Below, one piece after another: positions 1-64,000 of a stretch of 64,000 bases of DNA. Below the pieces are notes generated by a model. That model was not told the DNA's origin, made no database searches, and saw only the letters and a list, made by a program, of their open reading frames with translations. The stretch is taken from the NCBI RefSeq assembly GCF_963921235.1, contig NC_086108.1:29390001-29454000 (forward strand), written 5' to 3'. Position 1 is the stretch's first letter. Each line of letters starts with the position of its first letter. Position numbers and translations under genes: made by a program. The stretch comes from Mobula hypostoma. Taxonomy: Eukaryota.

Positions 1-1075
1 ATAAACGCATCTCCCCCATTTCATGTACATCTGCTCTCACTCCATCCTCCCGCCACCCCACTAGGAATAGGGTTCCCCTGGTCCTCACCTACCACCCCAC
101 CAGCCTCCGGGTCCAACATATTATTCTCCGTAACTTCCGCCACCTCCAACGGGATCCCACCACTAAGTACATCTTTCCCTCCCCCCCTCTCTCTGCATTC
201 CGCAAGGATCGCTCCCTACACAACTCCCTTGTCCATTCGTCCCCCCCATCCCTCCCCACTGATCTCCCTCCTGGCACTTATCCGTGTAAGCGGAACAAGT
301 GCTACACATGCCCTTACACTTCCTCCCTTACCACCATTCAGGGCCCCAAACAGTCCTTCCAGGTGAGGCAACACTTCACCTGTGAGTCGACCGGGGTGAT
401 ATACTGCGTCCGGTGCTCCCAATGTGGCCTTTTATATATTGGCGAGACCTGATGCAGACTGGGAGACTGCTTTGCTGAACACATACGCTCTGTCCGCCAG
501 AGAAAGCAGGATCTCCCAGTGGCCACACATTTTAATTCCACATCCCATTCCCATTCTGACATGTCTATCCACGGCCTCCTCTACTGTAAAGATGAAGCCA
601 CACTCAGGTTGGAGGAACAACACCTTATATTCCGTCTGGGTAGCCTCCAACCTGATGGCATGAACATCGACTTCTCTAACTTCCGCTAAGGCCCCACCTT
701 CCCCTCGTACCCCATCTGTTACTCATTTTTAGGCACACATTCTTTCTCTCACTCTCCTTTTTCTCCCTCTGTCCCTCTGAATATACCTCTTGCCCATCCT
801 CTGGTCCCCCCCCCCCACCTTGTCTTTCTTCCCGGACCTCCTGTCCCATGATCCTCTCGTATCCCCTTTTGCCTATCACTTGTCCAGCTCTTGGCTCTAT
901 CCCTCCCCCTCTTCTCTTCTCCTATCATTTTGCACCTCCCCCTCCCCCTCCAACTTTCAAATCCCTTACTCACTCTTCCTTCAGTTAGTCCTGACGAAGG
1001 GTCTCGGCCTGAAACGTCGACTGCACCTCTTCCTACAGATACTGCTTGGCCTGCTGCGTCCACCAGCAACTTTGA
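1..1075 (+). mobile_element. Penelope-like element, 3' part (GIY-YIG endonuclease remnant, pyrimidine-rich tail, terminal hammerhead)
   Basis: Plus-strand translation FTCESTGVIYCVRCSQCGLLYIGET*...NIDFSNFR* carries the GIY-YIG motif. It is followed by a C/T-rich tract and CTGACGA...GAAACGTC. Confidence 0.85.
987..1022 (+). ncRNA. Minimal type I hammerhead ribozyme (intact core)
   Basis: AGTC-CTGACGA-AGG gtctcgg CCT-GAAA-CG-TC^GACT: helix I AGTC/GACT, core CUGANGA and GAAA, palindromic ACGT helix III, GUC cleavage triplet at 1016-1018. Confidence 0.8.
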
Positions 1076-1199
1076 TATGCAAACTATGCCAGGTGGAAAT
1101 AAGTCCAGGACCAGCCTATTGGCTCAGGGTGTCTGACCCTCCACGGGAGAAGCTGCAAAGTTCGATGGCCACAGGCAAGGACAACCTCCCATGACGCCC

Positions 1200-1915
1200 A
1201 GTGTTGTATCTCAGTGGAATATGGCCAGAGTCCAACAGCAAAAAGTTCAATATCCAGTCTAGAAACACATTCCTCGATCGTAATATGACCAGGATTGCAC
1301 CATCCGTTGTTAACCAGAACACCAAGTCCCCAACTCCTTTACGCTTACCGCTCTCAGTGCACTTCCGGTCAGCCCGAACGGACTGGAAGGCCTCCATGGA
1401 AAAGTTTTGGTCGGGTATGTCCTCGTGCAGCCCCGTCTCAGTAAAACACATAACACTCTACTCCCGAAATGTTCTCTGACTCCTGGCTAGGGCCGTCAAC
1501 TCGTCCATTTTATTACCCACCAAACTCCTCTTCTCCCTAAGTTTCTGTTGTCTCGACCTGGTCCTCTTTCCTCAGCTCTGTGATCCCCCTCTGAATCCTC
1601 TGTGTGTTTTCCTCCAGATTTCAGCAGGAATGTCCGCCACTCTGTTCGCTAAACTGGCCGGCATAAGCGCAATCAACTGGATCCTGGAATAAACAATGCA
1701 ACCATACTGCTGCCCCGCTAATGAAACATGTCCAAATGTAACTATTTCCAGCGCTAAAAACCCAAATCAAACTCTCTCCACCAGCATGTTAGAGAGGGTG
1801 CAGCTTTAACGTGTTACCATGAAAAGAAAATACAACAAATAACGTAAGTTAAAAAAGTAAGAAGACTAGTCGGAACGGCTGTAACAGGCTGCATGCACGT
1901 CTGGTGCATGCGCAC
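1200..1915 (-). mobile_element. Rex1/Babar-like LINE 5' fragment (AP endonuclease start)
   Basis: ORF 1116-1451 gives CFTETGLHEDIPD...VRADR...SGKRKG, typical APE-domain motifs, then frameshifts. Confidence 0.7.
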
Positions 1916-2536
1916 TATTTTGGTAAATTCAGTTTCTCTATTAATCCAGCCAGTTCCATCCAACTCTACTAAATATTTCATGTTCAGAATCTAGAATAAT
2001 CCTAAATAAAACTTCTACTGTACAAGAGTGGTAATGCTCAGCCACTTTAGTGATGACACCCCAGCAACGTGCATTGTACTGACTGACATACAATAGAGGT
2101 TCACAAAAAAAATTAGAATTACTTTGAAATGTCTCAGGTACTTTATTATCTTGAGCCTGAAAAGGCTTAAAAGTGTGAAGTATAAATTAAGAGCACTTTC
2201 TTATCACATTTCAGCAACAATACCTCTTTAATGACGAGATAAGTGGAGCGGTGAAAGCAATGTGCACCTATGCAACTACAGGTTATCTTGCAATAGTTTT
2301 CTCATTGAATCATGAAAACAAAATAAACGAGTTAGAATTGAAGTCAATGTCGGGATGACCGAAGAGGGAATTGCTGCATAGCATGAATTTGTTCATCAGC
2401 ATTAATTATCCAAAAAATTCTCTTAATCAATCTGGCTTTTAACAGACAGTAAGGTTGGCTCTGATTGACTTACCAACAATCAAGTTACTGTGCTAAAACT
2501 AAGTCACAGCAAAAAAACCTTCACAGTCATTGGGTT

Positions 2537-2920
2537 TTCAAAGTTCAAAGATCAAAGTAAAATTTATTTATCAGAATATATACACATCACCACCTATGTC
2601 CCTGAGATTCTTTTTCTGCGGGCATACTTAACAAATCTATAGAACAGTAACTGCAAGGCTCAATGGACAACAAATTATGCAAATATAAATATTAATAAAT
2701 AGCAATAAATAACAACCATTAAAGTGAGACCATTGGTTATGGGAACACAACAAGTAGAATGTGAATTTATCCCCTTTTGTTCAAGAGCCTGATGGTTGAG
2801 CGGTAGTAACTGTTCTTGAACCTGGTAGTGCAAGCCCCAAGGCACATGTACCTTCTACCAGATGGCAGCAGTGAGAAAAAAAGCGTGGCCTGGGTGGTAA
2901 AGATCTTTGATGATGGGTTT
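2537..2920 (-). mobile_element. Short Rex1-type 3'-end derived repeat
   Basis: Tail ttcaaagttcaaag...tttatt and body gttcaagagcctgatggttgag...ctgttcttgaacctgg. The same family is seen at about 57660-57965 and 63398-63930. Confidence 0.6.
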
Positions 2921-4712
2921 TAAGTCACCTTTCAATAAATTCTCTAGCCTCAGTTAGTGAGCAAGCTTTTCACCAAATGATATGCTGGCTTAAATACAAG
3001 ATATAATGGAACAAGGTTTGTATTATGTACTCAGAGCAAGGAAGCAGAATTAAAAATACGATCTTTCTGAGGCACTGATGAGTCAGTGGTGAAAAAAAAT
3101 ATCCGGGCACAGATTCCAAGGCATGCATTAACAGAATACGGAGGATCTAATTTCCCACTCTTTATGGATGAGAAGACATATCAGGTGAAAAAACTTCTTG
3201 GCATCTAATTACATACCCAATGGTCAGATTACTTAATGGACTACTAATAGGATCTTCAGAGAGATTTATTTCTAGCAAATAAACCTTCAAAAATTAATAT
3301 TCTGCTGATGTTTGGATAGGAAAGAGACAAGGCTGTGAAAGACATAGTCTTTCACTATGAAACAAAACTAAGTTTAAAAACTGCTTGTCTCTCACTGTGA
3401 AACAAAATTGCATGCTACTGAAACAATAACGTTCATCTAAAAAATTGCAACAGCATAAAATCCCAGCATTGCTTTAACATTTAATTGAAGGGATGGTGAA
3501 AAAAATGGACAAAATAATGTTAAGACACAATTCTCATGAAACTTAGCCTTACATCAGCAGGGATATCTATTGTGAAGGTGAACCCCAATGCATTTCAATG
3601 ACTGATGAACAATTTTGATGACTAGGAAGGCAGCAAGGTGACAACGTCATCTGAGAAAGAGCACAACTGGGGCATAAAGCTTTGAACCTTTACAGACCTA
3701 GCTAAGAAATTTTTCATGTGTAACTACACATTTCTGACATAACATTATAGTTTAGCTTACACCAACTAACTTCTGCAATTTTCACCCATTCATTCAGGGA
3801 ACATTACTAAAGCCTACTTTTGAAAGTTCATCAACCTGAAACATTAAATCCCACAAAGTTTGCATTTTTAATTCTATTTCTTTCTACTAAGTACAGGATT
3901 CAATGCTTGTACCATGAACATATGTACGAAGTTGTCATATAATGCAGAATGTCTCAGCTATGTGAATAATAATGGGTCAAGTAAAACTTCTATTTTGTTT
4001 TACACTTTTTAGCACATACCAAAAAGGAATCCAATTTAACTCTTTCATTACAGTAAATATAACTGTTCTACCACAGATTGAATGCTGTACAGTTTCTGCA
4101 GTAACAGGGAACTGGATTTTTTTAAAAAACACAAAAGCGAAGGAGCATGTTGGGTATGAAAAACTAGAATCTTCCTAATCTTGCAGCTGCTCTTGAGGAA
4201 ACTACCTGAAGCACCCTTTAGCCTGTAACAACCACAGACTCAGCAAATGCCTGAGAAGGAATTCACAGTATGATATCAATACATGTCAACAAACATAGCT
4301 TCATTAACACAGTCATTCTTCGGGCAAATCAACTGCAACAATCAAGAGTTGAAGTCAAAGTTCTCTTGCTGCTACAACAAAGAGAATGTGGTTGAAGAAT
4401 TAAATGTTCAGCTTAATTCAGGGTTCTCAATTGTTGGCCAATATTATATAATGCAAATATTAAAGTGAAAATAACACTTCTCAGGAATGGTGCATTAAGA
4501 ATGAATTTAAAAACTAAACATGAGACTTTTAATATTCTAAAGCAGTAAAAATAATGAGACTACTTAACTTGAAGATTTTACCAAAGCACTTTTTAAATTA
4601 GATTTTACTTGTTTGAGAAATGGATCACAGCAAAATAATTATGTAAAAACATGGTTAGAATCCACAGACTCCCTTCTCTTGCCTGTGACTCCATTATCTT
4701 GCATGTGTCATG

Positions 4713-5533
4713 TGTGACGCCCAGCAGAGGTACGAGACTGATGATGCTAATGAGAGAGATAAGAAAGACAATGGAGAAACATTCAAAATGCTAATAAGAG
4801 AGAAGAGAGGGATTAACGGGAAAGAAACACAATTCAGCTATTGACAGACCGGTTGCTTTGAACCTGAACTGTTTGAAGTTTGATGGACAGGTGATACCCC
4901 AGCAGGGGGATAAAAGGAGCAGGTTTGCTAAGGTACGGACACACCATGAAACCTTGGGAAGAGCAGTGTGCCCCCACAAGTTGGTGGGAGTTTGAAGGTC
5001 CGGTTCGCGGGAACCGACCAGAGGCTCACAGGGTGTAAAGGTACGATCGGTGGGAACCTGGGGTGTGTGTCCGCCCTTGCCTGAGTGCCGGGTTCACCGC
5101 GGAAGAACGATCGTATCCGGAATGGAGGGGTCACAGTCAGTGACCACAGCGGGATAGAAGACATCAAAGGGTCTGCCCGAAACCAACTGCGAAGACATCC
5201 AAAAGGTCTGCCTGAAACCAAATTGCATCTCTCTCCCTAATGGTATGACAACAGCGATTACTGCGAACGGCAGTAAACTGAACTGAACTTTGCTTCACTT
5301 AAAGACTGATCATTTTACCCCTAGACTGCGATAGAGCTTGGTTGATTCCTATTACCCTAGTTCTCTGTATATGTGTGTATTATCATTGCTAACCTGTTAC
5401 ATTTATATCCTTACGATTAGAGTACTGTATTACTTATTTCTTTAATAAAACTTTATTAGTTCCAAGGAATCGCAGACTCCAACGAGCGTTCCATTTCTGC
5501 TGGTTTGGCAACCCAGTTACGGGGTACATAACA
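4713..5533 (+). mobile_element. Solo LTR (Gypsy-like)
   Basis: TG...CA termini (TGTGACG...CATAACA), TATA-like gataaaag near 4909, AATAAA near 5444, internal ~30-bp duplication (5157-5220). TSD is ambiguous. Confidence 0.65.
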
Positions 5534-7089
5534 TGTAATAGGGAAACAAACAAACACAAAAAAATGTCACAGGACTCTGAGAAGTCAGTCAGCACTGATG
5601 GAGGAAAATGGACAGTTCATGTTTCGGATTGAGAACCTCCATCTGGAGGTTGACAGTTCATTGATGGTCCATTTCCCTCCATGGATGTTGCTTGACCCAC
5701 CCGAGTTCCTCCAGCAGCTTGTTTATTTTTTGCTCCGAATCCTAGCATCTGCAGTCTCTGTGCTTCCAAGAAATAAAAACAATTCTGCAATTTAGGGAAA
5801 ACCAAAAGCAGTTGAGCAATGTACTTTTATATGTACAAGAGTAAATTAACTTAACCAAACATTCATTTTGTAGGCCACCTAAATTTTGTTAAGCCTTCTC
5901 AGTTACTCATTGTTACAAAAAGACACAGGAATAAAAATGCTGGGAGTGGCTCAAATGGATGTCAAACAAATCGAAGCTGAAGTAGGCTGCTTGCTCTGCC
6001 CACCTTGCAGTCATTCACTAAGATCACAGCTGAGCTTTTTCTCCTTGCTTTCCTGTACTGCTGGTATTCCATGATTCCTTTATTATCAAAAAGTTGTTAA
6101 TCTCTGCATTGAATATACTCATCAATTATTGCTAATGTCCATAGGCAAAGAAGTCCGAAAGATGCACCAGTGGTCAGGTGAAGAAATTTCTTCCCATACC
6201 TGCCATGAATGGCCGACTCGTTATCCTGAGGCTAGACTCCCTGATTTTGACACCCTGGTCGGGGAAATATCATCTCTGTATTTGCTCTGTCAAACCCGAG
6301 ATGAATTTTGCTCGTTTTAATAGAGATCATTTGTCCTTTTAACCCTCCTCCATGCCAGTTATCAGCACATTTTTATTGCATGTATTCTAGTCCTGAAGTA
6401 GGGAGACCAGACACGTACATAATGCTCTCAGTGCATTTGCACCAAGGCTCAATATAATAATGCCTTTACTTTTGTACGGAATGTGTGGCAACACTTGCAG
6501 GCTACCCCCAGGTCACCCTTAGGTTGTGTTCGTTGTTAATGCAAATGACACATTTCACTGTATAATTTGACATACATATGATAAATAAATCTGAATACTT
6601 CTCGCAGTGAAAAGCAACCTGATATTTACCTTTCTAATACATCCGTACCTGCAGATTAGTTTTCAATGATTTATGTTTAAGGACATACCAGACCCTGTGA
6701 ATGCCAACTTTTCAAGTCTCTTGCCATTTAAAAAGCACTGTGCTATTCTATTTATTTCAGATTTTTCATATATTCCATCTCCACACTCTCACCAATTAGC
6801 TAACTATATAATCCCTTGAATGCTCTCAACATCTTGTTCACTCCTCATACTTCCACCCAGCTTTGTATCATCAATCACTCCTGTATATTACACATGATCT
6901 ACCCCTCCAAAAAATGGCACAGATTGTTGCCAAGGAGGATCCAGCACCATCGCTTTGGTAACCTATTATTTACCATCTGTCAACCAGAAAAAAAAGACAT
7001 TTTTTCTCACACTTAGTTTTCAGTCCATTACAGCTCAAGCTCAAAAGATTTGCCAAGCATGAACTTCTTTTAAATAATACTTTAATAAT

Positions 7090-8625
7090 ACTTCATACTT
7101 TATTCTCGCCAAACAGTTGATACTAAAACGTACAATCATCACAGCGATATTTAGTTCTGCGCTTCCCACTCCCTGGATTACAAATCAATAGTAAATATTA
7201 AAAATTTAAATTATAAATCACAAATAGAACATAGAAAAATGGAAAATAAGGTAGTGTAAAAAAAACCGAGAGGCAGTTCTGGATATTTGGAGGGTACGGC
7301 CCAGATCCGGGTCAGGATCCGTTCAGCAGTCTTATCACAGTTGGAAAGAAGCTGTTCACAAATCTGGCCGTATGAGTATTCAAGCTCCTGAGCCTTCTCC
7401 CGGAGGAAAGAGGAACGAAAAGTGTGTTGGCTGGTGGGTTGTGTCCTTGATTATCCTGGCGGCACTGCTCTAACAGCGTGCGGTGTAAGGTGAGTCCAAG
7501 GACGGAAGATTGGTTTGTGTGATGCGCTGCGCCGTGTTCACAATCTTCTGCAGCTTCTTCCGGTCTTGGACAGGAAAACTTCCATACCAAGTTGTGATGC
7601 ACCCAAGAAGAATGCTTTCTACGGTGCATCTATAAAAAATTAGTGAGGGTTTTAGGGGACAGGCCAAGTTTCTTTAGTTTTCTCAGGAAGTAAAGGTGCT
7701 GGTGGGCCTACTTGGCAGTGGACTCTGCTTGGTTTGACCAAGTCAGGTCATTTGTGATATTGACCTCGAGGAACTTAAAGCTTTTGACCTGTTCCACATG
7801 CGCACCACCGATGTAAATTGGGTTGTGTGGTCCACAACTCCTTCTGAAGTCAACAACCAATTCCTTTGTTTTGCTGACGTTGAGGAATAGGTTATTGTCT
7901 TCGCACCACGCCACCAGGTTCTTAATTTCCTCTCTGTACTCAAACTCATCATTACTCGAGGTACAGCCTACAATTGTGGTGTCATCAGCAAACTTATATA
8001 TTGGGTTTGATGGAAACTTGGCTACACAATCATGGGTGTACAGTGAGTACAGCAGGGGGCTGAGTACACAGCCTTGTGGGGCACCGGTGCTCAGAGTGAT
8101 TGTAGAGGAGAGCTTGTCCCCTATTTTTACAGCCTGGGTCCTATCTGTGAGGAAGTTGAAGATCCAGTTGCAGATCTGAGTGCTAAGGCCCAGGAGTCAG
8201 TTTATTTGGAATGATGGTATTAAAGGCAGAGCTGTAGTCAATGAATAGGAGCCTTACACATGCGTCTTTATTCTCCAGGTGTTCTAAGGAGGAATGTAGG
8301 GCCAGAGAGATGGCATCTGCCATTGACCTGTTGCTCTGGTAGGCAAATTGCAAAGCGTCGAGGTTGACCGATAGACTGTGGTTGATGTGTGCCATAACCA
8401 ATCACTCAAAGCACTTCATAGCAATTGATGTCAGAGCCACAGGTCGATAGTCATTCAGGCATGCCACCTTGCTCTTCTTCGGCACTGGGATTATCGTTGC
8501 CTTCTTAAAACACGAGGGGATCTTAGACTGAAGCAAGGAGCGGTTGAAGATGTCAGCGAACACTCCAGCTAGCTCGTTTGCACAGGCCCAGAGAACCTGT
8601 CCCGGGACGCCATCTGGGCCCATCA
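7090..8625 (-). mobile_element. Rex1/Babar LINE, 5'-truncated RT portion with stops and frameshifts
   Basis: ORF pieces [59 protein letters not shown]. Confidence 0.9.
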
Positions 8626-8629
8626 ATTT

Positions 8630-10600
8630 GGCCTAAGATTTTTATTACTTTTCTATATGCTCCATTCCCACTTCCCCTACTACTGCAAACAGGGTTAAAG
8701 ATATGTATTTCTCTGTTTTCTCTCTGCTTTCTTTCTTGACTAGTGGGATTACATTTGCCACCTTCCAATCTGTGGGAACCACTCTAGAAACTATGAAATT
8801 CTAGACCTATGCCACCTCCAAGGACAATTCTTTCAAAATCTTGGATGCAGGTTATCAGGTTGTAAAGTTTTATCAGCCACCTGCCCCATCAATCTTTCCA
8901 ATACTTCCTTGACGAATACTAATTACTTATTTCCACCCTCTTGAGACCTGTTGCACTCAACTATTTCCTGGATGTTTATCAAGTCTCTTTACATTTTAAA
9001 TTTTTTCCCTGCCATTTACTTATTGCCTAATACGAACATACGTGTTTCCAACTATAAACACCCAACATCAACTTTTTTCTAACTGGTTCCATTTCATACT
9101 GTATATCTATAGAAACATTTACATTGTACTAATGTTTTTCTGTTTGGTGGTTCTTGTATTCTCCTCTCCCATTTCTTTTTCATATTTTTGCTCTCCTTTG
9201 CTGAATACTAAATTTTTTCTGAATCCTCAACCTCACTGCTTTTCGGCAGAAATAAACCTTGGCTGATACACTTACAAGATATATTTTGCACTTCTAAAGG
9301 TAAAATGCTTGTCATTCATTTAAATATCAAACTGCTTAACAGGCATGTCTTTAATTAGTTTCCCAGATTACAAAAACAAATTCACATTTTATAATTTGAT
9401 AGTTTAATTTACTTGGATTTAAGGTCTTGACTTCAGAGTTAACCAAATCACTTCCAAATTTGATCTAAAATCCTATAATCTTATGACTTCTTGTTCTTGA
9501 TGGCCCCTATCTAGCTATAAAATTATTAATCCTTCTTCATTGTACAACAGTGAATATTAAAAAAGTTAGTTTTCCTCAATTTGTTAAAATGCTATCTTGT
9601 ACACACTTTATAAATTTGCCCTCCACGTTATTATTGCTAATGTGGTTTGCCAAAGTTCCCCAAGGTCATTTTAGTATCTTTATTACAGATTTCTTGATTT
9701 TTACTACTGTATACCCCATACTTGCCCTCACATGAATCCTTTATCTCTTCCATGCCCACTATTTAGATTAGGCGTTAACTATAACCTCAGTTATTTCAAT
9801 TTCTAGGGTACTGATCACAGCTCGAATCGTGAAGACCATTCCATCAGAACAACCCCTGCTGCTCATAGTGTCTCTGATTTCACACAAACTTTTGAGCCAT
9901 GCTTTTTACTGGGATCGAAGTGACCCTCTACAAATGTACATGTTGCTCAGATAATCATAGCTGGATTACAACCTGACAGGTTCCCTTTGGTCTTTAGCTT
10001 CTCTTATACCTTCAAAAAAATCTTCCTTCTTAGTTCATTCTAAGTCTCCATCATGGGTTTCCAAATGGACCATTACAACTTGAATTTTCCCCTCCTTTTC
10101 CAAGTTCCTCTCCAACCAAACCGTGAAGAACTTAAAGAGTATCAAGCAGGTAGCACAGCCCTTGGGTCTACGGGTTGTGGCTCTAGTGACCAGTATTTAT
10201 ACTTCTTACTGTCTATTACTACCACATTCCTTTCCACTCCCTCTAATGCATCTCACTCCATATGCTACCATCACTTTGCTCATCCCTCGTTGCCTCTGTT
10301 CTCACTGACAGACTACAAAAAAATTTCTACCTTTTAGACAATGGCAAAAGGTGTGGCTCTTTCAATTGCCTCCCTCAGTAACACCCCTCCGGTCCATCCT
10401 ATTACTGCATCGTTTAATCTAAGGGATATCATGCTCTTTTGGGGCAAAATCCCCAGGTAGTTTTCCCTCTCCCAGATACACCACAGTGTCTGAATGTTGG
10501 CCTTCAGCTCACCACCTCTGAACCAAAAATCCTCAAACTCCAGATAGTTACTATAGATCACGTTGATTTCCATCTGTTCCCATCACCTGCCCTGTCACAG
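8630..10600 (-). mobile_element. Highly decayed old CR1 LINE (continues at about 6090-7020, interrupted by the Rex1)
   Basis: Remnants such as DWKVANVIPL-like sequence at about 8740-8770 and CR1 3'-like sequence at 6090-6450. Confidence 0.45.
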
Positions 10601-11605
10601 CTATGCTAAATTTATTTTACTTGTCTGTTGTTCTTCAATTATAAAACAAAATCCATCACTGCCCCGTCTCAAACCCCTTACTCACCAAAATCCACACTCC
10701 ACAGTCAAAGCTTTTGGCTGGCCCTGTACTTTATGCGAAAACATACCATTCTTCAGCAGAACCTACTAATTTAGACCCACAGATACACTATTTCTGAGAC
10801 AGCTAGCAGTCACTACAATTGACTAGTGCCAGCAAGTTACCTGATTAACAGGAAATCTGGCATACTATACCATACTTGTATCATTTTCCCCTTGCTTATC
10901 AGTGCAATGAAAACCAGGTTACAAAAATCTAATGGTGATACCAAGTTAAACCAATAAATACTTAAAATGAAACTTCAACCTTACTCAATATCCGCATTTG
11001 ATAGACAAGGCATTCAGTGGGTACTGCATTCTGTGCCAAAACATGTCTATCTTACCACTTTAGGAAACAGTCCAGTACGATTTTGAAAATAATTATGGCA
11101 CGTGAGTGCGCTGCAAAGAAATAGAAGTGGGTAACCTATTGCACAGGCTGAATGCCCAGTAAAAGAGACACTGTATAGTTAACAAGTACACCCTCAGCAA
11201 AGGGTTATCATACGCATGTAAAAGGAGCAGTCATATTAACTCAGTACAAAATGATTTCTAACATGGTTTTCCCATTTTGTGGCACAGTCAACTCAATGGA
11301 ACTTTATAATTACACCATATAACTCTGATTTTACTTTTAATATACTGAGTACAATAACATCTCTGACAGCAAAGTGTAGATTGTCGCATTGTTACTCTCC
11401 AAGATCTTTAAGTTAATACGGTTCAAAGACCGTATAAAGCTACATTCACATAGGATAAAACTGACTTTCCATTGGTAAGATATACAACAAGAACATGATT
11501 CTCAATGTCCCTCTCATCCCAGTTCAGCATTTTTCTGTAAGTATTGGCAGTTTAAAAATGAGATGAGAACTGCAGGTACAAGATCATAAGATTTATCTTT
11601 TTCCA

Positions 11606-11667
11606 GCTTACAGAATGCAAGGTACATAGCATTCTGCTTACAGAATGCAAGGTACATAGCATTCTGC
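11606..11667. repeat. Perfect 30-bp tandem duplication; each unit has an 8-bp hairpin
   Basis: gcttacagaatgcaaggtacatagcattct x2; the stem is cagaatgc/gcattctg. Confidence 0.9.
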
Positions 11668-13366
11668 ATTCTAAATACTATTGCTGAAGCATCCATCAAT
11701 CGTTCATCCTAGCAGTGGCAATGTCACAAGGGCTTGCTTTCAGGAGTCAGACTGGCCACAGACCCCAGGAAGACACAAAAATAACAGAATTTTTAAAACA
11801 TGTCCACCTCAGAACATTCCTATTCCCTTAAAGCAAAGAGAAATGGCCAACAAATTAAACAGACTTTCTAACTTAAAGCAGATGACTGAAAGCCTTTAAT
11901 AAGGACAGGTTGCTCAACTGCAAAATAGAGACTACTTACATCAATACAAATATTTTTCAATCAAACAAATTCACAAATATAATCTGAAAATACTTTGAAG
12001 AGGGTAGTTTTCTCTATTTTGGTCACCATTTATTTTATCAAAATCACTGTTCAAGTTGATTATCTGGTCATGATAACATTGTTGTTTGCGAGAAGCCTCT
12101 GTGCACACATGTACTGTTACCACAGTAACAATGCTGCTATCAGGAACCTGAAGGAATACTTTCTACTTCCCTTGATAGTTCCAAATCCAACATTTCACAA
12201 GAAGCTCAACATCACCTCCCAAACTCTGCAGTTAAGAACAGGAGCACCAGATGCATGGGAACACCATTACCTGCAGGCTCAAGTCACACTCCATCCTGAT
12301 TTGAATATATAGTCAGTCTCAAATGCTGAATGCCCTGCCTATATCACTGTGGGAGTAACTTCACCTAAAGAACCACAGCAGATTACTACTATCTCTTCCG
12401 GGAAATTCAAAAGGTAAAAAAATGGCTTTCCTGCAAAACCTCCATCCTGCAAAGTCAGCAAGAAAAATGTACTCCAGCGACAGGAAATTGCTTTGTACAT
12501 CCAAGGATCATGAAAAACAATAAATAAGTGCACATACTGCATAAGAGTAAAAGCAAACAACAGAGTTCTATAAGGAGAAGCTAGATAAGTTGGATAAGAA
12601 AAAAAGACATGCTAGCATGGTGGGATAAGGTATCAAGGGTGAGGCCTAGGTGGAACATAAAAAGGCTAAAGACTGCTTGGATCAAATAGTCTATTCTAAT
12701 CAATGAAACAAAAGCTACTTGTCTGGTCCTTCTAAATCAAGTTAAAGCAGTTCAATTATGCCATGCAGATCACTACAACCCCAGTCTGCATTGCAACATG
12801 TTCCCAGGAGACTTGCTTGGGGAACAGTAGACTTGACATACAGTGGGTTGAAAAATCAGACTGTTATCCTGGGATTCTTTCTGGAGAGTGAAATGGGGTC
12901 AGAGAGAAGAGGAGAAAAATAAAAATAAAATCAAACACCAAAATGCATTCATTTTTCAGATAAAGACACAAGAATAGAAAGTAACAACTACTTTTGTCCC
13001 TCAGTCACATTTTCTTGGCGTCAACCAATGATACCTTACGTTTCTGGGCCAGATTCAACTATTCGAATAAAGTTCCTGGCTCAGGCTGCATGTTTTGAAA
13101 ACAGATTTGATATTAACTATAATCTAAGAAGCAAAGAGTCAAAAGAACTGATTGACATTAATATAACACATCCTTAAGCCATTCCAAAATACTTTACAAT
13201 TATCTGATTAATTCAATCTCTAACATGCAAATAACGTGCATGTTACAGTATCTCACTACTTCTTTCTATCTTCAATTTTTGCTCTAATTTAAATTATATA
13301 TATAGTTAAATGCAGAATATACATGTTCTCTCTTGCTCTCCACTAATAAATAAATCTATATATTTA

Positions 13367-13367
<1 letters not shown>

Positions 13368-13402
<35 letters not shown>
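13368..13402. repeat. (CA)n microsatellite
   Basis: Direct inspection. Confidence 0.95.
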
Positions 13403-13406
<4 letters not shown>

Positions 13407-13511
13407 TCATATATATTGATTTCCACAAAGAAATTAATGGGCAGTAAATCCCATTTGATGCACTGCTGTGACACCTTGATTCCTCGGATTATCATGAGCT
13501 TTGATTTAATG

Positions 13512-13676
13512 CAAGGGTGGCCACCTTCTACATTCCATGCATCAATTTTTTCACGCACGAGTTCTATATTAACATATTTTCACAAGAATTGAATGGGGGT
13601 ACAAGAGTTGTACAGCGCATCTGAACTCGTGCGTGAAAAAATTGACGCATGGAATGTCAAAGGTTGGCCACTCCTG
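13512..13676. mobile_element. hAT-type MITE (165 bp) with ~53-bp TIRs
   Basis: Arms caagggtggccacc...cacgcacgagttc and gaactcgtgcgtg...ggttggccactcctg; 8-bp TSD atttaatg/atttagtg. Confidence 0.85.
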
Positions 13677-14983
13677 ATTTAGTGGCTTCTTTGACAGGAA
13701 ACATTTCCAGCAATGTGTTAACATATCGAGCTAACTGATACCAATGTGAATAGCAACTGAATTTAAATATACACAAGATCAAAAGTAATAAACATCGTAA
13801 TATTTAACTTCCCATTCTCTTCAAATAAAGATGACAAGAAAACAACATCTCATAATACAAAATCTTCTGGTGGATATCCCCACATTGGATTACCCAATTA
13901 CATCATATTCACTACTCAAGTCAAGATACACCATGCTTCTTCATCCTCTGAACATTTTCGACTGTGTCCCTTCTTCATGTGAAGTTCTCTCTCGTTCTCC
14001 ACTAACATTGTCACTGAGCTATCCCATTTTCCATCATTCACCACCTCTTTAGCAGAAGGACACCTAGCTTAGGAAGGGCATCTGATGCTTCTTCTAGCCT
14101 GTCATCTAGAAGCAACTCTACCCCTTCTTTCACCTGAGTGGAATTAAATCCTGACCTATTTTAACATACCCCTTTGGAAGGAAATTCAGTCCTGGCTTAC
14201 TGGCAACCTTCTAACACTACTTTCTTCTTTCCCTCAACCTCTTCATAATTCTTGTCTTAGACTCCCTTGAAAAATTAAATTTGGTCCAGTGAATCTTCTC
14301 CAGCATTCCTCTGCTGCTCTCTCTGCCCCTACCATCACCAATTCCTCTACCCATCTTCCTCACCACTACATTGGGTTATACCACTCTTTTCTAATTTGCT
14401 TGACCACACTTTATTCATTAAAATAATTACCCACATGCAATTCCACAAGATATTAACAAATCATATTTTATTTATAGTCCAAAATCATCCAAGTAGCCAA
14501 ATCAATCATTAAAGCCAACTAAATATCTATAAGTTTGTTCATAAGAGAACACTGAAGCGAAAGCTGAGTCTGAAATACTCAGAAGGGAAAGAGGGGATAG
14601 AAGAAACAAGGTGCAGGTTCACATACCATCAAACTGAAATATTTTGTTTATTTTACTGGGAAAACCATCCCAATTCGAAGAAGGAGTCTGAGAGTCTGAG
14701 TGGGAGTGCCGAGAAAGAGATTTTTCAAATTTTCGTTATTTTTTTTCTCCAACGGCTTTCTGAGAGGCGGGACTGCGCAGGCGTGTGACGTCGGGCAGTG
14801 CAGCGCGGCAGATTTAAAAGGAACAGAGCCTCAGAGAGCGGGCAGCGTAGTTTGCGGGCTGCGGAGTGAGCCGGGAGCAGAGTGAAGACTTAAGGGCTTC
14901 GGCTCACCGGGCTTAGGCGGAAGCGGGCGAGGCGAGGAAGGTTTGACATTCATTTTCTGTTGCTATTTGAGGAGAGGGGCATT

Positions 14984-15919
14984 ATGACTGTGAGGGCAGT
15001 TTGCTGTTCTCGGTGTCGGATGTGGGAGGCCCTGGAGTCTCCAAGCCTCCCGGACGTCTACATCTGCGCCAAGTGCATCGAGATGCAGCTCCTAAGGGAC
15101 CGCGTTACGGAACTGGAGCTGCAGCTCGATGACCTTCGTCTGGTCAGGGAGAGCGAGGAGGTGATAGAGAGGAGTGGAAGGCAGGTGGTCACGCCGGGGC
15201 CACGGGAGGCAGACAAGTGGGTCACGGTTAGGAGGGGGAAGGGGAAAAGGCAGGTGATGGGGAGTACCCCGGTGGCTGTGCCCCTTAACAACAGGTACTC
15301 CTGTTTGAGTACTGTTGGGGGGCACAGCTTACCCGGGGGAAGCGACAGTGGCCCTGCCTCCGGCACAGAGTCTGGCCCTGTAGCTCAGAAGGGTAGGGCA
15401 AGGAAGAGGAGGGCAGTTGTGATAGGGGACTCGATAGTAAGGGGGTCAGATAGGCGATTCTGTGGACGCAGTCCAGAGACTCGGATGGTAGTTTGCCTCC
15501 CTGGTGCCAGGGTCCGGGATATTTCTGATCGTGTCCAAGATATCCTGAAGTGGGAGGGTGAAGAGCTAGAGGTCCTGGTACATATAGGTACCAATGACAT
15601 AGGTAGGAAAAGGGATGAGGTCCTGAAAGAAGAACATAGGGAGCTAGGAAGGGAGTTGAGAAAAAGGACCGCAAAGGTAGTAATCTCGGGATTACTGCCT
15701 GTGCCACGCGACAGTGAGAGTAGGAATGCGATGAGGTGGAGGATAAATGCGTGGCTGAGGGATTGGAGCAGGGGGCAGGGATTCAAGTTTTTGGATCATT
15801 GGGACCTCTTTTGGCGCAGGTGTGACCTGTACAAAAAGGACGGGTTACACTTAAATCCTAGGGGGACCAATATCCTGGCAGGGAGATTAGCGGGGGCTAC
15901 TGAGGTGACTTTAAACTAG
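14984..15919 (+). CDS. CR1 ORF1p: Cys-rich zinc finger, coiled coil and SGNH esterase domain
   Basis: CxxC...CxxC, LRDRVTELELQL, GDSIVR, HIGTND and DGLHLN motifs; first ATG at 14984. Confidence 0.92.
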   Translation: MTVRAVCCSRCRMWEALESPSLPDVYICAKCIEMQLLRDRVTELELQLDDLRLVRESEEVIERSGRQVVTPGPREADKWVTVRRGKGKRQVMGSTPVAVPLNNRYSCLSTVGGHSLPGGSDSGPASGTESGPVAQKGRARKRRAVVIGDSIVRGSDRRFCGRSPETRMVVCLPGARVRDISDRVQDILKWEGEELEVLVHIGTNDIGRKRDEVLKEEHRELGRELRKRTAKVVISGLLPVPRDSESRNAMRWRINAWLRDWSRGQGFKFLDHWDLFWRRCDLYKKDGLHLNPRGTNILAGRLAGATEVTLN

Positions 15920-15924
15920 AATGG

Positions 15925-18924
15925 TTGGGGGGTGGGAATCAAATTAAAGCGGCTAGGTGTGAGGAGGTTAGTTCACAACAGAGGGATGGGAACCAGTGCA
16001 GAGAGACAGAGGGGTGTAAAGTGAGCGTAGAAGCAAAAAGTACAAAGGGAAAAAGTAAAAGTGGCAGGCCGACAAATCCAGGGCAAGCATTAAAAAGGGC
16101 TAAGAGAGTTGTAAAAGAGCGCCTGAAGGCTTTATGTGTCAATGCAAGGAGCATTCGTAATAAGGTGGATGAATTGAAAGTGCAGATTGTTATTAATGAT
16201 TATGATATAGTTGGGATCACAGAGACATGGCTCCAGGGTGACCAGGGATGGGAGCTCAACGTTCAGGGATATTCAATATTCAGGAGGGATAGACATGAAG
16301 GAAGGGGAGGTGGGGTGGCATTGCTGGTTAAAAAAGAGATTAACGCAATAGAAAGGAAGGACATAAGCCGGGAAGATGTGGAATCGATATGGGTAGAGCT
16401 GCGTAACACTAAGGGGCAGAAGACGCTGGTGGGAGTTGTGTACAGGCCACCTAACAGTAGCAGTGAGGTCGGAGATGGTATTAAACAGGAAATTAGAAAT
16501 GTGTGCAATAAAGGAACAGCAGTTATAATGGGTGACTTCAATCTACATGTAGACTGGGTGAACCAAATTGGTAAAGGTGCTGAGGAAGAGGATTTCTTGG
16601 AATGTATGCGGGATGGTTTTTTGAACCAACATGTCGAGGAACCGACTAGAGAGCAGGCTATTCTGGACTGGGTTTTGAGCAATGAGGAAGGGTTAATTAG
16701 CGATCTTGTCGTGAGAGGCCCCTTGGGTAAGAGTGACCATAATATGGTGGAATTCTTCATTAACATGGAGAGTGACGTAGTTAATTCAGAAACAAAGGTT
16801 CTGAACTTAAAGAGGGGTAACTTTGAAGGTATGAGACGTGAATTAGCTAAGATAGACTGGCAAATGACACTTCAAGGATTGACGGTGGATATGCAATGGC
16901 AGGCATTTAAAGGTTGCATGGATGAACTACAACAATTGTTCATCCCAGTTTGGCAAAAGAATAAATCAAGGAAGGTAGTGCACCCGTGGCTGACAAGAGA
17001 AATTAGGGATAGTATCAATTCCAAAGAAGTAGCATACAAATTAGCCAGAGAAAGTGGCTCACCTGAGGACTGGGAGAAATTCAGAGTTCAGCAGAGGAGG
17101 ACAAAGGGCTTAATTAGGAAGGGGAAAAAAGATTATGAGAGAAAACTGGCAGAGAACATAAAAACGGACTGTAAAAGCTTTTATAGATATGTAAAAAGGA
17201 AAAGACTGATAAAGACAAATGTAGGTCCCCTGCAAACAGAAACAGGTGAATTGATTATGGGGAGCAAGGACATGGCAGACCAATTGAATAATTACTTTGG
17301 TTCTGTCTTCACTAAGGAGGACATAAATAATCTTCCAGAAATAGTAAGGGACAGAGGGTCCAGTGAGATGGAGGAACTGAGCGAAATACATGTTAGTAGG
17401 GAAGTGGTGTTGGGTAAATTGAAGGGATTGAAGGCAGATAAATCCCCAGGGCCAGATGGTCTGCATCCCAGAGTGCTTAAGGAAGTGGCCCAAGAAATAG
17501 TGGATGCATTAGTGATAATTTTTCAAAACTCGTTAGATTCTGGACTAGTTCCTGAGGATTGGAGGGTGGCTAATGTAACCCCACTTTTTAAAAAAGGAGG
17601 GAGAGAGAAACCGGGGAATTATAGGCCCGTTAGCCTAACGTCGGTGGTGGGGAAACTGCTGGAGTCAGTTATCAAGGATGTGATAACAGCACATTTGGAA
17701 AGCGGTGAAATGATCGGACAAAGTCAGCATGGATTTGTGAAAGGAAAGTCATGTCTGACGAATCTCATAGAATTTTTTGAGGATGTAACTAGTAGAGTGG
17801 ATAGGGGAGAACCAGTGGATGTGGTATATTTGGATTTTCAAAAGGCTTTTGACAAGGTCCCACACAGGAGATTAGTGTGCAAACTTAAAGCACACGGTAT
17901 TGGGGGTAAGGTATTGGTGTGGGTGGAGAATTGGTTAGCAGACAGGAAGCAAAGAGTGGGAATAAACGGGACCTTTTCAGAATGGCAGGCGGTGACTAGT
18001 GGGGTACCGCAAGGCTCAGTGCTGGGACCCCAGTTGTTTACAATATATATTAATGACTTGGATGAGGGAATTAAATGCAGCATCTCCAAGTTTGCGGATG
18101 ACACGAAGCTGGGTGGCAGTGTTAGCAGTGAGGAGGATGCTAAGAGGATGCAGGGTGACTTGGATAGGTTGGGTGAGTGGGCAAACTCATGGCAGATGCA
18201 ATTTAATGTGGATAAATGTGAAGTTATCCACTTTGGTGGCAAAAATAGGAAAACAGATTATTATCTGAATGGTGGCCGATTAGGAAAAGGGGAGGTGCAA
18301 CGAGACCTGGGTGTCATTATACACCAGTCATTGAAAGTGGGCATGCAGGTACAGCAGGCGGTGAAAAAGGCGAACGGTATGCTGGCATTTATAGCGAGAG
18401 GATTTGAGTACAGGAGCAGGGAGGTACTACTGCAGTTGTACAAGGCCTTGGTGAGACCACACCTGGAGTATTGTGTGCAGTTTTGGTCCCCTAATCTGAG
18501 GAAAGACATCTTTACCATAGAGGGAGTACAAAGAAGGTTCACCAGATTGATTCCTGGGATGGCAGGTCTTTCATATGAAGAAAGACTGGATGAACTGGGC
18601 TTGTACTCGTTGGAATTTAGAAGATTGAGGCGGGATCTGATTGAAACGTATAAGATCCTAAAAGGATTGGACAGGCTAGATGCGGGAAGATTGTTCCCGA
18701 TGTTGGGGAGGTCTAGAACGAGGGGTCACAGTTTGAGGATAGAGGGGAAGCCTTTTAGGACCGAGGTTAGGAAAAACTTCTTCACACAGAGAGTGGTGAA
18801 TCTGTGGAATTCTCTGCCACAGCAAACTGTTGAGGCCAGTTCATTAGCTATGTTTAAAAGGAAGTTAGATATGGCCCTTGTGGCTACAGGGGTCAGGGGG
18901 TATGGAGGGAGGGCTGGGTTCTGA
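15925..18924 (+). CDS. CR1 ORF2p: AP endonuclease plus reverse transcriptase (no upstream in-frame AUG)
   Basis: 999-codon open frame with NARS, ITETW, YRPP, GDFN, SDH (APE) and DFQKAFD, PQGSVLGP, FADD (RT). Confidence 0.95.
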   Translation: MGGGNQIKAARCEEVSSQQRDGNQCRETEGCKVSVEAKSTKGKSKSGRPTNPGQALKRAKRVVKERLKALCVNARSIRNKVDELKVQIVINDYDIVGITETWLQGDQGWELNVQGYSIFRRDRHEGRGGGVALLVKKEINAIERKDISREDVESIWVELRNTKGQKTLVGVVYRPPNSSSEVGDGIKQEIRNVCNKGTAVIMGDFNLHVDWVNQIGKGAEEEDFLECMRDGFLNQHVEEPTREQAILDWVLSNEEGLISDLVVRGPLGKSDHNMVEFFINMESDVVNSETKVLNLKRGNFEGMRRELAKIDWQMTLQGLTVDMQWQAFKGCMDELQQLFIPVWQKNKSRKVVHPWLTREIRDSINSKEVAYKLARESGSPEDWEKFRVQQRRTKGLIRKGKKDYERKLAENIKTDCKSFYRYVKRKRLIKTNVGPLQTETGELIMGSKDMADQLNNYFGSVFTKEDINNLPEIVRDRGSSEMEELSEIHVSREVVLGKLKGLKADKSPGPDGLHPRVLKEVAQEIVDALVIIFQNSLDSGLVPEDWRVANVTPLFKKGGREKPGNYRPVSLTSVVGKLLESVIKDVITAHLESGEMIGQSQHGFVKGKSCLTNLIEFFEDVTSRVDRGEPVDVVYLDFQKAFDKVPHRRLVCKLKAHGIGGKVLVWVENWLADRKQRVGINGTFSEWQAVTSGVPQGSVLGPQLFTIYINDLDEGIKCSISKFADDTKLGGSVSSEEDAKRMQGDLDRLGEWANSWQMQFNVDKCEVIHFGGKNRKTDYYLNGGRLGKGEVQRDLGVIIHQSLKVGMQVQQAVKKANGMLAFIARGFEYRSREVLLQLYKALVRPHLEYCVQFWSPNLRKDIFTIEGVQRRFTRLIPGMAGLSYEERLDELGLYSLEFRRLRRDLIETYKILKGLDRLDAGRLFPMLGRSRTRGHSLRIEGKPFRTEVRKNFFTQRVVNLWNSLPQQTVEASSLAMFKRKLDMALVATGVRGYGGRAGF

Positions 18925-19825
18925 GTTGGATGATCAGCCATGATCATAATAAATGGCGGTGCAGGCTCGAAGGGCCGAATGGCCTACTCCTGCACCTATT
19001 TTCTATGTTTCTAAATAAAGAAAGCTTTTTGGTGCCAGGTTTACATTGCCTGTTTCTTGATGCAAGTTACAGAACCGTCCAAAAATGTGCCCTATCTTAC
19101 AGTCCTTTTTGTGTTGCATGACCAACAGAGCCTAGTGCAATAAAAAAAATCTGTTGTACCACAAAATCAATTTGGCTGTTTCAAACATATATTTGTGATT
19201 ATTACTAAATTTAGGCATGTATCCAGTGTAAATAACCTGCTGATTTCTTGGAGAAAAAAAAGAGAAAATGTCTAGTTAGTTAAGAGATTGCATTGAACAC
19301 TGACCTGAAATAACAGCACAAACACCCCGCTGCCTCATTAGTTTGATGGTTTGAAAATAATTGCTGATTAGTGGAAATGTCCTCATTAAAGTGTACACAT
19401 TTTGAACACAAAGAAATTACACAGCACTCTCATATGAACCAACCCTATTATGCAAAATTCAGCCTTAATAAATAACTTACATATCCAAATGAATTCTACG
19501 TGCCTCTCCATCTCTCTCCTTTGTCATTACCAGAGAGAAAAGAGATTATGATGCACTGGTAATATACAAATAATAAACTTACACACTCAAGGTTTCCAGA
19601 GAGACTGGGAACTTTGCAGTCACCTCTTTCATAGTTTTACAAATGGGATCCCCTTTTCAGGAAGACACAATGCACAAAACAGACAAAAGAAAGCATGAAA
19701 GAGGGGGAGTGAATAAGAAAATGAGATTTAAAAAAAAGGAAATATTATGTAGAAATATATTTGGTGAAAAAGGGAAAATCTGCTGCAGATTGTTCTAGCT
19801 GATGTACAACAGCATTGAGCACATA

Positions 19826-19960
19826 AACACGAGAAAATCTGCAGATGCTGGAAATCCAAAGCAACACACATAAAATGCTGGAGGAACTCAACAGGCCAGG
19901 CAGCATCTATGGAAAAGAGTAAACACTCAATGTTTCAGGCTGAGACCCTTCATCAGGACA
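19826..19960 (-). mobile_element. Short Penelope-like terminal fragment with decayed hammerhead
   Basis: Reverse complement gives GTC-CTGATGA-agggtctcagcct-GAAA-CATT, plus the shared tail gatgctgcctggcctg...ttcctccagcat. Confidence 0.75.
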
Positions 19961-19964
19961 CTGA

Positions 19965-20175
19965 GCACAAGTTGGCCAGGGGTGTAGTGGCATCCGTACT
20001 GGATTTCAAGGCAAGTGGTGCCGGGTTCGAATCCAGCCAGCTCCTTGCATGCTTTCCATCTATGCTGGGTTGAGTATTGAGCCAGCAACTCAGCCTTGTA
20101 AAAAACAGACAAAAGATGCTAAAGGAACAGCGGGGTTTGCCGCCCAATACACAAGGCATGGAAAGGAACAACCTT
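19965..20175 (+). mobile_element. tRNA-derived SINE, probably RTE-mobilised
   Basis: A-box-like ggtgtagtgg and B box ggttcgaatcc (20024-20034). The body gggttgag...gagccagcaactc...tgtaaaaaa resembles RTE 5'-UTR-derived segments. Confidence 0.7.
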
Positions 20176-20269
20176 TCTTTCCGAGAACAAGCAGTAAACC
20201 TCTGCCTTAGTCTATTAGGAAGTATGACAACAGGTAAATATTCCCTGTGAAGTTTTCAGTCAGTTATTA

Positions 20270-23200
20270 GGAACTTCATTGGTAGGTAATTTTTGGAAAG
20301 GTTCAAAAATGACAGGGTTGTGGTCATGGGTGATTTCAACTTCCCTAATATTGATTGGCACCTCCTTAGTGCAAGAGGTTCTGAGGACAGAATTTAATTA
20401 GGGGTGTGTCTAGGAAAGATTCCTGACACAATACATGAATAGGCTGACGAGGAGATGCCATACTAGATCTTGTACTAGGCAATGAACTTGGTTTAGGTGA
20501 CAGATCTCTTGGTGAGCACTTCAGAGGCACTGACCACAATTCAATGACCTTTAGACTTAGACAAGGATAGGAGAGGACAGTACAGGGAAGTATTTAATTG
20601 GGAGAGGGTTAATTATGATACTATTAGGCAGGAACTTAGGAGGGTAAATTAGGAGCAGATGTTCTCAGGGAAATGTGGAGGTTGTTTAGGGATCCCTTGT
20701 GTGGGGTTCTGAATAGGTCTGTCCCATGAGGCAGGGAAAGGATGGTAGGGTAAAGGACTGTGGTTGACAAGGTAGATGGAATATTTAGTCAAAAGGAAGA
20801 AGGAAGCATACTTCAGGAAGCAAAGGAAGCATAGTTTAGGAAGCAAAGATCAGACATGGCTCTTGAGAGTTATAAGGTAGCCAGGAAAGAGTTTAAGAAT
20901 GAACATAAGGGCATGAGAAAAGGACTGAGAAAGTCTTGTTGAGTAGGATTAAGGAAAACCCCAAGGTGTTCTACACATACATCAAAACAGGAGGATTTAT
21001 TAGAGTGAGGGTAGAGCCAATAACAGGTAACAGAGGAAAGGGCATGAAGTCAGAGGTAGGGGAGGTCCTCAATGAATACTTTGCTTCAGTATTCACCAGT
21101 AAGAGAGACTTTAATGAAGCAGAGATAATATTTGAACAGGCTAATCTGCTGGAACGTGTTAAGGTTAAAAAGGATGATGTGGTGGAACTTCTGAAAAACA
21201 TTAAAATAGATAAAGCCCTTAGGTTACTAAAGGAAGCGCTGTGTATTTGATGAACTTGGTGTTTTCACTGGCCACAGGAGTAATGTCAGAAGATCGAAGG
21301 ATGGCAGATGTTATAAATTTGATCAAGAAAGGTAATAGGGATAATCCTAGTAATTATAGACCAGAGACTCTTACATCAATGGTGGGAAAACTATTGGAGA
21401 GAATTCTAAGAGATAGGACTGAAGAGGTTTTGGGGGATATAATCTAATTAGGGATAGTCAGCATAACTGTGATGGGCAGGTCATACCTCAAGAGTCTGAC
21501 CAACATTTTTGAGAAAGTGACAAACCGAATTGATGATGGTAGACTGGTGAATTCCATGTATATGAATATTAGTAATGTGTTCAACAAGGTTCCCCATGGT
21601 AGGATCAGAAAGTCAGGAGGTGTGAGATGGATGAAAACTTGGTTGTGTGGATTTAACAACACAGGGGTGTGTTCTCAGTCCCATCCTCTATTCTCTTTTC
21701 ACCCATGACTGCTTTACCATTCACTCCACCAACGCCATTGTCAAATTTGTTGACGATACCACCCTAATAGGTATCATATCAGACTGTGATGAGACAGCCT
21801 ATAGGGAGGAGGTACAGCATTTGACAGAATGGTGTTGTCATAATAACCTGGACTTGAACATCACAAAAACCAAGGAGCTGATAGTAGACTTCAGGAAATC
21901 AAAGCGCATCGAGCACTCTGCTCTGCACATATACGGGAAAGAGGTGGAGAGAGTAGAGAGTTTCAAGTTCCTCAGCGTCCACATCTCGGCTGACCTCACC
22001 TGGACTGCCCATATCTCTTATCAGGTGCGGAAGGCCCAACAGAGGCTCTACTTCCTAAGGAAGCTAAAGCACGCTCTCCTCCCTCATCACCTGCTGATCA
22101 ACTTCTATGGGACAACTATAGAGAGCCTCCTGACGTATTGCTGTGCAGTGTGGTTTGCCAGCTGCACAGAACAGAACAGAAAGGACTTACAGCTGGTGGT
22201 GAGGGTAGCAGAGCGGGTTATTGGCACAACATTACCCTCCCTCAGAGACATTTATACTGACAGACTTCAAAAGAAGGCTACTTGTATTTCAGAGGATCCT
22301 ACTCACCCTGGACATCACCTGTTTTCCCCTCTACCTTCTGGGAAGAGATACAGAGCATTAAGGACGAAAACAAAGAGACTCCTTAACAGCTTCTACCCAC
22401 AAGCAGTGAAATGTATAACACCCCCTTCCCTTCTCCTGCCCCCCTCCTAAGACGGCGGCAGCTAAATGCATCACACTTCCAGGAATGGCAGGTGTGCAAT
22501 AGTCCTACCCCCCCATCCATATATTATTAATTTTGGACTGTACTCCTGTGGTTTTAGAGTTTATTTTATGTATATATTCTTTGTCATGCTACAAAACGTT
22601 GAGCTGCTAAACTGTGTTTCATTGCTGCACAACAATGACAATAAAGATATTCTATTCTATTAAAATTGGCTTGCCCAGAGAAAGGAGCATATAATAGCAG
22701 ACGATCTATGACCAGTGGTGTTCTGCAGGGATCTGTCCTGGGATCCCTGCTCTTTGCGGTTTTTATTAATGACTTAGATGAGGAAGTGGAAGGGTGGTTT
22801 AGTAATTTCGCAATGACAAAGGTTGGTGGTGGCGCTGTGGATAGTGTAGAAGGCTGTTGTAGGTTAAAATAGGACAGCGAAAGGATGCGGAGCTAGGCTG
22901 AGAAGTGGCAGATGGAGCTCAATCCAGAAAAGTTTGAAGTGACACACTTTAGAAGGGCAAACCTTAAGGCAGAGTACAAGGTTAATGGCAGGATTCTTAC
23001 CACTGTGGAGGAACAGAGGGATCTTAGGGTTCATATTCAGAGATTCCTCAAAGTTAACATGCAAGTTGATAGGATGGTCAAGAAGGCCTATGGTGTGTTG
23101 CCCTTCATTAGTCAGGGGACTGAATTCAAGAGGCAAGAAGTAATGTTGTAACTCTATAAAACTCTGGTTGGACTACACTTGGTATATTGTGTTCATTTCT

Positions 23201-23700
23201 GGTCATCTCATTATGGGAAGGATATGGTGCTTACTTAGGGTGCAGTGGAGATTTAACAAGATGTTGCCTGGATTAGAGAAACACGTTTTATGAGGAAAGG
23301 TTGGGCACTCTATGGCTATTCTCTTTGGAGTGAAGGAGGATGAGAGGTGACCTGATAGAGGAATACAAGGTGATGAGAGGCAAAGTGTGGATAGCTAGTG
23401 CCTTTTCCCAGGGAGCTAATGGCTAGTATGAGAAGACATGCTTTTAAGGTGACTGGAGGAAAGTACAGAGGTGTCAAAGGCAGTTGTATTTTTTTAAAAA
23501 AACACAGTTGTAGGTGGAAGAAACACACTTCCAAAGTGGTAGTAGAGGTGTGTAAATTAGGGAGATTTAAGACACTCTTAGATAGGCACAAAGAAAATAA
23601 AAAGGAAAGCTATGTAGGAAGGAAGAGTTACACTGATCTTGGAATAAGTTAGAAGAACAGGAAAATATCATGGCTGAAGTGACTGTGTTCTATGATTTGA
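20270..23700 (+). mobile_element. Decayed CR1 LINE (ORF2 fragments) interrupted by a Rex1 element
   Basis: GDFNFP, IKENPKVFY, NYRP, KVPHGR and QGSVLG fragments with many stops; CR1-like 3' end. Confidence 0.85.
21653..22660 (+). mobile_element. Rex1/Babar LINE 3' part nested in CR1
   Basis: 267-aa ORF with QGCVLSPILYSLFTHDC, KFVDDTT, TKTKELIVDFRK; AATAAA plus (TATTC)n tail. The flanking CR1 sequence rejoins across the insertion. Confidence 0.9.
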
Positions 23701-24726
23701 GCGAAGTTTGAACAGCATTTTGGCCATAGTGTCAAAGCAATTCTCTTAGATTTGAAACACAATCAAAATATTTTGTTTAAAACTGAAGGAAGTATTAAAA
23801 CAAAACTGGAAAAGCTACCTAATCAAAATAAGTACATCCTCTACAACATTATTTCCTGATCAATTCTGGACCTCGCAAATTCCTTCAATTGGGGCAGATC
23901 TAGCAGATAAAATCACAAATGAGAAAGAGCTGTTTACATTTCAACTTATAGGACATAAGTGTGATGTAGTGCACTATGATAAAAATGGATCTGAATTCTC
24001 ACTGACTAGTTAATCCCAACAAAATATGCTATGTGTACCATATGAAACATTTGATAGTGTAATTGACAAGAAATCATGTATGAAAAGTTTGTAGCACACC
24101 ATTGAAATATATGAAAATGGAATATTTGCATAGTTTGTCATAAAAGTCCATTTGATATTCTTCAGGTAAGAAAATCTGACATGGTGATCTCACTGCCTCT
24201 CAAGTTGTCTAACAAGGCACCCATAGGAATGGAATACCTTGTCAGGAATGTCTCCATCTCATGAGTTAATAAAATACAATAACCAAAAGAGAATGTCATG
24301 TATTGAGATAAAGGAGTCAAGAAGCAAAATTTCACTTCACTTTGGTGAAGCCTGCCAGGTGATGTTTCTCAGTGTTGTAATAGTAACATTAAGATGGTAT
24401 CCAGATTCCAGCAAGTACCTAAAAATAAAGCAAATAAATGGCCGTAGCTTAAAAAAATACGTGAAAACTCCACAACTCTTTTTCAAAGTGATTAGCTTTA
24501 TATTTTAAAGTTCAAAATTCACAAAACCACGAGCTCTAAGAAAATCTTAAGTATAAGGGGTCTGTAAAAAAATATATACAAATTGTACAATTTGGGGCCA
24601 AAGGGTCTGTTTCTGTGCTGTTAGTCCATCACTAAAAGTAAGAATCTTATATTTTTTGATATCTGAACAAATATTTTACATAGCAAACTGTGCTTACCTC
24701 AAGTACCAATGGACTTATAGAGCACG

Positions 24727-27700
24727 AGACTTCTGCCTGCGGCTCGATGGAGTGATACATAAATTTTGTGGCTGCCTTTAATTCCTCCTTTTCCCCAGTT
24801 TAAACCTTAAATTTTTAACTTTTGTTTCTCGGATCGTAGAGGGAAATAGTTGTCATTATGTCACATCCTTTAAGAAGTGGAAAGTTGCCTTTTGAATCCA
24901 GCAATGGAAAGGGAAAAACTTTGAAAGAAAATTCGGAAGATATGCCTGTCTGGGCTGAGCGTTTGGAACGTGCGTTGATGGCTCTCGACAACAAAATAGA
25001 CAATAACATTTCTGAGTTGAAGTCATTCCAACAGAGTTTTCAGACTATTGAGGAAAATATTATTTCCTTGAATACAGCGTTTAAAGAATCGAAACATCAG
25101 ATTGTGGATATTTCAACCTGCTTGGAACAGGCTCAACGTAAAATTGTTGATTTAGAGGCGAAGTCTCGTCGGAATAATATACGAATTATCGGACTTAAGG
25201 AAGATTCTGAGAGTGGGAATTTATTGGACCATTTTGCCAATTTGTTTCAATCTTTGTTTCCGGATATTCTACCTCAACCTCCCGATATAGAAACATAGAA
25301 AATAGGTGCAGGAGTAGGCCATTCGGCCCTTCGAGCCTGCACCGCCATTTATTATGATCATGGCTGATCATCCAACTCAGAACCCCGCCCCAGCCTTCCC
25401 TCCATACCCCCTGATCCCCGTAGCCACAAGGGTCATATCTAACTCCCTCTTAAATATAGCCAATGAACTGGCCTCAACTGTTTCCTGTGGCAGAGAATTC
25501 CACAGATTCACCACTCTCTGTGTGAAGAAGTTTTTCCTAATCTCGGTCCTAAAAGGCTTCCCCTTTATCCTCAAACTGTGACCCCTTGTTCTGGACTTCC
25601 CCAACATCGGGAACAATCTTTCTGCATCTAGCCTGTCCAATCCCTTTAGGATTTTATACGTTTCAATCAGATCCCCCCTCAATCTTCTAAATTCCAACAA
25701 GTACAAGCCCAGTTCATCCAGTCTTTCTTCATATGAAAGTCCTGCCATCCCAGGAATCAATCTGGTGAACCTTCTTTGTACTCCCTCTATGGCAAGGATG
25801 TCTTTCCTCAGATTAGAGGACCAAAACTGCACACAATACTCCAGGTGTGGTCTCACCAAGGCCTTGTACAACTGCAGTAGTACCTCCCTGCTCCTGTACT
25901 CGAATCCTCTCGCTATAAATGCCAGCATACCATTCGCCTTTTTCACCGCCTGCTGTACCTGCATGCCCACTTTCAATGACTGGTGTATAATGATATCCAG
26001 GTCTTGTTGCACCTCCCCTTTTCCTAATCGGCCACCATTCAGATAATAATCTGTTTTCCTATTTTTCCCACCAAAGTGGATAACTTCACATTTATACACA
26101 TTAAATTGCATCTGCCATGAATTTGCCCACTCACCCAACCTATCCAAGTCACTCTGCATCCTCTTAGCATTCTCCTCACAGCTAACACTGCCGCCCAGCT
26201 TCGTGTCATTCGCAAACTTGGGGATGCTGCATTTAATTCCCTCATCCAAGTTATTAATATATATTGTAAACAACTGGGGTCCCAGCACTGAGCCTTGCGG
26301 TACCCCACTAGTCACCGCCTGCCATTCTGAAAAGGTCCCGTTTATTCCCACTCTTTGCTTCCTGTCTGCTAACTAATTCTCCATCCACATCAATACCTTA
26401 CCCCCAATACCGTGTGCTTTAAGTTTGCACACTAATCTCCTGTGTGGGACCTTGTCAAAAGCCTTTTGAAAATCCAAATATACCACATCCACTGGTTCTC
26501 CCCTATCCACTCTACTAGTTACATCCTCAAAAAATTCTATGAGATTCGTCAGACATGATTTTCCTTTCACAAATCCATGCTAACTTCGTCCAATGATTTC
26601 ACCGCTTTCCAAATGTGCTGTTATCACATCTTTGATAACTGACTCCAGCAGTTTCCCCACCACCGACGTTAGGCTAACCGGTCTATAATTCCCCGGTTTC
26701 TCTCTCCCTCCTTTTTTAAAAAGTGGGGTTACATTATCCACCCTCTAATCCTCAGGAACTAGTCCAGAATCTAACGAGTTTTGAAAAATTATCACTAATG
26801 CATCCACTATTTCTTGGGCTACTTCCTTAAGCACTCTAGGATGCAGACCATCTGGCCCTGGGGATTTATCTGCCTTCAATCCCTTCAATTTACCTAACAC
26901 CACTTCCCTACTAACATGTATTTCGCTCAGTTCCTCCATCTCCCTGGACCCCCTGTCCCCTACTATTTCTGGAAGATTATTTATGTCCTCCTTAGTGAAG
27001 ACAGAACCAAAGTAATTATTCAATTGGTCTGCCATGTCCTTGCTCCCCATAATCAATTCACCTGTTTCTGTCTGTAGGGGACCTACATTTGTCTTTACTA
27101 GTCTTTTCCTTTTTACATATCTATAAAAGCTTTTACAGTCAGTTTTTATGTTCCCTGCCAGTTTTCTCTCATTATCTTTTTTCCCCTTCCTAATTAAGCC
27201 CTTTGTCCTCCTCTGCTGAACTCTGAATTTCTCCCAGTCCTCAGGTGAGCCACTTTCTCTGGCTAATTTGTATGCTTCTTCTTTGGAATTGATACTATCC
27301 CTAATTTCTCTTGTCAGCCACGGGTGCACTACCTTCCTTGATTTATTCTTTTGCCAAACTGGGATGAACAATTGTTGTAGTTCATCCATGCAACCTTTAA
27401 ATGCTTGCCATTGCATATCCACTGTCAATCCTTTAAGTGTCATTTGCCAGTCTATCTTAGCTAATTCACGTCTCATACCTTCAAAGTTACCCCTCTTTAA
27501 GTTCAGAACCTTTGTTTCTGAATTAACTATGTCACTCTCCATCTTTATGAGGAATTCCACCATATTATGGTCACTCTTACCCAAGGGGCCTCTCACGACA
27601 AGATTGCTAATTAACCCTTCCTCATTGCTCAAAACCCAGTCCAGAATAGCCTGCTCTCTAGTTGGTTCCTCGACATGTTGGTTCAAAGAGCTCATAGACT

Positions 27701-30421
27701 TTTCACATTGAATTCTCAGACCTCAGGTAAATCTGGAACTATTTTGGTCAACTTTCTTCGCTTTAAAGTTAAAGACCAAATCATTTAAGCTAAAGGAATA
27801 ATGGTGTCTTTTTCTTGTTTGAGAATGTATTGTTGAGGTTTAATAGCATTGTTTTGACGCCTCTGGAGACTGTTTTTGCATTCCCAGTTTATTTTCAATG
27901 ATTAATATAAACATCTTTTTTCTGCTTCCCTGCTGAGCTTTCTTATCTTAGGGTCATCTGATTTCTTTGTAAAGGGGAGGGGGGGGAATTGGGAGAAAAA
28001 CTTTTAAATCACTATTTATATTGAGCCGCATGCTGAGTTCTGCTTTTCTCCTTTCTTTGGGGAGGCATTCCGGCTTTTCCCTTCCTTTTTGCCGGATTTC
28101 TACCTTTTGGGATGGGGGGAGGATTTGGGATTTTATTTTTGCATTTTGGGGTTTATTACAGGATTTCTCTTTCAGGTTTTTTCCCCATTATGGAGCTCCG
28201 GAGCATGCGTGTTTTCCATATGGTTATACTCATCACCGCCATCTTTGATTAGCCCACGATAGTATGCGTGTATTTTCATGTTTAAAACAATATTCTATGG
28301 TTATTAAACAGATAACCGTTATTAGTTGGAACATACGTGGCTGGAATCACCCTATTAAGCGAAAGAACATTTTTCAAATTATTAACTGATTCCAGCCCGA
28401 GATAACTTTTGTTCAAGAAACGTATATCAGAATGGGCGATCAAAATAGATTTTTTAAAACATGGAAGGGCCTTCAATATCATGCTATTTATCAAAATAAA
28501 ACAAAGGGAGTATATTTTTATTAAAGCTAATATTTTATTTATCCAAGAAGATATCATCTCAGATATCAATGGTAGATTTTTAATGATTAAAGGAACAACT
28601 TGTAATAGAAAAATGGTCTTGATTAATCTATATGGACCTAATGTAGATGATCCTAATGTAGATGATTTTTTTAAAATGTATTTGGTTTATTACCGGACTT
28701 AAATGAATATATGCTGTCGATGGGAGGTGACTTCAACTGTTGTTTAAACCCTTTGATTGACAAGAGTTCAACCAATCAGCAGCTTCCGAGCTGTTCAACA
28801 TCACTTATTAATTCCTTTTTAATTGATTATGGTTTGATAGAAATCTGGATAAATCTACATCCTAATGATAGAGATTATTCTTTTTATTCACATGTCCATA
28901 AAAAAATACTTGCAAATTGATTATGTTATAGCTGATTTCCGATTTTTGTCCAAAGTTCAGAAATGTGAATATGATGCTATTGCTGTCTCGGATCATGCAC
29001 CTTTAAGCTTAACTTTTGAATTGAATGATGTTAGTAATGTAAACTTGCCTTGGCGTTTTCCAGAAAACTTATTACAAAGTTTGGACTACGTCAAATTTAT
29101 AGAGATTCAAATAAAAGATTTTTTTTCTTTTTAATAATACAGAAGATATGTCGAAATTGATTATATGGGATATATTTAAAGTGTATTTGCGAGGTCAGAT
29201 AATCTCCTATTTGGCTAAGCTTAAGAAACAGACAAAAATAGAGTTAGATAGGATTTTAAAACAAATTAAAGACTTGGATAACACTTACGCAGCTTCTCCT
29301 AATATTGATTTATTTAAGTAAAGAGTTGAACTTCCATCACAATATAATTTATTATTAACTTATCCTATTGAAAGAAATTTGCTTAAATTATAAGTCAATT
29401 TTATGTGTTTGGAGATAAATGTAATAAGCTATTAGCATCCCAACTAAAAGCAGTTAGAGCTAAAAGACAAATTTTTAAAATTTGTAAGGGAGATGGTAGT
29501 TTAGTTTGTAACTATGAAGATATTAATAAAATTTTTCAAGACTATTACAGTGAATTCTATAAATCTCAGTTTCCAGCTGATCCTTCTAAAATGAATGTCT
29601 TTTTACAAAAGATTGATTTTCCTAGAATATCTGTTAAAGATCAACAAATTCTTGCTACTCCTTTTACTAAAAGAGAAATTCAGAAAGCTATTTTTTCAAT
29701 GCAATCTGGTAAAGTTCCTGGACTAGATAGTTTTTCTGTATGATTTTATAAAAAATTTGAAAATTTGCTTACTCCTTATATGTTGGAAATGTTTAAAGAT
29801 TCTTTTTTTGTCAGGAGAGTTACTTTCTACATTTTATGAAGCTTCTATTTCTTTAATTCTTAAGAAAGATAAAGACCCGATGGATTGTGCTTCATATACA
29901 CCTATCTCATTATTAAATGTAGATGCCAAAATTCTTTCAAAAATAATGGCTAATCGGTTGGAGAATATACTAGCTAAAATTATTTCTCAGGACCAAACAG
30001 GTTTTATAAAAGGCCGTTATTCTTTTTCTAACACTCGGAGACTGTTAAATGTTATACAGAAGATATGTCGATTCTTCAGTAAATGGATTTGGTTGGCGAA
30101 TTGATGTCTTTTTTTTTATAGAAGCTTGTATGGCGTATAGCTCCGGGTTTGTGCTCCAAATGGGGGTTTTTTCCCCTCGTTTTTGTTTTGTTTGTTAGCT
30201 TTTTTTTTGTTTTAGTTAGTAGGGGTTCTTTTTTCCTTGTTCCTTTTTTCAAAAAAAAAGCTTTAACATTTTGGTTTTTTTAAATTATTATTATTGATAT
30301 ACTGTTTAGCTTGGTTAATAGTTTGACTCTTATTATACATATTGGTATATTGACTGGATTATTTTAATGTATTTTTCTTTGTTGTCAATTTTCAATAATA
30401 ATTAATAAGATTTAGAAATGA
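24727..30421 (+). mobile_element. L1-clade LINE (AT-rich), internally deleted and split by a CR1
   Basis: ORF1 LEAKSRRNNIRIIGL...PDIE|RAHR; ORF2 fragments GGDFNC, SDHAPL, ISLLNVDAKIL, DQTGFIKGR; T-rich 3' UTR. TSD caatggacttatagagca (24707-24724) / caaaggatttatagagca (30422-30439). Confidence 0.88.
25287..27687 (-). mobile_element. Young 5'-truncated CR1, same subfamily as 14680-19013, inserted in L1 ORF1
   Basis: ORFs 26745-27695, 26373-26570 and 25377-26351 are near-identical to the intact ORF2; same 3' tail. Confidence 0.95.
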
Positions 30422-31251
30422 CAAAGGATTTATAGAGCATGTTGCTAATAAGCAACCTCTCTCCCACCCATGTCTTGCATTCAGAAGTGCATCTGCTCTC
30501 ATTAGCTAATTGAATCACAGTATAGTCAGTGGGTGGGATCCAACATCACAACTCCTATACCATTCAAGTGTAATACTGTAATAAAGATGTCAATAATGCT
30601 CATTGATGGGAAAACCATGAAAGCTGGTGCAATGTTAAGGGAATAAAATCAGACAGAATAAAATCCGCACCCGCTTCCACAAGGGTTAGATTGCAATGGC
30701 GCGTGCATTTCCCATATGCAGTTGAACCTGAAAGTCCACTGAAAGGTCCTAAAAGGTGACATCAGCGACAAATTGCATGTTATTTCATAATCGCAACGTA
30801 GTTACCTCGGTCAAGTTAATTTCCTCACTACCGAAAACAAATCATGCACACCATGGAATATAACAGGATTAATTTAACTTCTCCCCAGTCAGCTATCTGG
30901 TTCTGCCCAGCTGAGCAAGTTTTGCTTAGGTGCACCAGAACCAATAGGGTTCACCTTGAGTCAAATGTTTTTATTGTAATGTTCTCCATGTTTAATGAAG
31001 TCAGAACGCTTGAATCCTAATCCTGCTCACACCCAAGGCAGATTAATAGTCCTGCTCATTCAATTGCCATCACTCTAGGAACTACAAACCCTTTGGCAAA
31101 TAAGGTTGTATTGATTTCAAGATACCACATGTAAACATGGTGAATCAGCACCAATTTATTAAAGCTTCTTATTTTTTCCTCCATAAATGCATCAACAGCT
31201 GGTCCACTCTCCCCAGAAAACAGGGAGAAAACTTTCATATGGATTGACCAC

Positions 31252-31575
31252 TTTAGAGTGGTGCAGTTAGTAACCCCACTGACTCACAGTACAGGGGACT
31301 CAGGTTCGATCCAGACCTCAGGTGCTGGCTGTGGAATTTGCATGTTTTGCTTGTCACCACTTGGGTTTCTTCCTGTGACCCAGAGATGAGCAGGTTAGTA
31401 AGTTACTCAGCCACCATAAATTGCCCACAAGAGTGTAGGTTAGGGTTAGAATCTGGGGGGAGATGATAAAAAAGTGAGGACAATGAAAAAAAATGGGTTG
31501 TTGATAGTTGGCATGGAATTAGGTTAGCTGAAGGGTCTGCTGCCATGCTGCAGTCCTTTGTGATTCTATGACTCT
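31252..31575 (+). mobile_element. tRNA-derived V-SINE (HE1-like) with CR1-type tail
   Basis: B-box-like ggttcgatcc, V-domain-like gtggaatttgcatgtt, tail tgattctatgactcta. Confidence 0.7.
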
Positions 31576-31851
31576 AAAGAACTTGTTTGTGCACTGAAGC
31601 TGAAAACAGAGAAACAATAAAAAGCCACATTGATGCATTCAAATGCCAACAAGGAAAACCTAAAAAAAATGCTGTTCAATTGCAAAGATTAGAAAGCCTT
31701 GCAATGCCAAAGACACAACTGTTGTAATACAAAGTCAGGTGTAGAGGGATTCCTTTCAGATCCAATAAAACATTACTTTTTTCTCTATTCACAGATGTTG
31801 TCTGTTTGCATCTTACCCTGCAAATTTTGTTTCTCTATCAGTAAACTATTA

Positions 31852-32917
31852 CAGGTCCGCAATCCCTTATCCAAAATCCTTGGGGCCAGTTGCATTTCGG
31901 AATTCAAAATTTTTCGGATTTCAGAAAATTGATAATTATACTGATAATTAACCTGTCTCGGTGCGGGTGGACTTTAGGACCCGGGGGAGCTCCGGACCTA
32001 CGCACATCCTCCCGTATACTTTAAATCATCTCTAGATTACTTATAATACCTATTACAATGTAAATGCTATGTAAGTAGTTGTTATACTGTATTGTTTAGG
32101 GAATAATGACAAGAAAAAAAGTGTGTACATGCTCAAACAACGAGTGCTGGAGAGAGAACTTCCGAGTTTTCCCGATCCGTGCTCTTTTTGACATTTTCAC
32201 AGTGAAATTAAACACAAAGTCAACAGTGAACACAAAATGTATAGTTAAGTGGAATAAATAAAGACTACAAATACTATTAAAGTTTATTTATAGAGTAATA
32301 TACTGATAAATGAAATAGTGGGATAATTATAGACCATAAATACACTGGTACATTTTATTTCCAACAAAAACATTCAATAAAACATAAAAAAACCCTCAAT
32401 TTTTTGCCCTTTGCAGTGCTTTCCTATTTTTCATTAGTTTATGGTCATCACTGTCACTATAAAACTTCAGTAACTTGTCTTTGTTTCTTTAAAATCATAT
32501 ACAGTCTTAGTTCCAACACCATATTCTTCAGTAAGATGCCACACAGACACACCACGATCAAGCGTTATTCTGGGTCTGTGTTACTGATGATGATAGATGC
32601 TTCCTTCTCTTTTTCTCATTGTTACCCATAGGGGTATCTGCAGCTCTTTTTGACATTTTCACAGTGAAATTAAACACAAAGTCAACAGTGAACACAAAAT
32701 ATCAGCGAACAGCAAATGCACGTGTAACCAGTACAAGCGCTGAGCCTCAACTGACGTCTGGCGGCCTCTGCTAGAGCTGCCACATCACACCTGAGTGACG
32801 TCAGCTGTTGGCGCGGCAAACAAGCCTTGTTACCTCACGCTCCACACTCCACGAAAAAAACCTCGGTTTTTGGAGCTTTTCGGATTTCAGAATTTCGGAT
32901 AAGGGATTGTGGACGTG
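31852..32917. mobile_element. Non-autonomous Tc1/mariner (Tigger4/Zombi-like) DNA transposon
   Basis: TIRs CAGGTCCGCAATCCCTTATCC / GGATAAGGGATTGTGGACGTG, TA TSD on both sides, subterminal ttcggatttc repeats. Confidence 0.88.
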
Positions 32918-33036
32918 TAGTCTCAAACATTACTGTAATATACAGATATCCAAATGCAAGGTACCATGGAATGTTTCTTATTTCCCCCATCACCATCAGA
33001 TTCTGTAATTCTCCTTGGCTAATAACAAAATCTTAC

Positions 33037-33172
33037 CTCTCATGACTCAGTGACATATGAACAGGCAATGGTACTACCACCTTCTCATTCTCCTGTTCTC
33101 CAGGACAACCCTGTAGATAAACCAATTGAAGCTCTTTCGATCCCTTGTAAGTCACATCCCTCCAATTCCTGG
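33037..33172 (-). CDS. TSEN15: TSEN15 coding exon 3 (ARNWRDVTYKGSKELQLVYLQGCPGEQENEKVVVPLPVHMSLSHER)
   Basis: Acceptor ttttttatttgaag, donor AG|gtaaga, 136 nt; phase 1 in is consistent with exon 2. Matches recalled human [20 protein letters not shown]...VVPTPITASLSHNR. Confidence 0.95.
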
Positions 33173-33529
33173 CTTCAAATAAAAAAAAATAAGAGTTAAC
33201 CAACAAACAAAAACAAGAAATGCCCACCCTCCAAATTAAAACATCAAAAATATAAATACATTAATTTTCTATTTTTGTCTATGGTGCAAGTAATAAAGTC
33301 AGCTGTTAATTACATTTTCCATCATTCTGCTTAAACGCTTTACCTCAATTATATGATTGGAAAACAACTATTTACATAATTTCACTAGCGGGTGGGGGGG
33401 TCATGCCATTGACCATCTCGGTGGTTGAGGCTGTGTGCTTAAGAAAGAGAGGTACAATAGTGGGCTTAAGAATTCCTGTCTTAGAACCACTGAGAAGTGA
33501 CTCTTCATGTGATGTAAATAGTATTCATT

Positions 33530-35290
33530 GCACACACAGAAAATGCTAGAGGAACTCAGATCAGGCAGCATCTGAAAATGAATAAACAATTGATGTTTCA
33601 GGCTGGGACTCTTCATCAGGACAGGAAAGGAAGGAGATCCCAGCAAGATGGCACTAGCGACCAGCGGCGACATCCTGCAGAGAGCTCACAAAACCAAGAT
33701 ACTCTTCTTCTGAACTGCCATCGATTGCGATCGATTCCCTCTTAAGGATGTATTTTTGAGCCTAATAAACGATCTGGTGCTTCTGCAATCTCCTGGGGCA
33801 TTTGGCAGGGATGAGAGCAGAGAATGCAGCTACAGCCATTGCTGTGGGGGTATGATGCATCGATTCCCAATGGCGGAACATAAACCAGTGGTTGGCTCCA
33901 CTACCTCACACCAATTATAGCATCAATTTTAATCTTGCTCGTCGAGGACAAGAGCTGACGGCTGAAAATGAATAGGTGTTGAGTGCTATCTGCCTGTGTT
34001 TGACTGGACTCTTCTCGCTGCTACTGGCGAGCACAGTGCTCAGGAGTCAGACTTGTACTGGAAGGGCATCACTCGCTTCAACGCTGAAAGCGCTCCACAG
34101 CTAAGAACTCACTTTTGGGGACACTGCAGTTAATGTTATTTGTTTACTTTTTATTGTTTGCACAATATGTTCCATCTCCTCTCCGCACCCCCCCCCCCAC
34201 ACACAGTGTGTTTGATAGTCTTGCTGTGTACAGTTTTTCTTTAAAAGGGTTCTATTATATTTTTATTTAGTGGCTGCCTGCATGAAGACAAATCTCAAGG
34301 TTGAATACTTCGATAATAAATGTGCCTTGAACTTGGAAGATTGTCAGAATAAAAAGGTGGGGGAGGGGAAGGAAGACCAGCTGGAAGCTGATAGGTGAAG
34401 CTAGATGGGAGGGATGAAGTAAAAAGCTGGGAGGTGATAGGTGGAAAAGGGAAAGGGCTGGAGAAGAAGGAATCTGATAGAACGGGAGCATGGACCATGG
34501 GGGAAATGGAAAGAGGAGGAGCACCAGAGGTGATAGACAGGTGAGGAGTGGGGAATAGCGGGGGGGGGGAGGGGAAGAGGTGAAAAGAAAACAAAAAAGT
34601 GGGAAAAAATTACTGGAAGGGAAAATTAATGTTCATGCCATCAGGTTGAATGCTACTTAGGTGGAATATGAGGTGTTGCTCCTCCACCCTGAGAGTGGCC
34701 ATATTGTAGCAGAAGAGGTGGCCATGGACTGACATGTCAGAATGGAAATGGGGATAGGAATTAAAATGGTTGGCCACCGGAAATTTCGCTTTTGGCAGAT
34801 GGAGTGCAGGTGCTTAGCAAAGCGGTCTCCCAATTTATATCAAGTCTCACCAACATAGAGGCCACATCTGGAGCACCAGATACAATAAGTGACCCCAACA
34901 GATTTGCAGTGAAATTTTGCCTCACCTAAAAGGGCTGTTTGGGGCTCTGAATGGAAGTGAGGAAGGAACTGAATGGGCAGGTATAGCCCTTCTTCTGCTT
35001 GCAAGGATAAGTGCCTGGAGGGAATATTAGTGGGCCAAGATGAACGGTCAAGGGAATCATGAAAGAAGTGATCCCTGCGGAAAGCAGTGAGTTGGGGTGG
35101 GGGGGGTGTGCGGGGAAGGTAAAGATGTGTTTGGTGGTAGGACCCTGTTGAAGATGGTGAAAGTTGCGGAGAATGATGGTGTTGGATATAGAGGCTCATG
35201 GGGTGGTAGGTGAGGACAAGCGAAACTCTATCCCTGTTAAGATGGCAGGAAGATGAGGTGAGGGTAGATGTCTGCAAAATGAAGACGGCA
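33530..35290 (-). mobile_element. Penelope-like element 3' part, interrupted by a ~700-bp insertion (about 33638-34333)
   Basis: ORF 34840-35325 ends CKSVGVTYCIWCSRCGLYVGET (GIY-YIG-like); hammerhead remnant at 33588-33623. Confidence 0.8.
33638..34333 (+). mobile_element. Non-autonomous retroelement with Rex1-type tail
   Basis: Starts tcccagcaagatggc and ends aatctcaaggttg...aataaatgtgccttgaactt; splits the Penelope tail. A similar tail occurs at about 57500-57580. Confidence 0.55.
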
Positions 35291-35854
35291 GCATCAATGT
35301 TTTCAAAAGTAAAATGGTGAACCACAAGCTACAGAATGGCACCTTCACCTCAGGTACTATGTACCCAATTAAGGTACATTTCTGCACAATGTTGATCTCT
35401 GAAATGTTAGCAATGACAATGGTCCATCAAGGGGAAGTGGAGCAAACAGCTGGATATACTGCAAATCCAAACTTAAACTAAAAAGGCTGGAAGATTAGTC
35501 TCCATGGAGAATCAGAATTATTATCACTGGCATAGAATGTGAAATGTATTGCAATTTTGGTGGTGCAAAAACAATGTCAGTATTTTGTTTTAGACAATGT
35601 TCCTTCACAACTGAAAAAGTGAGGAAACGAGTATACTTTGAGAGGGACAAAAGAGCAAAGATCAAAAATGGAGATGACCCTGATGTAAGGGTGACTCTGA
35701 GCCATTCCACTCTGTCCCTGACCTACCCTTAGTTTCCTAGATTTTCTCAATGATGCCCAAAGCTCAAGCAATGGCACCTTATCTTCCATCCAGCACAATG
35801 TAATATTAATATCAACAATTTCAAGTAACCAGTTTTTTTTCTTTTCACCTTAAG

Positions 35855-36420
35855 ATTGTTATAGCTGAGGGTTATAGGCTCCCACTACCTAGTAAGTGCT
35901 TTCAATGGCGTGCGTCTCATGTTCCCTTTGACAACCAAGTCAAACTCTTGGCCTTCACGTGTGGTTAAGCTACTAAGCCTGGTGGAACTGTTTCTATTGA
36001 CAGAAGAGGCAAAGGCAGGTTACTGGCACTTTAAAAACCAGTCACTTCGGGCAGATGGGGCATGTCAACCGTGGTTAGCAACACACCTCGGAGAAGGAAA
36101 ACACTGCTCTCAAACCTCTGCTGCCTTGCAGCTATACCCATTCACGGGGAAGGCTTCAGGAGTAAACTCTGAGAAAAATCCTGGGGTTGGAGTCGTTTAG
36201 GCAGTCCTATTTTGAGTTCAATGCTGACTGGCAACTACTGCGGCACCACTGGTGCCAAACTGCATTCATCTCTGCCGTTTGTATTCATCCACTGCGCAGA
36301 GTGGGGTAGCCTGCCACATGGGCAACAGCTTGCTCTCCATATTGTCCTGCCCTGGCTTGCATATCGTGTAGACAGCTGGGACTCAACTTCCAGAGTCAAC
36401 CCCAACCAACTGAGGACTTC
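35855..36420 (+). mobile_element. Interspersed repeat resembling an RTE 5' UTR
   Basis: Motif ggagaaggaaaacactgctctcaaacc resembles RTE-clade 5' UTRs (recalled); GC-richer than the flanks. Confidence 0.4.
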
Positions 36421-37649
36421 AATGTTTTCACATGGCAAGGTACTCAGCTTCATTCTGTACTTTTACATCCTTTCATACTGTCCACTTCAAGTTAACAGTT
36501 TCCTTGGCCTGGAACATATCATGGAAATTTTCTTTGCAGTCAATAACGATTTTCCTCCATGGAGATTTATAAACACACACAGCACATCAGTGCATTCCTT
36601 GGAACAATAACATTCCTTGCCATGATTGTAGAGAATCAGTATTCACTGTTTCTCTCTCCATTAATGCTGCATAGTTTACTAACAGCATTAGCATTTTTTT
36701 TGTTTTTAATTTCTAGCACTTACAGTTCTTTACTCAAACTTTAATATTCTATTGTCTTTTAGCAAACAATAAAATGCATTGGTTGTATAGATCAGGCTTT
36801 GAATTTTTCAAAACTCTTGGATTCTTTCAACTTGATTGCTTCAAGCATTCTTCTGCTTAGATTTTGAAATATGCATTATACATTTTGTACCAGCAATGGT
36901 AAATGCAGAGTCATGGCTCAGTGCAGCTTTTGAAATGCGTCACTGCATTGATAGGAAAACACTGAGTAAAGCTTTCACACAGATCACTAAATGTGTTTTA
37001 AGAGAACAGTTTACATCTGTAAACATAGTATAGAAAATAAGTACACAACCAAATCACGTCCCACTGTCACAGGATTGCTTCAGTTTTATCCCTTGGTGTT
37101 ACTGTACTTACCTTAACCACTTATTTATTCACAATATAACACCTGAGCATTAAGAAGCGACCTTTCAACTCAGGAAGCTTAAAAATGTAATTAATTTCAT
37201 TTCAAATATCCATTAAATATCTTGTATCCACAAGATACCAATTATGAAATAATTTGTATTATACTCTGCATTGTCAGTGTAAGTGCAATTAACGTTTCAT
37301 TGTTTAACCTCACCAGCCTCCCACTGGCGGTTGAAAAAGTCATCCCAGTTCTTTCCTGCTTTTGCAGTTAGTAATCATACCTTAGTGGTTGGACATGGAC
37401 ATGGTATCCCCCAGCAGAGAAGGAGGGATGGATAAAGGATGCAGGAGAGGGAAATAGCAGACACAAAACCACTTAATCACTCCAAGTCCCTCTCCTACCA
37501 AAGGATTCCCTTTATGATCCATTTTTAAAGTATCTTTTCTATTGTTGTTCAAGTAGCCATTTTTATGTTTAAGGTTATGACAACAAAAGCTCTCCAAATC
37601 TTTATTCCTCTTTTTCTTGAAGACACACTTAAAAAGTTGCCACATTCCT

Positions 37650-40600
37650 CTATCAGGGAGTTAGGAAGGAAGTTGAGAGGCAGGACCACAAAGCTAGTAA
37701 TCTCGGGATTACTGCCTGTGCCATGTGACAGTGAGCATAGGAATAGAATGAGGTGGAGGATAAATGTGTGGCTGACGGATTGCAGCAGAGGGCAGGGATT
37801 CAGATTTCTGGATCATTGGGATCACTTTGGGTGCAGGTGTGACCTGTACAAAAAGGACGGGTTGCACTTGAATCCCAGGGGGACCAATATCCTGGCGGGC
37901 AGGTTTGCAAAGGTTATTGCGGAGAGTTTAAACTAGGATTGCTAAGGGGTGGAAATTAAACTGAAGAGACGGAGGAGAGGGCGGTTGGCTCACAAATAGA
38001 GAAAGCTTGGAGACAGTGCAAGAGGGAGGATAGGCAGGTGATAGAGAAGGGACGCGCTCAGACTGATGGTTTGAGATATGTCTATTTTAATGCAAGAAGC
38101 ATCATGAACAAAGCGGATGAGCTTAGAGCGTGGATCAGTACTTGGAGCTATGATGTTGTGGCCATTACAGAGACTTAGATGACTCAGGAGCAGGAATGGC
38201 TACTTAGAGTGCCAGGCTTTAGATGTTTCAGAAAGGACGGGGAGGGAGACAAAAGAGGTGGGGGCGTGGCACTGTTGATCAAAGATAGTGTCACAGCTGC
38301 AGAAAAGGAGGAAGTCATGGAGGGATTGTCTGTGGGTGGAAGTTAGAAACAGGAAGGGGTCAATAACTCTACTGGGTGTTTTTTTTATAGACCACCCAAT
38401 AGTAACAGGGACATCGAGGAGCAGATAGGGAGGCAGATTCTGGAAAGGTGTAATAGTAACAGGGTTGTTGTGGCGGGAGATTTTAATTTCCCAAATATCA
38501 ATATCCCTAGAGCGAAGGGTTTAGATGGGGTGGAGTTTGTTAAGTGTGTTCAGGAAGGTTTCTTGACACAATATGTAGATAAGCCTACAAGAGGAGAGGC
38601 TGTACTTGATCTGGTCAGGTGTCAGGTCTGTCAGTGGGAGAGCATTTTGGAGATGGTGATCACAATTCTATCTCCTTTACCATAGCTTTGGAGAGGGATA
38701 GGAACAAACAAGTTAGGAAAGTGTTTAATTGGACTAAGGGGAAATATGAGGCTGTCAGGCGGAAACTTGGAAGCATAAATTGGAAATAGATGTTTTCAGG
38801 GAAATGTACAGAAGAAATGTGGCAAATGTTCGGGGATAATTGTGTGGAGTTCTGCATAGGTACATTCCAATGAGACAGGGAAGGGATGGTAGGGTACAGA
38901 AACTGTGGTGTACAAAGGCTATTATAAATCTAGACAAGAAGAAAAGAAGAGATTACGAAAGGTTCAAAAACTAGGCGATGGTAGAGATCTAGAAGATTAT
39001 AAGGCTAGCAGTAAGGAGCTTAAAAATGAAATTAGGAGAGACAAAAGGGGCCATAAGAAGGCCTTGGCGGACAGGATTAAGGAAAACCCCAAGGCATTCT
39101 ACAAGTATGTGAAGAGCAAGAGGATAAGACACGAGAGAATAGGACCAATCAAGTGTGACAGTGGAAAAGTGTGTATAGAACCGGAGGAGATCGCAGAGGT
39201 ACTTAATAAATACTTTGCTTCAGTATTCACTACGGAAAAGGATCTCGGTGATAGTAGGGATAACTTACAGCAGACTGAAAAGCTTGAGCATGTAGATATT
39301 AAGAAAGAGGATGTGCTGGAGCTTTTGGAAAGCATCAAGTTGGATAAGTCACCGGGACCAGACGAGAGGTACCCCAGGCTACTGTGGGATCAGATTGCTG
39401 AGCCTCTGGCGATGACCTTTGCATCATCAATGGGGACGGGAGAGGTTCCGGAGGATTCGAGGGTTGCGAATGTTATTCCCTTATCCAAGAAAGGGAGTAG
39501 AGGTAGCCCAGAAAATTATAGACCAGTGAGTCTTACTTCGATGGTTGATAAGTTGATGGAGAAGATACTGAGAGGCAGGATTTATGAACATTTGGAGAGG
39601 CATAATATGATTAGGAATAGTCAGCATGGTTTTGTCATGGGCCTAAGGAGCCTGATTGTATATTTTGAGGATGTGACTAAACACGTTGATGAAGGTAGAG
39701 CAGTAGATGTAGCGTATATGGATTTCAGCAAGGCATTTGATAAGGTACCCCATGCAAGGCTTAGTGAGATAGTAAGGAGGCATGGGATCCAAGGGGACAT
39801 TGCTTTGTGGATCCAGAACTGGCTTGCCCACAGAACACAAAGAGTACTTGCAGATGGGTCATATTCTGCATGGAGATTGGTGACCAGTGGTGGGCCTCAG
39901 GGATCTATTCTGGGTTCCTACTCTTCATGATTTTTATAAATGACCGGGATGAGGAAATGGAGGGATGGGTTAGTAAATTTGATGATGATACAAAGGTTGA
40001 GGGTGTTGTGGACAGTGTGGAGGGCTGTCAGAGGTTATAGCGGGACATTGATAGGATGCAAACTTGGGCTGAGAAGTCGCAGATGGAATTCAACCCAGAT
40101 AAGTTTGAGGTAGTTCATTTAGGTAAGTCAAATATGATGGCAGAATATAATATTAATGCTAAGACTCTTGGCAGTGTGGAGGATCAGAGGGATCTTGGAG
40201 TCTGAGTCCATTAGACATTCAAAGTTCCGGCGCGGGTTGACACTGTGGTTAAGAAGGCATAGGGTGCATTGGCCTGCATCAATCATGGATTGAGTTTAGG
40301 AGCCGGGAGTTAAAGTTGCAGCTATATAGGACCCTGATCGGACTCCACTTGGAATACTGTGCTCAGTTCTGGTCGCCTTACTATAGGAAGGATGTGGAAA
40401 CCATAGGAAGGGTGCAGAGGAGATTTACAAAGATGTTGCCTAGATTGGGGAACATGCCTTATGAGAATAGGTTGAGTGAACTCAGCCTTTTCTCGTTGGA
40501 GCGACGGAGGATGAGAGGTGACCTGATAGAGGTATACAAGATGATGAGAGGCATTGATCGGGTGGATAGTCAGAGGCTTTTTCCCAGGGCTGAAATGGCT

Positions 40601-40885
40601 AGCACGAGAGAGCACAGTTTTAAGGTGCTTGGTAGTAGGTACAGAGGAGATGTCAGGCGTAAGTTTTTTTTACGCAGAGAGTGATGAGCGTGTGGAATGG
40701 GCTCCTGGCGACAATGGTAGAAGCGGATACAATAGGGTCGTTTCAGAGACTCCTGGATAGGTACATGGAGCTCAGAAAAATAGAGGGCTATGGGTAGCCC
40801 TAGGTAATTTCTAAAGTAAGGGCATGCTCGGCACAGCTTTGTGGGCTGAAGGGCCTGTATTGTGCTGTAGGTTTGCTATGTTTCT
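37650..40885 (+). mobile_element. CR1 LINE (second subfamily), from ORF1 C-terminus to 3' end, decayed
   Basis: DGLHLNPRG...ESLN*, then APE and RT fragments (341-aa ORF) and tail ctatgtttcta. Confidence 0.92.
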
Positions 40886-41359
40886 ATCATTTCTGGTGTC
40901 TTGGAACCCAGCCTGCCAGATTCTGCCTTTGAGAGAAGTTGCTGTGGCTTTATTAAATACCTGTATCATTCCTCAAATATTATGGTGGGTGAAAATAGAT
41001 TCATTATTAGTTCAAATCCAAACCAAAGGAATGCACTGGAAGTCTGTGATTAGATGGAAGGCTTTCGGTGACATGATATGCACCTGAATGAATGCTGTCC
41101 TCAAATGTAACATGTCAGATTAGAACAAGAAAATTTTTTCAAAAGTTAGCAGTAACAACCATCAAAAAAGTAGAATACTATAGTTAGTTATGCAAATGGA
41201 GCAGTATTCGCCACTATGGCAGACTTCATCTATTGATTTCTATTTAATTGCAGGATTCATTCTTCACTCCACCTGAACAAAACTTCAATTCACAGTTATA
41301 TTCACTGGGGTACATGTGGCCTTCTTCCTGCAACATTTTCTTGGGCTACACTCTGAAAT

Positions 41360-41675
41360 GTCTGTGTGCAGTTTTGGTCACCTATCGACAGGAAAGACGC
41401 AAATATGGTTGAAAGAGTACACAGTAAATTTACAAGGATGTTGTCGGATCTGGAGGACCTGAGTTATAAGGAAAGATTAAATAGGCTATGACTGTATTCC
41501 TTAGAATGTAGAAGATAATGAGGAGATTTGATAGAGGTATTCAAAAGCTGGCTTTTTTCGCTGAGGCCACGTAGGACTACACCAGAGGTCATGGGTTAAG
41601 GGTGAAAGGTAAGAAGTTTAAGGGGAACAAGAGCTGAAACTTTTTCACTCAGAGGGTCATGAGTATGTGGAATAT
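41360..41675 (+). mobile_element. CR1 3' fragment
   Basis: gttttggtcacc...aaggatgttg...ttcactcagagggt, homologous to the CR1 ORF2 end. Confidence 0.7.
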
Positions 41676-42600
41676 TAGAGGAGAAGTAATAAAGAATAAA
41701 AAATAAGTTTACTCAAACAGTCTAACAGAAGGGGGTTATCATTTCCCTGGCTATAGGTTGACTCATTATAGAGCCTAATGGCCAAGGGTAAGAATGACCT
41801 CATATAGCACTCTTTGGAGCAGTGCAGTTGTCCTCTGTTCAACCAAGGTGGCATGCAGAGGATGAGAAACATTGTTCAGAATTGCCAGGGTTTTCCTTAG
41901 GGTCCTTTGTTCTATCACAGCCTCCAATGTGCCCAGTTTGACTCCTGTAACAGAGCCAGCCTTTCTAATCAGTTTATTGAGCCTGTTGGCATCACTCCTA
42001 TTGATGCCATTGTTTCATAGAAGATCGTACTGGCGACAACAGACTGGTAGAACATGTGAAGGAGAGGCCTGCATACACCAAAGGACCTCAGTCTCCTCAG
42101 AAAGTGGAGGTGACTCTGGGCCTTCTTGCACATAGCTTCTGTATTGGTGCACCACTCAAGTCTGTCATCCAGGTGCACCCTTAGGCAGTTGTAGGTCCTC
42201 ACCAACAATAGTAATTGGGTGCAATGCAGGCTTACTCTTCCTAAAGCCCATTACCATCTGCTTTGCCTTACTGATGTTCAGATGCAAGCTGAATCATCTG
42301 CAGCATTTGTCAAAATCCTTCACCAGGGTCCTGTATTCATCCTCCCATCCTCCCTTTATACACCCAACTATTGCTGAGTCATCAGAAATTTTCTGCAGAT
42401 GATATGACTCAGTGTTGTATCTGAAGTCTAAAGTATACAAGGTAAACAGAAAGGGAGCCAATACAATCCCCTGTGGGACCCCAGTGCTGCTTTTAACCAT
42501 GTCTGACACACAGCTCTGAAGCCGCTGTGGTCCAATACCTCTGACAAACTGTGGTCCATTATCAAGGATACAATGAAGTGCCAATCTGCACTGAATGATA
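41675..42600 (-). mobile_element. Rex1-like LINE RT/3' fragment
   Basis: STGVPQGIVLAPFLFTLYTLDF, KISDDSAIVG, HLDDRLEW, RSFLPLAIRLYN. Confidence 0.8.
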
Positions 42601-42604
42601 TTGA

Positions 42605-42990
42605 AGGCACTTGAGAAATCAATCCCAGCCCCCCCCACCATTCCCATTCCAGTTTCTCTCTCTCACCTACCTCCTTACCTGCCATTACCTCCTACTGGTG
42701 CTCCTCTTCCTTCCCTTTCTTCCATGGTCTTCTACCCCCTCCCCTATCAGGTTCCCCCTTCTCCAGCCTATCTTTTTCACCTATCAGCTACTCCACCACT
42801 CTCCCTCTCTCAGTTTCACCTGTCACCTTGTACTTCTTCCTGCCCTCTAACTTCTCTTTTTTCCCAATCCTGATGAAGAGTCAGTGGCTCGAAACATCAA
42901 CTGTTTTCTCTTTTCCACAGATGCAGCCTGGCCTACTGAGTTCCTCCAGTATTTTGCTAGTATCTGCAGATTTTCTCATCTTTGTGATTC
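42605..42990 (+). mobile_element. Penelope-like tail with hammerhead motif (42866-42902)
   Basis: Pyrimidine-rich tract, then aatc-CTGATGA-a-GAG tcagtgg CTC-GAAA-CA-TC. Confidence 0.75.
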
Positions 42991-43678
42991 TTTTTTCTAC
43001 CTGGATTAGATTAAATTCATTTAGCACCTTACAACTAGTTTCTCAGTTGTCTCGTTTTGCCTCACAATCTTTCTCACCTCTTCAGTGGGCAACATTGCTC
43101 TGAACTTTCTTTTCATGCCTCTACATAAGAACTCAGCATTCTCCATTTGTAGATGAGTGCTTAGTGCTACATGTTTACATTAATAAGGCAAGCCTGTTGG
43201 AGACCAGCAGTGCTCAAAAGAAAATCAGGAGGATTCAAAGACCACAGTAGAGAGAATACAGACAATAGAATTCAGGTTGAATCTCTTTGGTCCAGTATTC
43301 TGTGTTCTGCAAATCCAGCAGTCCACTATGCTTTGAATGAGTATTGAAGATCTTTACTAATTCACTATTTCTAAGTTAAGATCTATAATTAGCTATGATC
43401 TGTACAAATCCATAGCTAATTAACTTACCAGTGCAACTTTTACAATCTTGTCTGATGGCATTTTTGACTTACAGAAACTTTCGGTCACAGGCAGTTCTTG
43501 GAAATAACTTATGTAACCTGAAGAACATCTATCACTTCAAAAGAACAGTTGGCCTGTTTAAGAGGACAATTAGCAAGGGGCAACTTCAACGGTCTGGGTT
43601 TTCTATGTTTCAGCACCAGTTAGATCCCAAGCAAAATAATTTCTGCTATTTTTGAAGATGATCTGGATACATTCTTAC

Positions 43679-43760
43679 CTTCCAAAAGGTCAAGGAAAAC
43701 CAGAAATGCAGCATACACTTGAGTACTCTGCCCAATATCTAATGCCATCATCTCTGCATA
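43679..43760 (-). CDS. TSEN15: TSEN15 coding exon 2 ([27 protein letters not shown])
   Basis: Acceptor ttttattttcag, donor G|gtaaga, 82 nt. Translation matches human TSEN15 [27 protein letters not shown] as recalled. Confidence 0.95.
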
Positions 43761-44694
43761 CTGAAAATAAAACCATGAATTAAAAATTGCAACACTTCAA
43801 TCCATCTTATATAACGTCTTCAAAATATATTTTTGTAGAACAAAAGAGAAGGCAAATACAAAAATGGGGAACCTTGGGGGTACAAATACATTATCCTTGA
43901 AAGTGGCAACACAGATAGAGTAATGAAGAAAGCACATAGCATGTTTGCTTTCATCAGCTGAGGCACTGAATACAGAAGTTGGAACACCATGTCACTACTG
44001 GACAAGATCATTTTGCATTTGGCCTGCTGGCAGACTTATCACTATCCTAGATTAGAAGGTTGGAAGAGCCTTCAACCCTTCAAGGATGATGAGGGCCGTG
44101 ATAACCAGACCTTGAGCAGTTCAATGCTGAGACTCTGCCTCCATCCAATAACAGGAGAAAAAATAGCTGGGGACTGAGCTTTGCTTCCTATTGAAGCTGG
44201 AGAACATATTAAACACTCAAAAAATTTACAAGCCATTAAATAATTTAAAAAACTATTAAAATTTGAACAAGTTTTTAAAAGAAAAAACAAAAATTCCTTA
44301 AAATACTAACAAATATTTAATATGAAACTATAGCACCCAGATCCCTTCTAACCTCAGGTTTGGTGTCCTTATGCTCATGGTGGAGGGAGTAGTGGATGGA
44401 GGATGCACAAGGACAACAGTATGCCAACCTCAAGGTGCTGATCTTTTCCAGCAAATACTGGTTCCGTGCAGTGACAAAGTAGCAAAGTAACCAATGCAAT
44501 ATCACCCAGCACTAGCTCATGCCAATCTGATTGTGGAAATCCACAAGACCAGGGTTTATTTTCCCATAGACGGCTGGGCATTGCTGGTCTTATTGGTGGA
44601 TAGAAGTGCAACATGCACCTTGACATATGATATGAAGGTGTGGAGGGAAGAGGTGTTGACAGAAAAAGGATAATGATTTATGGGATTGTCACCT

Positions 44695-44870
44695 GTCAAC
44701 TTCTTCCCCTCCCCCACCTACTTATTCCAACTTCGTTTTTCAGTCCTGATGAAGGGCAGGCCCAAAACGGTGATTATTTATTCTCCTCCATAGATGCTGC
44801 CTGACATGCTGAGTTCCTCTAGCATTTGAGTGCTCAAGATTTCCAGCATCTGCAGAATCTCTTGTGTTTA
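44695..44870 (+). mobile_element. Penelope-like terminal fragment in TSEN15 intron 1
   Basis: cagtc-CTGATGA-agggcaggccc-aaaa (core G mutated) plus the shared tail. Confidence 0.7.
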
Positions 44871-44899
44871 TAGGAGAAGATTGGTGTGGGTGTGTTGGT

Positions 44900-45260
44900 A
44901 TAACCGGGGGAGAGGGGGAAGGGGAGCGGGGGAGGGGTGGGAGGTGCGGTGAGGCGGAGGAGGTGGGAATAAATCGGCATTTGAGGTCAGACCCTCCCTC
45001 GGACCACAGTGCTACCTTTGGATGATGTAGAAGCCCACCGGGCGGTCTCAGCTCCCCTTCCCCCGACGCGTCACTCTCCTCCCCACTTGCCGCCGCTGGC
45101 TCCATCTGTGGTGCAACACGGCTTCACTCCGCCAGTGTAACCTCAATGTTGCCCGTCGAGCCCACTGTTAATCCGATAGTTCCGCCTCCAGCTACGTGTC
45201 CAGAGCTCGTTACGGCACCTGCTCACTGCCCTGGCAAACACATCCACGCGTTCTTCTGTT
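44900..45260 (-). promoter_or_regulatory. TSEN15: CpG/GC-rich promoter, 5' UTR and exon-1 region of TSEN15
   Basis: Local GC and CpG enrichment against an AT-rich, CpG-poor background, surrounding the start codon. The TSS was not determined. Confidence 0.65.
45016..45105 (-). CDS. TSEN15: TSEN15 coding exon 1 (MEPAAASGEESDASGEGELRPPGGLLHHPK)
   Basis: ATG at 45105 in a CpG-rich region; 90 nt; phase-0 donor AAG|gtagca. Ends in HPK, as the Sen15 N-terminus does (human ...MGTHPK), and joins exon 2 in frame. Confidence 0.88.
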
Positions 45261-45759
45261 TGCTTTCCTACTGTAGTCAGTTCCTTCCGTTGGGATTTTT
45301 TACTATGTCTATTCTCTATTCTGGGAAAATAAATGATAGATTCATTTTGATGAAAGACTTCCCTTTCCCATTCTGTGGAGTAATTAAAAGTGGTTGTTGG
45401 TGAGTGATAGACTTTCCACACGTACATAATAAATATCTACTTTGCATAGAAAGAGACACATGCTCATTCACATTCATAATTGCACCCAAATGTTAACATT
45501 GTTCTTATATTTAACCTGAAAGTGCTCAAATATTTCACAATCTTTCGAAGTACTGTTTAGTGTAGTGACATTACATTTTCAAATCACGGCACACTCCTGC
45601 TGACACTAAAATTAGACCTTGAAATATTTACTTTTTTTATTAGTCTTCGTTCATTTCTGGGATTTATTTTCTAATTTTTGTGAGAAGATTTGGTCTAAAG
45701 AAAACTGTTTTTGCTCGGAAGCATAATTTTGATCTATGTAAGACTGAGATTATTTTAGT

Positions 45760-45932
45760 TACGCAAACACGAGGAAATCTGCAGATACTGCAATTTCAAG
45801 CAACACACATAGAAGTTGTTGGTGTACGCAGCAGGCCAGGCAGCATCTCTTGGAAGAGGTACAGTCGACGTTTCTGGCCGAGACCCTTCGTCGGGACTAA
45901 CTGAAAAAAGAGCTAGTAAGAGATTTGAAATG
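45760..45932 (-). mobile_element. Young Penelope-like terminal fragment upstream of TSEN15
   Basis: Nearly identical to 950-1075; hammerhead AGTC-CCGACGA-agggtctcggcca-GAAA-CG-TC-GACT at 45862-45898. Confidence 0.8.
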
Positions 45933-46379
45933 TGAATTTCCTGTCCACATTTACAGACCTTTGTAGGGATCACAGAGGTACAAATGTTTGGCTTTTCCCT
46001 TCAGCTGTAAACTGGGAGCACCACTCATCATTGACCTCCCAGAGCCATCCCCACAAAGATTTTGCCGGTCTCAGATTCTGCTTTGTTCATTTGCTTTGCC
46101 AATTGGTGTCGGCATTTTCTACGAGAAATCAGTCAGGTTTCACTGCCAAGATAAGATCGACTAGATCAGCACCCAAGCAGACTGAAGAAACTACAAATCT
46201 AAACATTTTAAGCACTTTGCAAGGGACAAAATAATGATTTGGATGTAAAAATTAATTTTCCTAGAAATATAATTTACAAAACTTTTAAGGGTAAAAAGAA
46301 AACATTTTTACTGTTTTGAAATCCTCTGAGTTTTGAAATAATTATGCCAGTTGAATAAGACTCTGTGGATAAATAAAAT

Positions 46380-46716
46380 TGGGTGGCACAGTGGCAAATG
46401 CAGCAAAGCTGCTGCCTCAGAGGTCCAGCGACCTGGGTTCAGTCCTGACCTTGGGTGCCATCTGTGTGGACTTTGCATGTCCTTCCTGTGACTGTCTGGT
46501 ATGCATGTTGATTGTCTGTTTAAGTTGTCTCTTGTGTGTGGGTGAATGACAGAATCAGGGGAGGGGTGGTGGTGGATGGGGGAGGAATGATAAATTCTTG
46601 ATAATGTGATGAGAATTTAAAAATGTGATCTACTTACGGTTAGTGTAAATGAGTGGTTCAGCACAGAAATAGTGGGCTGCAGGGTCTCTTTCCATGCTGT
46701 ATGACTCTGTGACTCT
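46380..46716 (+). mobile_element. tRNA-derived V-SINE (HE1-like)
   Basis: A box tggcacagtgg, B-box-like ggttcagtcc, core tgtgtggactttgcatgt, tail gtatgactctgtgactctg. Confidence 0.75.
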
Positions 46717-47082
46717 GAAATTAGCTCCTTGTTACTATAGAGATGTTTATCAGTATTAAATCTCAGTAGTAAAATCTCAGCTTCGACAAGGCAAAACATT
46801 TTCAATGCCGCTGCAGGAAAAATTTTCACAAGTCATTGATTTAATGCCAAGTAAGTGATTATACACTGATGGCCTCATTAGAAATCTGCACTCTATATAG
46901 GAAACCAAATTAGTAACAGAATATTTTTCATTGCAGACTCTCATTTGACTAATGGGAGAACCTCAAACAAAGGGACATAAATAAAAGATAAATGGTGGGC
47001 ATTGAAAATGGAGGTGTGAAAAAATTTCTTTTCTCAGAGGGTAGTGAATTTCTTTACTTCTCTGCATCCAAATGCAAATTCA

Positions 47083-47529
47083 TGTTGCGCGGAAGGGGCA
47101 AACCCAGATGCAGGACACTGGCACGAAGATAGAGCTAGGATGCAGATGAGGGTGTGAGCGTGGCTGGAGCTGAACGGCAAACAGGAGACAGGCGGCAGGC
47201 AATTCTTATCTTGACATGGAGCGTTGCTGGAGTTGAACGGCAAACAGGAAAGGCAGGCAGCAGGCAACACTTATCTTGACACGGAGAGACAGAGTTACAC
47301 AGGTAAACCTCGGTACTGAAGTAAAACTCAGAATACACAATCCTAAGCGGCCGGGAACGTGAATTACCACACTGGCTAAAACAATGATCTGGCAATGAGT
47401 GGATGCAAAGCTGGGGTTTTTATGCTGCAGGTTTAGATGAGAATCAGGTGTCGCAATCAAGGAGCCCAGGAGAACATGGGGAAAAGGGAATTCGGAGAAT
47501 ATTAGGAATTAACGGTCAGGACCGTGACA
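47083..47529 (-). mobile_element. Solo LTR (447 bp) inserted in a CR1 3' remnant
   Basis: Termini TGTCACG...CGCAACA on the minus strand, 5-bp TSD attca/attta, TATA-like cataaaaa, internal repeats. Confidence 0.75.
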
Positions 47530-48214
47530 ATTTAAGGTTAAGTTGTGATATTCTTGAACAGTGGAACAAGTTCGAGGAGTCAAGTGACCTCTTCTTGCTC
47601 CCAAATTCTTTTCGATTATGTTTGAATGAAAAGTTGCTGTCAATGTCACAGACTAACGATGGAGAAGGATGACAGTTTCCCTGCTAATGCAATTCCAAAT
47701 TCAGGACCAGTGTTGTAAAGTGTTATAGGCCATTCAGCTCATATTACCCATAGAGTACTCACGCTCCACACAAAGCTCCACTCATCTCTCTTTGTCTAAC
47801 TCCATTTACTCCTCTTCTATATACAGTATGGTAATCTCTTGGATACATTTTTAACAGGATTTGAGCACATCCACTTGTTTAACCCCATCCGTGTGACAGA
47901 GTGTCTGACTGGAGAGGGTGGTGTCAGACAATGTGCCCAAGGCAGTGTAGCCAACAGAGTTTAACTAGGCCCACCTTCCTGCATTATTAAAATCCACAGG
48001 AAGGTTTTCTCATCAGTGAAATTAGTTATTGTATTGTTAAGATTTTGACTCTTAGGCCACAAAAGAACAACAAATAGTTTCTTGTCAGCAAGTTTGAGGT
48101 TATATGGTGGAAAGTGGGAGTGTGTTGGCATTTTGTGAAGCTAGCTTCGCTCAACTGTTATCTTTGCCACTGACTTGAACTTCTTTGCAAAATGAAGGTA
48201 CTGGCCATCCACAC

Positions 48215-50118
48215 AGAAAGAAATCAGGAGGGCTAAAAGAAGACATGAGGTTGTCTTGGCAGTCAAAGTGAAGGATAATCCAAAGAGCTTTTACAAGTAT
48301 ATTAAGAGCAAAACGATTGTAAGGGATAACATTGGTCCTCTTGAAGATCAGAGTGGTCGGCTTTGTGCGGAACCAAAGGCAATGGGGGAGATCTTAAATA
48401 GGTTGTTTGCGTCTGTATTTACTAAGGAAGCTGGCATGGAATCTATGGAATTGAGGGAATCAAGTAGTGAGACCATGGAAACTGTACAGATTGAAAAGGA
48501 GGAGGTGCTTGCTGTCTTGAGGAAAATTAAAATGGATAAATCCCCGGGACCTGACAGAGTGTTCCCTCGGACCTTGAAGGAGACTAGTGTTGAAATTGCG
48601 GGGGCCCTGGCAGAAATATTTAAAATGTCGCTGTCTACGGGTGAAGTGCCGGAGGATTGGAGAGTGGTTCATGTTGTTCCGTTGTTTAAAAAAGGATCGA
48701 AAAGTAATCCGGGAAATTATAGGCTGGTGAGTTTAACGTCAGTAGTAGGTAAGTTATTGGAGGAAGTACTAAGAGACAGAATCTACAAGCATTTGGATAG
48801 ACAGGGGCTTATTAGGGAGAGTCAACATGGCTTTGTGTGTGGTAGGTCATGTTTGACCAATCTGTTGGAGTTTTTCGAGGAGGTTACCAGGAAAGTGGAT
48901 GAAGGGAAGGCAGTGGATATTGTCTACATGGACTTCAGTAAGGCCTTTGACAAGGTCCTGCATGGGAGGTTAGTTAGGAAAATTCAGTCGCTAGGTATAC
49001 ATGGAGAGGTGGTAAATTGGATTAGACATTGGCTCGATGGAAGAAGCCAGAGAGTGGTGGTAGAGAATTGCTTCTCTGAGTGGAGGCCTGTGACTAGTGG
49101 TGTGCCACAGGGATCGGTGCTGGGTCCATTGTTATTTGTCATCTATATCAATGACCTGGATGATAATGTGGTAAATTGGATCAGCAAGTTTGCTGATGAT
49201 ACAAAGATTGGAGGTGTAGTAGACAGTGAGGAAGGTTTTCAGAGCCTGCAGAGGGACTTGGACCATCTGGAAAAATGGGCTGCAAAATGGCAGATGGAGT
49301 TTAATACTGACAAGTGTGAGGTATTGCACGTTGGAAGGACAAACCAACGTAGAACATACAGGGTTAATGGTAGGGCACTGAGGAGTGCAGTGGAACAGAG
49401 GGATCTGGGAATACAGATACAAAATTCCCTAAAAGTGTCGTCACAGGTAGATAGGGTCGTAAAGAGAGCTTTTGGTACATTGGCCTTTATTAATCGAAGT
49501 ATTGAGTATAAGAGCTGGAATGTTATGATGAGGTTGTATAAGATATTGGTGAGGCCGAATCTGGAGTACTGTGTTCAGTTTTGGTCACCAAATTACAGGA
49601 AGGATATAAATAAGGTTGAAAGAGTGCAGAGAAGGTTTACAAGGATGTTGCCGGGACTTGAGAAACTCAGTTACAGAGAAAGGTTGAATAGGTTAGGACT
49701 TTATTCCCTGGAGCGTAGAAGAATGAGGGGAGATTTGATAGAGGTATATAAAATTATGATGGGTATAGGTAGAGTGAATGCAAGCAGGCTTTTCCACTGA
49801 GGCAAGGGGAGAAAAAAACCAGAGGACATGGGTTAAGGGTGAGGGGGGAAAAGTTTAAAGGGAACATTAGGGGGGGCTTCTTCACACAGAGAGTGGTGGG
49901 AGTGTGGAATGAGCTGCCAGACGAGGTGGTAAATGCGGGTTCTTTTTTAATATTTAAGAATAAATTGGACAGATACATGGATGGGAGGTGTATGGAGGGA
50001 TATGGTCCGTGTGCAGGTCAGTGGGACTAGGCAGAAAATGGTTCGGCACAGCCAAGAAGGGCCAAAAGGCCTGTTTCTGTGCTGTAGTTTCTATGGTTCT
50101 ATGGTTCTATGGTTCTAT
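48215..50118 (+). mobile_element. 5'-truncated young CR1 (third subfamily) with a 514-aa RT ORF
   Basis: ORF 48256-49800 has [17 protein letters not shown] and FADD; tail (GGTTCTAT)n. Confidence 0.93.
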
Positions 50119-53054
50119 AATGAGCAGGTTTTGTTTACACAGATAGCATGTATCAATTTAATCAGCAGTTCAATAAATACACAAAGATCACTTGACATAG
50201 TAACCACCCCTCCACGGCTTTGTAATGAAGTGCATCAAAAGAATGAAAGACTGATAAAAAAAACAATTGCCAAAAGTGAAGAGAGAACTGAAAATAGTTT
50301 CACCATTCCTAGGAATGACCACATACCGCAGTATTGCACTTTTGAATTTAATATTTTGACAGCTCATTCATATACTGTGGTGTCCATGAATTGGGCATTC
50401 TTAACCCATGTTCTCCCTTAACAAAAAAACTACATGATGATCTTTCACCAGGGCTTAGAGTGTAATGGGTTATAAAGAAATAGAGTCATAGAGCGCTACA
50501 GCACAGAAACAGGCCCTTCAGCCCATCTAATCCATGCCAAGCTATTATTCTGCCTAGTCCCATTGACCTACACCTGGACCATAGCCCTCCTTGCCCCTCC
50601 CATCCATGATCTTAATTAGCAATACAGAGCTCTACAGAGATGTTGTGGAGGATGAGAAAGAACAAAAGGGGTAGGTTTATAATGTCAGTAATGTGGCTGA
50701 AAGCAAAGTGAATAGAAGACAAAGAAGATAGTACAATAGTTAAAATAAGCACTAATGGGACGTAAAAGAACAAAAGTTCAGTTCGGCATTCCATCAAAGA
50801 CCAATTTCAGAAAAAGCAGTACCAATATTTAGGATCTGAGATAGCTGAATGCAATACTGAGTCCAAAAGCTGTGAAATGTGTACTGTATAGAAGAGGTGA
50901 TATTCCTTGAGCTTCCCTTGAGCACTACAAGGTCAGTATAAAAGAGAAAGGTTGGAACCTGCGTAGACTGCAGAATCAAATTGATTATTAGCTGTAACAA
51001 CAGGATCAAACTTGTAAACTGAGTGAAAGTAATTCACGAAGCCATAACCTGGCTTAACACTGCCCCCTCAGTGCAGAAAGACCCATTATTTGCACTGAAT
51101 ACAGTACACACAATTAGAACAATGAATCAATAGGCCGGGGTTCAAGCCTGGAGTTCAGGGTCCCATTATCAGCTAATTCCGGGGACGATACCGAAGATCG
51201 AAACCCGAGGGTCAATGGGAAGCCAGAAATCAACGCCAATAGCCAAAGCCTGGAGATTGGAAGCCTGACCTGGTGCCAGAGGACTGTCCATGTGTGTGGG
51301 TGATGCAAGGGTACATTTTTCCCTCGGAGCTGTGCAGCTGTGCGGCCATGCAGTAACTGAAATGTGCCCATGCACATAGCTTTTGTTGCGGTACAGCTGG
51401 AATTTTCTTTTATATCATGTTAATATAGTTTTAAAATCTAAGCTAATACAACTGTGAAATACCCTGTAATTACTGTGTTAATGAATATACTGCTTACATT
51501 TTCTAAATAATAAACATACCACAACCTTTACTTTGAAACATTTTAGAGCTTCAATTTATTTACATTGTCAGTGTTTCAAGCTACAACACTATTACAAATT
51601 GTAACAATAAACACAGAATGGAAGTCAGTTGCTCATTGTTAATAGGCCACCGGCCCACTGAATGCTGACGCCATAATATGTATATTACAAAAAAAAACAC
51701 ACAAAGTGCCGTCATTTTTCAGGTTGTGTTAAAGTTTCCTGCTCAGAGAAATAGTTAGTCCGCAAAACTGTTAAAAATAAACAGGAAGTGTTAGGAAGGG
51801 AGGGAAAGGACTTGTTTTTCTGTTGTTGTTTTGTTGCTTGTGTGTACCATATTGTTGTACCTTGTTCTGTTCGACTGAGCATTGTGGGTATGCAACATTG
51901 TCGTCGGAATGTGTTGCAACACTTGAGGGCTGCCCCCAGCACATTTTCTGAGTGTTTTGATTGTTAAAGAAAATCACACATCTCATGGTTTGTTTTAATG
52001 TAATGTGGAATGAAGACTGGTATTTGGTTGTGTGGGGAAATGGAATATTCCCTGGTGCCACCTTAGTGCAGAGGTTCCACTTGCTGAGAAGAATATGTCT
52101 CAGGTTAGGAAAATGACACATATATTACACCCTTCATGGATGCAGGTGGGGAGATGTTGAAACAGAAAACTGACAATAAAATAGAGAAAGAGGCTGAAAT
52201 GATGGATGTAACAGAAAAGGAAATTGTGAACCTTGGATGTTGACTGTGAAGATTGACACCCCATGGAGATCATATCTATAGAACAGATAAAGTCTGAAGC
52301 AATGGGTTGACATTTGGTCATGGGATCAATGTGTAGGAAATGGCATTTAACCTCTGTAAGGTAAAAATAATTGTACTAAACACCAAGAACACCCCATGAA
52401 CACAACAGATTCAGCAGATGCAGGAAATCTTGAGTAAGACAAATAAAGTGACAGAGGAACTCAGCAAATCAGGCAGCATCTGTGGAGGGGAATAAGGAGT
52501 CAACATTTTGGACTGAGACCGTTCATCAGGACTCCACAGAAGCTGTGTGGGTTCCTCCAGCACTTTGTGGGTATTGAATTAGGACACAACACCTTGTTAG
52601 ATATTTTAATAACTATGTCAGGCTTTGACAAAAGAGTGCAAAGGACATTGAGTTTGTAGACCATCAGATCCCAGCAGGCTAGGTAGGATGGAGGAACGGG
52701 TGGCTAAGAATTTAAAAGCACAATGAAAAAGAGCTGGAATCGTTATTCACAATAGATATTTTAAAATAGAAAAATAATGGAATTTTATCAAACAAACATA
52801 AATACACATTTCTGACACAGGAGAAAATAAATATATTGACTTTATTGGGTCAGATTTGCAATCTTTGCACTTACCATGAAAAAATAACACTGTGAAACAT
52901 AATATTCATCAACAAGCCAAAATATGAATAAATATTTTTTTTTCAAACACCCTGTGTATTTTTCTACTAAACCTAATCTTAATAGGTAGATCAAATTAGA
53001 GATTAGAGAGTTATCTGTACATGTGGTTTTGGATCACTGGCTATAATTTGTCCT

Positions 53055-54256
53055 GTGTAGTTCACCAGAGGTGGCAAGCACAATAGTAGATCTATATCAG
53101 GTTGAATGAGAACCACACAAGGAGAGCTTAAAATTAAATACAAGTAACTGTGATACTTAATTTTAGTATCAGAAGCCTACCTCTGGGTTAATAAGGAGAA
53201 ATAATTTTGCATTATATATTTTCCTTAATGTAAACTTGAAATTAAGAACAAGCTGTCAAAATTACAGGAAAAAATGGCATCTTAAGAAGGACTAGCCACT
53301 GTTTTGGTTTGTATCATCCTTTAGATATAAGATTCCAACTCAGTGCTTCAGCTGCCTTTTTCAGAAGGGAAAGCATATTAGACCACAGCTCATCTATAGT
53401 CTGCTGTCAGCAGCTAAACAGCCTTCCGTTTACGCTCTTATCTATATAAATCTTGACATAAAAATGCAAACTATTATAATTACTTTCTTACCTGAGTGAC
53501 CTGTTTTTATAGGTGTTGTAAGTGATGTGACATGCTGAGATTTGCAATTGAATCAAATTTATTAAAGATAATTGCAAAATAAGGCTATGTCATTGCTTCA
53601 ACACAATTCAATGCTACTACTTAATATCAGAGCATGCATATACTTCTTACTCTTCACAGAGATCCACGAAATTCATCTGGTGTAGTTCACCAGATGTGGC
53701 CTGCTATTGAAGGAAGTGTTATCATTCAAGCACAATAGTAGATTTAAATAGGCTGAATGAGAACCACACGAAGAGAGATTAAAATTAAATACAAGCAACT
53801 GTGATACCCAATTTCAGTATCAGAAGCCTACCTCTGAAGTATTAAGGAGAAATAATGCTGCATTATAATTTTTTATGTGTTAAATTTAGTTGAAGTTAAG
53901 AAGACACTGTCAAAATGGCATCTTAAGAAGGATCAGCCACTGTTTTGGTTGATAACATCCTTTAAATAAAAGTTTCCAACTCAATGCTTCAGCTGCCTTT
54001 CCTCTTCAGAAGGGAAAGCGTATTAGATCACAGCTCATCTAGAGTCTGCTATCAGCAGTTAACCAGCCTTCTATTTAAGCTCTGATCAATATAAATCCTG
54101 AAATAAAATTGCTAAATGTTGTAATTCCTTTCTTGTCGGAGTGACCTCCTTTCTTACGGGTGTTGTATGTGATGTGACATGATGAGATTTGCAATTGAGT
54201 CAGTTTTATGGAAGATAATTGTCAAATATGGTTGCATCATTGCTTTAACACAATTC
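53055..54256. repeat. Diverged ~560-580-bp tandem duplication (53055-53609 and 53680-54256)
   Basis: Collinear shared blocks such as gtgtagttcaccaga, aagcacaatagtagat, agtatcagaagcctacctctg, aaaatggcatcttaagaagga, gtgatgtgacatg. Confidence 0.9.
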
Positions 54257-54336
54257 TCAATCTTTCTTACCACGGTCCTGCACCTCGTCTCCAATGCTCA
54301 ATCTTTCTTACCACAGTCCTGCACCTTGTCTCCAAT
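54256..54336. repeat. 41-bp tandem duplication
   Basis: ctcaatctttcttaccacRgtcctgcacctYgtctccaat x2. Confidence 0.9.
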
Positions 54337-54779
54337 AATGTTCTGACAGCAATGGTTTGACCTACTGTGACTGTAGTCCAGAATCAAGGTTACCTGACCC
54401 TCAGTAGTTAAGCTGCAATATGCAGATGATGCTTCCCTTTACTTTCAAGCTCCAAGAATTTGCATTCCATTAAGAAATGCACATGAGAGAACATCATCAC
54501 ACTCAACATCCACAACTCAAAATTCCTCTATTAACCTGCTGACTCCGCACCACACAAAATCCCAGCAGTAAAAATTAACAATGCATAAAAATTAACAATT
54601 AACAATAGATGAACCACACCCCTTATTCAGGGAGCCACCTCTTGGCAAAGGCACACATTAGTGATGAAATTCACCATTGACTTCAATGTTCCAGAACAGA
54701 AATTGATTGATTGCCTAAGAGGGTATTTGAAGATCAAGACCCTTAGATCTTACACAAAACACAGATCTACTACACAGAA

Positions 54780-54990
54780 GTGATCACTGCCCAAGAGTCC
54801 TGGACTACCTGCAGAGGGCATCTCATAATACATACTGGAAAAATACCAGCAATGCTATTTTTGTGAAATTCTCCAAATCCATTGGAAGAATAAGTGAACC
54901 AAAATCAGCGTCCTCTTCCAAGTGAACACCCCAAGCATTGAGGCCTCATTCACACTGACAAAGCTTCATTGGGCAAGCCATATTGTTTAC
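54780..54990 (+). mobile_element. Old RTE-clade LINE fragment
   Basis: KILQIHW...PSIEAS...LHWASHIV resembles the RTE C-terminal LRWAGHV region. Confidence 0.55.
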
Positions 54991-56815
54991 ATACACAAGA
55001 AAATCTGCAAATGCTGGAAATCCAAAGCAACATACACAAAAAGCTGGGGGAACTCAGCAGGTCAGGCAACATCTATGGAAAAGTGTAAGCAGTCAATATT
55101 TTGGGCTGAGACCCTTCATCAGGACTGGAAACGAGGGGAATAAGTCAGAGTAAGAAGGTGGGGGAGGGGAGAAAGAAATACAGGTGATAGGTGAAATTGG
55201 GATGGGGAGGGGTGAAGTAAAGTGCTGGGAAGTTGATTAGTGAAAGAGCTGAAAGGTTGGAGAAGGGGGAATCTGATAGGAAAGGAAAGAAGACCATCGA
55301 AGAAAGGGAAGGGAGAGGAATACCAGAGGGAGGTGATGAGGAAGTAAGGAGATAAGACAAGCGAAGGAAACAGGAATGGGAAATGTTGGAGGAGATGGTT
55401 GGGTGGGGGGGGGGGGAATTACCAGAAGTTCGAGAAATTGATGTTCATGCCATAGGTTGGTGGCTACCCAGATGGAATATAAGGTGTTGCTCTTCCAACC
55501 TGAGTGTGGCCTCATCATGGCAGTAGAGGAGATCATGGACTGACATGTCAGAATAGGAATGGGACATAGAATTGATATGCGTGACTACTGAGATATCCCG
55601 CTTTTCATGGCAGACCGAGTGGAGGTGCTTGGCGAAGCGATCTTCTAAGCTACATTTGGTCTCACCAATATGCAGGAGCCCACTCCGGTAATACCAGATA
55701 CAGTAGATGACTACAACAGACTTGCCGGTGAAGTGTTACCTCACCTGGAAGGACTGTTTAGCTCCTGAATGGCAGTGAGGGAGGAGGTGTAGGGGCAAGT
55801 GAGGCACTTGTTCTGCTTGCAGGGATAAGCGCCAGGAGAAAGATCAGTGTGGAGGGACTAATGGACAAGGCAGTCGCTTTGGGGGTGATCCCTGTGGAAT
55901 GCAGAAAGTAGAAAGTGGGGGGTGGGGAATAGATGGAATGTTGTGCTTGGTGTTGGGATCCCATTGGAGATAGTAAACATTATGCAGAATTATGTGCTGG
56001 ACATGTAGGCCAGTGGGTTGATAGGTGAGGACAAGAGGAAATCTGTCCCTGCTGTGATGGTGGGAGGATGGGATGAGGGCAGATGTGAGCAAAATGGAAG
56101 AGATGCAGTTAAGAGCAGGTAAGGAGATAAGGTGAGAGAGAGAAATGGGAATGGGGATTGTTTGGGGGGGGGCGAGGGCTGGAAGGCACTACTGAAAGTT
56201 TGAGAAATCGATGTTCATGCCATCGGGTTGGAGCCTACCCAGACGGAATATAAGGTGTTTTTTCCTCCAATGTGGCCACATCACGACAGTGGAGGAGGCC
56301 ATGGATAGACATGTCAGAATGGGAATAGGAAGTGGAATTAAAATACATGGCCACTGGGAGATGCTACTTTTTCTGACGGACAGAGTATAGGTGCTTGGCA
56401 AAGCAGTCTCGAATCCATGTCGGGTCTCACCAATATACAAGAGACCACACTGGGAGTACAGGATACAATAGATGACCCCAACAGAGTCACAGGTGAAGTG
56501 CCACACTCCTCCTTCCCTCTTCTTCTATTTCCCTCTCTGGCTCCTCTCTTAATCCCTTCTCTTCTCCTCACCTGCCTATTACCTTCCCCTGGTGGCCCTG
56601 CTCCTTCCCTTGCTCCCATGGGCCATACTCCTCTCCTATCAGATTCCTTCTTCACCAGCCCTTCACCTTTTCCACCTATCATGTTCTAGCATGTACTCCT
56701 TCCCCCCCACCACTCATGTTCTTATTCTGGCTTCTTCCCACTTCTTTTCCAGTCCCAATGAAGTGCCAACTGAAATGAAATGAAGTGTCTTGCCCTGAAA
56801 TGCCAACTGTCTATG
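54990..56815 (-). mobile_element. Penelope-like cluster: two minus-strand 3' parts (54990-56120, 56120-56505) plus an inverted plus-strand tail (56505-56815)
   Basis: FTCDSVGVIYCILYSQCGLLYIGET and LQPDGMNIDFSNF; hammerhead remnants at 55091-55126 (-) and about 56750-56810 (+). Confidence 0.8.
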
Positions 56816-58154
56816 GACATTTTGTTGGCATAAGGTGCTTAGTTAGGTGTTTATTTACTATTTTCAATTACTTAGGCACAACATCCATAGGACCTGTTCC
56901 TGTGCTGTCCTGTTTTGTGTTCTAACTCATTATACAGGCATTACAATGTGCTGATAACCATCCCCATTCTGACATTTCTTCCAATCATGAGCGTTCCTTT
57001 TTTCCACACATCCTTCTTCGCTCACTGAAATCCTACTTGCATCTCTCTCTTCCCCAGTTCTGATGAAGGATTGCAGACCTGAAATCTCAATAGTTTCTCT
57101 TTCTAGGGGTACTGCCTCACCAGCTGGATGTTTCCATCATTTTCCGTTTTTGATTCATTTGGAATTGGAATTAGATTTAGCTTGTTATTGTCACATGTGC
57201 CAAGGAACAGTGAAAAGCTTGTTTTGCACACTGTTCATACAGATCAAATCTGTATGGGATTTGTATCGGGATAACTTCTCTCAACTTCACTTGCTCCATC
57301 ATTGAAATGTTCCCACAACCTATGCACTCACTTTCAAGGCTCTTCATCTTATGATAGTTATTGTTTATTTAGTTATTATTTCTTTCTTTCTGTATTTGCG
57401 CAGTTTATTGCCTTTTGCAAATTGGTTGTATGTCCAAGTTAGTGCAGTCTTGCATTGATTCTGTTATGATTATTATTCTGTGGATTTATTGAGTAGGCCC
57501 ACAAGAAAATGAATCTCAGAGTTATACACTGTATGGTGACATAGAAGTACTTTGACAATAAACTTACTTTGAACGTTGAAATCATTACGCAATGCACTGA
57601 ACTAGAACAAAGAAAATACAATGTAGAATGAAGTGTAGCAGCTCCAAGAATGTGCAGTGAATCAGAATCAGAATCGTGTTTAATTTGTTACTGTGTGGCA
57701 GCAGTACAATCCAATACACAATAATATAATCTGTGAATTACAGCAAGTATTGTACATATTATATAGTTAAATAAAGGAAGTAGTGCAAAAGATTGTAGTG
57801 AGGCAGTGTTCATTGGTTCAATGCCATTCAGAAATCTGATGGCAGAGGGAAGAAGCTGTTCCTGAATCATTGAGGTGTGCCTTCAGCCTCCTGTACCTCC
57901 TCCCTGATGAGAGGAGGGCATGCCCTGGGTGACTGAATCCTCAGTGATGGATGCTGCCTTATTGAGGAAAAGAATAATATGTATGATCAAAATGAGGTAG
58001 ATTATAATGTCGGGAGGCCATATTATCACACGAGGGATTTCCAGCATCTGAAGTTTATTTTGATTTTCAAGAAGAAAAAGTGCAATCAGTCACAGCTACA
58101 GCAGCCCCTGCAAACAGACCTTCGCTGCTCAGACTCACATAAAACAGAGGTGTT

Positions 58155-61075
58155 GCAAACATAGAAAACCTGCGGCACAATACAGGCCCTTCAGCCCACA
58201 ATGCTGTGCTGAACATATACTTACTTTAGAAATTACCTTGGGTTACCTTATTTTCAAGCCCTCTATTTTTCTAAGCTCCATGTATCTATCCAAGAGTCTC
58301 TTAAAAGGCCTTCTTGTATCCGCCTCCACTACAGTCGCTGGCAGCCCATTCCATGCACTCACCACTCTCTGTGTAAAAAAATTACCCCTAACATACCCTC
58401 TGCACCTATTTCCAAGCACCTTAAAACTGTGCGCTCTCTTGTTAGCTATTTCAGCCCTGGGAAAAAGCCTCTGACTATCCACAAGATCAATGCATCTCAT
58501 CATCTTATACACCTCTATCAGGTCACCTCTAATCCTCCGTCGCTTCAAAGAGAAAAAGCCACGTTCACTCAACCTATTCTCATAAGGCATGCTCCCCAAT
58601 CCAGGCAACATCCTTGTAAATCTCCTCTGTACCCTTTCTATAGTTTCCACATCCTTCCTGTAGTGAGGTGACCAGAACTGAGCACAGTACTCCAAGTGGG
58701 GTCTGACCAGAATTCTATACAGCTGTAACATTACCTCTTGGCTCTTGAACTCAATCCCATGGTTGATGCCTTCTTAACCACACAGTCAACCTGCACAGCA
58801 GCTTTGAGTGTCCTATGTTCTTGGACCACAAGATCCCTCTGATCCTCCACACTGCCAAGAGTCTTACCATTAATACTATATTCTGCCATCATATTTGACC
58901 TACCAAAATGAACCAGCTCACACTCATCTGGGTTGAACTCCATCTGCCACTTCTCAGCCCAGTTTTGCATCCTATCAATGTCCTGCTGTAACCTCTGACA
59001 TCCCTCCACACTATCCACAACACCCCAAACTTTGTGTCATCAGCAAATTTACTAACCCATCCCTCCACTTCCTCATCCAGGTCATTTATAAAAACTACAA
59101 AGAGAAAGGATCCCAGAACAGATCCCTGAGGCACACCACTGGTCACCAGCCTCCATACAGTATATGACTCTACAACTACACTTTGCCTTCTGTGGGCAAG
59201 CCAATTCTGGATCCACATAGCAAGGTCCCAAGCCTCCTTACTTTCTCAATAAGCCTTGTATGGGGTACCTTATCAAATGCCTTACTGAAATCCATATACA
59301 CTACATCTACTGCTCTACATTAATCAATGTGTTTAGTCACATCCTCAAAAATCTTTTTACACCACGTGAAATGCTCCCCCATGATGCTCCCCTAAATTGC
59401 AAAATGCTCTCCCACTGAGAGACCTGACGCCTGACCAGGTTCATTTCCCAATACCAGATCAAGTACAGACTCTCATCATGTAGGTTTATTTACATAATAT
59501 GTCAGGAAACCTCCTGAAGACACCTAACAAACTCCACCCTGTCTAAACCCCTTGCTCTAGGGAGATGCCAATCAATATCAGGGAAATTAAAATCTCCCAC
59601 CATGACAACCCTGTTATTATTGCTTCTTTCCAGAATCTGTCTCCCTATCTGCTCCTCGATGTCCCTGTTACTATTGGGTGGTCTATAAAAAACACGCAGT
59701 AGGTCTACTGACCCCTTGCTGTTCCTAACTTCCACCCACAGAGACTCTGTAGACAATCCCTCCATGATATCCTCTTTTTCTGCAGCCGTAAAGCTATCTC
59801 TGATCAGCAATGCCAATCCCCCACCTCTTTTGCCTCCCTACCTGTCCTTTCTGAAACATTTAAAACACTTTAAGTAGCCATTCCTGCCCCTGAGCCATCC
59901 ACATTTCTGTAATGGCCATAGCATCATAGCTCCAAGTACTGATCCATGCTCTAAGTTCATCCACTTTGTTCGTGATACTCCTCGCATTAAAATAGACACA
60001 TCTCAAACCATCAGTCTGAGCATGTCCCTTCCCTATCACCTGCCTATCCTCCCTCTCACACTGTCTGCAAGCTTTCTCGAATCGTGAGCCAACCGTTCTT
60101 CCTCTATCTCTTCAGTTCAGTTCCTACCGCCCCCCCCCCCAGAGATTTGAGTTTAAACTCCCCTCACTAGCCTTAGCCAACCTCCCTGCCAGGATGTTGG
60201 TCACCCTCGGGTTCAAGTGCAACCTGTCCTTTTGTACAGGTCACTCCTGCCCCAAAAGAGGTCCCAATGATCCAGAAATCTGAATCCCTGCCACCTGCTC
60301 CAATCCCTCAGCCACGCATTTATCCTCCACCTTACTCTATTCCTACACTCACTGTCGCGTGGCACAGGCAATAATCTTGTTGTTACTACCTTTGAGGTCC
60401 TGCTTCTGAACTGCCTTCCTAACTCCCTGTAGTCTGTTTTCCAGACCTCCTCCCTTTTCCTACCTATGTCGTTGGTACCAATATGTACCAGGACCTCTGG
60501 CTGCTTACCTTCTCACTTCAAGATACCGTAGATGCGATCAGAAACATCCTGGATCCTGGCACCCGGGAGGCAAACTACTATCCGTATTACTTTTCTGCAT
60601 CCACGGAATCGCCTGTCTGACCCCCTAACAATAAAGTCCCCTATCACTGCTGTCATCCTCTTCCTTTCCCTACCCTTCTGGGCCACAGGGCCAGACTTTG
60701 TGCCAGAGACACAGCCACTGTTTCTTACCCCAGGTAGTTCATTTCCCCACCAACAGTACCCAAACAGGAGTACTTATTGTTAAGGGGGACAGCCACAGGG
60801 ATACAGTACTCTCTAGTATCTGATTCTTGCCCTTCCCTCTGCTGACTGTTACCCACTTATCTGTCTCCCGAAGCCCCAGTGTGACTACTTGCCTATAGCT
60901 CCTCTCTATCACCTCCTCTATTTCCCTGACCCGATGAAGGTCATCGAGCTGCATCTCCAGTTCCCTAAGCCGGTCCCTAAGGAGCTGCAGCTCGACACAT
61001 CTGGTGCAGATGTGGCCGTCTGGGAGGCTGGGAGTCTCCCAGACCGCTCACATCTGCAAGAGCAGTGCTACTGAT
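58155..61075 (-). mobile_element. CR1 LINE with ORF1 and internally deleted ORF2, decayed
   Basis: ORF1-like QLDDLHRVRE, APE YRPP and GDFNFP, deletion near 59355, then RT PQGSVLG and FADD, and the 3' tail. Confidence 0.9.
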
Positions 61076-61129
61076 CATATCTGTTACCTCCTAAACAAGA
61101 GGTAAAAATTGGACAGGGGATGATACAAG

Positions 61130-61550
61130 TCATAGAGCCATAGAACTTGCAACATGGAAGCAAGTCATTAGGCCTTACCTGTCCATGCTGACCAGTGGGT
61201 GTCAATCTCATCTCCAAGTCCTTGGTCCATAGCCCTGGTGATTCACATGGTCATCTAGACGTTGCTTAACCAACTTCAGCCATCCTCTCAGGGAGTGCAT
61301 TCTACATACTTACCACTCTCTGGGGGTTGACGGTGGTCTCCCTACTATCCTCTTTAACTTTGTTCCCACTTACACTCACTATGTCCTCTAGTTTTATCTT
61401 TCTCTGATGCGGGCAAGGTTTCCTGCAGTCTACCATTTCTATACCCCTCATAATTTTATATAGTTCAATCATGTCCCCTCCTAACCTCCTCCACTCCATG
61501 GTGAAAAGACCTAGCTCCTCCAATCTCTCCTCATAACTAAACTGCTCAAT
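61130..61550 (-). mobile_element. Old CR1 3' fragment
   Basis: ELGLFTMEWRRLGGDMIELYKIMRG; tail tctatggctctatgact on the minus strand. Confidence 0.75.
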
Positions 61551-62429
61551 CTAAGTCATGAAATCTCTAAAGGCAATAGTCTTCTAAGAGCATGTAGTGG
61601 GTGAAGTTGGTGTGAAAAGAGAAGGTGCTCATGTTTTGGGGTGAGAACTGTATTCTTTTGACAGTTTTTGTGATCCTTAAACCTGAAAAAAGGTCATTCT
61701 TTCACTCTAATTGAAATGTCAAACTGGAGCACGAAGCTGGACAGGCATGTTGTCACTTGTGTTGTTACAGAGCAGCTTAGGGCATGCGTCTGCTTTTGCT
61801 TCTGTTTTCCATGAGATTTCCAAATTGCAACAATGACACAACTATGATGCATTTGAATCAAGCAAGACCCAACTCTGTGTGGTATGAGAATAAGATGTTG
61901 TGGACATTGATGTACAATAACGTTTTCTGGTGTTCTCTCTGAGCATTTCTCTTCACGATTTTTTCTTTCTGGTATATCACGTGTTGAATGTACATTGCAA
62001 ATGTTCTAATTGATAAGATTCTTTTTCTTTATTTTGTGTTATCTACAGCTCAAGTTCCATGCAGAAGTACAGTAATAAGGATATTGAGCCTGATAGTCAA
62101 GAACTTGTTAAATGAGATATCCTTTAAACTCATTTGAAGGGTATTCTGTCACCCTCCTGTGTTGAGCCTTATAAACAAGGACCCTTCAGGTGTCAATTAG
62201 TATGTTATTCCTCACAGTGTACCCAGCATATGGTGTTCTTTTGTAGCCAATGCATTTACCTGGTCAGTTCAGTTAAATTACTGGCCTTCATTGTCAACAT
62301 GACAAAAAAGCAAGTAGCTTTGGCAATGCTTGTGCCACTGAAGGTTGTGTTAAACTTTTTACTTTCTTTTCTGGTAGGAGATTGGTCTTCGTTGGTACCT
62401 TTATCAGCCTAAGCCTGGAGTTAGCTAGT

Positions 62430-64000
62430 CTCAGCTATGCCTCCTGGAGGGATACCACATTTACCCTTGGACTAAAGGTTTTAAATACCTTTGCTGTGGC
62501 CTCTGCAATTTCTGGACTAGCATCCCACAAGGTCAGAGGGGACACCTTGTCAGGCTCTGGGAATTTATCCTCCCTAATTTCCCGCAAGACAGCAAGCTCC
62601 TCTTCCTCTGTAATCTGTATACAATGCATGACCTCGCTGTTGTTTTGCTTTAGATCCTGAGTAAACACAGATGCAGAAAATCCATTTGAGGACCTCCATG
62701 TCTCTTTCAGCTCCATGCATTAGGTGACCATGCTGATCTTCAAAAGGACCAATTTTGTCCATTGCTATCCTGATGCTTTTAATTTATCTGTATAAGCCCT
62801 TAAGACTCTCCTTTGCCTTGTCTGGTAGAGCAACCTCATGCCTTCTGCAAGAGCAAATTTGCGGATGACATCAAGACTGGTGGTGCAGTGGACAATGAGG
62901 AAGGCTATTAAAGCTTGCAGCAAGATCAGGACCAGCTGGAAAAATGGGCTGACAAATGGCAGACGGAAATTAACGTAGACAAGTGTGAGGTGTTACATTT
63001 TGGGAGGACAAACTAGGGCAGGACTTACATGGTATACAGTAGGGCAATGAGAATTGTGGTAGAATAAAATGATGTGGGAATACAGATCCATAATTCCTTG
63101 AAGGTGGCATCACAGGTAGATAGGGATATAAATGGAGCTTTTGGCACATTAGCCTTCATAAATCAAAGTATTGAGTATAGGAGTTGAGCTGTTATGACAA
63201 AGTTGCATGCCGTTGGCAAATCCCAATCTGGAGTATTATGCACAGGTCTGGACACATGCTTAAGGGAGCATATCAATGAGATTGAAAGACTGCAGAGAAA
63301 ATTTAAAAGGGTGTTGCCAGGACTGGAGGACATGACTTTAGGGAAAGGTTGAAAAGTTAGGAATTTATTTCCTGGAGTGTGGGGAATGAGGGGAGATTCA
63401 AAGTTCAAAGTAAATTTATTTTCTAATACATACTGTACATGTTACCATATACTACCTTGAAATTAATTTTCTTGAAGGCATTCACAGGAAAACAAAAAGA
63501 AAAACAGTGGAATCAATAAGAAACTACACACAAAGTCTGATAAATAACCAATGTGCAAAAGAAGACAAACTGTGCAAGCAAAAATAAATAAATAAATAAA
63601 CAAACAAGTAGTGCTGGGAGCATGAGTTGTAGAATCTTTGAAAGTGTGTCTATCGTTTGTGGAATCAGTTCAGTGTTGATGTGAGTGAAGATATCCAAGC
63701 TCATTCAGGAACCTGATGGTTGAAGAGTAATAACTGTTCCTGAACCTGGTGGTATGGGACCTAAGTCTTCTGTATCTCCTTCCCAATGGCAGCAGAAGGA
63801 AGAAAGAATGGCTTTGCCTTTGATGGATTAGGCTCTATCCACCACTTTCATCAACTTTTCCGTACCTGGGCATTGATGTCTCCATCTCAAGTCACAATGC
63901 AACCAGTCAGGACACTCTTCACTGCATCTATAGCAGACACAATTATGAGCAGTACAGATAGGGTAAATGCAAGTTGGCTCTTTCTTTCTACTGAGGTTGG
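62430..64000. mobile_element. CR1 fragments in inverted arrangement (62430-62850 minus, 62850-63400 plus, resuming near 63935), interrupted by a Rex1-type repeat (63398-63930, minus)
   Basis: DKIGPFEDQ and DKFPEPD on the minus strand; KFADD...KWADKWQ on the plus strand; ttcaaagttcaaagtaaatttatt tail. Confidence 0.7.

Follow-up and report, generated by a model that had tools for sequence, protein, structure and literature searches.

How the second open reading frame (ORF2) of LINEs is translated is, according to a review, an open question whose worked examples are cases of reinitiation (PMC3894237): SART1 restarts at a UAAUG overlap, and restart has been proposed for mammalian L1, which has a 63-nt spacer (PMC5972666). 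In Dictyostelium, ORF2 of both TRE5-A and TRE3-A needs a −1 frameshift, as a review states (PMC5911963). Frameshifting is also described for two-ORF Penelope-like elements, in which ORF1 can be set apart by a frameshift with a pseudoknot (PMC8557442); esterase ORF1s occur in Penelope-like elements too (PMC3905857). The heptamer U_UUA_AAC is among the most shift-prone for mammalian ribosomes (PMC5009743), and the stimulator of a shift is usually an RNA structure 5–9 nt downstream (PMC3542737). In PRRSV, by contrast, the shift is stimulated by protein, nsp1beta/PCBP acting on the motif CCCANCUCC, at a distance of 11 nt from the heptamer (PMC5009743).

Vertebrate CR1 elements with a type IV ORF1 (zinc finger/leucine zipper plus esterase; CR1 subgroup 7 in PMC4120745) share with the element studied here an ORF1 with a Cys motif and an SGNH esterase and an ORF2 with an APE endonuclease and a reverse transcriptase, and homologues of this element are found in turtles, squamates and birds. 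The word frameshift is absent from PMC4120745 and PMC3905857, and the recoding signal proposed below is an addition to the known type IV CR1.

Anatomy of the ORF1–ORF2 junction

The window, a 64,000-nt stretch of the Mobula hypostoma genome, contains an element with the following features.

14673–19012, + strand: full-length, young LINE of the CR1 type (non-LTR retrotransposon), delimited by copy matches and the terminal repeat
14984–15919, + strand: ORF1, 311 aa, with an N-terminal CxxC...CxxC motif and a C-terminal SGNH esterase, ending ...EVTLN*
15901–15903, + strand: stop codon TGA of the −1 frame, two codons 5′ of the heptamer
15904–18924, + strand: ORF2, −1 frame, 1006 codons, with a 77-codon linker after the heptamer, APE endonuclease and reverse transcriptase
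15910–15916, + strand: slippery heptamer T_TTA_AAC (U_UUA_AAC), predicted −1 shift site
15917–15919, + strand: ORF1 stop TAG, adjoining the 3′ end of the heptamer
15921–15947, + strand: mini-ORF of 8 codons in the +1 frame, not conserved
15927–15938, + strand: G-rich tract GGGGGGTGGGAA, 10 nt 3′ of the heptamer, candidate stimulator
16141–16749, + strand: APE endonuclease domain, beginning at NARS (profile match)
17599–18252, + strand: reverse transcriptase domain (Pfam PF00078, E=1e-33)
18958–18996, + strand: inverted repeat with 8-nt arms in the 3′ UTR, before the terminal repeat

The element probably belongs to the CR1 clade of LINEs with an esterase ORF1, judging from the homology of its ORF1 to turtle, squamate and bird proteins. 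The match starts at 14673 in 24 of 59 other copies, and the junction is 100% identical in the best 40 genomic matches, indicating a young element. CR1 elements end without poly(A), in a hairpin and a short terminal repeat. Here the 3′ end was set by eye at the TTTCTATG-TTTCT repeat, which follows the inverted repeat at 18958–18996 without poly(A); a target-site duplication was looked for at the ends of the element and not found.

The ORF1 esterase is recognized by Pfam (PF13472 at aa 146–294, E=2.3e-15) and by comparison with the ORF1 esterase of PDB 4c1b (E=2.7e-27). ORF2 encodes an APE endonuclease followed by a reverse transcriptase (PF03372, PF14529, PF00078), and a domain search found no protease in either ORF. 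A PDB search with the single endonuclease sequence gave no match, whereas a profile search matched the L1 endonuclease 1vyb (E=3.4e-9), the Glu encoded at 16222–16224 aligning to L1 E43. The TGA at 15901–15903 excludes an ORF2 start further upstream in the focal family. As to downstream starts, the first in-frame AUG, at 16528, aligns two residues before L1 D145; a product begun there is devoid of the residues aligned to L1 E43 and Y115 and loses the PF03372 match.

These positions bear out what the earlier note on this DNA had read from the junction: an ORF1 ending ACT TTA AAC TAG with the heptamer in X_XXY_YYZ phase, an ORF2 open in the −1 frame from 15904 and devoid of AUG before 16528, and an ATG at 15921 in the third frame that meets a stop after 8 codons (we judge this mini-ORF incidental). 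The fusion of about 1310 aa put forward there agrees with the computed tandem-slip product, which has 1,313 aa and the junction EVTLN-LEWLGGGNQIK; its predicted tryptic junction peptide is LAGATEVTLNLEWLGGGNQIK. The G tract is present as well, but its conserved part begins 10 nt past the heptamer (15927) and not 6 nt as had been proposed.

The heptamer is fixed at the nucleotide level

Of the 6,701 stop triplets that the window holds on its two strands, counted in every frame, 40 are preceded by some XXXYYYZ sequence, so that a single site alone is little proof. The exact TTTAAAC followed by a stop occurs twice in the window, each time at a CR1 ORF1 end (15910 and 37927), and the heptamer is also found in a third CR1.

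37927–37936, + strand: heptamer and TAG closing ORF1 in a second CR1, which is older and from a different family
60151–60157, − strand: heptamer in a third, decayed CR1 copy, with TCA at the stop position

When the upstream wobble, Leu and Asn codons were left free, the exact heptamer was found at 13,082 of 14,296 genomic sites. Lifting every constraint on the last two codons raised the total to 15,899, of which 13,082 were exact, against 41 for a reversed-pattern control. Silent transitions in the heptamer number 739 over 4 sites (1.4% per site) and residue-changing ones 490 over 3 sites (1.2% per site). Silent transitions are thus about as rare as residue-changing ones, as expected if copies decayed once inserted and none of the silent variants was amplified. 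T_TCA_AAC occurs in five similar copies of one family, four of them on contig C58, which may be a small amplified group; as a separate family it was rejected overall, there being only 110 such sites, scattered over many families.

The junctions were grouped into 28 sequence clusters with a median identity of 54% over the 71 nt upstream. The heptamer is the majority form in 27 of them, and its four silent sites require 0, 1, 0 and 0 parsimony changes on the cluster tree, compared with 4–14 for each of 23 upstream wobble sites and 7 for the third base of the stop. A majority in 27 of 28 clusters together with frozen silent sites denotes constraint on the nucleotides themselves. The preceding codon specifies nine different residues but has T at its wobble position in 28 of 28 clusters; the stop that follows is TAG in 13 clusters, TAA in 15 and TGA in none. 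The earlier note had named one outcome that would speak against frameshifting, a heptamer varying freely at synonymous sites from family to family; this comparison was run, and such variation was not seen.

The heptamer is common to all but one of the compared lineages, from cartilaginous fish to amniote-type copies; junction DNA was drawn from a single genome, an amniote-type metagenome and three stray contigs, and other species enter at the protein level only. The search patterns demanded the DGxHL...N-stop spacing, so lineages without this motif would be missed. With the same pattern as a control, the heptamer was present in 0 of 105 non-CR1 matches and in 10 of 14 CR1-like ones, among the matches listed. 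Metagenomes and prokaryote genomes gave at least 117 matches, of which 103 were non-CR1 and served as a control only; the 14 CR1-like matches were picked, partly by eye, for their profile score, a match to ORF2 or their best protein match. In viral contigs, an alignment search returned no relative and a pattern scan two unrelated matches.

At the protein level, LN is the C-terminal pair in 73 of the 77 ORF1 homologues whose tail has the normal length, and these include entries from ray, shark, coelacanth, frog, turtle, squamate and hummingbird. A residue with no U-ending codon stands at position −3 in only 2 of 84 homologues, the corresponding counts being 36 at −4 and 35 at −5. Five longer, fused homologues were set aside, all being apparently chimeric gene models.

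ORF2 keeps its phase over linkers of different lengths

Among 66 readable copies from 14 clusters, 48 have the start of the endonuclease in the −1 frame, at 105–330 nt (35–110 codons). The other 18 copies are out of −1 phase; ten differ by no more than 2 nt from the mode of their own family, and four are the sole readable copy of their cluster. The linker is devoid of AUG in 7 of 9, 9 of 10, 5 of 5 and 7 of 10 in-phase copies of the four families sampled best. A −1 phase kept over many linker lengths, with a start codon conserved nowhere, supports the frameshift that the earlier note had advanced.

A G-run as candidate stimulator in place of a conserved RNA structure

Folding without pseudoknots gave no stable structure downstream of the focal heptamer (z=+0.55), where there are few C residues to pair with the G-run. 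No shared downstream fold was found either: of 42 copies, only 5 had z≤−2 and only 13 a predicted G-quadruplex. What recurs is the G-run: GGGG begins 8–12 nt past the heptamer in 22 of 28 clusters, and Gly codons within the tract are GGG in 40 of 52 cases, compared with 27 of 91 in the focal ORF2. A scan of 41 copies, a weak test given that many are decayed and that ORF2 mapping is incomplete, found no conserved long-range partner for the tract. One candidate, a C-rich stretch coding for CLPG about 390–430 nt upstream, ranked in the top four in 9 of 41 copies and was rejected, being explained by protein coding.

Proposed mechanism and alternatives

We consider it highly probable, from comparison of the junctions, that ORF2 is made by programmed −1 ribosomal frameshifting at U_UUA_AAC, yielding a 1,313-residue fusion beside the plain ORF1 protein. 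The Leu and Asn tRNAs would slip together from UUA/AAC to UUU/AAA, and decoding would restart at CUA. Most ribosomes would end at the UAR stop, giving a ratio like that of gag to gag-pol, and the minor product would be an esterase–endonuclease–reverse transcriptase fusion. With less assurance, we suggest that the stimulus is the adjoining stop together with the G-run 10 nt downstream, protein-bound or weakly folded, and not a classical pseudoknot.

ORF2 might instead arise by reinitiation, ribosomes terminating at the UAR of ORF1 and starting again at an AUG or near-cognate codon close by, the route described in other LINEs (PMC5972666; PMC3894237), and candidates for such a codon do exist. 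All 3 copies of cluster 7 read UAAUG, the AUG lying in the frame of ORF2; both in-phase copies of cluster 21 have an AUG in the linker; the focal element has an in-frame TTG at 15925; and in 15 of the 28 clusters some AUG or near-cognate codon falls no more than four codons from the stop (codons 4–7). However, the remaining 13 have none there, the identity and place of the codon vary, the SART1 type of stop overlapping or adjoining an in-frame AUG is limited to one of 28 clusters (in the focal element the ATG at 15921 lies in another frame), and even cluster 7 keeps the heptamer. The word UGGGA, the calicivirus reinitiation motif, lies downstream of the stop and not upstream, and several clusters have GGGGA instead. 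Since restart would also leave the frozen silent positions upstream of the stop and the −1 phase unexplained, we regard it as improbable as the general route, and it may add ORF2 in some families alongside the shift.

It is less probable still that the heptamer and G tract serve a different function, in DNA or RNA (as internal promoter, in 3′-end processing or packaging, or as protein-binding site), ORF2 being made in some other way. TTTAAA resembles TATA-like and poly(A)-like words, and no stimulatory structure was found, but such an element need hold neither the X_XXY_YYZ register relative to the stop nor the −1 phase of ORF2, and ORF2 would still have no start before the endonuclease in the four best-sampled families. 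Joining of the two ORFs in RNA, by splicing or by a polymerase slipping in the T or A run and adding a base, appears the most improbable of all. TAG can serve as a 3′ splice-site word and two ray gene models (P0036 and P0121) run ORF1 straight into FKL...; yet 15 of 28 clusters have TAA and hence no AG there, the T3A3 runs are far shorter than the 9-base runs of transcriptional slippage (PMC5009743), and the two models are single-copy predictions known from protein models alone. Among the 15 of 74 joints listed, on the contigs of four runs, none has GT..AG ends across the junction, which carries no weight either way.

As to known systems, the heptamer, the register and the predicted tandem slip are shared with viral and retroviral signals such as that of IBV (PMC3542737; PMC5009743), so the coronavirus parallel drawn earlier stands as regards the shift site; it fails as regards structure, CR1 having no conserved stem-loop 5–9 nt downstream but an immediate stop, a G-run 10 nt away and no protease domain. 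The short linear motif at a similar distance recalls PRRSV by analogy only, the CR1 motif being G-rich and its binding protein hypothetical. TRE5-A and TRE3-A are APE-type non-LTR elements for whose ORF2 a −1 shift is stated (PMC5911963), but they reside in an amoeba, target tRNA genes and have an ORF1 described as of unknown function. Penelope-like elements differ in retroelement class, in their GIY-YIG nuclease and in having a structured stimulator (PMC8557442). SART1 and mammalian L1 likewise have a bicistronic RNA needing a low-level route to ORF2, but restart at an AUG, which CR1 conserves nowhere.

The literature check that the earlier note had called for, a full-text search with primary CR1 papers and Repbase/Dfam notes outside its scope, returned no report of frameshifting in CR1. 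A wider proposal, which we offer tentatively and think rather doubtful as a whole, is that esterase CR1s across jawed vertebrates use a −1 shift at an invariant U_UUA_AAC, driven without RNA structure by the stop and a protein-bound G-run (the protein being a host G-tract binder or the ORF1 protein), and that this trans-activated signal has been kept since the split of cartilaginous fish and tetrapods. If CR1 does frameshift, the 60–100 nt junction cassette may carry a new kind of stimulator.

Elements of the CR1 type are very abundant, with more than 14,000 junctions in the focal genome alone. If ORF2 is indeed expressed by frameshifting, CR1 ORF2 annotations that start at an internal AUG are truncated, and the copying enzyme of CR1 would arise in the retroviral manner, in contrast to the restart that is commonly supposed for LINEs. 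The active enzyme would then be an esterase–endonuclease–reverse transcriptase fusion in which the polymerase is tied to the ORF1 protein, which could explain action in cis.

Anatomy of the ORF1/ORF2 junction

The junction lies in a CR1 element with the following features:

~14673-19012, + strand: full-length LINE harbouring the ORF1/ORF2 junction
14984-15919, + strand: ORF1, 311 aa, with a Cys motif and an SGNH esterase (Pfam PF13472; PDB 4c1b, E=2.7e-27)
15904-18924, + strand: ORF2, with APE and RT domains

The 5' end is the point at which 24 of 59 other copies begin to match (14673). The family is young: a search of the genome with the 271-nt junction gave 40 top matches, each of them 100% identical. 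The closest named homologue of ORF1 is a devil ray protein (97%), and by the scheme excerpted from PMC4120745 the element is provisionally classed as a CR1 whose ORF1 is of type IV. CR1-like fragments occupy much of the window: 7684-9243 (-), 20918-23381 (+), 25389-27686 (-), 37655-40794 (+), 48211-50018 (+) and 58258-61110 (-). One of these, 25389-27686, shares 94% identity with the focal ORF2, whose first 239 codons it does not include.

The coordinates and frames that the earlier note had assigned to the junction were all correct when the sequence was read again: the heptamer T_TTA_AAC (15910-15916) directly precedes the ORF1 stop TAG (15917-15919). The -1 frame is shut by a TGA two codons 5' of the heptamer, so that the ORFs overlap by just 16 nt and, in this family, ORF2 has no start further upstream. 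Its first in-frame AUG (16528) does lie deep within the endonuclease, as had been claimed: in an alignment to the L1 endonuclease profile (E=3.4e-9) it falls two residues before D145 and past the residues matching E43 and Y115 (L1 numbering counted off the printed alignment). A predicted protein begun there loses the PF03372 match. Since a single slippery heptamer is weak evidence (of 6,701 stop triplets across the window, 40 are preceded by an XXXYYYZ word), the case for frameshifting rests on comparison.

Conservation of the heptamer

The Mobula hypostoma genome was searched with a pattern in which DGxHL (the esterase motif), a Gly and the stop were required while the last codons could vary. 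The exact heptamer is present at 13,082 of 14,296 such sites (91.5%), or of 15,899 when the last two codons are wholly free. Transitions in the heptamer number 739 over its four free positions, where they are silent (1.4% per site), and 490 over three positions where they alter the residue (1.2% per site); these similar rates fit neutral decay after insertion, without amplification of any silent variant by an active master. T_TCA_AAC occurs in five similar copies from a single divergent family (contigs C58, 1.53-3.65 Mb, and C75, 45.43 Mb), perhaps the result of local duplication or a small subfamily.

For comparison between lineages, 74 distinct junction copies were grouped into 28 clusters. 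Sixty copies (19 clusters) come from the Mobula hypostoma genome, namely the first 30 pattern hits, hand-picked diverse hits and two in the window; the other 14 (9 clusters) come from other contigs, 11 of them, with amniote-type ORF1 ends, from one metagenome whose source is presumably a bird. Clusters share a median of 54% identity across the upstream 71 nt. The heptamer is exact in 68 of the 74 copies and forms the majority sequence of 27 of the 28 clusters (ties in two-member clusters being settled by the first member), the sole exception being a single decayed copy. Synonymous conservation, raised in the earlier note as a check on its frameshift claim, is borne out across the 28 clusters: their neighbour-joining tree requires 0, 1, 0 and 0 changes at the four silent positions of the heptamer, versus 4-14 per site (median 6) at the 23 upstream wobble positions and 7 at the third base of the stop. 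The residue preceding Leu-Asn varies (A, G, D, S, H, T, F, C or P), and its codon ends in T in 28/28 clusters. TAA and TAG interchange freely after the heptamer and TGA is found in none of the 28 majorities; the shift signal may therefore extend to the A following the U of the stop.

In proteins, 77 of 120 ORF1 homologues possess both the motif and a tail of normal length, and LN forms the C-terminus of 73 of these, including ray, shark, coelacanth, frog, turtle, squamate and hummingbird entries. Of 84 proteins, 2 have at -3 a residue that no U-ending codon encodes; at -4 and -5 the corresponding numbers are 36 and 35. As a control, the DGxHL pattern retrieved the heptamer in 0 of 105 non-CR1 hits and in 10 of 14 CR1-like hits. 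Five esterase ORF1-like proteins with tails five residues longer (P0106, P0108-P0110 and P0112) also end in LN and possibly represent a Penelope-type esterase junction. A CR1 ORF1 filed under Pseudomonas aeruginosa (P0022) and a 257-nt CR1-like contig within a Jeotgalibacillus assembly (L215) look like animal DNA contamination.

Phase of ORF2 and possible reinitiation

The endonuclease-start motif was readable in 67 of 104 copies, one match being spurious. In 48 of the remaining 66 (14 clusters) the endonuclease starts in the -1 frame, at distances of 105 to 330 nt. Among the 18 out-of-phase copies, 10 lie within 2 nt of their own family's mode, and 4 are the only readable copy of their cluster and do not fix its phase. 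In the focal family the linker is 77 codons long in 47 of 52 copies and 86 in 4, an in-frame difference. A stop-free -1 linker is present for 10 clusters, in copies selected for that property; the other two frames contain 51 and 63 stops. Two stingray gene models (P0036 and P0121), one bearing a host-enzyme name, fuse ORF1 directly to ORF2 at ...G-FKL..., probably owing to an indel in one copy or to correction of the gene model at the CR1 junction.

Reinitiation is the route to LINE ORF2 given in passages of the reviews PMC3894237, PMC5972666 and PMC10275272, and some features of CR1 junctions speak against frameshifting, so that reinitiation may contribute to ORF2 in some families: all 3 copies of cluster 7 (L232, L250 and L263, on contig C1) show a UAAUG whose AUG is in frame with ORF2, cluster 21 has an AUG inside the linker, and shortly 3' of the stop an AUG or near-cognate codon is present in 15 of 28 clusters. 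In the four best-sampled families, most in-phase copies have no linker AUG (7/9, 9/10, 5/5 and 7/10). The cluster 7 family combines an intact heptamer with a SART1-like UAAUG overlap, a natural comparison of frameshifting and reinitiation.

Candidate stimulator

The heptamer consensus and a stimulator spacing of 5-9 nt are set out in a section of PMC3542737. Downstream of the focal heptamer, predicted folding is no stronger than in shuffled sequence (z=+0.55). Among 42 copies, no shared fold 3' of the heptamer was found (z<=-2 in only 5), and 13 are predicted to form a G-quadruplex; a search for long-range pairing partners, a weak test, was negative. The conserved downstream feature is a G-run: GGGG begins 8-12 nt past the heptamer in 22 of 28 clusters, and in 68 of 71 copies G content is higher there than in the stretch that follows. 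GGG accounts for 40 of 52 Gly codons at the G-run (27/91 in the focal ORF2, 14/28 in ORF1). All these counts are non-independent, as the clusters are related. The most distant element, the CR1-like copy L102, keeps T_TTA_AAC_TAG, with an ORF1 ~25% identical to its best hit. There a 9-bp hairpin (L102:437-470, z=-2.2) replaces the G-run ~10 nt past the heptamer, and its occupation of the same place suggests that this position is a stimulator slot. The G-run could instead be kept by constraint on the encoded GxG. Parts of PMC5009743 describe U_UUA_AAC as shift-prone, a PRRSV frameshift motif bound by protein, and no known natural G-quadruplex stimulators; that a protein-bound G-run stimulates frameshifting in CR1 is conceivable, though doubtful.

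Proposed mechanism

The anatomy and conservation of the junction are direct observations, from which we infer slippage, a fusion protein and a stimulator. Most ribosomes would terminate at the ORF1 UAR stop, while a minority would slip in tandem (UUA/AAC to UUU/AAA) and resume decoding at CUA, giving an esterase-endonuclease-RT fusion with a computed length of 1,313 aa. We consider -1 frameshifting at the CR1 heptamer very probable.

Full-text searches, whose reach did not include the primary CR1 descriptions, found no report of a CR1 frameshift. Those descriptions or Repbase notes quite possibly mention the overlap or propose a frameshift; we know of no experimental test. The word "frameshift" does not occur in PMC3905857 or PMC4120745, nor "CR1" in the available portion of PMC5009743, and excerpts of PMC4255032, PMC5006619 and PMC5408684 mention no CR1 recoding signal. 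Among comparable systems, a figure legend of PMC5911963 gives -1 frameshifting for Dictyostelium TRE5-A and TRE3-A, and a passage of PMC8557442 states a frameshift and pseudoknot for two-ORF Penelope-like elements. The CR1 junction is a real, deeply conserved recoding-type signal, and one that is cheap to test.
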